From a virus (taxonomy: Duplodnaviria > Caudoviricetes), in IMG/VR virus record IMGVR_UViG_3300030419_007944, positions 1 through 55,831 of that record: 55,831 nucleotides of DNA; one strand, written 5' to 3'. Both the position numbers and the translations under genes were made by a program. Shown piece after piece: positions 1 to 55,831 of this stretch (position 1 is the first letter of the stretch; each line of letters starts with the position of its first letter). A model generated the notes under the pieces. That model was not told where the DNA came from and ran no database searches. It worked only from the letters and a program-made list of their open reading frames with translations.

Positions 1-2136
1 GGTTGGGGATCTATCATTCTCACCCAAACTTCTCTTGGGAAAAACAACTTCTGCCTCTAGAGTGCACGCAGCGCCGGAAGCAAAAGTAGCAGAAACTCCA
101 GGTATGTATGACAAAGAATTGCTATCATCAGAATCATAGTATTGATAGGCCGTCGCACTATAGGCGCTTGCAGGCGAGTTCGATGCTGTAAGTCTGGTCT
201 CTAAATCATCAAAATCAATATATCTTTTTCTTATTGATGTGTGAACATGATTATCTTTTAATTCGTATACGTCGTCTCTACTGTAAACATTTAATTTTAC
301 TAGCTCTTCGTCGACACCAAAACAACGCAAAAAATTACGAAGAGATGTAAAAGTACCTTTAGATTTTTGAATAAAAGATAAGTTATTGTAGATATTTTGG
401 TAAATAATTCTCTTTACTTCATAAAGCTTCTTTTCGAATAATAGTTTTTCATCGCGCTCCAGGTACTGTGCTAAAATAGATGCTTGTTCGAACAATTCTG
501 GAGCGTCATATCCCTTGCTTGTTAAAAGCCTATCCGCAAACGGCAGAGGCTTTTCATAATCATCATCATAAGGATAGTTTATATCTTTTAGCCTGGGGAG
601 CTTCTCAATCTGAAGGAAAAAGTCATCAAAAAAGCTGGCCATTACTTGGGTTAAGTACTTAAGGTGTTTAGACTTCTTCTCATCTTCTTCTACTATCCAA
701 GATGGCAATGATTTATAGATTGAAGAAATATTTTCAAAATCATGCATTGACCCAGTTGCCCTCTTACTCTCATAAAGAGATGACACACTAGGGTGGTACG
801 AATAGACGATTGGATCCTGAAATTCTTTCTGTGCTGCATTGGAAAGGACGATTGCTGAGCCTGTCGATCTGGATCTGGAAGTGTTATAATTTACAAAATT
901 ACCATTCGAAATCCTTCCGGAGTAATCTAACACAGTTGAATCTGTTGCCGATACTTCTGTTATCCCCTCGTTAAATTTGTAATATACGCCTAAATCAACA
1001 TAATTTGTCACTTCATCATGCTTGTCATTATCGGTATTTGTTCCTCCACCAACTTGATCTAGATAAAATCGTCCAATCTGTTGGCTGTTGCGAACAGTCT
1101 TCCAGTATCTAAATTCATCAAATGATGATGATAGTACATTGCCCCAGCCGACGTCGGCATATTTACCAGTCGCCGAAGACGATACAAAGTGGGCGCGTGC
1201 GCCTAGAGCGCCGACCATCGCACCATCGAACGCATTAACTGTATCGCTACTGGTTTGCTTCGACTTGTGTATGCCATCAACATATAAATTAGAGACGCTT
1301 TTGCTTCCTAGCGTCTCGAAGGTTACAGCGTAGTGACGCCACTCACTATCAGCGATATTCGCCAAGCCTGTGTCGTGAGTAATTGCTATAGAAGTGGAGC
1401 CAGAATCAACTTGTACATATATGTTTCCGTCGCGACTACCTTTAGAATATATTTCGAAATTTGAATATGTAGCAGCCGTAGATCCAGAGACCGCAGAATT
1501 GAAAAGATACTCTTTTCTATCAGCTCCTGTAGACACCCACCCCTCTTTTTTAAGCCAGAATTCAACAGTTATGCCTTTTCCGGGATCAAATTCTAAATTA
1601 TTAGTTCTCTGGCTAGCAGTATGATAAATATTGGCCTTAGAGATGCCATCTTTTGAGGGGCCAGCGCCGAAATCGCTTTTATAATCTCCATCTGGGTCGG
1701 CGTTGGGGCCACCTTTTATAAAAATATACTCCGGAGCTGACGAACTTAATATACTATTCGAAACAGTGGCTGAGTGTGAGGAGGAGCCGCTGTTAAAAGA
1801 AACAAAACCATTTGTTCTAGGATATTCATTTTCAAATATGAATAAATCTAAGTAGCTGCTTTCGTTTTCCCACTCAATTTTCTCTGCTTGTGAGCCGTCG
1901 TAAGGATAGGTTTGATAGATTCTTTTTATGGAATCTTCATAATATAATTCTGCCAAGCCGAAGCGGGCGAAATTAGATGCGGTTGTGAAATCTACATCTG
2001 GGCGAAATCGGCGGCGTCTCTTTGAATAGGCATTGATATATCTAGAAGATTCTACATCCTCTCTTAAATCATCCTTGGTCTTGTTCCTTATGTGTTTTAA
2101 AGAATGACCTTTTTCAAAAAAATCCTTAATGCTCAT
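1..2136 (-). CDS. Large virion structural protein with a LamG/concanavalin-like domain; 3' end runs off the window
   Basis: Not in the ORF track. I read ATG at 2136, giving MSIKDFFEKGHSLKH...RFRPDVDFTTASNFARFGLAELYYEDSIKRIYQTYPYDGS. The frame later reads TVEFWLK, DEFRYWK and LGVYYKFNEG...VLDYSG, which are LamG-like motifs. It lies downstream of the baseplate genes. Confidence 0.75.
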   Translation of the reverse strand, partial: MSIKDFFEKGHSLKHIRNKTKDDLREDVESSRYINAYSKRRRRFRPDVDFTTASNFARFGLAELYYEDSIKRIYQTYPYDGSQAEKIEWENESSYLDLFIFENEYPRTNGFVSFNSGSSSHSATVSNSILSSSAPEYIFIKGGPNADPDGDYKSDFGAGPSKDGISKANIYHTASQRTNNLEFDPGKGITVEFWLKKEGWVSTGADRKEYLFNSAVSGSTAATYSNFEIYSKGSRDGNIYVQVDSGSTSIAITHDTGLANIADSEWRHYAVTFETLGSKSVSNLYVDGIHKSKQTSSDTVNAFDGAMVGALGARAHFVSSSATGKYADVGWGNVLSSSFDEFRYWKTVRNSQQIGRFYLDQVGGGTNTDNDKHDEVTNYVDLGVYYKFNEGITEVSATDSTVLDYSGRISNGNFVNYNTSRSRSTGSAIVLSNAAQKEFQDPIVYSYHPSVSSLYESKRATGSMHDFENISSIYKSLPSWIVEEDEKKSKHLKYLTQVMASFFDDFFLQIEKLPRLKDINYPYDDDYEKPLPFADRLLTSKGYDAPELFEQASILAQYLERDEKLLFEKKLYEVKRIIYQNIYNNLSFIQKSKGTFTSLRNFLRCFGVDEELVKLNVYSRDDVYELKDNHVHTSIRKRYIDFDDLETRLTASNSPASAYSATAYQYYDSDDSNSLSYIPGVSATFASGAACTLEAEVVFPKRSLGENDRSPT

Positions 2137-2158
2137 GAATCATCCCAACTGTATATAA

Positions 2159-3676
2159 TTAATTACTTTCAACTCTAAATTTAAACAGTTCTTCTTGCTC
2201 GCGCCATCCATCTGAGCCGTGATACAATAACTTAATTGCATACATATAGCCAGCTTCTAGAGTCGACATGTCTAAATCAAAATAGCTACCAGAATTATCG
2301 TATGATAGGTAAGTATGATACTTTGCACTAGAAGTTGAATTATTGATAACAGTAGAGTTATCAACAACACGAATAATTTCAAAAGAAGCGCTAGGGATTG
2401 TGGTTTTTTCTATCTCCTTGGAGGCTACAGTATAAAGAGTTGGAGAGAAATTTCTAGGCCTTGTAAATACTCTAAACCTTGCCGTCTCTTGATTGCTATA
2501 GCTCGATTTAAGGTTTGTTACTTTTGTTACATATTGATTAAAATCGTCAGATAACAGTACGGAAGAAGAATTAAAGTTTTTAACAGATATTGACCCTGTC
2601 TTGTATTCTCCACCAACGCTACCGGACCATATATCATGAAGAACAGAAGCAGTCGTGTTTAGATACAACTGCGCTTTATAGACGCCGGTACTCACCTTAG
2701 ATGCAGAAGCCGAAGCTAACACCGCGCCGGCCGGGGCATCTGATACGCTCCCGTATAATTTAACTTTAATTGTCTCAGTGTGAGGTATATCCTTGAGTGA
2801 GCCGCGAATATAATTATAAAGATAAAGATTGTTTAAGTTCTCATTTGCTGGCGCCATGCTTGAGCTAGAATAGAAGTTGCCGCGGTCGTCCATTGTTCTA
2901 GAGTCCCAGCGCGCTTCAATAGTTGGCCTTTTAAAGAAAAATTCACTTGTCCTAGAAAAAAATCTTTTTGTATAAAAACTAGTCTTTTGACCGACAGTGT
3001 TGTGTAGTAGAGAGCCGCTATCAGCACCGGAAGAGTTTGACACATAAGCTTCCTGGCTGGAAGTTAGAAAAATGCCAAACCCATTGTTGTCTTGATTCCC
3101 CGCTAGCCATTCTTCTATCGCATCTGTCACATCAACAAGCAGGTCTTCATCGCCCCCAGAAAAAGAAGCTGTATAGTTAGGCATGCTAGATCCAGAAGTG
3201 TAAGAAGAAGAGTGAAAGTCTCCACCAACTTTAACCCAAGCTGTTGATTTTTCTCTGTTAATCCAGTTCGATCCTTCTATATAGTCCTTGGTTTTATCTT
3301 TGTAGCCCTCCATGTCCAAGCCATAGCCTTCCTGCCAAGATTGTGACACGGCTAAGACATTTAATGTATAGTCTCTTGGTAACTGTTCTGTGTGTCTGGC
3401 GTTGAACATCCTCAAATAGAAACTAACACTTCCAGAGCCTGGTATTGTTCCAGCTTCACGATCAGATTTTATACTATCCGAGCCTGTAACTTGAAATTTT
3501 ATAAGTGTTCGAGACAGCTCGGCAGATGATGTAGTGTCGCCATGGCCATAAATAGAAAAAACCTCTAGAATATCTGCAGCGCCCATGTTAGAGCCGGTAC
3601 CACGAGTAGATAAATCTACAGTAAAGGCGTTTGTTATAGTATTATCTTGTGTGGCAAAATATTTTTTAATTCCCAT
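2159..3676 (-). CDS. Putative virion structural protein, baseplate-associated (505 aa)
   Basis: Ser/Thr/Gly-rich, beta-strand-like protein translationally coupled to the baseplate wedge gene. Confidence 0.6.
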   Translation of the reverse strand: MGIKKYFATQDNTITNAFTVDLSTRGTGSNMGAADILEVFSIYGHGDTTSSAELSRTLIKFQVTGSDSIKSDREAGTIPGSGSVSFYLRMFNARHTEQLPRDYTLNVLAVSQSWQEGYGLDMEGYKDKTKDYIEGSNWINREKSTAWVKVGGDFHSSSYTSGSSMPNYTASFSGGDEDLLVDVTDAIEEWLAGNQDNNGFGIFLTSSQEAYVSNSSGADSGSLLHNTVGQKTSFYTKRFFSRTSEFFFKRPTIEARWDSRTMDDRGNFYSSSSMAPANENLNNLYLYNYIRGSLKDIPHTETIKVKLYGSVSDAPAGAVLASASASKVSTGVYKAQLYLNTTASVLHDIWSGSVGGEYKTGSISVKNFNSSSVLLSDDFNQYVTKVTNLKSSYSNQETARFRVFTRPRNFSPTLYTVASKEIEKTTIPSASFEIIRVVDNSTVINNSTSSAKYHTYLSYDNSGSYFDLDMSTLEAGYMYAIKLLYHGSDGWREQEELFKFRVESN

Positions 3677-5472
3677 TATCTAATGGTTCCCTTTATATCC
3701 GAATTAGAATATTTTAGCTCATAAATTACATTTTCAGGAGCATACAATATTCTCCCATCAGCAGAAATATATTCCGAAAGATTCAAGACTTCATCAGAAT
3801 ACAGCCCGCCATTAACATTTTCTATCTTGACGTTGGTGACGTCGACGACTTCTTCCAAATTGTTTAATTTATCATATATGTTAGTTATATAGACGGGCTG
3901 GCCGATGTCTAGTTTTTGAGCAAATATCTTCTGCACTTCGTCAATAGCGGCATTTAAGGCTTCTAGCTTGTCCTGGTCGTAATTCACAACTGCGCTAAAG
4001 CTAATCTCTATATTTACAATGCGCGCGTCTAAAATATCGATAGTATCATTTATCATCTTATAGTTGTTAAGCCATGCCTTCAAGTTGTTTTTCAACATTG
4101 TACTGCTAGTAGATAAATTTCCACGAGCATCCTGTGACAAGACATATAAATTTAAATTTCTTTTAAACGAATCATGATCTCTCACAAGTTTTGCTCTTTT
4201 AATCTTTCCAAATTTAGCTGGCATTCTGTAAATCAACGCCTCATAGTCGGATGCTGTCACTGCGCGACTTTGCGTTGCAAATACATCATTTATCCTCTGT
4301 TTAAGCTCTGGAACTGTCGGCAAGCTCACGTCTCCCGTGATCGGCTCTTCGTTTGTTACTTCTAGGCTATTCTTTGTATAGTCAATCTTCGATGCATCAG
4401 TTGCCGCCCCCTTGAAGACAAACAGAGGCTGCCCTATCTGGTTTAGCGCTGCTGTCGCGACATTGACATTATCGACGTTAGTGGTGCGATATACAACACG
4501 CAAAGATGTATTCGCTGGCGCAACGCCAAACTTATCATTTTCTAATAGTTTTGATGGATCAAAAGTCAAAGAATTTTCATAATCTTTACCATGCATCTTC
4601 AAAACAACATTAGAAGGATGTGTAGTGTTGTCTGTCTTTAGAGAGGACTCAGAGCCATATCCGAATTTAATAAATATTTGCCCATTTCTATTAAACGTTG
4701 TGAATCTTCTTGGTGCCGAGGTTGTTACTAAAATATTAGGAACTTGATCTCTGGTATCTGGGTCTTTATTTACTACTGTTCTGAAAATTGTATCTTGTGA
4801 TAAATAATCTACTTCATAATATTCGTGGCCATCGTCGTCCGTCACGGAGACAATTTCAGTAATATTATTGTCTGTAATGGGTACGGTTAAAAATCTTTGA
4901 AAATCTCCAACAGATACACTTTGTTCTTTTGTTTCTCCGGAGATAACCCTGCCGTGTGCCTTAACTGCAAAAGAAGTTGGCGAGCCATCATCAGGATCCG
5001 CTGTAGCAACAACAATCTCATTGTCTTTATTGGCGAAATCTATATCTTCTATCAAAGAAAATACCTGTCCTGATGTAGACGAGAACCGACTACCATGGGC
5101 GAGAACTGGCAGATAGTCAGTATCAGGGCCTGTGCCATTGGCGTCCGATTTCACTAAGATATACAAAGTCACCAGTCCAAAAGAATTTGCTTTCAGAGGC
5201 TGCTTGTATCCAGCCTGCTCGCCCAGTCTTACTATGTTGTCATATTCTGCAGCTGTGTCCAAAAAGGATTCGTTTGCTTGATAATCTAGATAAAAAGATA
5301 GCACATCTCCAACATATGACACAGTATCCAGCATCAAAGAGCCGAAACTAGCTTCAGAAAAATCCTTAAAGACATCTGGATAATAGCGCTTTGTATAATT
5401 AACCAAGCCTTCCTTGATCGAGCTAAAATCTCTATCAGTATATCTTATAAGTTTTTTATCTTTTTTTGCCAT
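3676..5472 (-). CDS. Baseplate wedge subunit (T4 gp6 / baseplate J-like)
   Basis: N-terminal YTDRDFSSIK...DFSEASFGSLMLDTVSYVGDVLSFYLDYQANESFLDTA and C-terminal QSRAVTASDY are typical of gp6-like wedge proteins. Adjacent to the gp25-like gene. Confidence 0.85.
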   Translation of the reverse strand: MAKKDKKLIRYTDRDFSSIKEGLVNYTKRYYPDVFKDFSEASFGSLMLDTVSYVGDVLSFYLDYQANESFLDTAAEYDNIVRLGEQAGYKQPLKANSFGLVTLYILVKSDANGTGPDTDYLPVLAHGSRFSSTSGQVFSLIEDIDFANKDNEIVVATADPDDGSPTSFAVKAHGRVISGETKEQSVSVGDFQRFLTVPITDNNITEIVSVTDDDGHEYYEVDYLSQDTIFRTVVNKDPDTRDQVPNILVTTSAPRRFTTFNRNGQIFIKFGYGSESSLKTDNTTHPSNVVLKMHGKDYENSLTFDPSKLLENDKFGVAPANTSLRVVYRTTNVDNVNVATAALNQIGQPLFVFKGAATDASKIDYTKNSLEVTNEEPITGDVSLPTVPELKQRINDVFATQSRAVTASDYEALIYRMPAKFGKIKRAKLVRDHDSFKRNLNLYVLSQDARGNLSTSSTMLKNNLKAWLNNYKMINDTIDILDARIVNIEISFSAVVNYDQDKLEALNAAIDEVQKIFAQKLDIGQPVYITNIYDKLNNLEEVVDVTNVKIENVNGGLYSDEVLNLSEYISADGRILYAPENVIYELKYSNSDIKGTIR

Positions 5473-5474
5473 TA

Positions 5475-5870
5475 TTATGTAATGTCCTCAGCGTATAATG
5501 TTAAATCTGCTTCTAAATTTAAGCTTGCAACTTCGTATCGTATCTCAATAGACAAAATTTGAGAATCCAAAGCTTCATCCGGCTGCAATCCAGAGTCGAA
5601 ATGCATGCTCTTTATTCTAACAAAGGGCATATATCTATCGATCTGTTTTTTTATTCTCTGCTTTATCTTAGGAATTACATTAACCTTGGGTTCAAATAAG
5701 AAATGCTTGAGGCCTACGCCAAAGTCTGCATTCATAACGCGTTCGCCAGGTGAAGTTAATAATAGATTTTTAAAATTTTGGTGAACCTCTTCCTTATAGT
5801 TCTGTACTAGAGAATAAAGTCCATTTTTTTCATCCCGACTTAGAGGCAGTGTTGGGCCTATACCGTTCAT
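5475..5870 (-). CDS. Baseplate wedge protein, GPW/gp25 family
   Basis: NLLLTSPGERVMNADFGVGL motif; 131 aa. Confidence 0.9.
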   Translation of the reverse strand: MNGIGPTLPLSRDEKNGLYSLVQNYKEEVHQNFKNLLLTSPGERVMNADFGVGLKHFLFEPKVNVIPKIKQRIKKQIDRYMPFVRIKSMHFDSGLQPDEALDSQILSIEIRYEVASLNLEADLTLYAEDIT

Positions 5871-5885
5871 TGTTCGTCCCTCTTA

Positions 5886-8800
5886 TCATAATTCGTCTTC
5901 ACAATTTGGATTATCCTCATCGGCGCCGGTATCCATGGCGTCATCCTGTTGTTCTTCATATACACCTATAAGTAGTAACGCAATATAAATCATACCAGGA
6001 ATGGTACTAGGTGGTCCGACGCCTGTAATGAAGAGAGGATTAACAGGTGGCATGCCGCCGCCGAAGGGCATCCATGTAGGTAGCATGCCAGCCCAAAGGC
6101 CAGGGATCATGTAGGGCGATCCGAGAGTATTTTTAATCTTTCTTTTTGTATTTTTAATCTTTCTCTTCATGACAACAATTGTGTCTTGCAATTCTTGTTT
6201 AGTATTCTCTAGATCTTCGTCCAGTTTCAGATAATCTTTTTTCATCTGTTCTAAGGCTTCAACGTCCTCTTTTATGCTATCTATAGTAGTCTTTAGCTCT
6301 GTCACATCAATATCGCCTAGAATTTCACTTGAAGGAAAATTATAACAAGGCGCATCGCCTTCAGCATCAGCACATTCAGGATGAATTATTATCTCCCAAT
6401 CTTTTACGGCGCTGCCGACAATATTTACTGTCGCTATGCCAGGCTGCTGCTTTGCAGGATCTGGCTTAAGTTCTCCGGGAAGATTATCTATGGCCATCTG
6501 TATTGGAATGGCGCCGGCGCTGAGCTGCATCTCTATTTGTCTCTTGGCGTTCTCCACCTTCATAATTGTATTATTTATCGTCTGCTCGCTCAAAGCTACA
6601 GACTGTTCTAGAGCTGCAATAACAGACTCAGATATCGCAGTCGCTATATCGACAACCAGCTTAGCAATCATAACAGCCGGATCTGTAATTTCAACAAATC
6701 CTTTCAAAATATGCAGAGGAGTCATAATAAGAATTCTTAAAATCTGCTTCCTTAGATTGGGGACGTTCGTGTCGACGCCCATGTCTCCTGCTATAGCAAG
6801 CTCCTCCAAGGTTTGTTTTATAGGATCAGGAACAAATTTATAATCAGACGACTCTAGCAAGGATTTTAAAGTAAGCAAGAGAGAATATTTTGTCTCATCA
6901 AGTATATCAGTTGGCTCAGGAATGAACTTAGATAAGCCATCGCCGGCATATAGGAAAGCCAAAGTCATATACCTTCTCATAGGAAATAAATTTTCAAAAA
7001 GAAGTCTAAATTCAGGAGTCGCTTTAAGATTTTCTAGTTGTACCTTGGCTAAGTTTTTATAATAAAATTGGTCTGCAGAGTTAACATAGCTTTGAACAAT
7101 TTTAGGATTGCTAAGCAGCCACTCATGAACTTTTTCTGCAGACGCATCTACAGGCGGGACATTATCTATACGAGGTCCTGCGCCGCCGGTATATCCTCCA
7201 AGATCGTGGGCCCCAGGAAGTCGACCCAGCTCGTTTAATGAATAATTCTTGCCGTCGACATTAAAGCTTCTAGCCAAAGGTATGCCTTGTTCATCAAGAA
7301 AACTCAAGGTGTGTTCTGTCTCGATGATTGGTATATGTATCTCTCTTAATACGCTCTTGCCGGAGAAGTTGTCGTGTGATTCCTTTGTCGTATTTAAGTA
7401 TGGAGCTTGGTTTACAAATGTCTTTCCCCTCTTTATCGCGTCCAAAGACAGCCAGCTATGAAGAGTAGGCCAGAAATTAAATCCATCATCCTGTACATCT
7501 GCGATCGGGCGGGAAGTTATATAGCTCATCCTTAAACCAAATCTAATTTCTTTAAAAAATGGATACAGCCCATGTTCTAAAAATATTAATTTTTTATCAG
7601 GATCGGAATAAATATCTTTCAAAAATACATGTCGATAATAATGATTCCAAACTGAAAATGGCACATAGTCATAAACATGCGCATTATAAAAATTATTGCC
7701 ACTGCGCCACTCTGCATGTATTGGATCGGGCCCGAGTACTGAATCGACGGTGAACTCATGTTGCAAGACAGGATCGTCGCAGGGTTCGCCGTCGGGGCCG
7801 ACCTGCTGATAGACTTTAACGTCCAGCTTTTCACGATCAACAGAAGTTGAGTCGACAATATAAACGTAGGGCTGTATTATGATATTTCCCAATTTTTCAT
7901 TTAATGAATTGCGGATTGTACCATCAAGAAAATTTTCCTTAGAAGATGGTAGAAAATGCCCAAGATATTTTTCTTGAAAAACTCTGTCTTGTTTAGCCAA
8001 TTCACGGGGAGAACCCCAAGAGTCCGGGCGATTATCTATTATTTCATCTCGCAAGGTTTTATTTGGCGTATCCCATGAGAAAGGCTGTCGATCATGGTGT
8101 AAAAGAAGCTCCTTGAAGTTATTCCATCCGACATGCTCCATTGCCTCAGAAGCTTCTTCAACATCTTCGGCAGTGGGGGATCCAACAATAAAAGGATCGA
8201 ATCCGTCAGTGCTAGAATAATCATCATATCGTGTTGCAGAAAAATCTTTGCCGGCTTTTTGCGACCAATGAGGTGCGGCAGACCACGGCCTAGGATGGTA
8301 ATTCAAAGGAAGTGAGTACATATAGTTTTTTTGATTGTTCTTGGAGTTCATTCCAAACAAGTCCGAAGGATTTTCATATACCTCCGACCAGGTGCTGTCA
8401 GAATCAAGTCTCATGGACTGCAAATAAGGATCGCCGTGGGCGTGAACTGCATCTTCTAAGTTTGAATCGCCGATTGTATAATAGCCACCGCGTTTGCCAG
8501 AGCCATAGTTCATTGTATAGATATTTTGGTTAAAGTGCACATCTACAACATAATCATAGCCGCCAAGATAGGGGTCCCAGCCAGTTTTAAGAGAAGTCTT
8601 CCAAGAATCCTCATCAGCTTGGGCTTCGGCTAATCTTTTCTCATTTTTCTTTAAAAAATCTGGATCGGATGTCCGGACAATGTTAAGCTGTAGGTCGGTA
8701 GATAGAGGACTACTATTTGAGAAAATACCTTTTATAACACTAGCTATATTCTCACCTTCTTTACTGATGAGGTATTCTAATCCGCTAGTTTTAGTTCTAA

Positions 8801-11800
8801 GCAGGAAAGACTCATAGTCTGTTATGCCCTCTTCCTTCCTGATAATATCATTAACATATTCAGCTAGAAGTCCTATTTCTGGTATATCTTCCCTTATATT
8901 TCTAATAATAATGCCAGCAATGGCACTATCTTTAAAAACCTCAGAGACATCTATGCTGTCCCAGGAAATAAGGCTAGCCAAGCACATCTCTAAACAATAA
9001 ACTTTAACAAGGAGCATAATAACTCCTTCAATCAAAGATTTCTTTACAGCGTTTTCTTCTTGAGCGACGTCCTCATAGACGTCGCGACAAACGGACTTTT
9101 TATAAAATTTAATTATCTTAGGCTTGACTTCTTTTAAATTAAAAAAGTCTGTCTCGACATTTTCGAGATCTTTTCTGGGGACTACCCCTAATTCGTCAAA
9201 AACTTGTCGACACCTAGGATCGACTTTGCTTTTATTGAGAGGGTTTCTCAAAATCTTCTTCCATAATTTTTTCATAAACTTTCTCTCGTGAAGGCGAGAC
9301 TGGGAAAGTTTAGATAACATCTGATTAGAATAGGCATATTGCAGCGCACTATAGCCGTATCTTGATAAGATAAATTCTAATCTTTTATCGAATACTTCGG
9401 GTGGAGAAGAGTTATATTTTTCAGCAAACTTTCTATATTTATGAGTAAGCAATTTGCCAAATATTTGAGCTTTGAAGTTGCTCTTTACGAGATTGTAGGC
9501 GTTTCCGGGCAGAGTGTCAAGACGTAGATAATCTGTCCCTGCAACGTCCTGGTGGACACTTACTAGATCTCCAAATACATCTGAAATACTTTGCCAATTA
9601 TCAAGTATCTCATCAGTGCTGCTCATTCCTATTTCCTTAAGGAGATCTTGAATATCATCATCTAATTTTTTGGCATGAAGATAATTATAAAGAGGCCTAT
9701 CAAGCGTAGAAGCGCCATCTCGAATGGGATCCGGCGGGAGTGAGCCAACCTCTCCTTGTGCAGATGAGTAACTAGTCTGCTTTAACTTAGACTTGATCAG
9801 CGTGTATGTATCATATATATCTGATTCTTGCCATTCGCGATGGCCATCGAAGTCTGAAAGCATGTTTTGATAAACAAGTTTATGGTCTTGCTGAAGCCAT
9901 TGTAATTGATCGGTGATTGAAATTATATCACTATCAACCGTGTCCATTCCATTGGTGAACAATTCCAGCATTTGGTCCCTTTGTTGAGACGCATTAATTC
10001 CCGCTACCTCTTTTGGCTGTATTTCGGTAAACGGCAAATCATACATAATAACATTAGGATTAAAATTTGCTTTATCCTCTAGTAAAAGCTGATCTTCATA
10101 CGCGTTAGCCACGCCAGGAGAATATCCAAATGATGGAGGATATATTTCAGGCATCTGTAGTGAATCATAAAGTTCCGGATTTACTTTTTTATTCTCCATG
10201 CTGAAATGGCTAGTTAGTTCATCAGCATCTTTATTTAAGATATTATTGGGATCTCTAAAGCCTTCCTCGAACATAACCATAATAGGGCATATACCTGTTG
10301 TATTATAGAAAACAGTCGCGCTGGAGTGGGCGGCACCATCTAGGACGTGGCGAATGCCGTCTTCTGTTGATGCAGGGTCTGTGTCGACCAAGTGTAGCCT
10401 GTTGATTCCTAATCCAAAAATAACTCCTTTTATGGCTGAAAAATTGCTAAACTCTGGAAACATTTTCTCAATCCGCGACTTCTCCAAGCCAGTCGCCTCA
10501 GCGACGGTCAGCTCCATGAATCGTTCAACCAATGTTGTATCTTCTGAAAGGGACTGTGTTGAGCGCACCTGAAGCAGGCGGTCTGCTGCGGCCTTAACAC
10601 CGCGCCAGGAGTCCAAATGCTCCGGGGTGCCAGAACCTCTTTCTAGTGTCTTTGTTTCCTCATCTATAAACGCCCCAAGATACATCTGACACATTGGCAA
10701 CCAATATAGCGGATTTTGGTGAATATCTATTAGTTTTGTATCGAGAGGATAAACTTTATGAAGCCAAGCCTCCTGCATGCCATAGTGATTTTTATTTTTT
10801 GCCTGAATCGCTCCGGAGTCGTCTTTAAAGCTTGTTTCGCCAGACTTGTTTCTCCAGGGTGACACAGGCAGATATTCATACATCTTGCTGTCATTCGAAT
10901 AACCTAATTTCCGATCAAGCCTAAAAACAATATCAGGAGTGTACACAAATGCATCAAGTCCGTAGCGGTCGTCGCCGGTGCCGAACATCGGCTTTATAAT
11001 TTCTCCAAATTGTTTTACTAAAAACGCGCTAACTTCTTCTGTATCAACCTGCGCATCATCGGGAAGCTGCTCGTCTTCTTGTAGGCCATAGCCGCCTTCG
11101 GCGGCAGGAGTTTGCAAATAAAGATCTTTAAGCAAGCCTGCTGCTTTCTTAATATCAGACGGCACTTTCTGCTTCTTGTGATTTGCATCGTAGAGATTGT
11201 AAACACTTTCAATTGTCAGAGGCTTGATGGTGGAAAAATAACGGCCGGCGTTCTTGGTGGAGCTTTGGGATGCGGCATGCTCAAAACGAACATCAAGCTG
11301 ATCCGAAGCAAAACCAGGCATATTCGCGCTTTCAGAAGCGGCATGATTATCATCAGGATCGTTGCGGTCGTATCCATAATGAAAATATTTTCCATATGTA
11401 AGATTATATGTCTCATTAAGGGGAGTTTTAAAGTGTTGGCTAGTAGGACCTGCGTTGCCACAAACATACGCCACGCACTGCTTAATATAAGGATCACTGA
11501 CTGCATCGGTGAACATCTTGTGAGCTTCTCGCATCTCTTCAGGATCTGAGACTGTTAATAAGGCTCGGGGCGGCATAGAGAAGAATCTTAGACTTCTTAA
11601 ATCCTCCATCAAAGATCCCTTTGCGAAAGTTAGTATATTATCAGTCACCCTCTCTACAGAATCCTGAATTGCTTCTGGTAATTGAAAAAACCCTTGAGGG
11701 CCACAAGGCTCGGGAAGCACACCATCAAGCACATTTCCTCCACCGGCATCCGAATTGAATAGCAGACTGGCCATGTCTTTTACGGTATTTTCCAGATCTT

Positions 11801-14800
11801 CTATTTCTTTCTTTATCTGCGCGTCACATTCCTCTTCGGTCAGACCTTGCGACATCAACTCCTTGCAGCGAATATCATATTCATAATCCGGAAGATTGCA
11901 ATCTCCTAGATCAATAGGGTCTACGCCCTGTATAACATTGCAAATATCCAAATTAGGCAAAGCCTCGCCCATCTGCAGAAAGACAGTTGCGACGTCATCC
12001 ACAGATTCAAAAACAGAAGATAGCTCTGGATATGCAGAAAAATGTGCAAAAACGTCTTTCAAAGTTTTCTCAGTCGCGTCCCCTTGCAAAAGCGCACAAA
12101 GTTGACCTGGCGAAAGTTTGTCAAACAAGTCGTTGGTTGGGTTTAAAAATTCTTCTATTGGCAAGCCTGTGTCTCGCATTGCCGCGGCCAATGTCGGAAT
12201 AGGGACAGTTTCCGGAGTTATAGATCGACCAGATGGTCCGATGTCGTCCTCTTCGAAACACTTTTGTAAAGCGTCCTTGATTATAACACTAAGAATCTGA
12301 CCAAGCATTAAACCAATCATATTCAGGGTAGCATGTAGCAACAGCCGCCCATAATTTCCTATTAATTTATCAGTTGTAAGCTGATCCGCGAACTTCATTG
12401 TTGGAATAAGAGTTCTTGGATTTAGAATTCTCTTTAAATTATCCCAGTAGTTTGTACTCCAGTCACCCAAATCCATCTTGCCAACGCCTCGCATCAATTG
12501 AAGCAAAGGCCCTACTAGCGCTTCGCAGATCTGCCCTAGATCTAAGCCAGCATCTATTAACTTTCTATAGAATTCTTCAGCAGCTTTTCTTCTAGAACTT
12601 TTCTCCTCTTCCGTCTCGGAATTTGGTAGTTCTCGATCCACATTAATAGAACTTGCAAGACGAGATTCGTCAGAAATCCCTGCCTGGCCAGGGGACTGAA
12701 GATAATATTCATATTGAGATTCGACTGGCTCTAGCATGCCTTGTATAATCAAATTTGCATTGATTTCGCCGTCTGAATAGCCCGCATCTTTTATTCTTTG
12801 TTTATGATCCTCAATGGACAATTCATCAAAATTTGATGATGTCTTTAGTTGAATATCTACCCCCTGTCGTTCAATCTGTAAAATAGCTTCCACAATTGAC
12901 GAATCATATTTTTCACTAATAGCTAGTGCGGTAGCTGTCGGCGCATCTTTAAACAGTGGATTTAATTTATTACCAGAAACAACATAAGAAAGATCTTCCT
13001 CTTTTAAGATCGATCCATCTGAATACTTGTCAATAATTGCATTTGATTCTTCATCCAGCAAAAACGATGGGTCACCCAGCATAGGAGCCAGGTGTGGGAA
13101 AATATCAAGAATATCCTTTCTAATCTGGCTAACGCCTCGCAACTCAATGAGTTTTATTATCGCCTCTTCGCACAAAGCGGCTGCTGTCAGCTTTACGCCG
13201 AGCTTGTGTTGTAGGCATGCCATAAGCAGCGCCATAAGGCTAGCCGGATCGAGCCCATGGAGCACAGAACCGTAAAATATTTTAAATGCCCCGGAAGAAC
13301 CGGCATTCTTTGAAGCAACCTCAAGTTGATCTGATTTTTGTTGTAGAGCTTTTTTAGTTGATTCTGGATCTGTTGCTGGCGTTGGTTTACCCCATTCTTC
13401 ATAAAAAGCTTCCTTGCATTTGGGGTTGTTGGCCAAGATGTCATATAGCTTCTTTTGCTCACCTGAAATAACAGACCCTGTGAATCTTAGTTGTTCAAGA
13501 ATTTCTTTGCAATCTATCTTCTCTTCATCAAACCTGCGGTCGCGAGATGTATATATTTTCAACGGTGGAACCGTATAGCTCTGTAAGAAATCAAGCCACT
13601 TATCTTTTGCATCCTCTTTTGGGATGCTCTTGCCAAAAACATCTACTATATTTTTGTACATCATCAAGTAATGAAGTGTCCTAGATCCTTGGATGCCTTC
13701 GAATTTTGATCTAAACCAATTCAAAGCCTGTGTAGCCTCGAAGCCGGAACGCTTAAGCTGCTCAGGATCTATATAGGGGTCGAGATGCTGCAGATCGAAT
13801 AGTGTTTTTTCGACGGATCCAAGATCTGACCCGGGTGAAGGGGTGAGCATATCCGGAGAATATAAGATGTATGATATTGTCTGTCGCACATCTCCGCCAT
13901 CCTTGTTATTGTCTTTCAAGCCAATTTGTATCAAGTGATCTGGTGTGCTATCGACATGTGTACCTTGGGAAACATACCGCAAGGCTAAAGACTCCTTATC
14001 GGTTGCAACAGGAAAAGCTTGTCGAGCAAGAAAATCGTCTAATAAAGTTGGGAATTTCTTTAAATTTTCAATCTGCTGTTGGGGGTCCCAATCAATGTCA
14101 TTAGGATTCTTTATCACTCCGCCAGTTTGTTTATGAGCGTCATGTCTTGTTTTTATATCTTCAAAAATTTTCACCAAAGAATCAACAGCAGGGCGGACTT
14201 CTTTAAGTCGCATAGAAAAAGCGTAATTACGTCCAGTTGAAAATTCTGATTCTTCAGAAAAATTTCTTCCGTATAATTTCTTCGAATCGGGGAATGCGTC
14301 GATATAACTTACAGGTATCGCAAAAAGAACCTTTTGATTGTTAGGATTAGGGCCTGCTGTAGCAAGATTTGTCTCGACAGGAATAAAGTACTCCTCTTTA
14401 AGAGACTTATATAAAGTACCATCGCCTTTCGGTGTATCTAGACTTTTATTAAGATACTTCAATAAATCATCGAATGCTTTATCTCTGATTTGTACAATCG
14501 TTTCATTCTTTGCCTCGCCCTTAGTCTGTTCAAGTTTCTCCTTGTAAGAGTCAGACCCAATATCTATATTAGGCTCGGCAACTTCCAACTCTTCTTGAAG
14601 TTGTGCGGTATCCTTTCTGGCGCCGTCGCCAACTATAAAATAAAAATATCCTTCCGAATAGCGCAAAGTTGGCTTAGATTGAAGATTCTTTGCTTCATAT
14701 TTTGTACCTTCATTGGTCTTGGCAAAATTAAAATAAGCCATACGGACATCGAGCGGATCAAGCCCTTTCCATTTTAAATTCGAATCAGAAATTAAACTTG

Positions 14801-15974
14801 TTCCATCTGGCAGCTCTATAAAGGGATTTTCAAGCTCTGGTTCGCCTACACCATGTTTTTTATAGTTCACCCTCTTTGAGACGAGCGGATCAGCTAGCTG
14901 GGCGCCGACAAGACGACGTACGTATTGAGATTTAGTGTATAGAGGCCGAGTAAATTTATTTGTAATTTGACTTAATTTACTTCTTGTGATTTTCTTTTGA
15001 TTAGGCTCTCCGAATAAAGGTATAGGGTCTATATCTGTATCAGATATTTCGCCTTCGTCCACTAAAAAGCCAACCCAAATTCCAGTCTCTGAGTGTACCA
15101 CTTCTGTGACATGAATTCTGGTACCTATGGGAAATTCAACCCCATCACTTTCATAATTATTGTCGCCTTCTTTAGGCCTCACAAAATTACCACTACTGTC
15201 AATCAAATAAAAGTCAGGATCATCCCAGCCAACTTCAGTCACTGTTTCATTTTGTGGATCGCCCTTTGAAGGCGAAGTCCTTACGGGCACATAAGGACGA
15301 TTCCTCCGGCCGCCGGACTTGCCAGGAGCAAGATTTAAGCCAATATAGTGATTGGATGTAGCTGCCGAATTAAAGGCCATGCTGCTTTCAAGATCTGCAT
15401 CATCTTGTATTGTCTCTGGGCCTAGGAGATTAGTAAAAGGTGGTGGCTTTATTTCTCTTCTTGTCGTTATGCCGCCATATTTTGTTTCATCTAGAAAATC
15501 AATAGCCGCAGTAATAGCATTGTTATAAATGCCGACAAATTCCAACACATCGTCGGCATCTCCCAGCGCAAACAAGCTCTTAAGGTAGTATTCGTCCCTA
15601 TAAAGTAGCTTGTTTGCCAGCGCAATCTTTAAATCTTCAACATATGTAGCAACTTTTGGAGCTAAAATTTTCTTAAAGAAATCAACATCATCTTTATTTG
15701 GGTCGCACGTAGGGCAGAGAGGGCCCTCGGCAAATCCGAGAAAGCCGTCGCTGGTGTCTTCAAGAAACTGTTGTGAGTTTTGTGCAATAAAATTTAATTT
15801 ATCAAGCAAAGACTGTGCTTGGACAAGGTCATCCTGAGCTATTAGGCCAGAGCCATCAGGGGGAGACCATGCAAGATCAACAGTGGGCGCACCAGTGAAC
15901 CAGCCAGATCGCGTCTCTTCTAGCGCTAGTTCAACAAATGTTTCCCATTTTTGCTTTTCGTTTTCGTAAGACAT
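5886..15974 (-). CDS. Giant hypothetical protein (3362 aa), probably a virion/baseplate component
   Basis: Uninterrupted 10-kb ORF between the gp5-like and gp25-like genes. Acidic, with a C-terminal coiled coil and a hydrophobic segment. Confidence 0.7.
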   Translation of the reverse strand: MSYENEKQKWETFVELALEETRSGWFTGAPTVDLAWSPPDGSGLIAQDDLVQAQSLLDKLNFIAQNSQQFLEDTSDGFLGFAEGPLCPTCDPNKDDVDFFKKILAPKVATYVEDLKIALANKLLYRDEYYLKSLFALGDADDVLEFVGIYNNAITAAIDFLDETKYGGITTRREIKPPPFTNLLGPETIQDDADLESSMAFNSAATSNHYIGLNLAPGKSGGRRNRPYVPVRTSPSKGDPQNETVTEVGWDDPDFYLIDSSGNFVRPKEGDNNYESDGVEFPIGTRIHVTEVVHSETGIWVGFLVDEGEISDTDIDPIPLFGEPNQKKITRSKLSQITNKFTRPLYTKSQYVRRLVGAQLADPLVSKRVNYKKHGVGEPELENPFIELPDGTSLISDSNLKWKGLDPLDVRMAYFNFAKTNEGTKYEAKNLQSKPTLRYSEGYFYFIVGDGARKDTAQLQEELEVAEPNIDIGSDSYKEKLEQTKGEAKNETIVQIRDKAFDDLLKYLNKSLDTPKGDGTLYKSLKEEYFIPVETNLATAGPNPNNQKVLFAIPVSYIDAFPDSKKLYGRNFSEESEFSTGRNYAFSMRLKEVRPAVDSLVKIFEDIKTRHDAHKQTGGVIKNPNDIDWDPQQQIENLKKFPTLLDDFLARQAFPVATDKESLALRYVSQGTHVDSTPDHLIQIGLKDNNKDGGDVRQTISYILYSPDMLTPSPGSDLGSVEKTLFDLQHLDPYIDPEQLKRSGFEATQALNWFRSKFEGIQGSRTLHYLMMYKNIVDVFGKSIPKEDAKDKWLDFLQSYTVPPLKIYTSRDRRFDEEKIDCKEILEQLRFTGSVISGEQKKLYDILANNPKCKEAFYEEWGKPTPATDPESTKKALQQKSDQLEVASKNAGSSGAFKIFYGSVLHGLDPASLMALLMACLQHKLGVKLTAAALCEEAIIKLIELRGVSQIRKDILDIFPHLAPMLGDPSFLLDEESNAIIDKYSDGSILKEEDLSYVVSGNKLNPLFKDAPTATALAISEKYDSSIVEAILQIERQGVDIQLKTSSNFDELSIEDHKQRIKDAGYSDGEINANLIIQGMLEPVESQYEYYLQSPGQAGISDESRLASSINVDRELPNSETEEEKSSRRKAAEEFYRKLIDAGLDLGQICEALVGPLLQLMRGVGKMDLGDWSTNYWDNLKRILNPRTLIPTMKFADQLTTDKLIGNYGRLLLHATLNMIGLMLGQILSVIIKDALQKCFEEDDIGPSGRSITPETVPIPTLAAAMRDTGLPIEEFLNPTNDLFDKLSPGQLCALLQGDATEKTLKDVFAHFSAYPELSSVFESVDDVATVFLQMGEALPNLDICNVIQGVDPIDLGDCNLPDYEYDIRCKELMSQGLTEEECDAQIKKEIEDLENTVKDMASLLFNSDAGGGNVLDGVLPEPCGPQGFFQLPEAIQDSVERVTDNILTFAKGSLMEDLRSLRFFSMPPRALLTVSDPEEMREAHKMFTDAVSDPYIKQCVAYVCGNAGPTSQHFKTPLNETYNLTYGKYFHYGYDRNDPDDNHAASESANMPGFASDQLDVRFEHAASQSSTKNAGRYFSTIKPLTIESVYNLYDANHKKQKVPSDIKKAAGLLKDLYLQTPAAEGGYGLQEDEQLPDDAQVDTEEVSAFLVKQFGEIIKPMFGTGDDRYGLDAFVYTPDIVFRLDRKLGYSNDSKMYEYLPVSPWRNKSGETSFKDDSGAIQAKNKNHYGMQEAWLHKVYPLDTKLIDIHQNPLYWLPMCQMYLGAFIDEETKTLERGSGTPEHLDSWRGVKAAADRLLQVRSTQSLSEDTTLVERFMELTVAEATGLEKSRIEKMFPEFSNFSAIKGVIFGLGINRLHLVDTDPASTEDGIRHVLDGAAHSSATVFYNTTGICPIMVMFEEGFRDPNNILNKDADELTSHFSMENKKVNPELYDSLQMPEIYPPSFGYSPGVANAYEDQLLLEDKANFNPNVIMYDLPFTEIQPKEVAGINASQQRDQMLELFTNGMDTVDSDIISITDQLQWLQQDHKLVYQNMLSDFDGHREWQESDIYDTYTLIKSKLKQTSYSSAQGEVGSLPPDPIRDGASTLDRPLYNYLHAKKLDDDIQDLLKEIGMSSTDEILDNWQSISDVFGDLVSVHQDVAGTDYLRLDTLPGNAYNLVKSNFKAQIFGKLLTHKYRKFAEKYNSSPPEVFDKRLEFILSRYGYSALQYAYSNQMLSKLSQSRLHERKFMKKLWKKILRNPLNKSKVDPRCRQVFDELGVVPRKDLENVETDFFNLKEVKPKIIKFYKKSVCRDVYEDVAQEENAVKKSLIEGVIMLLVKVYCLEMCLASLISWDSIDVSEVFKDSAIAGIIIRNIREDIPEIGLLAEYVNDIIRKEEGITDYESFLLRTKTSGLEYLISKEGENIASVIKGIFSNSSPLSTDLQLNIVRTSDPDFLKKNEKRLAEAQADEDSWKTSLKTGWDPYLGGYDYVVDVHFNQNIYTMNYGSGKRGGYYTIGDSNLEDAVHAHGDPYLQSMRLDSDSTWSEVYENPSDLFGMNSKNNQKNYMYSLPLNYHPRPWSAAPHWSQKAGKDFSATRYDDYSSTDGFDPFIVGSPTAEDVEEASEAMEHVGWNNFKELLLHHDRQPFSWDTPNKTLRDEIIDNRPDSWGSPRELAKQDRVFQEKYLGHFLPSSKENFLDGTIRNSLNEKLGNIIIQPYVYIVDSTSVDREKLDVKVYQQVGPDGEPCDDPVLQHEFTVDSVLGPDPIHAEWRSGNNFYNAHVYDYVPFSVWNHYYRHVFLKDIYSDPDKKLIFLEHGLYPFFKEIRFGLRMSYITSRPIADVQDDGFNFWPTLHSWLSLDAIKRGKTFVNQAPYLNTTKESHDNFSGKSVLREIHIPIIETEHTLSFLDEQGIPLARSFNVDGKNYSLNELGRLPGAHDLGGYTGGAGPRIDNVPPVDASAEKVHEWLLSNPKIVQSYVNSADQFYYKNLAKVQLENLKATPEFRLLFENLFPMRRYMTLAFLYAGDGLSKFIPEPTDILDETKYSLLLTLKSLLESSDYKFVPDPIKQTLEELAIAGDMGVDTNVPNLRKQILRILIMTPLHILKGFVEITDPAVMIAKLVVDIATAISESVIAALEQSVALSEQTINNTIMKVENAKRQIEMQLSAGAIPIQMAIDNLPGELKPDPAKQQPGIATVNIVGSAVKDWEIIIHPECADAEGDAPCYNFPSSEILGDIDVTELKTTIDSIKEDVEALEQMKKDYLKLDEDLENTKQELQDTIVVMKRKIKNTKRKIKNTLGSPYMIPGLWAGMLPTWMPFGGGMPPVNPLFITGVGPPSTIPGMIYIALLLIGVYEEQQDDAMDTGADEDNPNCEDEL
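6127..6168. repeat. Imperfect 21-bp tandem duplication encoding KRKIKNT twice
   Basis: gtatttttaatctttct occurs at 6127 and again at 6148; the protein reads MKRKIKNTKRKIKNT. Confidence 0.8.
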
Positions 15975-15992
15975 CTTTACCTATATTATCAA

Positions 15993-17339
15993 TTAGTTTC
16001 CTTTATTGAATCTGCTGTTAATATATGTTGAGCCAAGTTCCATTAAATAATTTTTCTTAAAATTTGTTAAATTTGTGATTTGCTTAAGAACAGAAAAATC
16101 TGTTTTTGTTGTTGTCTCTATATTACACAAAAGATCGCTTATCATCGTCTCTCCTGACGGAAGAGTCGGATGAGCAAAGAACGTTGTAATATGCTTGTGA
16201 TTCGCAACAGCATTATTGAACTTTCTCTGATACTTTGTCCAAGCATGAAAATATTGTGCTAAATCTTCTATATAATCGACAATTTTAAATAATGCTTCAG
16301 ATAGATTGTCCCCCAATACTAGCGGCTGGAGACCGTCTTCGTCATTGTTGGCCATCAAATGAATTCCGGAAAATTGACGTACAGTGCCGCCTTGCGAATT
16401 CTTTCGATCCGTATTCGTTACCAGTTTTAAACTTTCTCGGCCGACCAGCCTTACGTTGTCGGCTTTAATCGCGATACCAGATTTTGCATCAGTTCTGAAG
16501 TAGCTTTCCTCGGCGCCGATAGAGAAATTTCTGTCAATATCTGTTTTTTGAGAAATAATAATCCTAGCTGCATCCAGGGCAAAATTAGGATTAGTATATG
16601 ACTTTTTTCCAGTTGCGTCGACCTGTTGCGGATTGTGGCCGCCTGCGCCAGCTACAAGGTCGATCGAGTCACATTGTGTGTGCCCCTTGCCTCCATAGCC
16701 AGTATGGAAGTGATTTACTCTGTCGTTTCCTAAGACTATAAAACAATTATTATCAGGTCCGCGTATCTCTAGTTCGCTAGGTACGCTAACACGATTTATA
16801 CGAGGCTGGATTTTCTTTTCTCCAAAAACACCCAATATGCCTTTATGCGCGCGCTCTTCCAAAGGCGCTTTTTCTATCTTTTTTCTAATATCAGGAGGTA
16901 GCCCTTGGAGATCGCGCGCCTTCTTAAGAAGGGCCTCAAGCTCTATAGGAGGCATAGCCATTAAATCTTCTAAAGACACTCCAGGGATATCTGGCGCTTT
17001 TCCAGCTTTATCAGCCTGAAGCTCTGCCACGCTTTGAGACGCCGTGCCTCCGGGGGCAGCCGGGTCAACTTCGGTGGGCTGGGGTGATGATGCTGGAGGC
17101 CCGGCGCCGACTGGAGATTTGGCTTGCGATGGGGGCACTCCGTCAAATTCCAGACCTTCGTCAATTTTTTGTAAAAAATAACTGTCTGCTTCAGCTTGGT
17201 CTGTAAAAGACTTCTTTTCTACCAGAGAGCCATTCTCATCAAATACTTCAAAATGATAGTTTGTCTGTAGTCCGTCTTTCGTTGAGTTATTTACCTGATA
17301 TGTTTTAACCTGTCCGCCGGCTGCGATATCAAAGTCCAT
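15993..17339 (-). CDS. Baseplate hub/spike-like protein (gp5 C-terminal beta-helix-like)
   Basis: IVLGNDR, DAARIIISQKTDID, IAIKADNVRLVGRESLKLVT and QPLVLGDNL form a repeated beta pattern; HKH near the C-terminus resembles a spike-tip metal site; baseplate context. Confidence 0.55.
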   Translation of the reverse strand: MDFDIAAGGQVKTYQVNNSTKDGLQTNYHFEVFDENGSLVEKKSFTDQAEADSYFLQKIDEGLEFDGVPPSQAKSPVGAGPPASSPQPTEVDPAAPGGTASQSVAELQADKAGKAPDIPGVSLEDLMAMPPIELEALLKKARDLQGLPPDIRKKIEKAPLEERAHKGILGVFGEKKIQPRINRVSVPSELEIRGPDNNCFIVLGNDRVNHFHTGYGGKGHTQCDSIDLVAGAGGHNPQQVDATGKKSYTNPNFALDAARIIISQKTDIDRNFSIGAEESYFRTDAKSGIAIKADNVRLVGRESLKLVTNTDRKNSQGGTVRQFSGIHLMANNDEDGLQPLVLGDNLSEALFKIVDYIEDLAQYFHAWTKYQRKFNNAVANHKHITTFFAHPTLPSGETMISDLLCNIETTTKTDFSVLKQITNLTNFKKNYLMELGSTYINSRFNKGN

Positions 17340-17348
17340 TTCGTTTCC

Positions 17349-20300
17349 TTATTGTCCGTATTCAGCTGCCACTTCTTCTATATCGTCCCACTTTATAAGA
17401 CGACCTCCTAGTGATTCTCCGCTCCAAAAATGAAAATGCATATGATCGTCAATATTTGCATCAGACCAAGAAACTGCGTTCACTCGCGCAACGACGTCTT
17501 TTATGCCATATATAGCATCTATTCTTCTTTGCTCGGCGGGACTCCATATATTTCCACCTCGCCATCTTCGCTTCATGAAAAACGAGTTACCCCACTTCAT
17601 GCCAGATAATTCACAAAATGTTAACATCCAAAGTGTGGGGTTGGCGCCTACTGGAACAATCGTCGAACCATCGGCAAATTCCATAACATCTTCGTAGCTA
17701 TCTTCTGTCTTTCTATATCCATCAGTATCAAAAAGATCATCCCATTCTTCTGCCTGGCGCAGACGCCGGCCGAAGCCAAAAAAATCTTCATATACATTAT
17801 CGCTGGTGGTTCCAAAATCAAAACCTACAGTAGGATTATACCATGGCCCATCCCAGTATTTTCTTCCGCGCCAGACTCCAAGACGTTCAAGTTCTTCGCG
17901 GTGTTTATCAATATCGGGAGACCACATACCAGTCCATGCACTGAAGAAGGGATCGCCGGCAGAGTAGCCATTTATGAATGGATCAACCGATAAAGCAAGG
18001 CCTAGAGAATATAGCGACAGGCCAGATTTATAGGCAGTCACGCCGCCTCGGCCGGCGGCACCTTTTATACCCTCCATAATTCGAAAAGGCACATAATTTG
18101 ATTGAGCGCATGCGGCTGACCATGCTTTTTCTAGAATCGGCGCAAGGCAATTCCAAACAGGAGGAGATCGCAAATTAACAACTGTGTTGTCCGGGCCTCG
18201 GGCTTTATATCTAAAAGTGCCTGTTTTGTAGCCTATGCCAGCATTTAAAATTCCGGTCTTGTTTTTCGATGCATTGCTAGATGTCAACATTTCGCTTTTC
18301 TTAGGAAAAAATGGTATTAATTTAGCTAAATCAGAATAATTTTCAGGTACTGGAATTTTGGATTTGCAGTTTATTATTCCTAGAGACTCAGACATATCTG
18401 TCGACAGCAAAGATGGATCTGGGTATCCTCCCGCATTTAACGATCTTAGACTAAAAGGATTAACAACACACTCAGGGTCTCGCCCAGATGGTTTGGCGGT
18501 TTTTAACTCTTCCTTCAAGACAGATATGGTTTTTTGTAGAGCAGATTTAATGCCTATAGAGCGTGCGACGTCTCCTAGATGGCCGTGACTTTCAGCGTTT
18601 CCTGCAATGCCAATACTTATTTGTAACTTTTCTAAAGTATTAAAATGATAAACCCCAAAAGCTTGATTATAATTCTTCCAAAGCTCTTCATGATTAAAGT
18701 CTTCTATTGTCTGCTCTGTTGCGGTAAGTGCTTCTTCAAATCCCTTGAGGGCGGCCTCTACCAGTTCTTTGTCTGAGCCGACATTGTTTATCACATCTTG
18801 ATGGGCTGACAGTGTTGACAATTCATAGTATCGCTTGCGTGCATTTAGATACTTTTTATATCTAGCCTCCAGCGGGCTCCCGGAGTGAAAAACCAATTTT
18901 TCCTTATCATTACAATATACTGCATAAGGCCTCTCATTATTAATCTCCAGGGTGCAAAGATTGTCGCCACCATGGCCAAAGAAGGTGCCAGTGGGGTTTC
19001 CCTGGGCGGCAAAATCATATAAAAACTCTTCAAACGATGAAATCACAGCATTCAAAAGGATCAATTCTTTACTATATATTGCTTTCGCAGCATTCCCCCT
19101 CTTCGCGGCAAGAGCTTGGGCATGATTCGGCATTGTGCCGGCTCCTGGCTGTTCTCCTGCTCTCGAAATAGATTTTTGTGGAAGAGTAATGTCTTTGAGG
19201 AAGGTGTTCTTCATAGACATGACATATCCAGCCGGGGGCCAGGGGCTTGTATTTGTAACAAATAAATTCACACTATTCCTTGACAAGCTTGCACCATCTA
19301 CAAGGGCAGAAAATTTCTGTTCTCCGGGGGCGCCAGAGGCCTTATACGTTTGAGAAAACTTTTCACCCAAGCCAATTTTATTAAAAAATTTCTTTGCTCC
19401 GGGATTTACGCTAGTAAAAGGAGTTACATAATTAAACTCAATCGTCTGAGTGAGGTCCTCTGTTTTAAATAGGAGATAATCCTCATAAATTGTATAAGAT
19501 GGAATGGAGGGAAATAGATGATAGCTATCATTGTCCATTCCCGAATCAATAAAATCTACACGATTAATATCAACATTTCTAACACCAGTTTCTGCCCGAG
19601 AGTGAGAAGGGCTATTAGAAATTCTCTGCACCATGGAGGCGAAGTTCACGCCGCCTAGGCCATCGGCCAATATAGAGATATATGAAATTTTATCTCGTAC
19701 ATTTCCTAAATGTTCGTTTAAAACACCCACCACTTCTTCGTGAAAAAGTCCAAAATTACCGCCAGTAAAAGATCCATCAAAAGTTGAAAATTCTCTCTCT
19801 CTGAGACGTGTCACGCTTAAAACAGATTCATTAAGAAAAGTCTCTGTGGGAGTGAATCCGGGATCTTCGAAAAGATCGGTGCCTCCTAGGCCCTCCTTAT
19901 ATCCAACGCTGATAGGTATATCATCTAAATATTGTCTAATGACAGATAATAATTTTTCGTTCTGTATACCTTCAGGATGGACTCTCACAAGATTAATGTC
20001 AGGAGGAGAATGAGATATTCCAGCGCCAATATTTGCCCCAGTTAAGAGCCCGCTTAGGCGATTGGCGCCGCCATCGTGAGCCATAGTGCCAAAACCTCTT
20101 GAATACATCATCTCGGGAATAACCAGAACAAAATTTCTCCCTTCTTTAATCAAATCTTTTATACCTGGGCCTAGAATATCACGAAAGTCGTTTGGCTCAG
20201 GGGTAGTTGCGGCGTCGCGTGCTTGAGCTGTAGTGGTGTTTGGCCCATTCACCCACGCATGTCCGAAGCCGCCTACATCATGAAAATAATATTTTATTTC

Positions 20301-21296
20301 AATTGGAGCAGAGAGATCCAAAAATTTTGATGCATAAATAATAGTCTCGCGCCCTAAAGATAACGGCCTATCTAATAAATCCAAATATCCATTATTTTTT
20401 AAGTGGCCGGCCCATATAAAAGCATTATTAGGGCCCGGAGCGCGTCCTGGAATTTTATGTACAGGGCTTGGTGCCGATAAGTTAAGTGCTGCATCGAAGT
20501 GCTCTTTTGTTTGTGCAGTACCGTTTCCATAAAAGCCAGTCTTTATCTTACCCTTAACTTTTCTAATTGGCAAATCAGATTTAATGTCAGAAACAGTGCT
20601 ACCAACAAAAAGACCAGGGCCGGGGCCCTCGTCGATTCGAGGCTGCTTACATTCTGGCGGCTTGAACTTATCCAAGGCAGACTTTTTGACCTCCTCAAGA
20701 TGTGGAATTGGCGTATCTTCTATTACTCCAACTATGATACCTGACGGCTTCCCAGAGGCACCAGTTGGCCGAGGATTAAATTCAATCTGTATTATTGAGT
20801 TGACGGAAATCTTTTGCGCCTCTGTGGACGGAAGACCAACAGCCTCATATTGGCCATGCAGGCCTATGGTAAATTCATCATCAGAATCAAGATTTTCCAA
20901 GCCACCAACATGTGCAACAAGGGCATCATCAATTCCTCGCACATGCGCCAAAACTCTAACAGGCGGATCGTGCCTAAGAGATGAGGAAGATCTTTCTTCT
21001 ATATCTTCTTGTCCTGAAAGTCTCATGGATTTTGACAAGTTACCACCTGTTGAGGCATCATTATAAGCCGAGGGGCCGGTCAGGACCTTTAACACAATGG
21101 CCAGATGACGACCAGAATATGGATTGGTCGAGCGACTCGCGGCATCGTAATGTTCATTTAATTTGCGACGCAGTAGTTTAGATGTTCTCACCTGTCGATC
21201 GCGTCGCTCCTCGACAAGAGGACCGTACTGTGGATTTACCTCGTCAGCATCGTAATTACCGACCCACTTCCAAATAGGTGAAAATTTCTTCGACAC
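17349..21296 (-). CDS. Large baseplate-associated protein (1315 aa) with degenerate alpha/beta-hydrolase-like and M15 peptidase-like domains
   Basis: YYFHD, FVLVIPE, ILADGLGG and VDFIDS in the middle; SLYSLGLALSVD and DDHMHF near the C-terminus. Confidence 0.5.
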   Translation of the reverse strand: MSKKFSPIWKWVGNYDADEVNPQYGPLVEERRDRQVRTSKLLRRKLNEHYDAASRSTNPYSGRHLAIVLKVLTGPSAYNDASTGGNLSKSMRLSGQEDIEERSSSSLRHDPPVRVLAHVRGIDDALVAHVGGLENLDSDDEFTIGLHGQYEAVGLPSTEAQKISVNSIIQIEFNPRPTGASGKPSGIIVGVIEDTPIPHLEEVKKSALDKFKPPECKQPRIDEGPGPGLFVGSTVSDIKSDLPIRKVKGKIKTGFYGNGTAQTKEHFDAALNLSAPSPVHKIPGRAPGPNNAFIWAGHLKNNGYLDLLDRPLSLGRETIIYASKFLDLSAPIEIKYYFHDVGGFGHAWVNGPNTTTAQARDAATTPEPNDFRDILGPGIKDLIKEGRNFVLVIPEMMYSRGFGTMAHDGGANRLSGLLTGANIGAGISHSPPDINLVRVHPEGIQNEKLLSVIRQYLDDIPISVGYKEGLGGTDLFEDPGFTPTETFLNESVLSVTRLREREFSTFDGSFTGGNFGLFHEEVVGVLNEHLGNVRDKISYISILADGLGGVNFASMVQRISNSPSHSRAETGVRNVDINRVDFIDSGMDNDSYHLFPSIPSYTIYEDYLLFKTEDLTQTIEFNYVTPFTSVNPGAKKFFNKIGLGEKFSQTYKASGAPGEQKFSALVDGASLSRNSVNLFVTNTSPWPPAGYVMSMKNTFLKDITLPQKSISRAGEQPGAGTMPNHAQALAAKRGNAAKAIYSKELILLNAVISSFEEFLYDFAAQGNPTGTFFGHGGDNLCTLEINNERPYAVYCNDKEKLVFHSGSPLEARYKKYLNARKRYYELSTLSAHQDVINNVGSDKELVEAALKGFEEALTATEQTIEDFNHEELWKNYNQAFGVYHFNTLEKLQISIGIAGNAESHGHLGDVARSIGIKSALQKTISVLKEELKTAKPSGRDPECVVNPFSLRSLNAGGYPDPSLLSTDMSESLGIINCKSKIPVPENYSDLAKLIPFFPKKSEMLTSSNASKNKTGILNAGIGYKTGTFRYKARGPDNTVVNLRSPPVWNCLAPILEKAWSAACAQSNYVPFRIMEGIKGAAGRGGVTAYKSGLSLYSLGLALSVDPFINGYSAGDPFFSAWTGMWSPDIDKHREELERLGVWRGRKYWDGPWYNPTVGFDFGTTSDNVYEDFFGFGRRLRQAEEWDDLFDTDGYRKTEDSYEDVMEFADGSTIVPVGANPTLWMLTFCELSGMKWGNSFFMKRRWRGGNIWSPAEQRRIDAIYGIKDVVARVNAVSWSDANIDDHMHFHFWSGESLGGRLIKWDDIEEVAAEYGQ

Positions 21297-21309
21297 ATTT
21301 AGTTCCTCT

Positions 21310-21606
21310 TCATTCTTCTTTTATCAAATCATAGATTTGAGTTTTATCTATTGAAGATAAATTACCAGGCGCGGTTTCCTTTTTAGTTATCAAAGAAGCT
21401 AGTTTAACCAACTGCTCGTTCGAACGCTGCAAGGTTTCTAAATATTTTGCGGCGACGGGGCCTGTATACTGGTGTTTTGTTTCATCGGTTTTTAAAATCT
21501 TCATCAATTCTACAAGAAGAGTTGAGGCTAGAGCCCGGTCTTTCCTCACATTGTCAATAGCCTCTTCGATGAAGGATTCTGAATTTATATGTTTCCCTTT
21601 TCCCAT
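21310..21606 (-). CDS. Hypothetical protein (98 aa)
   Basis: Helical ORF that overlaps the end of the sigma-like gene. Confidence 0.7.
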   Translation of the reverse strand: MGKGKHINSESFIEEAIDNVRKDRALASTLLVELMKILKTDETKHQYTGPVAAKYLETLQRSNEQLVKLASLITKKETAPGNLSSIDKTQIYDLIKEE

Positions 21607-22310
21607 TCTGCTTTAAAGTCCCTATATCTTTTTCGTATGCGATTAAGGTTGTTTACAATCTGCTTTGTGTTTAAGCCCGTTATCTCGCGCATATACAAGT
21701 AAATAGCTTTTTTATTAAAAATCTCTATCTCATCAATACTATTAAAAAGGATCTTGATCGCATCAATAACTTTTTTTTCGTTGTCTTTTAATTTTAATTT
21801 CTCCCAGCCATCTATTTCCCTAAAAAGATGTTGCCAGAACTCAAAGTTTTCACGATGCGACTCATATAGGTTCTGGACGACTAGATCAGAATTCTCAGTC
21901 TCATTTTTCAGATCTTCATATTGTATATCTCTTTTAAGCTTTTTAGAGTTCTGCTTAACCTTGTGTATAAACCAATTTTTTGTTATAACACTAAAATAAG
22001 AGAATGCCTTAGATTTTCTTTCAACATCATATTTGTCAAGAATAGTCATAAGCCAAATCTTGCAATCATCTTTCAAATATTCAATATTTGGTAAATTATT
22101 AAATTTGTATGTGTAGACAATTTTATCTACCATTTCATTAAACGCAGGGCCAATGAATTGCATATATAGTTCTGTTCGCTCGCTCTTGCTTTCAGTTAGA
22201 GCATAACGAATTATTGCTTCTTCATGAACTTTTGTAAAATAATTATTTTTTCTACGGGGTCGTCGGCGTCGCTTCAGCGTCTTCTTCGGTTCCGTCATCA
22301 TCTTCCTCAT
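21585..22310 (-). CDS. Phage late-transcription sigma factor-like protein (T4 gp55-like)
   Basis: KNNYFT N-terminus; KYDVERKSKAFSYFSVITKNWFI resembles sigma region 2 of gp55-like proteins; C-terminal HTH-like segment YMREITGLNTKQIVNNLNRIR. Confidence 0.65.
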   Translation of the reverse strand: MRKMMTEPKKTLKRRRRPRRKNNYFTKVHEEAIIRYALTESKSERTELYMQFIGPAFNEMVDKIVYTYKFNNLPNIEYLKDDCKIWLMTILDKYDVERKSKAFSYFSVITKNWFIHKVKQNSKKLKRDIQYEDLKNETENSDLVVQNLYESHRENFEFWQHLFREIDGWEKLKLKDNEKKVIDAIKILFNSIDEIEIFNKKAIYLYMREITGLNTKQIVNNLNRIRKRYRDFKAEWEKGNI

Positions 22311-22647
22311 CTATTACTTCTACTTCGTAATGCTCATCTTGAAAATCAATTATTCTATTAACCATCGTTTTAGAATGATCAATCAAATTTTGTAAATTTT
22401 CGTCACCATAAAACATATCCAAAGAATGAATTTGTTCCAAATGTTCCGCAAAAGATTCAAACTCTCCCAAAAGATTATCTATATCATCTCCTGTTTCTTC
22501 AATTCGCTTGATACTCTTTAAAGAAAACCACACTAAAACAATATTAATAACCACACTAACATATAGTAAAAACGGAAGAACGCCAACTACAGCCATTAGC
22601 AAGACAGCGTTCAACAAAACAGATAGTGCTATAATATACCTACTCAT
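22252..22647 (-). CDS. Hypothetical membrane protein
   Basis: Two N-terminal hydrophobic segments and an acidic tail. Confidence 0.7.
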   Translation of the reverse strand: MSRYIIALSVLLNAVLLMAVVGVLPFLLYVSVVINIVLVWFSLKSIKRIEETGDDIDNLLGEFESFAEHLEQIHSLDMFYGDENLQNLIDHSKTMVNRIIDFQDEHYEVEVIDEEDDDGTEEDAEATPTTP

Positions 22648-22912
22648 CGGGGGTCCATTCTAATCCTTCTAGAGATTTTTTTTCTAACTCTAACTCTTCT
22701 CTGAAATTTTCTATAGATTTCTTTACAACATCTCCTACCTTGGTAGGACGAGAAAAACTATCTTCCCTTTTTGTAGAAAAATGCGATGGAAGCTTTTTCA
22801 AAGATTTTTTCGATTGACACACTTCGCAGTCTTCCCTAGTCTCAGACATCGAATGATATAAGGAAATTTCTGCTTCGCATTCAAAACATTTATATATATA
22901 TCTTGGCATCAA
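22640..22912 (-). CDS. FmdB-family zinc-ribbon protein
   Basis: MPRYIYKCFEC...CEVC pattern. Confidence 0.8.
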   Translation of the reverse strand: MMPRYIYKCFECEAEISLYHSMSETREDCEVCQSKKSLKKLPSHFSTKREDSFSRPTKVGDVVKKSIENFREELELEKKSLEGLEWTPDE

Positions 22913-23112
22913 TCAAGCGAACCCGGCGGGAAGTCCTCGTCCTCATCTTCATTCATCTTAATGATGGGAGGATTCATCACAAAAAGCTGGCTATCCTCGT
23001 TTACTTTAAAATTAAAGCCTTTCAGTGTTGGAACAATATCACTTTGCTCCATCAAGGACTTTTGTAGAGCCATCATGATGGCCCCCAACGCTTCATCAGA
23101 TAATTTTAACAT
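22909..23112 (-). CDS. Hypothetical protein (67 aa)
   Basis: Short ORF overlapping both neighbours in the operon. Confidence 0.7.
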   Translation of the reverse strand: MLKLSDEALGAIMMALQKSLMEQSDIVPTLKGFNFKVNEDSQLFVMNPPIIKMNEDEDEDFPPGSLD

Positions 23113-23972
23113 TCTGTACTCCTTTTTAAATGTTGTATATAATCTGCTAATTTATTTTTAGCTTTCCAATTCAACTCTAAACTACATCTATTGCTTATTA
23201 CTATCGGATCTTTTCTATTGCCTTTTTGTTCTGGTAAATAAACTATATCATCAGAAAACATTTTAGCAACTTCCTCTATGGAATATAAAGAAGCTTCGTC
23301 GCACAGACAATAGCCATCTCCCTGGCCGTGAAGTCCGATCTTGATCAAGCCCGAGACTGCATCTTCAACATGAGTAAAGTATCTTTTCTGTGTTCCGGGG
23401 CTGACCACAGTAATCGGCTGACCCTTCTTAAACTGTTCTTTAAATATTCCAACAACAGTCGCGTATTTTCCATCAGATATTTGCCCAGGGCCATAGATGT
23501 TATAAAAATACGCAATTGCATATTCTAGCCCATACCAGTCGGCATAATTTTTTGTTAGCTCCACAATTTTCGACTTAGCCCATGAATAAGGTGTTAGGTT
23601 CTCATCTTGCCCGGAATTGCCAAAAATGCTACTAGAGCCCGCATAGACAAACTTAACATTATGCTTTAAACAAAACTGCAACACGCGAAAAGTACCATCA
23701 AGATTAAAGCGCCATATCTTCTCTATATCTTCGAAACTAGTCGAAATTCTAGAATACTCTCCCAGGTGATATACAACATCCGGCTTAAAATGTATTATAT
23801 CCTCTATATTATTCGTATTTCCAGCAAAATATTGTACACCGGGCACCATTCTATCGGATAGCCCAGTAAAATAATTATCCAAACAATAGATCTCATTTTG
23901 ACTGTCTTCAGCCAACTTGCGAATTAAATTTGAACCTATAAAGCCAGTTCCGCCAGTAACGAGTATCTTCAC
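23106..23972 (-). CDS. NAD-dependent nucleotide-sugar epimerase/dehydratase (extended SDR)
   Basis: TGGTGFIG Rossmann motif, YSWAK catalytic YxxxK and YNIYGP. Confidence 0.9.
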   Translation of the reverse strand: MKILVTGGTGFIGSNLIRKLAEDSQNEIYCLDNYFTGLSDRMVPGVQYFAGNTNNIEDIIHFKPDVVYHLGEYSRISTSFEDIEKIWRFNLDGTFRVLQFCLKHNVKFVYAGSSSIFGNSGQDENLTPYSWAKSKIVELTKNYADWYGLEYAIAYFYNIYGPGQISDGKYATVVGIFKEQFKKGQPITVVSPGTQKRYFTHVEDAVSGLIKIGLHGQGDGYCLCDEASLYSIEEVAKMFSDDIVYLPEQKGNRKDPIVISNRCSLELNWKAKNKLADYIQHLKRSTEC

Positions 23973-24331
23973 TAATCTCCCTTCACTATTCGGTAACTAT
24001 CTTCATCAAAATGCTGTGTGGAGAACTCAAACAATTCTGTATCTTCCAGGGCGATCATCTGATGCCTTAGCCCACGATAAACATGAAAATTGTCTCCGGG
24101 GCCTAATTCAACAGAGGACGCTTCTTCGAGATCGTCTTGCTCAGAAAACTTCACTATGATCTTTCCAGACTGCACATAAAACACTTCATCCTTAAGTTTA
24201 TGAAAGTGCCACGAACACCTCTTGCCCTTAACAAAATAAAGCAATTTTCCGCAGTATTCCTCGCAGTTAACTATCCACTTCTCAAATCCCCAACCTTTGG
24301 GCACAAAATTAATCGGTAAAGAATTCTTCAC
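23972..24331 (-). CDS. Cupin-domain protein (sugar isomerase-like)
   Basis: KGWGFE, SWHFHKLKDEVFYV and RHQ cupin motifs. Confidence 0.8.
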   Translation of the reverse strand: MKNSLPINFVPKGWGFEKWIVNCEEYCGKLLYFVKGKRCSWHFHKLKDEVFYVQSGKIIVKFSEQDDLEEASSVELGPGDNFHVYRGLRHQMIALEDTELFEFSTQHFDEDSYRIVKGD

Positions 24332-24641
24332 AATTTATTCCCTTGTCATCTATATAAAAATCTGCGGCCGGCTTTCCTAAAAATAAGTGATGATATTTCG
24401 CACCCCAGCTAGATAACTGCTTTGAAGTTAGTTCATAAAATTGTTGATTGGCGTACGCAGCGTTATTATCATTTCTGCCCATGCCGCGAGCCGTCATATA
24501 AATAATCTTATGCCCTTCTTCATATAATTTATTAACCTTCTCTATTCTATTAAGAAATGGTACTGCATCTTCATAACTTTGACCTTCTAATTCGCAAAGT
24601 TTAGCGCAAATTGTTCCATCTATATCAAACACATATGTCAT
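24309..24641 (-). CDS. HAD-superfamily phosphatase (capsule-biosynthesis type)
   Basis: FDIDGT, TARG and GKP...YIDDK motifs. Start moved to the ATG at 24641 (MTYVFD). Confidence 0.85.
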   Translation of the reverse strand: MTYVFDIDGTICAKLCELEGQSYEDAVPFLNRIEKVNKLYEEGHKIIYMTARGMGRNDNNAAYANQQFYELTSKQLSSWGAKYHHLFLGKPAADFYIDDKGINCEEFFTD

Positions 24642-25026
24642 TCTTTTCACTCTCCAATATTCTAGTGGTTGAAAAACCATCAATATAATTAAAAATTTTT
24701 ACTTCCGCCAGATTATTTCCAACCACTTCTTCTATTTTGTAATCTCCACCTTTGACAATTATATCAGGCTTTATTTGTTTTATTAACGAATAAGGAGTTT
24801 TTTCATTAAAAACGATAACTTCGTCAACATATCTACACGATTCCAGCATAAACTTTCTTTCTCTTTGAGAAAAAAATGGTCGAGCTGGACCTTTGTTTTC
24901 TGAGACGCTTCCATCACTATTCAGGCCCACAACAACATGCCCCAAGCTTTTACAATATTGCAGAAGCTTCATGTGGCCAGGATGAAGAATATCAAAGCAG
25001 CCATTTGTAAAGACTTTCTTAAACAA
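24625..25026 (-). CDS. Sugar-1-phosphate nucleotidyltransferase, RfaE/HldE domain II-like (HldC-like)
   Basis: FTNGCFDILHPGH, VGLNSDGSV, KGPARP, KGGDY and GFSTT motifs. Confidence 0.88.
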   Translation of the reverse strand: MFKKVFTNGCFDILHPGHMKLLQYCKSLGHVVVGLNSDGSVSENKGPARPFFSQRERKFMLESCRYVDEVIVFNEKTPYSLIKQIKPDIIVKGGDYKIEEVVGNNLAEVKIFNYIDGFSTTRILESEKNDICV

Positions 25027-25756
25027 CGCTCACCCCACGAGATTGCACAACCCTAGTAGCACACTCATTTGCGAAACGTATAGATTCAGAAATATCTTTA
25101 GTTTGCATAAATTTTGTCACTAATCCAGCAAGAAATGTGTCGCCGGCGCCGGAGACGTCCTTGATCTCCACCCTTGGCACAGGATACAGAATTCCATTAT
25201 GTTTTGCACCATCTTGCCCATATGTAATGATGAATTTCTTTTTTATATCGTCATTCAGAAGATGTTCAGTCTTGTTGTATTCCAATGAGTTAATTTTTAT
25301 ATATGAAATATCAGAACACCAGGCTGGATCTAGCATCTTTTTTGTATCTAGAAAAACCAAATCATTTTCAGAAGAAATATATTTTATATCCTCTTCGGTT
25401 ACATATCCTTTATTATAATCAGATATCACAACAGCATCATAGTTTTTAAAATTTATTTTTGATAACTTGCATCTTTTTATTTTGTTGTCATTCTCATCAA
25501 GCCTCATAAACATATGATTTGTTCTGTGGTCGATAAATCTAGTTTTTCGCACACTACGCCAATTAGGATTGGTGAAGATCTCAGCCTTAATGGCGCCGAT
25601 AGAATTAATATTGTTTTTCACATTCATTGCCATGCCATCATTTTCAACAACATTTATTGGATTAAATACCGGAACAGGTGCCTCTGGACAGAGGCGCTCA
25701 CAAACACCATAATTAAAAACATCTCTACAGCTCTCGCCTACAACTAAAACTTTCAT
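25019..25756 (-). CDS. PfkB-family kinase, RfaE/HldE domain I-like (HldA-like)
   Basis: RLCPEAPVPV, ISDYNKG and DVSGAGDTF motifs. Confidence 0.85.
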   Translation of the reverse strand: MKVLVVGESCRDVFNYGVCERLCPEAPVPVFNPINVVENDGMAMNVKNNINSIGAIKAEIFTNPNWRSVRKTRFIDHRTNHMFMRLDENDNKIKRCKLSKINFKNYDAVVISDYNKGYVTEEDIKYISSENDLVFLDTKKMLDPAWCSDISYIKINSLEYNKTEHLLNDDIKKKFIITYGQDGAKHNGILYPVPRVEIKDVSGAGDTFLAGLVTKFMQTKDISESIRFANECATRVVQSRGVSVV

Positions 25757-25757
25757 C

Positions 25758-26918
25758 TTATCCCTTTACGATACTACAAATAGTATCAATATTCTCCACC
25801 GTTAATTCAGGATAATTCGGCAAAAAGAAGCCACAAGAATGTATTTTATCACTAATATGATCGTGAAATTTACCATATTTGTTATACCAGAAGGGATGGC
25901 GACCAAGATTGCCGGCGCTAAAAATTCTTGTCTCTACACCTGCTTCGACCAGCCTCTCGACAATCTCCCTTCTATGGTCGTTATTCTCTGCCAAGGCACC
26001 GAAAGAAATAGAGACAGGCTTATTCTCTCCCCAGTTCTGAAATTCTACAGTATCTCGAAGACGCTCTGCGTAGGCAACATGGTTCTCAAATCGACGTTGA
26101 GCGACAACTGGCGCCTTTGCTATTTGTCTTATGCCCAAAAACGCCTGCAGGTCTGTTGACCTTAGATTAAACCCAGGCATAAAAAATGTAAAGGGCTTAT
26201 GAAAATCATCTATTTGATACTCTTCCACGAGCTTTGTATAGCTTTGCTCAGCCAAATCCTTCCCCCAGCCATGGCTGCGCAACATTAGCAAGGCATCAAA
26301 TAGCTCCTTGTCGTCTGTATTGACCATCCCGCCCTCGATAGTAGAAAGCTGATGGCCAAAATAAAAAGAAAACGAAGACATGTCCCCAACTGTACCAATT
26401 TTATCTCCATTAGAATATTCAGCGCCCAGAGCAGCGCAAGCATCTTCTAGTAAGCAAAATCCATACTTTTTCTTTAGCTCTAGCAATCTTTCTCTGTAAT
26501 GCGGGACGCCAAGAACTTGGACAAAAATAACAGCATCTGGCCTTTCTTTTTCGCACAGCTGCTCTAGCTGATCCAGATCCATGCCAAATGTATCCGGGTC
26601 GGCGCCGACCATAAACGGCTCAAGACCAAATTGAATCGCTGGTGCAATGGTAGTAACCCACCCAACGGAGGGTACAGCAATCTTTTTGTTTTCTATACGA
26701 CCAGCTGCGATCGCTGCGTAGATCATAAGCAAATTTGCAGAAGAACCAGAATTATTGAAAACAGCATGCTTTGTGCCAATATAGTTTGCCCACTGTTCTT
26801 CGACTTGCCATGTTAACTCGCCTTTCGTAAGCCTCGGATAGCTACGGAGCCAGTCGCAGAGGGCGTCCACATCTTCATTATTAATCGTTTCTTTTGCTAA
26901 CGGGTAATTTATATTCAC
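25758..26918 (-). CDS. PLP/PMP-dependent DegT/DnrJ-fold enzyme, His-type NDP-4-keto-6-deoxyhexose 3-dehydratase (ColD/E1-like)
   Basis: NSGSSANLL, LEDACAALG and SFYFGHQLSTIEGG, with His where aminotransferases have the Schiff-base Lys. GTG start at 26918 follows a GGAGG RBS. Confidence 0.8.
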   Translation of the reverse strand: MNINYPLAKETINNEDVDALCDWLRSYPRLTKGELTWQVEEQWANYIGTKHAVFNNSGSSANLLMIYAAIAAGRIENKKIAVPSVGWVTTIAPAIQFGLEPFMVGADPDTFGMDLDQLEQLCEKERPDAVIFVQVLGVPHYRERLLELKKKYGFCLLEDACAALGAEYSNGDKIGTVGDMSSFSFYFGHQLSTIEGGMVNTDDKELFDALLMLRSHGWGKDLAEQSYTKLVEEYQIDDFHKPFTFFMPGFNLRSTDLQAFLGIRQIAKAPVVAQRRFENHVAYAERLRDTVEFQNWGENKPVSISFGALAENNDHRREIVERLVEAGVETRIFSAGNLGRHPFWYNKYGKFHDHISDKIHSCGFFLPNYPELTVENIDTICSIVKG

Positions 26919-27465
26919 TTTTTCCTCCGAATAAATTAATTTGTTTAAATGAGCTTCCATTTCTGTCTCTCTTAGAAAGGATAGGCTTATCAATAGGCCA
27001 GTCTATTTTGAGATCGGGGTCATCCCAAGCTACAGTTGCCTGCTTTTCAGGTCCGTGGTATTTTTCTGACCATTTATACCAAAAAATGCATTTTTCCGAC
27101 AAACATAAATGACCATTTAAACACCCCGGGGGAACTAGTACTAGTGTACCACTATTTTCAGAAATTTTAAACGTTTCAGTCAAACCATATGTTTTTGAAT
27201 GGCGTCGGGCGTCAGCAACGACCAGTAGCATCTCCCCGTGCAAACACGATATAAGCTTCCAAGTATTGTCATCTCCATGCAGGCCTCGCAAGACATTCCG
27301 TCTAGAAATTGAAATCTTATCCTCCACAAAAGATGGTAGCCAGTCCACATTTCGAAAAATCGTCCAGATCTCTCCCCTTTCGTCCGAAAAAGTATCTAAA
27401 GAAATTTTATATACATCTTCTATTTTAGAATTTTCGATGTGTTTATAGAAATCAAAATCCATCAA
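26881..27465 (-). CDS. rmlC: dTDP-4-dehydrorhamnose 3,5-epimerase family protein
   Basis: FSDERG, VLRGLHGD, VPPGCLNGH and WDDPDLKIDWP...LSKRD motifs. Confidence 0.85.
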   Translation of the reverse strand: MMDFDFYKHIENSKIEDVYKISLDTFSDERGEIWTIFRNVDWLPSFVEDKISISRRNVLRGLHGDDNTWKLISCLHGEMLLVVADARRHSKTYGLTETFKISENSGTLVLVPPGCLNGHLCLSEKCIFWYKWSEKYHGPEKQATVAWDDPDLKIDWPIDKPILSKRDRNGSSFKQINLFGGKSEYKLPVSKRND

Positions 27466-28409
27466 ACCTCAACAAATTCAAACTCGTCGCGACTTCTAGG
27501 GAAATTTTTATTTTTATAATTCTTGGCATCATCTAAAGTTTCCTGAACATTTATATGAAGAGTCTTGCCAAGTCTTGATACATCTCTCTGGGGTAGGTAC
27601 TTATTTCTATATTGTTCATAAACAAAAGATTTACTTTTTTGAAAAATAGACCTTCCATCTTTTATTGCTAAGCCAATTTCCAAAGAGACACGTGACCCGC
27701 CGCCTTGCTTGAGTGTCCTGTGTACGCAAGCATGATCAAAAATATTTATAGCTCCAAAGTGAGCAAAATCTAAAAATTTTAAAGATTTAAAAAATGATTT
27801 TTTATACGCATCATCATAGTCTGTCAATGAACTAAAAAAGTCTGGTGAAGGATCAACCGGTTCGCACAATTCAACTGTAGTGGTGGGATCACCGCCAACT
27901 GGAATAGACAGTATAGAATCACCTAACTGGGAAGCCCACGCATCTGAATGATATTTCTCTGTAGCTAGCAGGCGGCTTCTCATCACTTCCTCACTTCTCC
28001 CAGAGACAATCCTAGGGGTGATGCATTGTGCATGAGAAATATAATTTATCAGCCCAGTGTCAATCAAAATATCGGTTACTATAGCCTGCAACTTGTTGTA
28101 TTCTTTTAAGTTTTCTCTTTTTGGATAAAAAACCCCATTTGGGCTTATATTAGGAAGAGCGAAGATTTCTTGCTCATAGACATTCAAAAAATCAAAGTCG
28201 CACTCATCAAATCGCCAATCAGCTAGAAAAATCTTCTTTCCATAAAAAGAAAGTAATGTCTTGTGTATGTATTCTACAAAAGCTCTTTGCAGTTGGCTAA
28301 GCAGCCTATCGTCAATATTGATATTAAAAAATATTCCACGATCATTAAAGACATTGCAATTTTCTCTTATTAGATTATAGATCTGCTGCCGCTCTTCAAT
28401 AATACCCAT
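27462..28409 (-). CDS. Putative 2-oxoglutarate/Fe(II) dioxygenase-like protein
   Basis: HxD (YHSDAW), a distal His (CVHRT) and RxS (SRVSLE) occur in the expected order. Confidence 0.55.
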   Translation of the reverse strand: MGIIEERQQIYNLIRENCNVFNDRGIFFNINIDDRLLSQLQRAFVEYIHKTLLSFYGKKIFLADWRFDECDFDFLNVYEQEIFALPNISPNGVFYPKRENLKEYNKLQAIVTDILIDTGLINYISHAQCITPRIVSGRSEEVMRSRLLATEKYHSDAWASQLGDSILSIPVGGDPTTTVELCEPVDPSPDFFSSLTDYDDAYKKSFFKSLKFLDFAHFGAINIFDHACVHRTLKQGGGSRVSLEIGLAIKDGRSIFQKSKSFVYEQYRNKYLPQRDVSRLGKTLHINVQETLDDAKNYKNKNFPRSRDEFEFVEV

Positions 28410-28415
28410 CTTGCC

Positions 28416-29363
28416 TCATGGTATGAACTTACATTTCATTTTATCATAATCCAGCTCTTCTTTGGAGAGAAAAAAATATTTATTTATCATACTTTTCAAT
28501 TCTTCAGGAAAAAGAGGAAAGCCATCAGGGCCATAGGCATCTGGATTATGATTCATAATGTCGTTACACTCCTCATATCCCATGCCCACCCTTCGCGCTT
28601 CGGGATCATTAATAAAATCATTCGCGTCGCGGCCACACAATAAATTATTCCACGGATTTCTATGAACGGATGACCAATGAGGCTTACAATTAGACGCACC
28701 ATCGACGCCCTTGAGATGTCTTATTTGTATATCTTTCATTATCACCCACCTCTGATTGACAGCAGCTGCAAGAAAATTAAATGTCGACTCAGAACAATAT
28801 GCAGCAAATACGTCTGGTTCAATTTTATTATTGTAGGCTTTATAAATCTCATTGCTAAAAAGATGTACATGCTGATTTATTGACTTTCCAATTGGTATAA
28901 TATAATCTTCATCTTTTATCTGCACATCTGAAGTTTGATATTTAAATTTTGGATCAAGCACTTGAAGTGCCTCGTCGGTATCACATTGCAAGGCAATGAT
29001 TCCGTTAGGCCCAGATTTGTAGGTCTCGTAGAGTCTTGATAGAATATCTCTTTGATCATCAAAAGTACAGCCAGAGTCGACATAAACATATGTCTCGGCA
29101 TCTCCAAAATGACTGGTAAAGTCTTGCAATGCTTTATTGAAAGTTATATTGACAGTATGAGGCTCAGAATGAAAAGAATAAGATATCTCGTTTCTAAAGG
29201 TTTTATATATTTCCTGCAAGCATTCAGCGCTATTTAGACACGACGACAAAACCACTCGATAATCATCAAAATCTTGATTTAAAAAGCTTTTAATACACTC
29301 TATATACCAAGCTGTATTGTCTCTCTTTATTCCACATGTGTTATACACTACTACAGATTTCAT
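28416..29363 (-). CDS. Putative GT-A fold (GT2-like) glycosyltransferase
   Basis: ECIKSFLNQDFDDYRVV, TFNKAL and YVYVDSG (DxD-like position); cluster context. Confidence 0.55.
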   Translation of the reverse strand: MKSVVVYNTCGIKRDNTAWYIECIKSFLNQDFDDYRVVLSSCLNSAECLQEIYKTFRNEISYSFHSEPHTVNITFNKALQDFTSHFGDAETYVYVDSGCTFDDQRDILSRLYETYKSGPNGIIALQCDTDEALQVLDPKFKYQTSDVQIKDEDYIIPIGKSINQHVHLFSNEIYKAYNNKIEPDVFAAYCSESTFNFLAAAVNQRWVIMKDIQIRHLKGVDGASNCKPHWSSVHRNPWNNLLCGRDANDFINDPEARRVGMGYEECNDIMNHNPDAYGPDGFPLFPEELKSMINKYFFLSKEELDYDKMKCKFIP

Positions 29364-30563
29364 TTATATAAACTCCGGATGTTTGATTTTTGACTTAATC
29401 TTTTCTTGTTTTTCTATAAGATCTTTTTTATTGATCTTATCAAAATTTTGATGAAGCTCCCACATCATCTTATTGCTTTCATGCGGCTTGCAAAGTTCGG
29501 TACAATTCTTGAAACATTCTACTTTATCAATATTATACATTACTTCTTGGCGTTTTTTTATATCATTCCAAATATTTTTAAAAGATCTCTCTCGCAAATT
29601 ACCATAACTATATTGTTTATAGCCTCGATGGTTGGTGCACACATAAACATGAGAGTCGGCGCCGACACAAGGCTGTAATTGAGAGCCTAGGCATCTTTTA
29701 TAATTTCTACCATACAAAGATGGATCTTGTTCTAAATCTGTCAATTTATAGCCATTTATCTGAAATTTGCTTCCTAAGATTTCTTTGGCCTCGTCGAGTA
29801 GGGGCTCCACTTTCTCATTCCAAAAATCAATTTCTCTCTGCACTCCAGACTCGCGCTCGCGGTTGACCACCTCGGGCTTAAATTGGCAATAATCTAAATC
29901 AAAATCTTTAAAAAACTTTGCAAAATCAACAATCTCTTCGTATGTGTCGGGAGTGATGACGAACCCTACACCTATATTTATCTTTTTTCCTTTTCTATTG
30001 TTAACATCGATCAGCTTTTTTAAATTTGTAACCATCTTATCCCAATTATGAGATTTCTTGACTCTTCTAACGCTATTATATGTTGCTTTAGTGCCAGCAT
30101 CAATAGAGAATCTTACCCAAGTCATATTGTCTACCAAAGCGTCGAACATATCCCACTTATCTAGCAAAGTACCATTTGTAAACATACCCATCTTAATTGA
30201 GTGTGAGCCAAGAAATTCTATCGCCTCTTTAAGATGAGGATTGATAGTTGGCTCACCGCCGCCGGTCCAATTTACCGCGCGGACGTCCATGTCGACAAAG
30301 TCTTGGCAAATTCCCATTAAAATCTCTCGCGGCATCACAGAGCGATCAAAGGTCTCCAAAGCTTTTGATTCCGGAAGGTGTATGTAGGAAGAAATACAAA
30401 AATAGCATCCATGATTGCATGCATTGCTTGGGTCAACTTCAACCAAGACAGGGTTGGCATTGCCAGTTTCGAAAAATTCTATAGCGCGATCCACGTTTGC
30501 AATTATCTTCGCTTGTGGATTGAATATAGACGTTCCTTTGTTTAAGATATCATTAATTTTCAT
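29364..30563 (-). CDS. Radical SAM enzyme with SPASM/twitch auxiliary-cluster domain
   Basis: CNHGCYFC, TGGGEP, and C-terminal C...VYVC...YGNL...CFKNCTELC. Confidence 0.9.
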   Translation of the reverse strand: MKINDILNKGTSIFNPQAKIIANVDRAIEFFETGNANPVLVEVDPSNACNHGCYFCISSYIHLPESKALETFDRSVMPREILMGICQDFVDMDVRAVNWTGGGEPTINPHLKEAIEFLGSHSIKMGMFTNGTLLDKWDMFDALVDNMTWVRFSIDAGTKATYNSVRRVKKSHNWDKMVTNLKKLIDVNNRKGKKINIGVGFVITPDTYEEIVDFAKFFKDFDLDYCQFKPEVVNRERESGVQREIDFWNEKVEPLLDEAKEILGSKFQINGYKLTDLEQDPSLYGRNYKRCLGSQLQPCVGADSHVYVCTNHRGYKQYSYGNLRERSFKNIWNDIKKRQEVMYNIDKVECFKNCTELCKPHESNKMMWELHQNFDKINKKDLIEKQEKIKSKIKHPEFI

Positions 30564-31476
30564 TTTTGTCTTCTAGCCATTTTAAGAAATAAGCGGTTGG
30601 ATCCTTGAAGTATTCTCTAACTACATTATCAAAATATTGTTTTGCGGCGTTGGCGCGCCTCTCTATCTCGTCGCGAGGGAGAGTATAAATATATTCAAGC
30701 TGTTGCTTTATTTTTTGTGGTGTCAAATCATTTCCACAAATTCTGAATATAAAGCTAGTATCATAATGATCCTCGCCGACAAGAAAATAATCTTCATCTG
30801 ATATTAAAATTGGAACTCGATTATAATAGCATGTCTCTAAAAGGCGTACACTGTCTATGCCAGAGCCGCGGGGGCACAGCGATAAAGAATTTGAAAGCAT
30901 AGTGTCTATAAAATCTTGCTGTACTTCTGATCCTACTTCCGATGGGCCTGACCAGCTTCTATTAATATGGATATCTTTTTTAAAATCGGAATGGTGCACC
31001 GCGTGCAGCATCATGGCGCGAATTCTATGATTCAGAAATCCCCGGAAGCCAAAGCTTCTTTTATCTGGGAGAGTGTATTCTTCATTTCTGTTGTTAATAA
31101 TCTCAAGCAAAAGATAAGAGAAGGTCGGCCTAGTGAATAAATATTCTATATTTGAATATCTCTTAAGGGGTCCCATGGTGGTTATAATCGACCCATGAAG
31201 CCACGATGGTATGGGCATTCCTCCTTCGCCCTCGATATCGCAAATATGTTTCTTCTCGTTGCCCTTAAAGAAAGAAAAGTCTGACGGTTTGAAATTTCGA
31301 AATTTATCATTTGGAATTTGACCCATATAAAAATAATCAGCTTCGGACGCCGGCGCTAGCTCAAAGTGCTCGTTTAGGCCTTTTTTGCTCATTGGCACAG
31401 TATTAAAGTATATAGCAACATCATCGTGTACATGTTTTAAGGCTTGTGGATAAACATATAATTTTAATCTTTTCAT
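30553..31476 (-). CDS. Exostosin-family (GT47-like) glycosyltransferase
   Basis: LKLYVYP N-terminus and SLCPRGSG...RLLETCYYNRVPILISD. Start moved to ATG 31476, which makes an ATGA overlap with the upstream stop. Confidence 0.75.
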   Translation of the reverse strand: MKRLKLYVYPQALKHVHDDVAIYFNTVPMSKKGLNEHFELAPASEADYFYMGQIPNDKFRNFKPSDFSFFKGNEKKHICDIEGEGGMPIPSWLHGSIITTMGPLKRYSNIEYLFTRPTFSYLLLEIINNRNEEYTLPDKRSFGFRGFLNHRIRAMMLHAVHHSDFKKDIHINRSWSGPSEVGSEVQQDFIDTMLSNSLSLCPRGSGIDSVRLLETCYYNRVPILISDEDYFLVGEDHYDTSFIFRICGNDLTPQKIKQQLEYIYTLPRDEIERRANAAKQYFDNVVREYFKDPTAYFLKWLEDKNEN

Positions 31477-32477
31477 TTTAACGTCTTGGTCGTGGAGGGC
31501 ATGGGAGCAGGTGTGCATATCGGACAGGGTGTCCAGTTTGCGGCCGTGCAATCGCATGTTGAGCGCTCGGGGACGGGCACTTCAAAAGAGGATATTTTGT
31601 TCTTAAGTTTGGGTTTTTTCAGTCGACTGGAAGATTTCGGGGACGTTTTTTTCTTAGACTTGGGGTCTTCCAACGGCATTACCAGACGCTTGTTAAGCCA
31701 AGTGGGCGCTTCATGTGGGCGAGGAAAGGCCACCTCTGGCCGGCCCGGGTTGTCAATTATCTCTTTGAGTTCGCAATAGGAAATATCATATCCCAAGTCG
31801 CTTTTTGCTGTCGCCGCAGAGAGGAGAGAGCAATATATAGCTCGGTCATATGGATCATTTGAAGTATCGCTTGATTGTTTATTATGGATGTGTATGAAAT
31901 CTTCTGTACTTTCACTTATTTTGTCATATCCTTTTACATAAAATAAATAAAAAGATAGATAATGATCAATAAATCTTGACTTAAACAAGGAAGGATAAAT
32001 AACACCAGACAGTTCCCCATCTACAAGGCTTCGGCTTAATATAGGAAATCTAGCGCATGGAGGCCTTGTAGTATTATCAAAATTCATAGGTAAGTTATAC
32101 AAATCAACAACAGAGGCGCCGTGGTGTGGCTTGACAAGGGTGATATGATCTTCTTGGCGGCGGTAATCATGTAGAATTTTTTGAAAATTCTCCTTAAAGC
32201 TCGTAAGGAATGTCATATCATCAGTGATCGGCTGGACAAATGTGCCAGATGATCTCTTGTACATCTCATTAAACCCCTTGACACTCCCCTCCCTTGCCTC
32301 TTCTTTTAGCCAAGTTACTCCGTCTGCTTCAGGGCTTAAAGGTGAATATACGAAAATCTCGTAGCTGATCGGGCCCCAATTAATGGCCTGTATAGAATTA
32401 ATAGTTTTATGACAAAATTTTGAATTTTCTCGCTTGTCATTCATTGTAGAAAGCAAGAAGGAAATATCAACACCCAT
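31473..32477 (-). CDS. Putative GT2-like glycosyltransferase with a low-complexity C-terminal tail
   Basis: DISFLLST, GSVKGFNEMYKRSSG and ITDD motifs. Likely start is ATG 32477. Confidence 0.55.
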   Translation of the reverse strand: MGVDISFLLSTMNDKRENSKFCHKTINSIQAINWGPISYEIFVYSPLSPEADGVTWLKEEAREGSVKGFNEMYKRSSGTFVQPITDDMTFLTSFKENFQKILHDYRRQEDHITLVKPHHGASVVDLYNLPMNFDNTTRPPCARFPILSRSLVDGELSGVIYPSLFKSRFIDHYLSFYLFYVKGYDKISESTEDFIHIHNKQSSDTSNDPYDRAIYCSLLSAATAKSDLGYDISYCELKEIIDNPGRPEVAFPRPHEAPTWLNKRLVMPLEDPKSKKKTSPKSSSRLKKPKLKNKISSFEVPVPERSTCDCTAANWTPCPICTPAPMPSTTKTLK

Positions 32478-32481
32478 ATCC

Positions 32482-34350
32482 TCACTCCATTGATGAGCCT
32501 TCTTTATCAAAGATGCTGGGCATCGGTGGGTTCTTTGAAATCTCCATTGGCTCAACTATCATATTTTCGTAAAATTCTTCTCTTGGGAGATAGGGGTACA
32601 TATCCTCCACCGGAGTTGACCAGCCAACAATTTTTGGCTCATATGTGTGATATTCATGGCAATTCACATCGCAAATCAAAGGCCCGTCAAACTCTAAGAA
32701 CTCTCTTATCTTAGTCCTCACCTGTTCATAACTGTCGGCGCCTGTGATAGTCATTGTCGGTACATTGTATGCATCTGCAATAGCTACAAAATCTGGAGGA
32801 GAATAGCCTTTGGGGCCGCAGGCTTCGCTTCGGCCTTGAAAATTTACCTCTTGAAAGGCCTTGGTAATGCCATAAATATGGTTATTTAGAATAATAGTCT
32901 TTAGTTTGATATTATAATTTAATAAAGTTTGCAGCTCCTGAATGTTCATATTGAATCCTCCGTCGCCTATCACACAAACAACATTCTGATCTTCATTGGC
33001 TGCGAACCATCCACCAAGGGCGCCGGCAAAAGAAAAGCCCATGGGCGAGTTGCCATTATTTGTGTAATATCGTTGCCCCGTCTTGGTCTCGAAGGCATGG
33101 TTGAGCACAACGATATTCCCCCCACAATCTCCCACAAGAATATCATTAGATTTCATCTCTTCGGATAAAATTCTAGTAAAGGCATAGGGATGAAGATCGC
33201 CGTTTTCTTCAAACATTTCAGTTGTCACTGGATCGTACTTTTCTTTCCACTCTGTCACTTTGCTCATCCAATTGGAAAAATCAGGAAAATAATTCGAATC
33301 ATATGAGTTAACATAATCTAAGCGATCGATAAGTCTTTCTATAAAAAGCCTTGCATCTGAATGTATGCATTCATCAAAAGGAAGCTGTTGCCATTTTTTA
33401 ACTAAATTAGCCGCATCAATATCAACCATGTATTTTTTAGCCTCGCGGGCAAAAGTAGATGGTTCACCGCCCGTAATTCTTCCGGAAATACGACTACCAA
33501 TAGCTAATATAAGATCTGAATTCTGTATACCAAAGTTCCGGCCTGCGCCGCCATAAGTTCCAATGCGACCACCATAGTATTCATAGTCTGAACAAATAAT
33601 ATCTAGCGCGTTCCAAGTAGGGAAGCAAGGTATTTTTAACTTTCTTCCCAGCTCTAACATCGCCTCATCAGCATCAGATAGCTTAACCCCTGCGCCCACC
33701 ATTAAGCAAGGCCTTTTTGAATTTTTTAAATCAACTAAAAATTGATCAATCTGAGAATCGATTCTCTCAAGATTGAAAGCTAGCTTGCTTTGTTCTGCAT
33801 CGAAAGAGCGAAGATTGTCAACTTCTACTTCAGTCTTTGCCACGTCAATAGGCAAATCTAATAGTACCGGGCCAGGTCGGCCAGATGTCGCGATATGTAT
33901 GGCCTTTTCTAGCTCAAAGCGAATATCTTCTGGATTTTCAACTAACTTTGCATATTTTGTTATCGGCTCGACAATTCCAACGATATCCGTTTCTTGAAAG
34001 CCTATCTGTCTTACTGATTCATCCGGTCTCATATATTGAGTTTTGATTTGCCCAGTAATGAATACACACGGAACAGAATCATAAAAACAATTTCCTATAG
34101 GGGTCACGAAGTTCATTCCTCCGGGGCCACTAGTCGCAATAGCTACGCCAAATTTTCCAGATACCTTGGCGTATCCTTCAGCTGCAAAGCCGCCGGCTTG
34201 TTCATGCATTACAGCAACATATCTAGTTTTATCATTTCTAGTAAATGCATCGATGAGATGACCATTCGCTGCACCATATACAACAAATACTTCCTTTATT
34301 CCCTCGTCCGCGATATGATCGATTACAAAATCGGCGACCTTCTTTTTCAT
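32482..34350 (-). CDS. Thiamine diphosphate-dependent enzyme, acetolactate synthase-like (YerE-like sugar branching candidate)
   Basis: HEQAGGFAAEGY, TSGPG, GRPGPVLLDLP and the GDGGFNMNIQEL...NN ThDP motif. Confidence 0.9.
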   Translation of the reverse strand: MKKKVADFVIDHIADEGIKEVFVVYGAANGHLIDAFTRNDKTRYVAVMHEQAGGFAAEGYAKVSGKFGVAIATSGPGGMNFVTPIGNCFYDSVPCVFITGQIKTQYMRPDESVRQIGFQETDIVGIVEPITKYAKLVENPEDIRFELEKAIHIATSGRPGPVLLDLPIDVAKTEVEVDNLRSFDAEQSKLAFNLERIDSQIDQFLVDLKNSKRPCLMVGAGVKLSDADEAMLELGRKLKIPCFPTWNALDIICSDYEYYGGRIGTYGGAGRNFGIQNSDLILAIGSRISGRITGGEPSTFAREAKKYMVDIDAANLVKKWQQLPFDECIHSDARLFIERLIDRLDYVNSYDSNYFPDFSNWMSKVTEWKEKYDPVTTEMFEENGDLHPYAFTRILSEEMKSNDILVGDCGGNIVVLNHAFETKTGQRYYTNNGNSPMGFSFAGALGGWFAANEDQNVVCVIGDGGFNMNIQELQTLLNYNIKLKTIILNNHIYGITKAFQEVNFQGRSEACGPKGYSPPDFVAIADAYNVPTMTITGADSYEQVRTKIREFLEFDGPLICDVNCHEYHTYEPKIVGWSTPVEDMYPYLPREEFYENMIVEPMEISKNPPMPSIFDKEGSSME

Positions 34351-34412
34351 TATTTTATCCTATTGTACACTATGCATAGAAAAAAGTTCTTTCTTGAATT
34401 CTTCTAGTTCAT

Positions 34413-35378
34413 CTATTTTTTTTTTGCATCGGAATCTGAAGAGCGATTCTTAATAGTTACAGTCTCTGGTGTAGCACTATGATTGGTGGGAAATCCTTGA
34501 TCTGTCTCATAAATGACCTCGTCGTGTTTCCAGTTTCCACCGCCTAACAGCTTTTCTAGCTCCTCTTCTTTGATAGCATAGAAGTTTTCTTCGGCTGGAA
34601 ATTCGCCAGATCTCACTTCTTCCGCATATCTTGTCAGAGCAGCTTGCATAATCTGGCCGGCCTCACAATATCTCTTTACAAACTTAGACTTAAACTCCCA
34701 GAACAAGCCCATCAAATCATGAAAAATAACTAACTGACCATCGACTTTATCTCCAGCGCCGATGCCATAAACTGGAATTGATAGTTCATTGGAAATGATC
34801 TCAGCAGACTCTCTCGGCATACCCTCTAGAAGCAAGAATGTACATCCGGCCTCTTGTAAGTCGAGTGCTTGTTGAAGAATGATCTCAGCCTGCTTAGCTG
34901 TCTTGCCTTGAACCCTATACCCCCCTAGCTTTGCTCTAGTGTGTGGCGTAAGGCCCAGATGGCTCATAACCATAATGCCTGAATCGGCGATGGCTTTTAT
35001 TCTCTCTGTCATTGCTCCTTCGACCTTTACACAATCCATGCCAGCCCGGACAAACCTACCGGCATTCGCGACTGCCTCTTCGTTAGAGACTTGATAAGAC
35101 ATGTAAGGCATGTCGCCAATAAGGAACGACTTTTTGGCGCCCTTCGCGACTGCCTCACAATGTCTTATCATATCATCCATAGTTACGGGAATTGTTGTTT
35201 TATATCCCAGAGTCGTCATGCCCAGAGAATCTCCAACAAGGATACAGTCTACGCCGGCTCCATCAGCAATTCGTGCTTGTGGATAGTCATATGCTGTAGT
35301 CAACACAGTCTTTGTATTTTCTCTTTTTTGTCTTCTTAGTTTAAGAATCGTTACTTTATTTATATCGTTTGCTGGCAT
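34413..35378 (-). CDS. panB: 3-methyl-2-oxobutanoate hydroxymethyltransferase family protein
   Basis: TAYDY, LVGDSLG, GDMPYMSY, VKVEG, HLGLTP, GGYRVQG and GIGAG..DGQ motifs. Confidence 0.92.
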   Translation of the reverse strand: MPANDINKVTILKLRRQKRENTKTVLTTAYDYPQARIADGAGVDCILVGDSLGMTTLGYKTTIPVTMDDMIRHCEAVAKGAKKSFLIGDMPYMSYQVSNEEAVANAGRFVRAGMDCVKVEGAMTERIKAIADSGIMVMSHLGLTPHTRAKLGGYRVQGKTAKQAEIILQQALDLQEAGCTFLLLEGMPRESAEIISNELSIPVYGIGAGDKVDGQLVIFHDLMGLFWEFKSKFVKRYCEAGQIMQAALTRYAEEVRSGEFPAEENFYAIKEEELEKLLGGGNWKHDEVIYETDQGFPTNHSATPETVTIKNRSSDSDAKKK

Positions 35379-35381
35379 TTT

Positions 35382-36911
35382 TTAATCTCCTAAAATGCGT
35401 CTTTTGAGTTTGATTGTAGCAGTATCGACAACGTTTTGTTTAGCCTTTTCTCCAAATTTTCTTTCAAGTAAGTTCAAATATTCTGGATTAGTGTGGTACT
35501 TTGTCCACGCGTCATCTCTAAACTTGAGTATTTCCGCTGCCGTTAAATTGTCTGTAGACAAATTCTGTGTATAATATGAATGCTGGCTATATCCTGAATA
35601 TCGGTCTGGTAAGACCAGGCCAGCTTTCTTTGCCTGAATGTGCAATGGACTTCCGGGATATGCCATTGCACAATAGAAATTTGCCATCTCTGTATTAGCT
35701 TCAAGCGCAAAATCTAATGTAAATTGAAGTGACTCGGCTGTGTCCATTGGCAAGCCAAAAATATAATTTGCAGCAACGTTGATTCCTGCTGCGCGCATAT
35801 CATTGATTATATCAATAATTTTTACTTCTTTAAAGTTGTCTTTGTGCACTTCTTTGCGCAAAGTTTGATTTGGATTCTCGATACCCAAACCCAGCCAGTT
35901 GACGCCTGCTTCTTTGAGGATATCTAGATATTCTGGCTTGCACGTATCAATTCTAGAATACGCCCATATGTTGAAATCATAACCTCTTTCAATAATCAGC
36001 TTGCATATCTCTTCAAAGTGCCTCGGATTTAAAACAAAAAGCTCGTCTGCTATCTTTACATTTTTCACTCCCATTTTCGCAATTTCATCAAATTGTTGAA
36101 TTATGAATTCTGGTGGCCACCATCGCCACATATTGCTACTATCACTAGCTATTCCGGGAGAGGAATCAGTTCTGTTGATAATATTTATCATACAGAAAGA
36201 ACAACGATAAGGACAGCCCAAGCTCGTGTATATAGAGGCAAAAGGCTCTTTCTCAGAATTATTCGACCAAGAGTGCCAGCCGGCTGTTCTATATTTCTTT
36301 ATATCTGGCAGGAGATCCCACGCCATTCCGGGGAGATCATGAACCAAAAGCGCCCTGGGGACAATAGGTCGTGGTTTATTTAAAATTATTCCTTCTTGCG
36401 CTTTGAAGCCTAGACCATCGACCTTTTTAAGTTCGCTGTCTTCATCAAACCGGTTAAGTTTAAGAAGACTGCTTATAGTATATACGCCCTCGTTCTGGCA
36501 AATCATATCTATTGAGGGCTCTTCTAAAACCTCTCTAGGCAAGGCAGCGACGTGCCCACCAACAAATAATATTTTTGTATTTGGACTTAACTTTTTGACT
36601 TCGTCTGCAGTGGCGACGGCGCCTTCCATGTTTTGTGAAGATGCACTAGGCTGCTGACCGTATACGACAAAACATACAATTCTTGCTTTTGCATCAACTA
36701 TTTCAGAGGCAGCTGATAGATAGTCTAGTCTTTCTGCTTCGCAGTCCAAGATTCTCGCCCCAAAGCCTCGAATGCGACAATGATTTGCCAACATGGCAGC
36801 CCAAATAGGAGGCTCAATAGCTGAATGCTTAGTGCTTAATCCCTGGTATATTGCCTTGGAGGCATTAGGGTGAACAAATAATATATCTAACTGTCTCACA
36901 ATGCACCTCAA
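35382..36911 (-). CDS. Cobalamin-binding radical SAM enzyme (class B methyltransferase-like)
   Basis: N-terminal B12-binding-type domain (EPPIWAAMLA, VGGHVAALP) and GCPYRCSFC. The true start may be GTG at 36899. Confidence 0.88.
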   Translation of the reverse strand: MRCIVRQLDILFVHPNASKAIYQGLSTKHSAIEPPIWAAMLANHCRIRGFGARILDCEAERLDYLSAASEIVDAKARIVCFVVYGQQPSASSQNMEGAVATADEVKKLSPNTKILFVGGHVAALPREVLEEPSIDMICQNEGVYTISSLLKLNRFDEDSELKKVDGLGFKAQEGIILNKPRPIVPRALLVHDLPGMAWDLLPDIKKYRTAGWHSWSNNSEKEPFASIYTSLGCPYRCSFCMINIINRTDSSPGIASDSSNMWRWWPPEFIIQQFDEIAKMGVKNVKIADELFVLNPRHFEEICKLIIERGYDFNIWAYSRIDTCKPEYLDILKEAGVNWLGLGIENPNQTLRKEVHKDNFKEVKIIDIINDMRAAGINVAANYIFGLPMDTAESLQFTLDFALEANTEMANFYCAMAYPGSPLHIQAKKAGLVLPDRYSGYSQHSYYTQNLSTDNLTAAEILKFRDDAWTKYHTNPEYLNLLERKFGEKAKQNVVDTATIKLKRRILGD

Positions 36912-37834
36912 TAATTAGCGTACCAAGGGCTCTCTATGATAGAATACGCCTTGACAAGCTGTATTATACCATCATCCAAATCAAAATTACAATTAAATCC
37001 TTTGTTGTAGAATTTTTCACTGCTAACAATATAATCTCTAGTATCTGGGTCGCTAGTAAATTCGGCCTTTATTATCTCTAGAGGCATGTGTTCTGAAATC
37101 TTTTGTGCTAGCTGAAGTTTGTTCATATTAATAGCATCATTGCCGACATTATATGTCTCGTTTTTGCACTCGTCCCAGTTATCAATAACATGCTTGTACG
37201 CTCGGCAAACATCTTGTATATGAACGTAATTTCTCATAAACTCACATTCATATAGCACAATCACTCTTTCGCGAAGAGCTTTAAGGACAAAATTATTTAC
37301 TAATAGATCGCTCCTCATTCTAGAGCTGGGACCAAAGACCGTAGCCAATCTAAATGTTACGTGATTTTCTACATTTTTATAAGCTTTTTCTGCATCTACC
37401 TTAGTAACTCCATAGAGTGTCAGGGGGTTTAGAGGAGACTCCTCGGTGCACACGCCGTCACTCTTTGATCCATATCCTGAATTTGTGCAAGGATAGATGA
37501 CCATTTGATCATTAGATTTATTATCGGCTATCCACTTGTTAACATCAAAATTAATCTCTTTTGCATCTCGTGGGTTATCGCGACATAGCGGAAAGCCAAC
37601 TAGAGCAGCCAAAGGTATAATCACATCAGCTTTTTTAACGTGTTTTGCCAATAGGCTTATATCTCTTACATCTCCGTTCACAAAACTAAAATTCGAATTA
37701 TTTGTATATCTCAATAAAGATGATGGATCATACATAAGATTGTCATATGCAACGACATCATGGCCATCATCTAGTAAATGTTGCACAAGCTCGGATCCAA
37801 TATAGCCTGCACCACCGGTAATTAAAACATTCAT
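36908..37834 (-). CDS. NAD-dependent epimerase/dehydratase or 4-keto reductase (extended SDR)
   Basis: TGGAGYIGS, YGVTK and FRLATVFG motifs. Confidence 0.9.
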   Translation of the reverse strand: MNVLITGGAGYIGSELVQHLLDDGHDVVAYDNLMYDPSSLLRYTNNSNFSFVNGDVRDISLLAKHVKKADVIIPLAALVGFPLCRDNPRDAKEINFDVNKWIADNKSNDQMVIYPCTNSGYGSKSDGVCTEESPLNPLTLYGVTKVDAEKAYKNVENHVTFRLATVFGPSSRMRSDLLVNNFVLKALRERVIVLYECEFMRNYVHIQDVCRAYKHVIDNWDECKNETYNVGNDAINMNKLQLAQKISEHMPLEIIKAEFTSDPDTRDYIVSSEKFYNKGFNCNFDLDDGIIQLVKAYSIIESPWYANY

Positions 37835-38124
37835 TATCTTTCAATCCTCCCTAAAATCCAATCTCTAAGCATTAACCAATCACATGCTTTAGCCCACAGT
37901 GGATTGGAGAACGCGGCCGGAGTGTTTTTTTCAAAGAAAAAATGCCCAGACCATGCAAATGGATACACCACAAAAGGCACTGCCAGCAATAAAAGCCATG
38001 TCTTAGACAATATCGCATAAAGCAATACTAACAAGGTAGTAGCCTGTCCTAAGACATGAAGTCTGCGACACATTTTATTTTGATGTAGCGCTAGATAGTG
38101 TTGATAGTATTGTTGAAAATTCAT
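37834..38124 (-). CDS. DUF962 (Mpo1-like) membrane protein
   Basis: YLALHQNKMCRRLHVLG...FAWSGHFFFEKNTPAAF. Start taken as ATG 38124. Confidence 0.8.
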   Translation of the reverse strand: MNFQQYYQHYLALHQNKMCRRLHVLGQATTLLVLLYAILSKTWLLLLAVPFVVYPFAWSGHFFFEKNTPAAFSNPLWAKACDWLMLRDWILGRIER

Positions 38125-38522
38125 CACCAACTCACCTCCCAATCTTCAAATTCAGCCGCTAAACAATCGATTTTATAATCTTTTCGGCCGCCATTTAATT
38201 CTTGAATTTTATTTTTAGCTGTATTTCTAATTCCATTTATTCCATGTGTAAGCTCAAGATTATTACCATCTTTAATGCCTTTTCGATAGTTTGATTCATT
38301 ATGCCAAATATGTAAGTTCATTTGAGACAAGACCACAATAGCTCTTATGGTTTCAGCATCAATTGTATCACACGAGTCTAAAATCAACTGGATATCGTGA
38401 ACAATGTGTTCTATTTCTTCTGCATATGCCTTCTTGTGTTCCGGAATAAACACCTCTTTTAGTTGCACAATTGATAGACGATCTATTAGCTCAGATAAAG
38501 TTGGTAAATATTTTCTTTCCAT
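38124..38522 (-). CDS. Hypothetical helical protein (possibly DUF4254-like)
   Basis: TLSELIDRLSIVQLK and NLHIWHNE motifs. Confidence 0.6.
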   Translation of the reverse strand: MERKYLPTLSELIDRLSIVQLKEVFIPEHKKAYAEEIEHIVHDIQLILDSCDTIDAETIRAIVVLSQMNLHIWHNESNYRKGIKDGNNLELTHGINGIRNTAKNKIQELNGGRKDYKIDCLAAEFEDWEVSW

Positions 38523-38523
38523 T

Positions 38524-40155
38524 TTATACCCTGTTTACGAATTGAGAAAAATATGGTTTAAATTTGTTAAAATTTTCTCCAAATAAATGATGATATCTAA
38601 AAAATATCTTCGCCTCTTCGACGCGCTGCTCAGGATTGAAGTTTTGTTGAGAACGCCCACCCAGCAAGTAGAGGCCTACGGTCTTGTTTACCTTCTTGAA
38701 TCTAGAGCCGGTGTTGACAGCCCTTAGCCACATCTCCCAATCATCTGCGTAGTTGCAGTTCTCTTCATCGAACAAGCCGCAGATTTCGTGAATATCTGCC
38801 CTCCATAGTGGCATTGGGCCAGGAAGGCACTTTACCATATTTTCTTTTGAAAATTGTAGTGTTGAATGTTCAAATAGTGTGCCATCAGATGTATTTTCAT
38901 CAAACGTCTCATTATCAATTTTTGTTTGCAAGACATCTCCATAAACCAAGTCAATCCCAACACTGGTGCTGATTTCTTTATATAATTCTTCTAGACAATC
39001 ATTTTTTCTTCGATCGTCAATAAAGCCAAAAGTCAGATACTCACCAGCAGATTCCTTAATGCCTATATTGATGCAGTCAGTAGGAGGAAGCTTTTCTTCC
39101 AGACGAATGTATTTAATATTATTAAACTTTTTTATATATTTTTCAATAATTTGCTTCTCTTTTCCAGGAGATGCAGCATCGACGAAGATCAATTCACACA
39201 TATCGAAAATAGTCTGACTGGTTATATCTTTCAAAAATCCTTCGAGGTGTTTTTCACCCTGATGAAAAGTGCTTAAAATGCTTATCTCTATACTCTTATT
39301 GGAAGATGGTTGATTGATTAAGCCGACAACTATATCTGCTATCTCCTTCCTCTTCTCAGCAAGATAGTCAATTAACTGCTCGCCTTTCATATGAAACCAA
39401 TCTTCAAAAGAGGCGCCTACAAGATTATTTGTAAGAACTGACATTCCCATCATTCTTGCTTCAACGACAACCCTTGAGAGAGTCTCCGTAGTCTTTGGGA
39501 AAAATATAAATTTTTTATTTGATCCTAGTTTTCTTAAAAAATCTTCATACTTGTCTCCGGAGACCAGATCATACGAAATTCCTTTGATCTCACAATATTT
39601 TATTGCGTCTGCTGTGTTTTTGTGGCCAATAGAAGACTGTAAAATAGAACAAGAATCCTTCTTCTCTAGCTTGCTAAGCTCCCTCAGCAGTTCCAAGGAC
39701 TCCAAAGACCATAGGTTCCCTGAGACGTTGATTATATTTCGTAAGTCTAGATTCTTTTCCATTATCTCTTTATGAAAGGATGATTGGACCAAAATCTTTT
39801 GTGCGTTTTTATAAAAAGAAAAATTTCTTAATTGTGACTGGGGCGCCCTATATTCATCATAATCTGCCGGATTTCTTGTAAATATATATTTGTGATCGTG
39901 TTCATAAATTATATATCTTCCATTCTTTATAAGCCATCTTTTTGCGCCCTGTGATAAATTACAAAAATTTGAAACTATGAAAAAACATTTTTGATTATCA
40001 GATAAAATCTTCTGTGTGATTGCGTGAGATCGCATTTTAGATATTTCAAACCCCGATTTTTCTAAAATCTTTAAGAGTTCGTTATCGTTTAATTCGCCGC
40101 CACCCAACACATCATCAACAAAAAAATCAGATATGTAGAATACTTTTTTACTCAT
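38524..40155 (-). CDS. Two-domain glycosyltransferase (GT-B-like N-terminus, GT2 C-terminus)
   Basis: GGGELND and ETLSRVVVEARMMG in the N-domain; ELIFVDAAS, GEYLTFGFIDD and DDWEMWLR in the C-domain. Confidence 0.8.
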   Translation of the reverse strand: MSKKVFYISDFFVDDVLGGGELNDNELLKILEKSGFEISKMRSHAITQKILSDNQKCFFIVSNFCNLSQGAKRWLIKNGRYIIYEHDHKYIFTRNPADYDEYRAPQSQLRNFSFYKNAQKILVQSSFHKEIMEKNLDLRNIINVSGNLWSLESLELLRELSKLEKKDSCSILQSSIGHKNTADAIKYCEIKGISYDLVSGDKYEDFLRKLGSNKKFIFFPKTTETLSRVVVEARMMGMSVLTNNLVGASFEDWFHMKGEQLIDYLAEKRKEIADIVVGLINQPSSNKSIEISILSTFHQGEKHLEGFLKDITSQTIFDMCELIFVDAASPGKEKQIIEKYIKKFNNIKYIRLEEKLPPTDCINIGIKESAGEYLTFGFIDDRRKNDCLEELYKEISTSVGIDLVYGDVLQTKIDNETFDENTSDGTLFEHSTLQFSKENMVKCLPGPMPLWRADIHEICGLFDEENCNYADDWEMWLRAVNTGSRFKKVNKTVGLYLLGGRSQQNFNPEQRVEEAKIFFRYHHLFGENFNKFKPYFSQFVNRV

Positions 40156-41410
40156 ATTCTTTTACAATATTCTCTATTTCTTCTAGCCAGGTTTCATTCA
40201 TGCTCTCATCAAAAATTGCATCAGTCATAATCTTATTTTGCTTCTCTTCAGCAAAATTTTCAAGTATCCATTTCTGATGTTGAGTGGCGCGCTTTTTGAA
40301 ACGACCATAGTCTTTGTTAATATCAGACATACACATCTTCAAAGATCCCATTTCCGGAAAGGCCCATTTAGATTCTTTCTGTATAATGGTATCCCATACA
40401 GCCGCCTCTTCCACTTGTTGCAAGGTAAAACTAACCTTGGAGAACATGGGCTTAGATTTCTTCTTCCCTTTTACTGTCTTCTGTTGATATAGAAAATCAA
40501 CGTGCCCGCTCCAATCCGGAGCGATCACAGGCAAGCCATAGCATGCCGCTTCAAAAATAGGAAGTCCAAATCCCTCACCATGAGTAGAAGTCACATAAGC
40601 CTTTATTTTTGGATGATTGTATAAGGCAGACATCTCGGCATCTGTTAAAAATCCATGCAATAGGTAAATTTTACACTTATAATCGCCGAATCTCTCCGTT
40701 TCCTGCCTCAATCTTGCCAACGTGTGCATTCTGTCGATCTTTGAGTTTTTAGCCATATTTAGCTTCAAAACCAGCCCGACGTCTTCGTCGTCTTTGAATT
40801 CAGAAATAAAAGCCTCCAATAGTTGAGAGGCGTTCTTTCTTGGACTTAACTGCACAACGGAAAGAAAATTAAAGTTTGTCTTTAAATCTAATTCAATATC
40901 TGCTGGCTCAAAAACTCTGGCTGGGTAATGTACAACTTCAATCGGAATATTTTCTGGTACTCTAAATTCTATATTTTCTCCAGTCTGACTAACAGCTTCA
41001 TAAACCGTGCCGGCATAAGTCTTTTTTGAGTGTTCCGAAATAGTAATTATCTTATCAACTACATTTGATTTTTCGATCCACTGAGGAGAGACTCGATCTG
41101 TCTCAATACCAGCGGTTATCCCAATATTTACAGGCGCAATTCTTTCCCATTCATTTGGTATTGTAACTTGCAAGGATATATCAAATTGTCCGCCGGAGCG
41201 GACATACTCGATAGTTTTCTGTAATTGTTCATCGATCCAACGACGCTCTTCATCATCAGACCAAAGCCAGCTTGTGTTGCCCCAGTTGATCGCCTGAAGA
41301 TGTATATCAAATAAATCTTCGCGAGTGCGAAGGGCACGGAGGACAGTTCGAGTATGGTGGCCGTAACCAGACTGAGTGAGTAACGGGCCCTTCAGCAGTA
41401 CCTTTTTCAT
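40148..41410 (-). CDS. GT4-family glycosyltransferase
   Basis: SGYG, PRKN and HGEGFGLPIFEAA motifs. Confidence 0.88.
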   Translation of the reverse strand: MKKVLLKGPLLTQSGYGHHTRTVLRALRTREDLFDIHLQAINWGNTSWLWSDDEERRWIDEQLQKTIEYVRSGGQFDISLQVTIPNEWERIAPVNIGITAGIETDRVSPQWIEKSNVVDKIITISEHSKKTYAGTVYEAVSQTGENIEFRVPENIPIEVVHYPARVFEPADIELDLKTNFNFLSVVQLSPRKNASQLLEAFISEFKDDEDVGLVLKLNMAKNSKIDRMHTLARLRQETERFGDYKCKIYLLHGFLTDAEMSALYNHPKIKAYVTSTHGEGFGLPIFEAACYGLPVIAPDWSGHVDFLYQQKTVKGKKKSKPMFSKVSFTLQQVEEAAVWDTIIQKESKWAFPEMGSLKMCMSDINKDYGRFKKRATQHQKWILENFAEEKQNKIMTDAIFDESMNETWLEEIENIVKEYE

Positions 41411-41411
41411 T

Positions 41412-42662
41412 TTAAACCTCTAGTAGTTCCCAGGTCTTGTACCCCTTTCGAGTTTCCCAAGATCCCTTTTGTTCATGTATATCTCTCAAGAGATGAGCCC
41501 ATTTGTTGCAGTATGTTTCAAAACTATAATTTTTTACAACGTGCTCACGTCCCTTGAGACCTAGTTCTCTACGCTGTTCTGCAGTGAATTCGTACATCTT
41601 CATAAGAGCATTCAAGAAATCCTCTTTGCCAATACGATCTTCAAAAATGTATGGAATATCCTGGGAGCCGATTATAGTTTTTGAATTTGGCTCAATTCCG
41701 ACTCCAAACCATTCTTCTCCATCAGTCACCTGTTCTTGAAGACCGCCGGTCATGGTTACCACAATCGGGGTTGCGCATGATAAAGACTCAAGTGTGGCCA
41801 ATCCAAATCCTTCTGCGTCAGAAATATTTACCGTAACGTCCACAGCATTGTATATTGCTGCGAGTTGTCTTGGGTCGACTTTGTTGGTAGAAAATCTTAC
41901 TTCTCCGTTTGTCAATCCTAAGTTGCCAATTATTGATGTTAGGTTTGGCCCATTAGGGTCGTGTGGATCTGTATGCATTATCATCTGTGCATTGTCGTGC
42001 CCGACCCTGTCCAAGAATTCTTTAAACCAAAAGATTAATGTACCGGACTGTTTACGGCGCGCATTTCTGTTGTTCCAAAAAATAGTAAATTTCTCATCCA
42101 TATTGAGATTTTTTCTAAGCTCAGGCAGTTCTTCAGTTTCGATAGGCTTAAAAATCTCTGAATCAACAGCATGCGGAAAATAGCACGTATCAACATCAGG
42201 AGCTACATTTTTAACAATGTCGTGTGTAACTTTTGATATACATGCAATATGGTCAGTAGATTCATACCAAATTCTATTAAAATCTGGATAGGGAAGGTTA
42301 TCCCATACATGATAATACACCATAGGCATTAAAGAGCGAATTTCATCTTCGATCTCCCAAAGCCACGGAAAAAAGCGTGGATCTGTCATGAACCACAGTA
42401 TATCTGGTCTCTCAGTGCGAATCAAAGATCTAACTGACTCTTGAGTGCCGTAACCATCGACCGGATAAATCGTTAAATCATCTCCGAATTCTTCGAATCT
42501 TTGTGGCGAATAATCTGTATGTTTCACAGCACCGCCAAAACATATGAAGCTATAATCTCCTGTATTCAGAAGACTCTTTACCATGTATCCAGTCTGTGTA
42601 CCCACTCCAGATGGTGAGAAAGGATGGTCTGCCAAGACAAAAACCTTGATCTTTTTTTTCAT
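41412..42662 (-). CDS. GT4-family glycosyltransferase
   Basis: SGVGTQ, NNRNARRKQ and AEGFGLATLESLSC motifs. Confidence 0.88.
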   Translation of the reverse strand: MKKKIKVFVLADHPFSPSGVGTQTGYMVKSLLNTGDYSFICFGGAVKHTDYSPQRFEEFGDDLTIYPVDGYGTQESVRSLIRTERPDILWFMTDPRFFPWLWEIEDEIRSLMPMVYYHVWDNLPYPDFNRIWYESTDHIACISKVTHDIVKNVAPDVDTCYFPHAVDSEIFKPIETEELPELRKNLNMDEKFTIFWNNRNARRKQSGTLIFWFKEFLDRVGHDNAQMIMHTDPHDPNGPNLTSIIGNLGLTNGEVRFSTNKVDPRQLAAIYNAVDVTVNISDAEGFGLATLESLSCATPIVVTMTGGLQEQVTDGEEWFGVGIEPNSKTIIGSQDIPYIFEDRIGKEDFLNALMKMYEFTAEQRRELGLKGREHVVKNYSFETYCNKWAHLLRDIHEQKGSWETRKGYKTWELLEV

Positions 42663-43444
42663 AGTCTACAATGCTCCGTATTTAAAAACTCACATGGGCC
42701 AAAGCGCCCATGGCAAGAAAGTCTATTTTTAATATACTTCTTATTCTGAATATTATAGATCGCCTTGTCTAATAAGTTAAGAGCATTTTGTGTTTTTTTC
42801 TGACCAGAGGTCACCCTAAATATTTCGACATGATTGCTTTTTGCAGTACGCTTCAGGAGAGCAAAATAAGTTTCAATATCTTTTGGGTCTATGTTATGCT
42901 TTTTAGCAAAAAAATTCTTATAAAAAGTTAATTGATAGGTGATCATTCTATCGGATTTTTTCTTAGAATCCCAGCCCCATGAACATGTTTTCCAATCAAT
43001 GATGTGATACTTCCCATCGTTAGTCTTTAATACTAAATCTATAAATCCTTTATATTTTACATCGTTCTCATCTAAAGCTTCGTAAAGTTGTTCCTCGGCA
43101 GAGACTACTTCAAAATTTTTAAAAAATTTCTTTACAGCAGGCAGCACGTGCTGTATCAAAGATACCCCCTGCTTTCTCATATCTTTGATAAGGTCGCCTT
43201 TAAGCTCCATGCCCGTCTGTTCTAGTTCTTTCAGTTCGTTTAAAAATTGAATATTAAAATACTCTTTTGCATCGAAATCTTTATCAGAAGTTAGAAGATT
43301 CTCGCACACATCATGCATAGCTTTCCCGAAGGCCGTATGCTCGTTTCCTAGAAATTTTTTAATTTCATCAATGTACATCAACTTATGTTTGTATGCACAC
43401 TCATTCCAGATTTTCAACTCTGAAAAAGATATATGTTTCCTCAT
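42659..43444 (-). CDS. Cas4/RecB-like PD-(D/E)XK exonuclease with an Fe-S cysteine set
   Basis: ISFSEL...C, GFIDLV, IIDWKT, QLTFY and C-terminal C...PCEF...C. Confidence 0.85.
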   Translation of the reverse strand: MRKHISFSELKIWNECAYKHKLMYIDEIKKFLGNEHTAFGKAMHDVCENLLTSDKDFDAKEYFNIQFLNELKELEQTGMELKGDLIKDMRKQGVSLIQHVLPAVKKFFKNFEVVSAEEQLYEALDENDVKYKGFIDLVLKTNDGKYHIIDWKTCSWGWDSKKKSDRMITYQLTFYKNFFAKKHNIDPKDIETYFALLKRTAKSNHVEIFRVTSGQKKTQNALNLLDKAIYNIQNKKYIKNRLSCHGRFGPCEFLNTEHCRL

Positions 43445-43776
43445 TTAACCCTCGTCGTGCTTTTCTTCGAACGAGTGCGAGCTTTCTTTGCCACCGGTGC
43501 AGGTGATTTCGATATCAAGGAAAAAGTCCATGTTACGCAGCATCGATTCAGGTATTCGTTATCAACGCTAGCTGTAGGAGTTAGGCACTCTCCTAAAATA
43601 AGATCTTCTGGACATTCAAACTGCTCCTTTAAAATCCTATTGGCTGCTGAGAAGCCGATTCTCACATGATCATTCGACATTCTGTGTCGAAATTCTGCTG
43701 TAATCGTCATCAGTAATTGGTTGTTTTCTCTATCTATGACAAATTCAGTATTCATTATTCTCCAACTCTTGCTCAA
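43441..43776 (-). CDS. Hypothetical protein
   Basis: ORF in the operon with a basic C-terminal tail. Confidence 0.6.
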   Translation of the reverse strand: MSKSWRIMNTEFVIDRENNQLLMTITAEFRHRMSNDHVRIGFSAANRILKEQFECPEDLILGECLTPTASVDNEYLNRCCVTWTFSLISKSPAPVAKKARTRSKKSTTRVK

Positions 43777-44440
43777 ATAAAAAGATTAATTTATTATATA
43801 TATAAGGACATATTTCTCTTAATAAAGAGCTATCTCCTAAATAATATTCTTCGAATCCAGCTGCAAAGTATTCTCTCAATGAAATAGTAGAATAAGGGTT
43901 CAAGAAAATATTCACCGTCATTAATCTTAGAGAATCATAGCCTATTTCTTCGAAAGTAAGATTATCAAATTCTTTGTCGTACTTGGTGTTTAAGAAATCG
44001 ATATTCTCAGTATGGTACCCGTGTTCTTTTAAAATATTTTCTAGTGCTTTCCTTTTTAATAAAAATTCACGCTCAATAGCACCGTCAGCATAAATTGAAT
44101 CACCGTGATTTTTTTCTATTGCATGTGCTATCTCGTGAACAACATCATCTAAAAAGTCTTCCTCGCTATCCTGCACATTAGAAGCATAAATAGCGCCATC
44201 CATATATGCGGCATTGACATTCTTTTCTTTTAAAAAATCAAAATCTCCCACATATACAATCTCAATAAGATTTAAAAAATGATCTGGAATTTTTCGTACA
44301 ACATCATTAAAAACTCTAGAAATATCTATACTATTTGTCAATTCATCCTTTACAACGACATCGATATTTCCAAAATGATATTGCGAAAGAGTTCTATTCC
44401 GCTGTTTCATGTAGTCTATTATCTTGTTCTTGTTTATCAT
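43745..44440 (-). CDS. Zincin-like metallopeptidase domain protein
   Basis: VVHEIAHA (HExxH) and a downstream REYFA. Start taken as ATG 44440. Confidence 0.6.
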   Translation of the reverse strand: MINKNKIIDYMKQRNRTLSQYHFGNIDVVVKDELTNSIDISRVFNDVVRKIPDHFLNLIEIVYVGDFDFLKEKNVNAAYMDGAIYASNVQDSEEDFLDDVVHEIAHAIEKNHGDSIYADGAIEREFLLKRKALENILKEHGYHTENIDFLNTKYDKEFDNLTFEEIGYDSLRLMTVNIFLNPYSTISLREYFAAGFEEYYLGDSSLLREICPYIYNKLIFLFEQELENNEY

Positions 44441-44711
44441 GAGACTCCTCGATGGAACGACCTGTATCGACATCTGTTAGAGCCTGCTGATATCCTCGAA
44501 CCCAGTTCTCTTCAGCAATTGCCAACAAGAATTCTGGAAACTCATCAGCTAAGACTTCTACTATCATTTCCACTGTCACATTATTATCTTCTGGTCTTTT
44601 TCTGTCGCCCACATACTCTATCAAGAGATTTTTTAACGGGCCCTCTTTTCTAACAACTTCTTTAAGATTCTTTTCTAGAAATTCTTTCTCGCTTATATGT
44701 TCCATACTCAA
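44394..44711 (-). CDS. Hypothetical protein (105 aa)
   Basis: ORF in the operon. Confidence 0.7.
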   Translation of the reverse strand: MSMEHISEKEFLEKNLKEVVRKEGPLKNLLIEYVGDRKRPEDNNVTVEMIVEVLADEFPEFLLAIAEENWVRGYQQALTDVDTGRSIEESHDKQEQDNRLHETAE

Positions 44712-44714
44712 CTC

Positions 44715-45542
44715 CTATTCAAAAGGAAGGTTAGGTACTTCGTTGTAAAGTACCATATTAATTTTATTTTCGATCAAAGCAGACCAGTAGCCTTCTTCAA
44801 CAAGGCGAATGCCCATATCTTTTGTGGTTACTAAAATAGAAAACGGCCATGCATGATTTGGTGCATATGGCAGAAATTCTCTTTTTGGATCGGCATAAAA
44901 AGAATATGGTATGGCTTGTCCCGCTTCTGTTTCTGCCATGTGTTTCCAGCTTTCCATAAAATATAAATCCGCTGCAAAGCCGGCTGAATTAGTATCTCCA
45001 TGCGTTGTATCAAACGGAACATCTCCAGGAATATTAGCGTTTCCAAGAGTATAGATTATTTCTAGGCCATCTGGTGCATATTCTTCATATATGCTGACCA
45101 AGGCTGCAGCTTCCATCAGGCACGGACCACACCAGCCGGCACTAGAAACGATTACTAAGGCCTTCACCTTCTCTGATTTATAAAAATCTCCCAACTCAAT
45201 CCACTCATCCTTCCATGGCTCATAAAACGTCATGTTTGGGACAATATGAAATTTATTCAGTGAATAAGGTCCGGGTGGATAGGAGAGAACTTCTTCAAGT
45301 GTCTCTGAGTCTTGCAGGTCGACGGCGATGACAACATCTAAAAAATTTGAATCTGGCTTACTATCTTCAGCGGGCTCTGCGGCGTCAATAGTTGAATCTG
45401 GATTATCAATATCCGAGAAGTTAACATCGGCTTGAATATCTTCCACTACATTGGAATCTCTTAGAGCTACATTTATATCGCACGCTGTCAAGGACAGCAC
45501 GACAGCGCCAAAAAAAGTAGCATAAGTTTTAAAAATTTTCAT
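44715..45542 (-). CDS. Lipoprotein with a thioredoxin-like (TlpA/peroxiredoxin-like) domain
   Basis: Signal peptide ending in the lipobox LTAC, an acidic linker and an AGWCGPC redox motif. Confidence 0.75.
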   Translation of the reverse strand: MKIFKTYATFFGAVVLSLTACDINVALRDSNVVEDIQADVNFSDIDNPDSTIDAAEPAEDSKPDSNFLDVVIAVDLQDSETLEEVLSYPPGPYSLNKFHIVPNMTFYEPWKDEWIELGDFYKSEKVKALVIVSSAGWCGPCLMEAAALVSIYEEYAPDGLEIIYTLGNANIPGDVPFDTTHGDTNSAGFAADLYFMESWKHMAETEAGQAIPYSFYADPKREFLPYAPNHAWPFSILVTTKDMGIRLVEEGYWSALIENKINMVLYNEVPNLPFE

Positions 45543-45554
45543 ATCATTCTCTTG

Positions 45555-46862
45555 TTAAAGTATTTTCGAGGCTAATGTCGCGACTTTTGATCTTTCACCT
45601 TTCACTAAAGTAACGTGGCCGGCTAGTTGATGTGGCTTAAATTTTTCCACAGCATAAGAAAGACCATTCGAGGTAGCATCTAGATATACACTATCTATTT
45701 GCTCGACATCGCCAGTTAAGACTATTTTGGTATTTTCTCCCACTCTTGTTATTATAGTCTTAAGTTCGTGTGTTGTTAAATTTTGTGCTTCATCAATGAT
45801 GATGTAGGCATTAGAAATAGAGCGACCTCGAATATAAGTCAAAGCTTCCAGTTCGATTGTCCTGTCATCAAAAAAATGACTCATATTTTCTCTTTTTCCA
45901 TTTAAAAGAAAATCAAGATTATCCTGAATGGGCATAAGCCATGGTTTCATCTTTTCTTCCATAGTTCCTGGCAGGAAGCCAATATCTTTTCCTAATGGCT
46001 GCACTGGCCGGGAAACTACTAATTTTTTATATATATTTTTTTCTATTACTTGTTCTAAACCAACAGCTAAGGCCAAGAGCGTCTTGCCGCAGCCGGCTTT
46101 TCCTATTAAAGTAACTATAGGCACCGACGGATCTAACAGTAAGTCCAATCCAAACATTTGTTCTTTATTTCTAGGCTTTAAGCTCCAAATACCATTCTTG
46201 TATTCATTAACCTTTCTAAGCCTAGAATCGTAATCTATAAATCTTGCTAATGCTGTTTTTTTATCATTAGCATTTGAAACTAGCATAACCATTTGATTTG
46301 GAAAAATATTTATCTCGTCCTCCTCCAGGAAAACTTCTTCTCCTGCATAAAAATGATCAATGACTTGATCATCTACCAGATGTTTGGTAAAGCCAGTATA
46401 TAATTCACTTGTATCTGAAATTATCTTATTAGGAACATAATCCTCAGTTGGTATGCCAAGAGAATCGCACTTTACCCTCATGTTGATATCGCGTGTAACA
46501 ACAATTACCTTACGACGCGCATGACGATTTTTTTCTGTTATAGCAGTGCCAATAATTTCGTTGTCCGCGCTGTCCAGGCCAAAATCGGGAGGGACAGATT
46601 TTGCATCGTATCCTCTTGCCGATAGCAATCCTAGGCCCTTACCTAGGCGAACACCCTTATGTAAGTTACCTTTACTTCTCAGACCATCAAGGATCCGAAT
46701 AGTTGATCTCGCATTGAGGCCAACACCGTCTTGTCTTTTCTTATGCTTATCTATTTCATCTAATACTTTTAAAGGTATAACAATGTCGTTATTCTTAAAT
46801 TCAAATATAGAATGTGCATTTGTTAAAAAAACGTTGGTATCAAGAACGTAGGTTTTTTTCAT
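45555..46862 (-). CDS. phoH: PIN-domain PhoH-family protein (PhoH2/YlaK-like)
   Basis: YVLDTNV and TRDINMRVK (PIN); GKAGCGKT Walker A, YIRGRS, IIDEAQN and GDVEQID. Confidence 0.92.
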   Translation of the reverse strand: MKKTYVLDTNVFLTNAHSIFEFKNNDIVIPLKVLDEIDKHKKRQDGVGLNARSTIRILDGLRSKGNLHKGVRLGKGLGLLSARGYDAKSVPPDFGLDSADNEIIGTAITEKNRHARRKVIVVTRDINMRVKCDSLGIPTEDYVPNKIISDTSELYTGFTKHLVDDQVIDHFYAGEEVFLEEDEINIFPNQMVMLVSNANDKKTALARFIDYDSRLRKVNEYKNGIWSLKPRNKEQMFGLDLLLDPSVPIVTLIGKAGCGKTLLALAVGLEQVIEKNIYKKLVVSRPVQPLGKDIGFLPGTMEEKMKPWLMPIQDNLDFLLNGKRENMSHFFDDRTIELEALTYIRGRSISNAYIIIDEAQNLTTHELKTIITRVGENTKIVLTGDVEQIDSVYLDATSNGLSYAVEKFKPHQLAGHVTLVKGERSKVATLASKIL

Positions 46863-46880
46863 GTCTTTTGCCTTGTAATG

Positions 46881-46898
46881 TAAATAGTTTTCTATTTA
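46881..46898. promoter_or_regulatory. Inverted repeat TAAATAG-TTTT-CTATTTA between divergent genes; candidate back-to-back phage promoters
   Basis: Perfect 7-bp inverted repeat in the 42-bp gap. CTATTTA reads in the sense direction of each gene. Confidence 0.5.
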
Positions 46899-46904
46899 TA
46901 TTAG

Positions 46905-47759
46905 ATGTTATCAAAATCAAAACATTTTTTTATCTTTGTTTTTCTTTCTATGATGTTTCCCATAGTATCATCTTGTGCAGGAAATATTCAGAGCACTAAG
47001 GCAAAAAAATTTAAGTGGCCTCTTCAGTCATTTGTAAAAATTGAAAATCTAATATACAAAATGAAATGTACGCCAGATGATGTCGAAGATCTAAATTCAG
47101 AATGTTATGCGCCTAGAGGGGGATCCACAGGCTCTGGAGCTGTAGTTGGGAGAACAAAAACAGGATCTTATGTAATAACCGCTGGCCATATATGTGAGCG
47201 CGGCGGAGAAAAAATTGAATCAATAGAATCGATTGTTATTCCGGACAATACCAATAAACAAAAACATATAACAAGAAATTTCTTTTTTGTCTATGACTGG
47301 GATTATTTTAAATATTCTGCGGAGGTTCTCGACATTGATAATGAAGAAGATCTTTGCCTATTACACGTATGGGGCCTCTTTGCAAAGCCCCTCTATTTAA
47401 GCAAAAAGCGTCCTAAAAGAGGAGATAAAGTGTATTCAATGGCTGCTCCTGGTGGAATCTTTCAAAAAAATACCGCGCCATTGTTCGAAGGCTTATTTAG
47501 CGGTATGTATAATCATTACGAATTTGATAAAAAAGCAATGTATACAATGCCAGTACTAGGTGGCATGTCAGGTGCGGCTATAATGAACGAAAAAGGCGCA
47601 TTAGTAGGCGTTATTTCAGCCGGATATATAAGGTTTCATCACATTATGCTAGGCACTAGATACAGCCCAACAATAAGATTTATTCTTCGCAATGTCAAAA
47701 GAGACATGAAAATCAGAGGAAGAGAAGCCAAAGACAGCAAGGCTGTAAGATTTAAGTAA
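46905..47759 (+). CDS. Trypsin-like serine protease, probably exported or a lipoprotein
   Basis: ITAGHIC (His), EDLCLL (Asp) and GGMSGAA (Ser); hydrophobic N-terminus ending VSSC. The only credible plus-strand gene. Confidence 0.85.
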   Translation: MLSKSKHFFIFVFLSMMFPIVSSCAGNIQSTKAKKFKWPLQSFVKIENLIYKMKCTPDDVEDLNSECYAPRGGSTGSGAVVGRTKTGSYVITAGHICERGGEKIESIESIVIPDNTNKQKHITRNFFFVYDWDYFKYSAEVLDIDNEEDLCLLHVWGLFAKPLYLSKKRPKRGDKVYSMAAPGGIFQKNTAPLFEGLFSGMYNHYEFDKKAMYTMPVLGGMSGAAIMNEKGALVGVISAGYIRFHHIMLGTRYSPTIRFILRNVKRDMKIRGREAKDSKAVRFK

Positions 47760-47767
47760 TTTTGGAA

Positions 47768-48304
47768 TTACAATGCTTCATTTAATTTTCTCATAAAATC
47801 GTACATAGCAATACCAGAAGATGTTCCGACATTCATGCTGCGTACTGAGCCGTACTGAGTTATCGATACAACATGATCTGCTAGCGAAAGCATTTCATCT
47901 GTAAGCCCAGTCCCTTCTTCACCAAAGATCATGAGAGGATTATCTGGCCAAACAAAACTCTCTAGAGGAACCGACCCCTCTACATTGTCCAGGCAAACGA
48001 ATGTAAAACTAGATTTAAGAGAAACAAGCCTCCCAGGATCGTTGATGTGAGCAAGATCAACATAATGGTGAGTTCCGACAGCACCGCGCCGGTCATATTT
48101 CTTCTTACCGTAATAAAAAACTTTTTCAGCGTTGAAAGCATTTGCATTCCTTATCATAGTGCCAATATTAAAATCGCCTTGCCAGTGTTCCATAAGAACA
48201 GAAAAAGGATTGCTAGTGGCTCTAAGAGTTTGTTTAATTTCATCTATTGATGAATTTTTAAACTCATCAGTTACATTATATGTCCATGAGCGCCATCTGT
48301 TAAT
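47768..48304 (-). CDS. SpoU/TrmH-family RNA 2'-O-methyltransferase
   Basis: DFNIGTMIRNANAF, IFGEEGTGL and GSVRSMNVG motifs. The frame stays open upstream of ATG 48193 to an ATT at 48304 preceded by AAGGAG. Confidence 0.85.
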   Translation of the reverse strand: MNRWRSWTYNVTDEFKNSSIDEIKQTLRATSNPFSVLMEHWQGDFNIGTMIRNANAFNAEKVFYYGKKKYDRRGAVGTHHYVDLAHINDPGRLVSLKSSFTFVCLDNVEGSVPLESFVWPDNPLMIFGEEGTGLTDEMLSLADHVVSITQYGSVRSMNVGTSSGIAMYDFMRKLNEAL

Positions 48305-48325
48305 GTCTTTCTCCTTATTGGAAAT

Positions 48326-48401
48326 TGGTGCCCCCTGTAGGGTTCGAACCTACGACCTACGGATTAAAAGTCCGGTGCTCTGCCAACTGAGCTAAGGAGG
48401 C
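48326..48401 (-). tRNA. tRNA-Lys (anticodon UUU)
   Basis: GCCTCCTTAGCTCAGTTGGCAGAGCACCGGACTTTTAATCCGTAGGTCGTAGGTTCGAACCCTACAGGGGGCACCA; 76 nt, canonical cloverleaf, encoded CCA. Confidence 0.95.
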
Positions 48402-48725
48402 TTAGTATACTATTGCGTGACCTTCAGATAGCAATAGCTGGTTGATGTTTTCTTTATCTAAAAATATTTCTGCTAGCAAGCGACCGTATTTTCCTTTTCT
48501 ATCTTTATGAGTCTTAACTACGATATTTTTATTAAGAATTTTTTTTCTTAAAAAATCTCTTGAAGCTAAACCCTGAGTTCGAGAGGTGCCTCTAACTTCT
48601 GGAGCATTAATTCCTAACAACCTAAGTCGTTGTTTTCTAAGAAGTACTCCAAAGCCTAAGTCTATGTCGACAGTCACCGTGTCGCCGTCGTAAACTTTAG
48701 TTACATAAGCACTGTATGTGTACAT
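48402..48725 (-). CDS. Thermonuclease (staphylococcal nuclease-like)
   Basis: VYDGDTV, RLLGINAPE and GKYGRLLA motifs. Confidence 0.9.
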   Translation of the reverse strand: MYTYSAYVTKVYDGDTVTVDIDLGFGVLLRKQRLRLLGINAPEVRGTSRTQGLASRDFLRKKILNKNIVVKTHKDRKGKYGRLLAEIFLDKENINQLLLSEGHAIVY

Positions 48726-48955
48726 TATAGCTTAACTAAGTTTTTTCGACACCAGTGAAGAGTCTTGGTCTGCAACACGCCGGTGCGAACGTTTTTTACC
48801 CGAGCTACTTCTGCTTCTTCGTCAATTTCTAGTAAAATAACTTTTTCAGTAGTACGAGATTTCTTAACATATACTTCGTCTAGCGACAGCTGGATGTTCT
48901 TATATTTATTATATTCATTCAGATAAATTTGCTTACTTTTTCTTTGCATAACCAC
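48725..48955 (-). CDS. Hypothetical protein (76 aa)
   Basis: ORF coupled to the nuclease gene. Confidence 0.6.
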   Translation of the reverse strand: MVMQRKSKQIYLNEYNKYKNIQLSLDEVYVKKSRTTEKVILLEIDEEAEVARVKNVRTGVLQTKTLHWCRKNLVKL

Positions 48956-48967
48956 TCTCTCAATAAC

Positions 48968-49047
48968 TGGTGGGACAAGTGGGGCTCGAACCCACGTGTG
49001 ACCAACTACTCTTTCTACGCTTTATAAGAGCGAGGAGATACTGTCCC
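48968..49047 (-). tRNA. Atypical tRNA-Ile-like gene (anticodon UAU) lacking a canonical D-arm
   Basis: GGGACAG TATCTCCT CGCT CTTATAA AGCG TAGAAAGAGTAGTTGGTCACAC GTGGG TTCGAGC CCCAC TTGTCCC ACCA: 7-bp acceptor stem, T-arm, CCA and a 7-nt anticodon loop are present. Confidence 0.75.
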
Positions 49048-49079
49048 ATGGTTATACCGTAGGAACATGTATCATGTTG

Positions 49080-49253
49080 TCAATCTAATAAAAGCTTAAG
49101 TTGCTTCTCTTCTTTTCTCTCATCTAGCTCCATTTCTTCGCGAAGCTCTTCATGCTGAAGGCTGGCTAAATGAGGATATTTCGCGAATAATTCAGGGAGA
49201 CTTAACTTTTCTCTTATTTGAATTTTTCTTATCTCTTGAGCTATTTTTCCCAT
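49080..49253 (-). CDS. Hypothetical protein
   Basis: Likely start ATG 49253 after a GGAGG RBS (MGKIAQEIRK...). Confidence 0.55.
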   Translation of the reverse strand: MGKIAQEIRKIQIREKLSLPELFAKYPHLASLQHEELREEMELDERKEEKQLKLLLD

Positions 49254-49536
49254 TTTCTTCCTCCGCAGCCTTGAGATCTCTCTTGATCTTGTCATACCTA
49301 GCGACTCTTAGTTTAAAATTTTCAAAAAATTTGTAACACTCTGGTCCGGGGTCTTGACCTTGCTGTCTATAATGTTTGGCGCACATTTCTGCATTAACTG
49401 CGTTAGTCACTGCTTCAGATCCGTCTTCGAATCCTAATATATATGCCCTATCGGAAGAAACAGACTGACTATTTGTTGGCGTCGATGCTGGGATCGTAGC
49501 CATAGCTAATACTAAAATATATTTGGATATTGTCAT
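49192..49536 (-). CDS. Hypothetical protein with a signal peptide-like N-terminus
   Basis: MTISKYILVLAMATIPAS hydrophobic N-terminus. Confidence 0.55.
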   Translation of the reverse strand: MTISKYILVLAMATIPASTPTNSQSVSSDRAYILGFEDGSEAVTNAVNAEMCAKHYRQQGQDPGPECYKFFENFKLRVARYDKIKRDLKAAEEENGKNSSRDKKNSNKRKVKSP

Positions 49537-49715
49537 TTTTTACCTCTAATCAAGTTTGGTAATTGTCTTTCGAACTTATCTAGATCATCCTCTACAGCTT
49601 TTTTAAAGTTTGCTAAATCTCTCTGAATCAAAAATACCTCATCAGATAATTTATTGATTTCATTTTGAATATTCTCAATCTTAATATGCTCTGAATCTTC
49701 TTCTTTTACACTCAT
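49533..49715 (-). CDS. Small coiled-coil hypothetical protein
   Basis: Heptad pattern; ATGA overlap with the next gene. Confidence 0.55.
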   Translation of the reverse strand: MSVKEEDSEHIKIENIQNEINKLSDEVFLIQRDLANFKKAVEDDLDKFERQLPNLIRGKK

Positions 49716-49789
49716 AAAATTAGTTCCTATAATATGCTCATACCAAACAAGCTCTCTTATATAATAAACTCTTTTATATATAAGTTAAG

Positions 49790-52165
49790 TTATTTAATTA
49801 ATATTTTTATTTTTGATCTTTGAAAACTCTCATTTAGACCCGGGCTTCTTCTCAGCGCTGGATTATCCGGACTCATGCCCCAATACTCAGGCTTAAGTAC
49901 GTACTGTCCATCAACTTTAATAGCTCTGTCACCATGAATTATTATATTTTTAAATTTTTCTGGATATTCATCAGCGCTGCTCAAGCCAAGATCATGGCGA
50001 GGAACAAGCACGTCTTCTCTTGTCGTACGTAAATATCGGTCCACATGTTCAGCTTTTGGCGGTTGCCGGGCCTTATCGGCAGCTAGTTGTTGTCTTACTA
50101 TAGGATGATCCCATAAATGAGCCTGTTTGGGATCTTTAATATATTCTAAAAATAATGGATCTTTCATGAGCCAATTTAACGCGCGGTCTGCTCCGGAGCC
50201 TCCGGTTTGTGTAGGTGGTAATATACCAAAGAATTCGCCCGTGGCCCGTCCAGCAATTCGAGATGCTAGTTTTGGGTTTTCGCTAGCAATAATATCCCAG
50301 ATCCCCAAGAAAAAATCCCAAAAGTCCCCGACGACCGGGATTACTCCGATGCCATATTCAACGGTTATCAGTGCGTATTCTTTTAGTGCCTCTGCGTCAA
50401 ACGGGTCTTTGCCTTCATTTCTCCGTCGCCCTTGTGCTTTAGCTAATTGCGCCCAGAGCAGGAGCGCCGCCGCCAGGCCGCTGATGGCAACCATTTTGCG
50501 CACCGACCTTAATGAATCCGCTAGAGTAGTTTGCTTGAAGTCAGGATCCAGCGGTGAAGCTTTCGTCTTTTTTCGCTTGTCTGGCGCATCATCATCGTCT
50601 AAAGGCTTGTCAGGATTCCGCGGATGTTTATCTCGACGATCAACTACTTCTTCATAGCCTTCTAGGTGGAATTTTATTTTCTCCTCAATTTGTAACAAAT
50701 CGTCTACTGTATAAAATTGCCTGTCTCTCGGAAGAGGATCATCAAGTTCAGCTCTGCCCGGGTTCCACGTTTCCCCGTGACGACCCGGCCGATCATCCCA
50801 AATTTCCAGCTCTCCTTGTGAGAGCAAAGCAATCTCGCCATCGTTGAGTGGTCGCGTCCTTCCGGGATTCGATTGATCGGGAACTCTGATATCTCTAAAT
50901 GTCTTTTCTCTACCTTGTGTTTCCTGTACCTCTCGAAGTTTATTTTCATGATCTTGTCGGAGTTCCTCTAGTTCCTCTGCCTCTTCGACGTCTCCTCGAC
51001 GTTTCATTAGATCTACTACATCGCCAATTGAATTTCCTCTTTTCCCTTCTCCTATTTTTAATTCTACACCAGACAAGCCAAACCGTCCCGGAGCAGGCTT
51101 TTCTTGAAAAAACACGGACATGGGATTTTCGGTTGGTCCGAATGGGCCGCGAAGATTTTTAAGCTTATATGCTTGAGTTTTCCACTCCTCCTTAGACTGA
51201 AATCCCAGTCGAAGCCACTTAGGGCGCGTGTCAAGTTTAGCCTTGGCCTTCGGCCACAGACCATACTCGTGGCCTAAGCCCCCCATGAAGGCCGGCCTGT
51301 AGACCCATTTATTCTTAACCCAATTAAAGATTTTTTTACGCCAAAATTTTGCTCTGGTACCAGCTTTTTTTCTAAGTTCTGCTTGCTCTTTCGCGTCCTG
51401 CTCAGCCGCGGCTATGGCCAGTTCTCCCTCTATGTCCATAAGATCACCGTGCGCGCCACGCACGAGATCAAGCGCTGAATCTTTCCACGCCTTGGTGATT
51501 TCTAGCTGCTTGCGAATATGTACTAGCAATTGCTTTCTCTGCTCCGGAGTCATCGCTCTTGAAGTATCCGTCCGGACCAAGCTGTCAACTTTTTTAGCAT
51601 CTACCATGCCAGAAGAAAGTTGTCTCGGTTGTCTCCTGCGTCGTCCTTGCCGCTTCTGTTTAGGTCCTGAATCAACAGGGTCCGCTTCGGGATCCCTGAG
51701 CATATCAGAAGAATATTCTTCTATAGAAAGTAGTGTGCCAGAATTTTGATCTATCTTGAACTCAATTGCTCTTTGTGTTACCTTGTCTAAGAGCACAGGG
51801 TTGTTCTGAGAGAGATAAAGATCAACTTCACCAGATCTGATCATTGGCGTCATTGGAGTCACATCCGGAAATTGTTGAGCAACATCTGGAGTTGGAGGAG
51901 GCATGGGCCCACCTGAGATAGTTCTAGGGAGATTCCTGCCTGGCTCTGGGGAAACCCTCACCCTTCTTTGTTCTCCGCCTTGATATGTCCCCTCGCCGGC
52001 ATCTCTCTGCGCTGCTCTTGCCTCTACGCCGGCCTGATACCAATTGGCCATGGCGTGCACCACTTCAACAACCTCACCAGACGGAGAGGCGACAAAGATA
52101 CGCTCACTAGCCTCAGCAATAATAGACTTTTCAAATCTTCTCCAAGATTTTAAAATTTCTTTCAT
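49790..52165 (-). CDS. Hypothetical protein (791 aa) with the shared N-terminal leader and hydrophobic segments
   Basis: MKEILKSWRRFEKSIIAE N-terminus; VAISGLAAALLLWAQLA and GIGVIPVVGDFWDFFLGIWD segments. Confidence 0.75.
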   Translation of the reverse strand: MKEILKSWRRFEKSIIAEASERIFVASPSGEVVEVVHAMANWYQAGVEARAAQRDAGEGTYQGGEQRRVRVSPEPGRNLPRTISGGPMPPPTPDVAQQFPDVTPMTPMIRSGEVDLYLSQNNPVLLDKVTQRAIEFKIDQNSGTLLSIEEYSSDMLRDPEADPVDSGPKQKRQGRRRRQPRQLSSGMVDAKKVDSLVRTDTSRAMTPEQRKQLLVHIRKQLEITKAWKDSALDLVRGAHGDLMDIEGELAIAAAEQDAKEQAELRKKAGTRAKFWRKKIFNWVKNKWVYRPAFMGGLGHEYGLWPKAKAKLDTRPKWLRLGFQSKEEWKTQAYKLKNLRGPFGPTENPMSVFFQEKPAPGRFGLSGVELKIGEGKRGNSIGDVVDLMKRRGDVEEAEELEELRQDHENKLREVQETQGREKTFRDIRVPDQSNPGRTRPLNDGEIALLSQGELEIWDDRPGRHGETWNPGRAELDDPLPRDRQFYTVDDLLQIEEKIKFHLEGYEEVVDRRDKHPRNPDKPLDDDDAPDKRKKTKASPLDPDFKQTTLADSLRSVRKMVAISGLAAALLLWAQLAKAQGRRRNEGKDPFDAEALKEYALITVEYGIGVIPVVGDFWDFFLGIWDIIASENPKLASRIAGRATGEFFGILPPTQTGGSGADRALNWLMKDPLFLEYIKDPKQAHLWDHPIVRQQLAADKARQPPKAEHVDRYLRTTREDVLVPRHDLGLSSADEYPEKFKNIIIHGDRAIKVDGQYVLKPEYWGMSPDNPALRRSPGLNESFQRSKIKILIK

Positions 52166-52184
52166 ATTTTACAACACCCTTTAA

Positions 52185-52871
52185 TTAATTAGTCTGTTGC
52201 GCCTCTTTATCGCCCCATTCTGGAGGGACTTCTAAATCTTTATGCTTGATGCCTTTTTGCGCAGACCTTTGCTTGACACATGGAGGAAGACTCTTTGCCC
52301 GGGCATGAGTGGTCGTCCCCTCGATCCAGGTAATATCTACTCTGTCGCACAGTCCTAGTTTTTCCATTTTTTTGACAGCGCGCTTAACTATTCCAGGGCT
52401 GTAGGTAGCATCCAAATATGTCACGTGAACTTTGCTTAGCAAACCATCATCCAAGGACAGTATAAAATTGCTCATGGGCTTGCCTCCAGCACTGTGAGCG
52501 ATCAAACTTATTTTTCCAAACTGTACAGCGCCTCCGAGCGTATCGGATACATATCTTAAAAAATCACTAGGTAGATAATTGCCTTTTTTCTGAGGATCTG
52601 CCCCTAAATTGGGAACTACCAAGACAGTATTTGGCTCTTTTGGAACCCTGGAAGTTAGTTTGTCCAGCCTAGCGCTGTGATCGAAAACTTTCACTCTATA
52701 TTTGCCATGAAAATACAATATTATATTAATTGGACTTTCTACATCTAGATCGCCAGGGATGCTTAATGCAAAGGGCCTTTCTTTTCCCTGCTCGCCAAAG
52801 GCTGCAGATAGGGAGGATCTACTGTCTTTTTGTTCCTGAAAAGTTCGCCAATTTTCAAATAGTTTTCGCAC
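52185..52871 (-). CDS. Alpha/beta-hydrolase fold protein with the shared N-terminal leader
   Basis: ILYFHG, LIAHSAGG nucleophile elbow, YLDAT and a C-terminal His; N-terminus MRKLFENWRTFQE. Confidence 0.75.
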   Translation of the reverse strand: MRKLFENWRTFQEQKDSRSSLSAAFGEQGKERPFALSIPGDLDVESPINIILYFHGKYRVKVFDHSARLDKLTSRVPKEPNTVLVVPNLGADPQKKGNYLPSDFLRYVSDTLGGAVQFGKISLIAHSAGGKPMSNFILSLDDGLLSKVHVTYLDATYSPGIVKRAVKKMEKLGLCDRVDITWIEGTTTHARAKSLPPCVKQRSAQKGIKHKDLEVPPEWGDKEAQQTN

Positions 52872-52874
52872 CTC

Positions 52875-52985
52875 TCAGCCGCCTCCATAGGTCTTCCACA
52901 GTTCAACAACCTCTTCGTACTCTTTTATACATTTGCACTCCTTAAGCGCCTCATCGAGTGGTTTGTGTTTTTTTTGTTGTCTCAT
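52875..52985 (-). CDS. Small hypothetical protein (36 aa)
   Basis: MRQQKKHKPLDEALKECKCIKEYEEVVELWKTYGGG fills the gap, with an ATGA overlap to the upstream stop. Confidence 0.45.
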   Translation of the reverse strand: MRQQKKHKPLDEALKECKCIKEYEEVVELWKTYGGG

Positions 52986-53476
52986 AACAGTTCTTTGGTT
53001 AATAATATATAGTTTTCCTCCACCATATCGTCGCCATCTATAACCTGTACTTCATAGCCCATTTCTTGCAAGACTTTATATTCAGAAGAAGATGTCCATC
53101 TTTCGCGAATCATCTCCATGAGCTTTTGAGTATAAGCGCCTATTAATTGAGCTTTTATTTGTAATCCTCCAGATTCGTTAAGAACCGGTGATTTATAAAT
53201 TTTTCTTACTTGAATTTCCAAAACTTTTTCTATACTTTCTTGTATCTTCTGGCTATCTGGTCCTTTTTTTTCTCCTGACTTAACCTCGTAAGTTAGACAT
53301 TCACAGATAGTCTTCCCTTCTTTTGTTTTCGCAAAATCTAGTTTAATTTCCTTGGCTACACATTGCTTGTTTTTATTCCAAACACAATCAGTGCATAGAC
53401 AGTCACACGCAACTTTAGGCTGATCATTGTCTTCTTCTCGCAAATATTTTTGCCAATTTTCAAATAAATTTTTCAT
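52982..53476 (-). CDS. Cys-rich (DUF1540-like) protein with the shared N-terminal leader
   Basis: MKNLFENWQKYLREE, then CDCLCTDCVWNKNKQCVAKEI...CECLTY. Confidence 0.7.
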   Translation of the reverse strand: MKNLFENWQKYLREEDNDQPKVACDCLCTDCVWNKNKQCVAKEIKLDFAKTKEGKTICECLTYEVKSGEKKGPDSQKIQESIEKVLEIQVRKIYKSPVLNESGGLQIKAQLIGAYTQKLMEMIRERWTSSSEYKVLQEMGYEVQVIDGDDMVEENYILLTKELL

Positions 53477-53640
53477 TTTTGTTTGACCAGTCTTGTCAAT
53501 CTTTTGACTTGCTTTTGTAGTTGGACAACTTCTTTTTCAAGATTATCAATTCTAGTTTGAGTTGTGTAATAAAATCCACTAGCAGCAACTGCAAAAGTGA
53601 TAATTGTTATTAGTGATTTTAAATCTAGATTAAATTTCAT
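53473..53640 (-). CDS. Small membrane-anchored coiled-coil protein (55 aa)
   Basis: MKFNLDLKSLITIITFAVAASGFYYTTQTRIDNLEKEVVQLQKQVKRLTRLVKQK; below the ORF-track cutoff; ATGA overlap. Confidence 0.6.
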   Translation of the reverse strand: MKFNLDLKSLITIITFAVAASGFYYTTQTRIDNLEKEVVQLQKQVKRLTRLVKQK

Positions 53641-53642
53641 AT

Positions 53643-53831
53643 TTAAAAAAAGTGTCGGCCATTATAGGTTCGACACGGCCCAAAATGTCCTGAAGCTTTT
53701 ATACAGAAAAAGACTGAATCTCCTCTCTTTGTTTTTCCCTGACACGCTGTTGAGCGAATTACTTCTGGAAAACCAAAAAGTCTTTTAAGCAAATTACGTA
53801 TGTTTGTCAAAATTTTCATACACCAGCCCAC
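53643..53831 (-). CDS. Small Cys/His-containing hypothetical protein
   Basis: Fills the gap in the minus-strand operon; C...C...HxxxC pattern. Confidence 0.45.
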   Translation of the reverse strand: MGWCMKILTNIRNLLKRLFGFPEVIRSTACQGKTKRGDSVFFCIKASGHFGPCRTYNGRHFF

Positions 53832-54358
53832 TCTTTAAGATCGCTCAACAGAGCGGCTGATCTTTCTTTAGAGGCAACATTGAAGCGAGGCGCCTTATTA
53901 GCATATTTTCCATGCCACCAAACATAATCTCCAGCTTCTACCACCATCTCTTCAAAATCGTCCACTATAGTTCGAATTTCATCCTCGTCGATCAAAGCTT
54001 TCTCTCCTGCAGCATATATCCCGGATCCGATCGATGTTGTCCACCAGTCCAAACTATTTGCGAGTTTTTGAGGGTCAGCAGCTGGGTCTTCTATTATAGC
54101 TATATAACTGTGCACATCTTGTACTACCTCTTTTAGATCCCCAACGATTGGTGATCCTGTCATTTCAGCTAAATGCAAACCATGAACACCGTTGTCCAGA
54201 AAAGCATTAAAAATCTTTTGTTCGTCAGATGTTTCCTGTTCTTGCGGTTCAAGCTCACCTTTATCGATAATAGCTAATTCTTTCTCGTCGTCGATCCCGT
54301 CGTTGTCTGTGTCAACTTCGATTAAATATTTTCTCCAGTTTTCGAATAGTTTTTGCAT
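53816..54358 (-). CDS. Acidic hypothetical protein with the shared N-terminal leader and a DxDxDG Ca-binding-like motif
   Basis: Start at ATG 54358: MQKLFENWRKYLIEVDTDNDGIDDEKE. Confidence 0.7.
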   Translation of the reverse strand: MQKLFENWRKYLIEVDTDNDGIDDEKELAIIDKGELEPQEQETSDEQKIFNAFLDNGVHGLHLAEMTGSPIVGDLKEVVQDVHSYIAIIEDPAADPQKLANSLDWWTTSIGSGIYAAGEKALIDEDEIRTIVDDFEEMVVEAGDYVWWHGKYANKAPRFNVASKERSAALLSDLKEWAGV

Positions 54359-54372
54359 ATTATTAAATAGTT

Positions 54373-55665
54373 TTAAGAATTTGAAAAAGGGCTTGAGTCC
54401 CAAGTTGGATAAGCTGTTGTACCTCCGGAAATGGCGCCAAAAGTTGCGTGATTGCCATTTCCTGAGTAATCAGTGATGGTGGTTCCACTACCTTCATTAA
54501 ATTTCCAATACCCCACAAGGCCACTTTGTTTTCTAAGGTCAAACTTTCTTCGTGTTCGTGGTATCTGTGGACCGTTACTATCATACACAGTTGCAACCCA
54601 GTCAGCATCTTTTGCGGTATTGAAAATAGCTACTTCACTAAGAGCGCAAGCCCAGCCATTGTTCCAGTTATCTTCATTATTCCTTGCCCCAAAATACATA
54701 CCACCAGTTGAGCCACCTGTAGCGCTCCAATTGATAGTGTCTGTGCTCCGGAGCACGCCGTTTACATATATTTTACGATCCGCACCAGAAGATGTATCTG
54801 AGCGATCGTCATATGTTACTACAAAATGATACCAAGTACCGTCTGTTTTTAGATTCCAGTGGGCGCCCTCGCGAGTCAACAATGACTCTTCTAATGGGAC
54901 GTCCAACTCTGTTCCGGAGCCATCTCCATCCCTCCATTCTTTTATTCCTTGGCTTTTACCAATACCGAAGTATGATTGACGTTTTCTAAGTATACCAAAC
55001 ACAAATCGTTGATTATTATTATGTCTTCTACCAAAGGCATACATACTATTTCCTACTTCAGCAGGTCTAACCCAATAAGAAACGGTAAATCCTAAATTGA
55101 GATCATAATCATCAGGATTAAAGTTAGTTGTTGCATAACTTTGCGATGCGCCGCTGGTGTTTCCACTAAACGTTAAGACATCATTTGGAGTTCTTCCCCT
55201 TGCGCGCGGACTGTGGCGTCGTTTTGCTATCAGGTTATCATTCTTGAATTCCGCCATAGCATGTTCGAAATCTAGATCAGCCAATTTTTGATTGAGAGGG
55301 TTGGATATCCAGGCATTCCAATCAAGTACCTGAAGTGAGGGTTCACGATTTTGAATTATAATTCTTATTTCTTCAAGCTTTTTCTTTTCTCGTTTTTGAC
55401 GATCTAGTTGAGCTAATAAAGTATCAAGCTGTTCATTCCATTTGTCTTCAGCTAATTTTTCTTTTGCTTGGATATTCTTCTGGCGAAGACGTTCAGCTTC
55501 CTGCTGTTCTAGAAGAAGCTTCTTGCGTGTTGCAATCTCTTCTTGTCTGCGGGCTTCTTCTTCTAATATAGCAATTCGCTCAGCTTCTTTCTTAGCTTCT
55601 AGTTCAGCCTCGCGCCGGCGCTTTGCTTCTAACTGTCTTTGTCGCCGCTTAATGTACTCTAGCAT
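54373..55665 (-). CDS. Coiled-coil plus LamG/concanavalin-like lectin domain protein (putative virion decoration/adhesin)
   Basis: Charged helical N-terminus; FTVSYWVRP, WYHFVVTYD, KIYVNG, LSEVAIFN and LVGYWKFNEGSGTTITDYSGNGNHAT. Confidence 0.85.
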   Translation of the reverse strand: MLEYIKRRQRQLEAKRRREAELEAKKEAERIAILEEEARRQEEIATRKKLLLEQQEAERLRQKNIQAKEKLAEDKWNEQLDTLLAQLDRQKREKKKLEEIRIIIQNREPSLQVLDWNAWISNPLNQKLADLDFEHAMAEFKNDNLIAKRRHSPRARGRTPNDVLTFSGNTSGASQSYATTNFNPDDYDLNLGFTVSYWVRPAEVGNSMYAFGRRHNNNQRFVFGILRKRQSYFGIGKSQGIKEWRDGDGSGTELDVPLEESLLTREGAHWNLKTDGTWYHFVVTYDDRSDTSSGADRKIYVNGVLRSTDTINWSATGGSTGGMYFGARNNEDNWNNGWACALSEVAIFNTAKDADWVATVYDSNGPQIPRTRRKFDLRKQSGLVGYWKFNEGSGTTITDYSGNGNHATFGAISGGTTAYPTWDSSPFSNS

Positions 55666-55686
55666 CTATATCCCTTGTTTGATAAA

Positions 55687-55831
55687 TGGTGGAGGTGCCG
55701 GGAATCGAACCCGGGTCCTAAATATATCCATTATAACGTCATTCACAAGGTTGTTCAGTTATAAGAACTCTGACAAACACCCACCGAGCGCACCACCAAG
55801 TTTGTCCTATGGGCCTAACTTGGAAAAACCA
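55687..55831 (-). ncRNA. ssrA: tmRNA, 3' portion (5' part lies beyond the window)
   Basis: The minus strand ends GGACCCGGGTTCGATTCCCGGCACCTCCACCA (T-arm plus Ala-type acceptor 3' strand CTCCACCA). The upstream sequence does not form a tRNA anticodon or D-arm, and includes CTTGTGAATGA and a stem, as in tmRNA. Confidence 0.8.

Follow-up and report, generated by a model that had tools for sequence, protein, structure and literature searches.

The genes between positions 23106 and 42662 of an IMG/VR virus record appear to form a phage glycan cluster whose products, among them a paired PanB homolog and ThDP-dependent enzyme, build an acyl-branched deoxysugar and transfer it; from homology and gene linkage, the probability of this reading is put at roughly 0.6. 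In the proposed pathway, HldE/GmhB-type enzymes (a kinase, a phosphatase, and a nucleotidyltransferase) would generate an NDP-heptose, which would be oxidized at C4 by an SDR resembling PDB 6vo6 and relieved of its 3-hydroxyl by a ColD-like His-type enzyme, affording an NDP-3-deoxy-4-keto-heptose that RmlC may epimerize. In parallel, PanB would hydroxymethylate a 2-oxo acid of the host with methylene-tetrahydrofolate, most likely converting 3-methyl-2-oxobutanoate to ketopantoate, a 4-hydroxy-2-oxo acid. The YerE/JanthE-like ThDP enzyme would decarboxylate ketopantoate and attach the resulting acyl-anion equivalent at the C4 ketone, so that C4 becomes a tertiary alcohol bearing a hydroxy-acyl branch, the ketone of which would then be reduced by an SDR. 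Two radical SAM enzymes and a possible 2OG oxygenase may tailor the sugar, and six glycosyltransferases would assemble the glycan on an unspecified acceptor.

The scheme published for erwiniose, caryophyllose, and gastriose offers a precedent: an aldolase provides a gamma-hydroxy-2-oxo acid and a YerE-like enzyme adds it to CDP-4-keto-3,6-dideoxyglucose, with a reductase acting alongside them (PMC9306805). ErwE takes 4-hydroxy-2-oxobutanoate, and YerE uses pyruvate (PMC9306805). The pathway proposed here differs in that PanB stands in place of the pyruvate aldolase. Counting against it, C3 of ketopantoate is quaternary, and hindered donors of this kind are unusual for ThDP carboligases. An earlier note on this DNA had suggested that PanB and the ThDP enzyme act jointly on a 3-deoxy-4-keto sugar to give a phage C-branched sugar, and this suggestion survived computational refutation checks set beforehand.

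Extent and gene content of the cluster

The window, i.e., the whole stretch of 55,831 nucleotides that was analyzed, also contains baseplate wedge genes. Genes were assigned with Pfam and NCBIfam profiles and, in some cases, by PDB sequence match, AlphaFold2/Foldseek, or Atlas structure search (Table 1). All cluster genes lie back to back on one strand. The earlier note had placed a run at 25758-37834 containing an SDR, a B12 radical SAM enzyme, PanB, a ThDP enzyme, glycosyltransferases, a SPASM enzyme, RmlC, and a DegT protein; all of these are present on the minus strand and the run is real, but both of its edges were cut too short. The functional cluster extends downstream (23106-25756) through a PfkB kinase, an HldE-domain-II nucleotidyltransferase, a HAD phosphatase, a cupin, and a second SDR, and upstream (37834-42662) through an Mpo1-like gene, a small conserved ORF, one GT2 gene, and two GT4 genes. 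This extra content is a set of NDP-heptose activation genes together with three more glycosyltransferases.

Table 1. Genes of the putative branched-sugar cluster, with the evidence for each assignment.
Positions	Strand	Assignment	Evidence
23106-23972	-	Extended SDR, NDP-sugar epimerase/reductase type	PF01370 145 bits
23972-24331	-	Small cupin	Cupin_2 34 bits
24309-24683	-	HAD-IIIA-type phosphatase, candidate heptose bisphosphate phosphatase (GmhB-like)	TIGR01689 38 bits, TIGR01662 20 bits, both below cut-off
24625-25026	-	Nucleotidyltransferase, HldE domain II-like (heptose 1-phosphate adenylyltransferase)	TIGR02199 144 bits (cut-off 181.5); PF01467 74 bits
25019-25756	-	PfkB-family sugar kinase, HldE domain I-like (heptose 7-phosphate kinase)	TIGR02198 101 bits, below cut-off; PF00294 58 bits
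25758-26993	-	ColD-like PMP/PLP-dependent NDP-4-keto-sugar 3-dehydratase (DegT family)	ColD 2gms 186 bits
26881-27465	-	RmlC-like 3,5- (or 5-) epimerase of 4-keto sugars	PF00908 136 bits; TIGR01221 115 bits, below cut-off 155.75
27462-28409	-	Possible 2OG/Fe(II) oxygenase, PhyH-like (lead only)	Atlas
28416-29363	-	GT-A fold glycosyltransferase	AlphaFold2 pLDDT 84.8; Foldseek TarP/SpsA/TarS E 3e-9, TM ~0.5
29364-30563	-	Radical SAM/SPASM enzyme, putative tailoring	PF04055 75 bits; PF13186 23 bits
30553-31557	-	GT-B fold glycosyltransferase, GT47/exostosin-like	AlphaFold2 pLDDT 82.3; Foldseek EXT1/EXT2 E 1e-10, TM 0.57-0.59
31473-32555	-	GT2-like (GT-A) glycosyltransferase	Atlas structure search, GT2 families TM 0.55-0.62
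32482-34350	-	YerE/JanthE-like ThDP-dependent carboligase	Three TPP domains (Pfam)
34413-35378	-	PanB (2-oxo acid hydroxymethyltransferase)	PF02548 335 bits; TIGR00222 286 bits
35382-36911	-	B12-binding-type domain + radical SAM enzyme	PF02310 51 bits; PF04055 72 bits
36908-37834	-	SDR closely related to PDB 6vo6	6vo6 314 bits, full length
37834-38142	-	Mpo1-like (DUF962) small protein	PF06127 105 bits
38124-38522	-	Small conserved ORF	Sub-threshold DUF7164 match only
38524-40155	-	GT2 glycosyltransferase, ~290-residue N-terminal region without assigned function	PF00535 44.5 bits, residues 293-409
40148-41410	-	GT4 glycosyltransferase	PF00534 35.6 bits
41412-42662	-	GT4 glycosyltransferase	PF13692 45.8 bits; PF00534 44.5 bits

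PanB and its ThDP-dependent partner

PanB and a ThDP enzyme are immediate neighbors, in one gene order or the other, in all 35 related viral loci and, by a wider alignment-based scan, in 79 of the best 80 of 168 viral PanB stretches, all from one clade; the 80th locus is truncated by the contig end, 331 bases away from PanB, where a piece of a ThDP enzyme 110 residues long is still encoded. Among control cellular PanB loci (PanB identity at most 56%), a ThDP enzyme was present within 7 kb in 0 of 37. The linkage is thus conserved, and the ThDP-linked PanBs do not cluster with the unlinked ones, both in line with the earlier note: they form one group of 39 rows in the tree (SH-aLRT 93), the window PanB among them. 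The group comprises 37 linked rows together with L064 and with L062, a locus whose contig ends inside the ThDP gene.

The window PanB, the proposed maker of the branch donor, carries a C-terminal extension of ~50 residues. It is an orthodox enzyme, scoring above the TIGR00222 equivalog cut-off (207.55), and the linked PanBs have just 3 clade-specific columns; its sequence alone therefore cannot separate it from an enzyme that makes ketopantoate for pantothenate. Seven active-site columns, among them what we take to be the carboxylate- and metal-binding residues, are invariant in 39/39 linked and 43/43 unlinked PanBs. PanB is, moreover, ~90% identical across loci whose ThDP enzymes are only ~33% identical and whose acceptor-sugar genes differ, which argues for a common small-molecule substrate. 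Direct action of PanB on the keto-sugar, an option of the earlier note, is disfavored by this identity and by the orthodox active site.

The ThDP enzyme, proposed here to be the sugar-branching enzyme, keeps its cofactor motifs (GDG...NN and the HE Glu). Its best NCBIfam matches are acetolactate synthases, but it scores 383.5 bits against TIGR00118, below the cut-off of 538.35, and the other PanB-linked ThDP lineages likewise fall under that cut-off. PDB entry 5ahk is presumably PpYerE. The best PDB match of the window enzyme is JanthE (8rph, 330 bits, versus 242 bits for the best plant AHAS), and JanthE is the top match for all three PanB-linked ThDP lineages, at 330, 433, and 316 bits versus 242, 224, and 248 bits for the best AHAS. 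A published report confirms the identity of JanthE, a YerE-like, ketone-accepting carboligase (PMC12188165). In the ThDP tree, the PanB-linked enzymes lie outside the starred clade that holds E. coli IlvI, which also takes in 7 of 9 other ThDP-family paralogues sampled from cellular genomes; because the backbone of this tree is unresolved, a single YerE-like clade was not recovered. The JanthE likeness, the sub-cut-off scores, and the position outside the IlvI clade point to a YerE-like enzyme rather than an AHAS, in keeping with the role suggested for it previously.

Order of the branching steps and other uses of PanB

The ThDP enzyme might instead add an acetyl branch from pyruvate, with PanB then hydroxymethylating the branch or the sugar, or feeding separate tailoring. 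PanB chemistry requires only an enolizable carbon next to a metal-chelating keto group, which counts for such an order; the earlier note had already raised the option, the sequence of steps is not fixed by any computed result, and YerE itself is a pyruvate-using enzyme (PMC9306805). This order is nonetheless unlikely: the PanB residues that putatively bind carboxylate and metal do not vary (39/39), the ~90% identity of PanB across differing sugars and ThDP lineages points to a free 2-oxo acid as substrate more than to a range of NDP-sugars, and, for ErwE, which refuses pyruvate, aldolase action after branching was tested and rejected (PMC9306805).

Less likely still, PanB could give ketopantoate or pantoate as a substituent other than a C-branch (e.g., an N- or O-acyl group), with the ThDP enzyme forming its branch independently from another donor. 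Locus L064 favors this arrangement. Its PanB (72% identity) has no ThDP neighbor and is followed by an ATP-grasp ligase, within a glycan cluster whose other products include a carbamoyltransferase, a formyltransferase, and glycosyltransferases, indicating that the PanB product is usable in another way. This is, however, one locus against direct adjacency in 79 of the best 80 of 168 and in 35/35; profile searches found no ligase or acyltransferase in the window's cluster, and, since the DegT protein belongs to the His-type dehydratases, an amine acceptor is not apparent either.

The absence of panC, panD, panE, ilvC, ilvD, and ilvH claimed in the earlier note holds among the scanned window ORFs of at least 90 aa, a scan that omitted short reverse-strand overlap ORFs and 44394-44711. 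Neither the window nor a complete relative yielded an AHAS small subunit, and panC, ilvD, and ilvC are absent from that 186,103-base relative, judged 100% complete (four records searched). It is very improbable that the panB and ThDP genes are standard auxiliary metabolic genes that raise pantothenate/CoA and branched-chain amino acid synthesis in the host and came to lie in a sugar cluster by chance: PanB does exceed its equivalog cut-off with every active-site residue kept, acetolactate synthases do head the NCBIfam matches of the ThDP enzyme, and a marine virome study took a viral 'pantoate transferase' as pantothenate-boosting (PMC8940887), but these gene absences, the viral adjacency set against 0/37 distant cellular loci, the JanthE-like and non-IlvI character of the ThDP enzymes, and the constant setting of the pair amid NDP-sugar genes and His-type 3-dehydratases all speak against it. 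Since PanB constantly stands beside a sugar-branching enzyme, the gene probably serves not vitamin B5 synthesis but the making of an unusual branched sugar in its carriers, a family of large uncultured phages.

Acceptor sugar, tailoring enzymes, and glycosyltransferases

The acceptor in the window is probably a 3-deoxy-4-keto heptose, which the 6vo6-like SDR, the ColD-like enzyme, and the HldE-like genes make more likely than the CDP-hexose of yersiniose type drawn on in the earlier note. The SDR at 36908-37834, which has orthologues in type-1 loci (71-80% identity) and in the Planctomycetia MAG locus L049 (46%), is proposed to make the 4-keto group; we take 6vo6 to be C. jejuni Cj1427, an NDP-heptose C4-dehydrogenase. 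Cj1427 and a PLP C3-dehydratase yield GDP-3-deoxy-4-keto-heptose in vitro (PMC10680097). The DegT protein matches ColD better than E1 (3bcx, 124 bits) and carries a His, within the motif FYFGHQ, aligned to ColD His188. This His replaces the catalytic Lys in 39/39 DegT-family proteins of PanB-ThDP loci, bearing out the His-type 3-dehydratase first recognized in the window, and the protein of locus L004 exceeds the RfbH equivalog cut-off (474 vs 423). An internal Met at residue 12 makes the ATG at 26960 the probable true start of the window gene. The nucleotide carrier is inconsistent between models: the HldE type suggests ADP, whereas ColD and Cj1427 act on GDP-sugars. The cupin, which has orthologues of 65-86% identity in six loci (L007, L008, L012, L016, L018, and L038), may be a sugar-phosphate isomerase replacing GmhA. 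The second SDR (best NCBIfam match heptose_epim, 84 bits, below cut-off; best PDB matches UDP-glucose 4-epimerases, ~82 bits) is a candidate ketoreductase for the branch or C4.

The B12-type radical SAM gene co-occurs with the type-1 ThDP enzyme. Its product may be either a methylase or a dehydratase like AprD4; every NCBIfam match lies far below its cut-off (HpnJ, 139 bits), and the best PDB match is the diol dehydratase AprD4 (6fd2, 53.5 bits). The B12-dependent methylation earlier proposed is thus unproven, as the enzyme resembles AprD4 most. For the SPASM enzyme, there was no NCBIfam match near cut-off and no PDB sequence match. The protein previously called 2OG-Fe(II)-like, at 27462-28409, stands as a lead only: it has no Pfam match, but PhyH-bearing Atlas clusters (feature score 0.97, TM 0.71) and an HSD...H...RVS pattern are consistent with such an oxygenase.

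Three glycosyltransferase-like genes had been listed within the original run. Fold evidence bears them out, while their listed order was slightly off: the SPASM gene is preceded by two of them and followed by one. None has an above-threshold Pfam match, and the GT47/exostosin-like protein matches RXYLT1_C weakly. The GT2-like gene at 31473-32555 probably starts at the ATG at 32477, the Atlas record beginning at residue 27, a Met. Near the upstream end, orthologues of the Mpo1-like protein occur in type-1 loci at 62-71% identity, and those of the small ORF beside it in nine loci at 75-89% identity.

Linkage of PanB to a ThDP enzyme across viral loci

Whether panB and a ThDP enzyme gene co-occur beyond the window had been raised by the earlier note, and the association proved to be conserved. 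When viral contigs were scanned with the window PanB, 35 loci (72-91% identity) were returned, in all of which a ThDP enzyme gene adjoins PanB; a DegT-family gene is present in 30 of them, the other five being short loci. An alignment-based scan with diverse PanBs yielded 168 viral stretches, and the best 80 of these, among which contigs of the 35-locus scan recur, were examined (each with 67% identity or more to the window PanB). A ThDP gene lies directly beside PanB in 79 of the best 80 of these 168 stretches, while the eightieth is truncated by the contig end 331 bases from PanB, where a ThDP fragment of 110 residues remains. In 63 of the same best 80, a DegT-type gene was located within 6 kb of PanB. 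The cellular control comprised 41 PanB loci, four at 72-80% identity and 37 at no more than 56%. The former are marine single-cell or MAG contigs with a GC content of 0.30, three of which show a ThDP neighbour (one of these cut by the contig end); in contrast to the viral loci, none of the 37 distant cellular loci carries a ThDP enzyme within 7 kb of PanB.

A four-gene module consisting of the 6vo6-like SDR, the ThDP enzyme, PanB and the B12-domain radical SAM enzyme recurs in a Planctomycetia MAG contig, at 46, 55, 56 and 42% identity, respectively. Searches of GenBank phage proteins returned only PanBs of at most 45% identity, and no phage there carries the PanB-ThDP pair. The best of these PanBs, from Microcystis phage MaAM05, is encoded beside panC and suf genes in an ordinary context, and the AHAS-like phage matches were all at or below 30% identity, mostly in records resembling bacterial DNA.

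A single-cell contig filed as Prochlorococcus, which carries a syntenic cluster (locus L038), was considered as a host island and rejected, being a phage contig: at 130,604 bases (contig C3 of record G001, which also holds loci L102 and L103), it encodes gp32, a DnaB-like helicase, ribonucleotide reductase, a split DNA polymerase A and SbcCD-like genes. Its filing offers no more than a slight hint at Prochlorococcus as the host; other contigs with close PanBs are filed under Pelagibacter and Marinimicrobia. Separately, Sporomusa, Desulfosporosinus and related Bacillota (loci L073-L076, L083, L084, L086 and L096) have a pair of divergent panB paralogues separated by a few hundred bases, as well as additional copies at a distance of about 20 kb; a ThDP neighbour is absent from all of them.

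The two core enzymes and their housekeeping counterparts

Three lineages of PanB-linked ThDP enzymes were distinguished, only about 33-37% identical to one another: type 1, that of the window, is encoded on the downstream side of PanB, and types 2a and 2b on the upstream side. The GDG(X)~25NN motif and the Glu of the HE motif are intact in all four representatives inspected. In searches of the PDB, the second-ranked match of these enzymes is 5ahk, which we take to be PpYerE. The top match for all three lineages is 8rph (330, 433 and 316 bits, versus 242, 224 and 248 bits for the best AHAS), which is JanthE, a YerE-like enzyme (PMC12188165, PMC12247030). All fall short of the TIGR00118 cut-off of 538.35 bits, with 383.5 bits for the window enzyme and 364, 394 and 319 bits for the other lineages. 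Cellular genomes that hold a type-1 homologue also contain further ThDP-family copies, and the window enzyme is 27-34% identical to these paralogues in the genomes sampled; for the closer ones, putatively AHAS, identity is about 29-34%. In a ThDP tree with an unresolved backbone, eight of nine reference rows, including E. coli IlvI, form a starred clade that excludes every PanB-linked enzyme; the ninth (L115), placed at the end of a very long branch, could reflect the wrong choice of ORF. Thus, the phage enzymes share with biosynthetic AHAS (IlvB/IlvI/IlvG) the three-domain fold, the ThDP motif and the catalytic Glu, but score below the TIGR00118 cut-off, lack a small subunit and lie outside the IlvI clade. 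Subject to that unresolved backbone, the phylogenetic comparison proposed in the earlier note places the window enzyme apart from IlvI; JanthE is its best match in the PDB search. The three divergent lineages are candidate biocatalysts for preparing tertiary alcohols from hindered donors.

PanB itself appears orthodox. The window protein exceeds the equivalog cut-offs of both TIGR00222 (286 vs 207.55 bits) and NF001452 (323 vs 272 bits). Seven active-site positions (D45, S46, D84, K112, E114, H136 and E181 in E. coli numbering), which have metal-binding and catalytic roles in the E. coli enzyme, are invariant in 39/39 linked and 43/43 unlinked PanBs, and only three columns are clade-specific. 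Conservation of this kind argues for a PanB that would act on a 2-oxo acid in the usual manner. Nevertheless, the linked PanBs separate from the unlinked ones, as the earlier note had asked of a phylogeny: in a tree of 81 PanBs, whose root is arbitrary and whose "housekeeping" sample is whatever the scan returned, they form one group of 39 rows (SH-aLRT 93). Two apparent exceptions fall within this group, namely L062, where the contig end truncates the ThDP gene, and L064. The phage-clade proteins also bear a C-terminal extension of about 50 residues (residues ~270-321 of the window PanB) that is missing from E. coli PanB and from unlinked cellular PanBs.

The genes expected of a vitamin or branched-chain amino acid pathway were sought by family scans. 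As previously stated, none of panC, panD, panE, ilvC and ilvD was found in the window, and neither was an AHAS small subunit. The closest relative of the window, record G010 (186,103 bases, judged 100% complete; PanB 91% and ThDP enzyme 85% identical), and three partial records likewise contain no panC, ilvD or ilvC, the latter two judged by cut-off. In five of five incomplete genomes with a linked PanB, the linked copy was the only PanB found, with no second, housekeeping one. Phage PanBs therefore resemble their housekeeping counterparts in score and active site, but differ in forming a separate group, in their C-terminal extension, in never accompanying panC here and in always standing beside a YerE-like enzyme in sugar clusters.

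These observations bear on how a common viral gene is read. A marine virome study took viral "pantoate transferase" to boost pantothenate and CoA synthesis in the host (PMC8940887). Given that 79 of the best 80 of 168 viral PanB loci adjoin a predicted sugar-branching enzyme in glycan clusters, this gene, found in one marine oxygen-minimum-zone virome study to be more abundant than any other vitamin-related viral auxiliary gene, may largely serve to tailor glycans and not to make vitamin B5, if the pathway proposed below is correct.

Cluster content, acceptor sugar and proposed pathway

Family scans bore out the SDR, B12 radical SAM, PanB, ThDP, SPASM, RmlC and DegT genes previously listed for the cluster, which extends beyond the earlier range on both sides (see table). 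Four ORFs, comprising the three GT-like genes and a possible 2OG/Fe(II) protein, gave no Pfam match, and lenient thresholds yielded nothing usable. Predicted folds and structure searches nonetheless support a glycosyltransferase assignment for all three of the former, whereas the 2OG-Fe(II) assignment holds only weakly, its PhyH-like neighbours and residue pattern amounting to a lead. Two 315-residue ORFs considered as paralogues were rejected as such on comparison. The cluster numbers some 20 genes, with two radical SAM enzymes and six glycosyltransferases among their products, and represents very elaborate nucleotide-sugar chemistry for a phage.

Features of the window discussed in the text
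Feature	Position	Strand	Evidence or remark
3362-residue ORF	5886-15974	-	no Pfam match; directly upstream of gp25-like baseplate gene
1315-residue ORF	17349-21296		no Pfam or PHROG match
PfkB kinase (HldE domain I-like), HldE domain II-like nucleotidyltransferase, HAD phosphatase, cupin, second SDR	23106-25756		downstream part of cluster
DegT-family protein	25758-26993	-	family scans; best alignment ColD
RmlC	26881-27465	-	family scans
Possible 2OG/Fe(II) protein	27462-28409	-	PhyH-like Atlas neighbours; HSD...H...RVS pattern
GT-A fold glycosyltransferase	28416-29363	-	AlphaFold2 pLDDT 85; TarP/SpsA E 3e-9
Radical SAM/SPASM	29364-30563	-	family scans
GT47-like GT-B fold	30553-31557	-	AlphaFold2 pLDDT 82; exostosins E 1e-10
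GT2-like	31473-32555	-	Atlas structure search
Three-domain ThDP enzyme	32482-34350	-	family scans
PanB	34413-35378	-	TIGR00222 286 bits
B12-domain radical SAM	35382-36911	-	PF02310 51 bits, PF04055 72 bits
SDR	36908-37834	-	family scans
Mpo1-like gene, conserved small ORF, one GT2, two GT4	37834-42662		upstream part of cluster
Candidate small metallopeptidase-like ORF	43745-44473	-	sub-threshold zincin matches: ATLF E 0.003, peptidase M90, YgjP-like
Trypsin-like peptidase	46905-47759	+	sole sizeable plus-strand gene of window
SpoU-type RNA methyltransferase; staphylococcal-nuclease-like gene	47768-48193; 48402-48725	-	adjoin trypsin-like peptidase gene

The claim of a His-type PLP 3-dehydratase was confirmed. 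The window DegT protein matches ColD (2gms, 186 bits) better than E1 (3bcx, 124 bits), and the His of its FYFGHQ motif aligns with ColD His188, a column fixed by the H188N and H188K variant entries; His replaces the catalytic Lys in 39/39 DegT-family proteins of PanB-ThDP loci. A [2Fe-2S] motif and an E3 reductase partner belong to the E1 subtype only, and ColD needs neither. The type-2a protein (locus L004, from a sister phage) passes the RfbH (E1) equivalog cut-off (474 vs 423), and type-2a loci encode a dTDP-glucose-4,6-dehydratase-like SDR beside the DegT gene; together, these correspond to the way in which 3,6-dideoxy-4-keto hexoses are classically made.

No clear 4,6-dehydratase was found in the window, where the evidence points to a heptose. 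The SDR upstream of the B12-domain enzyme aligns over its full length (residues 2-308) with PDB entry 6vo6 at 314 bits, presumably C. jejuni Cj1427, a GDP-heptose C4-dehydrogenase. A scan with this SDR returned three MAG loci only, the C. jejuni orthologue not being among them. The HldE-domain-I/II-like genes and the HAD phosphatase (24309-25756) each score below their own equivalog cut-off, with TIGR02199 at 144 bits for the nucleotidyltransferase, and the kinase, nucleotidyltransferase, phosphatase and cupin accompany the type-1 module in three further loci (L012, L016 and L018). Combined with the ColD-like enzyme and RmlC, these genes reproduce the heptose toolkit of C. jejuni. There, capsular heptose modification employs the Cj1427 C4-dehydrogenase, a PLP C3-dehydratase, C3/C5 epimerases and C4 reductases, and the first two enzymes generate GDP-3-deoxy-4-keto-heptose in vitro (PMC10680097; PMC10440746). 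The phage cluster is alike in its C4-dehydrogenase-like SDR, ColD-like 3-dehydratase, RmlC-like epimerase and adjoining heptose activation genes, but its activation genes are of the HldE (ADP-beta-heptose) rather than the HddA/HddC (GDP-alpha) type, GmhA is lacking, and a PanB step and ThDP branching are added that are absent from C. jejuni.

The source of the branch can be considered against known acyl-branched sugars. Ketopantoate is 4-hydroxy-3,3-dimethyl-2-oxobutanoate, a gamma-hydroxy-2-oxo acid, although its quaternary C3 makes it a demanding donor for carboligation. In the biosynthesis of erwiniose, caryophyllose and gastriose, an aldolase produces a gamma-hydroxy-2-oxo acid, which a YerE-like enzyme (ErwE, MMAR_2332 or MyGE) couples to a ketone before a reductase acts (Steitz et al., 2022; PMC9306805). 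ErwE takes 4-hydroxy-2-oxobutanoate and refuses pyruvate (PMC9306805). The characterized systems comprise those of yersiniose (YerE/YerF), erwiniose (ErwI/J aldolase, ErwE, ErwF), caryophyllose (MMAR_2331/2332) and gastriose (MygI/E/F) (PMC9306805; see also the review PMC12247030). No aldolase family, and hence no class II pyruvate aldolase, was detected in the phage cluster, PanB holding the adjacent position instead. Because PanB makes the same class of acid, by analogy the cluster may be a variant of this scheme, in which PanB would supply a 2-oxo acid donor (ketopantoate or a less substituted analogue) to the YerE-like ThDP enzyme; the PanB step would come first and the ThDP step second. 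A YerF-like, NAD(P)H-dependent reduction of the branch ketone may fall to one of the two SDRs present, of which one resembles a C4-dehydrogenase and the other lacks a close characterized relative.

Several features are common to the phage cluster and the YerE-type pathways: a putative ThDP carboligase of three domains, with YerE-like enzymes as its closest relatives of known structure; a His-type 3-dehydratase predicted to give a 3-deoxy-4-keto NDP-sugar; an adjacent enzyme that can form a gamma-hydroxy-2-oxo acid; and SDRs, as candidate reductases, clustered with glycosyltransferases. The phage version differs in its donor-making enzyme, which is methylene-THF dependent and belongs to the ICL/PEP-mutase superfamily, in being carried by a phage instead of a bacterium, in its two additional radical SAM enzymes, and in a window acceptor route that is heptose-like (6vo6-like C4-dehydrogenase plus ColD-like enzyme) rather than CDP-glucose/E1/E3. 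Furthermore, PanB is about 90% identical between phages whose ThDP lineages and sugar genes differ, suggesting a common small-molecule product, with the carboligases having diverged along with their acceptor sugars; this shuffling of gene sets around a conserved PanB also points to strong selection on the phage-made glycan, be its target the virion, the host envelope or something else.

The comparisons thus support, at the level of sequence, a phage-carried pathway of the known acyl-branched kind with PanB as its new element. The core of the earlier interpretation, in which PanB and the ThDP enzyme would branch a 3-deoxy-4-keto sugar, is retained, but in the window a heptose acceptor is more likely than a CDP-hexose of the yersiniose type. 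In its most far-reaching form, the reading would be that large uncultured phages make an undescribed sugar, a 3-deoxy heptose (in sister phages, a 3,6-dideoxy hexose) bearing at C4 a five-carbon gem-dimethyl hydroxy-acyl branch that the PanB/YerE-like pair derives from ketopantoate, and that six phage glycosyltransferases attach it to a surface structure of the phage or its host; we put the probability of this specific proposal at roughly one in three. If true, the logic of donor-maker, YerE-like carboligase and reductase would gain a new donor-making enzyme, and the predicted sugar would carry a quaternary-carbon branch, of which, to our knowledge, no example has been described. Literature searches, which did not extend to Krug et al. 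2024 (Angew. Chem. e202403535), said to list more than 200 YerE-like clusters (PMC12247030), turned up no paper that connects panB with branched sugars.

B12-dependent methylation, also put forward earlier, gained no support from the family and structure comparisons. The enzyme in question has both a B12-binding domain and a radical SAM core, but all 25 of its NCBIfam matches are far below their cut-offs (the best being HpnJ, 139 vs 578), so that it falls within no characterized methylase family, and its best PDB match is the diol dehydratase AprD4 (53.5 bits; TokK, 25). Methylation is therefore only one option. For the SPASM radical SAM enzyme, NCBIfam and the PDB provided no informative relative.

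A different use of PanB is suggested by locus L064 (6983-9253), where a PanB of 72% identity has no ThDP neighbour and is followed by an ATP-grasp ligase instead; its cluster also encodes a carbamoyltransferase, an SxtJ-like protein, a GDSL hydrolase, a formyltransferase and glycosyltransferases. The PanB product may thus also serve as an acyl substituent, and the L064 route may be a pantoyl-type acyl decoration. The glycan island of the sister phage at L004 (15046-20018) contains a CMP-sugar-type cytidylyltransferase-cupin fusion, a classical SDR, a 3-dehydroquinate-synthase-like enzyme and a class III aminotransferase, which may constitute a separate cyclitol or aminosugar route.

The record and its remaining genes

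The window is an IMG/VR virus record of 55,831 bases, with nearly all its genes on the minus strand. Baseplate wedge proteins (gp25 and gp6 types), the 3362-residue protein without a family match and a PIN-PhoH protein identify it as a tailed phage. Megablast of the 12-kb region found no similar record among 50,697 GenBank phage records. The CheckV completeness estimate of 14% for the window record would correspond to a length of about 400 kb, yet G010 is 186 kb and rated 100% complete. Family scans of the window revealed no Wzx, Wzy, initiating transferase or transporter. The 3362- and 1315-residue ORFs are probably giant baseplate or fibre proteins, and the ORF at 43745-44473, judging from its zincin matches, probably encodes a small metallopeptidase-like protein.
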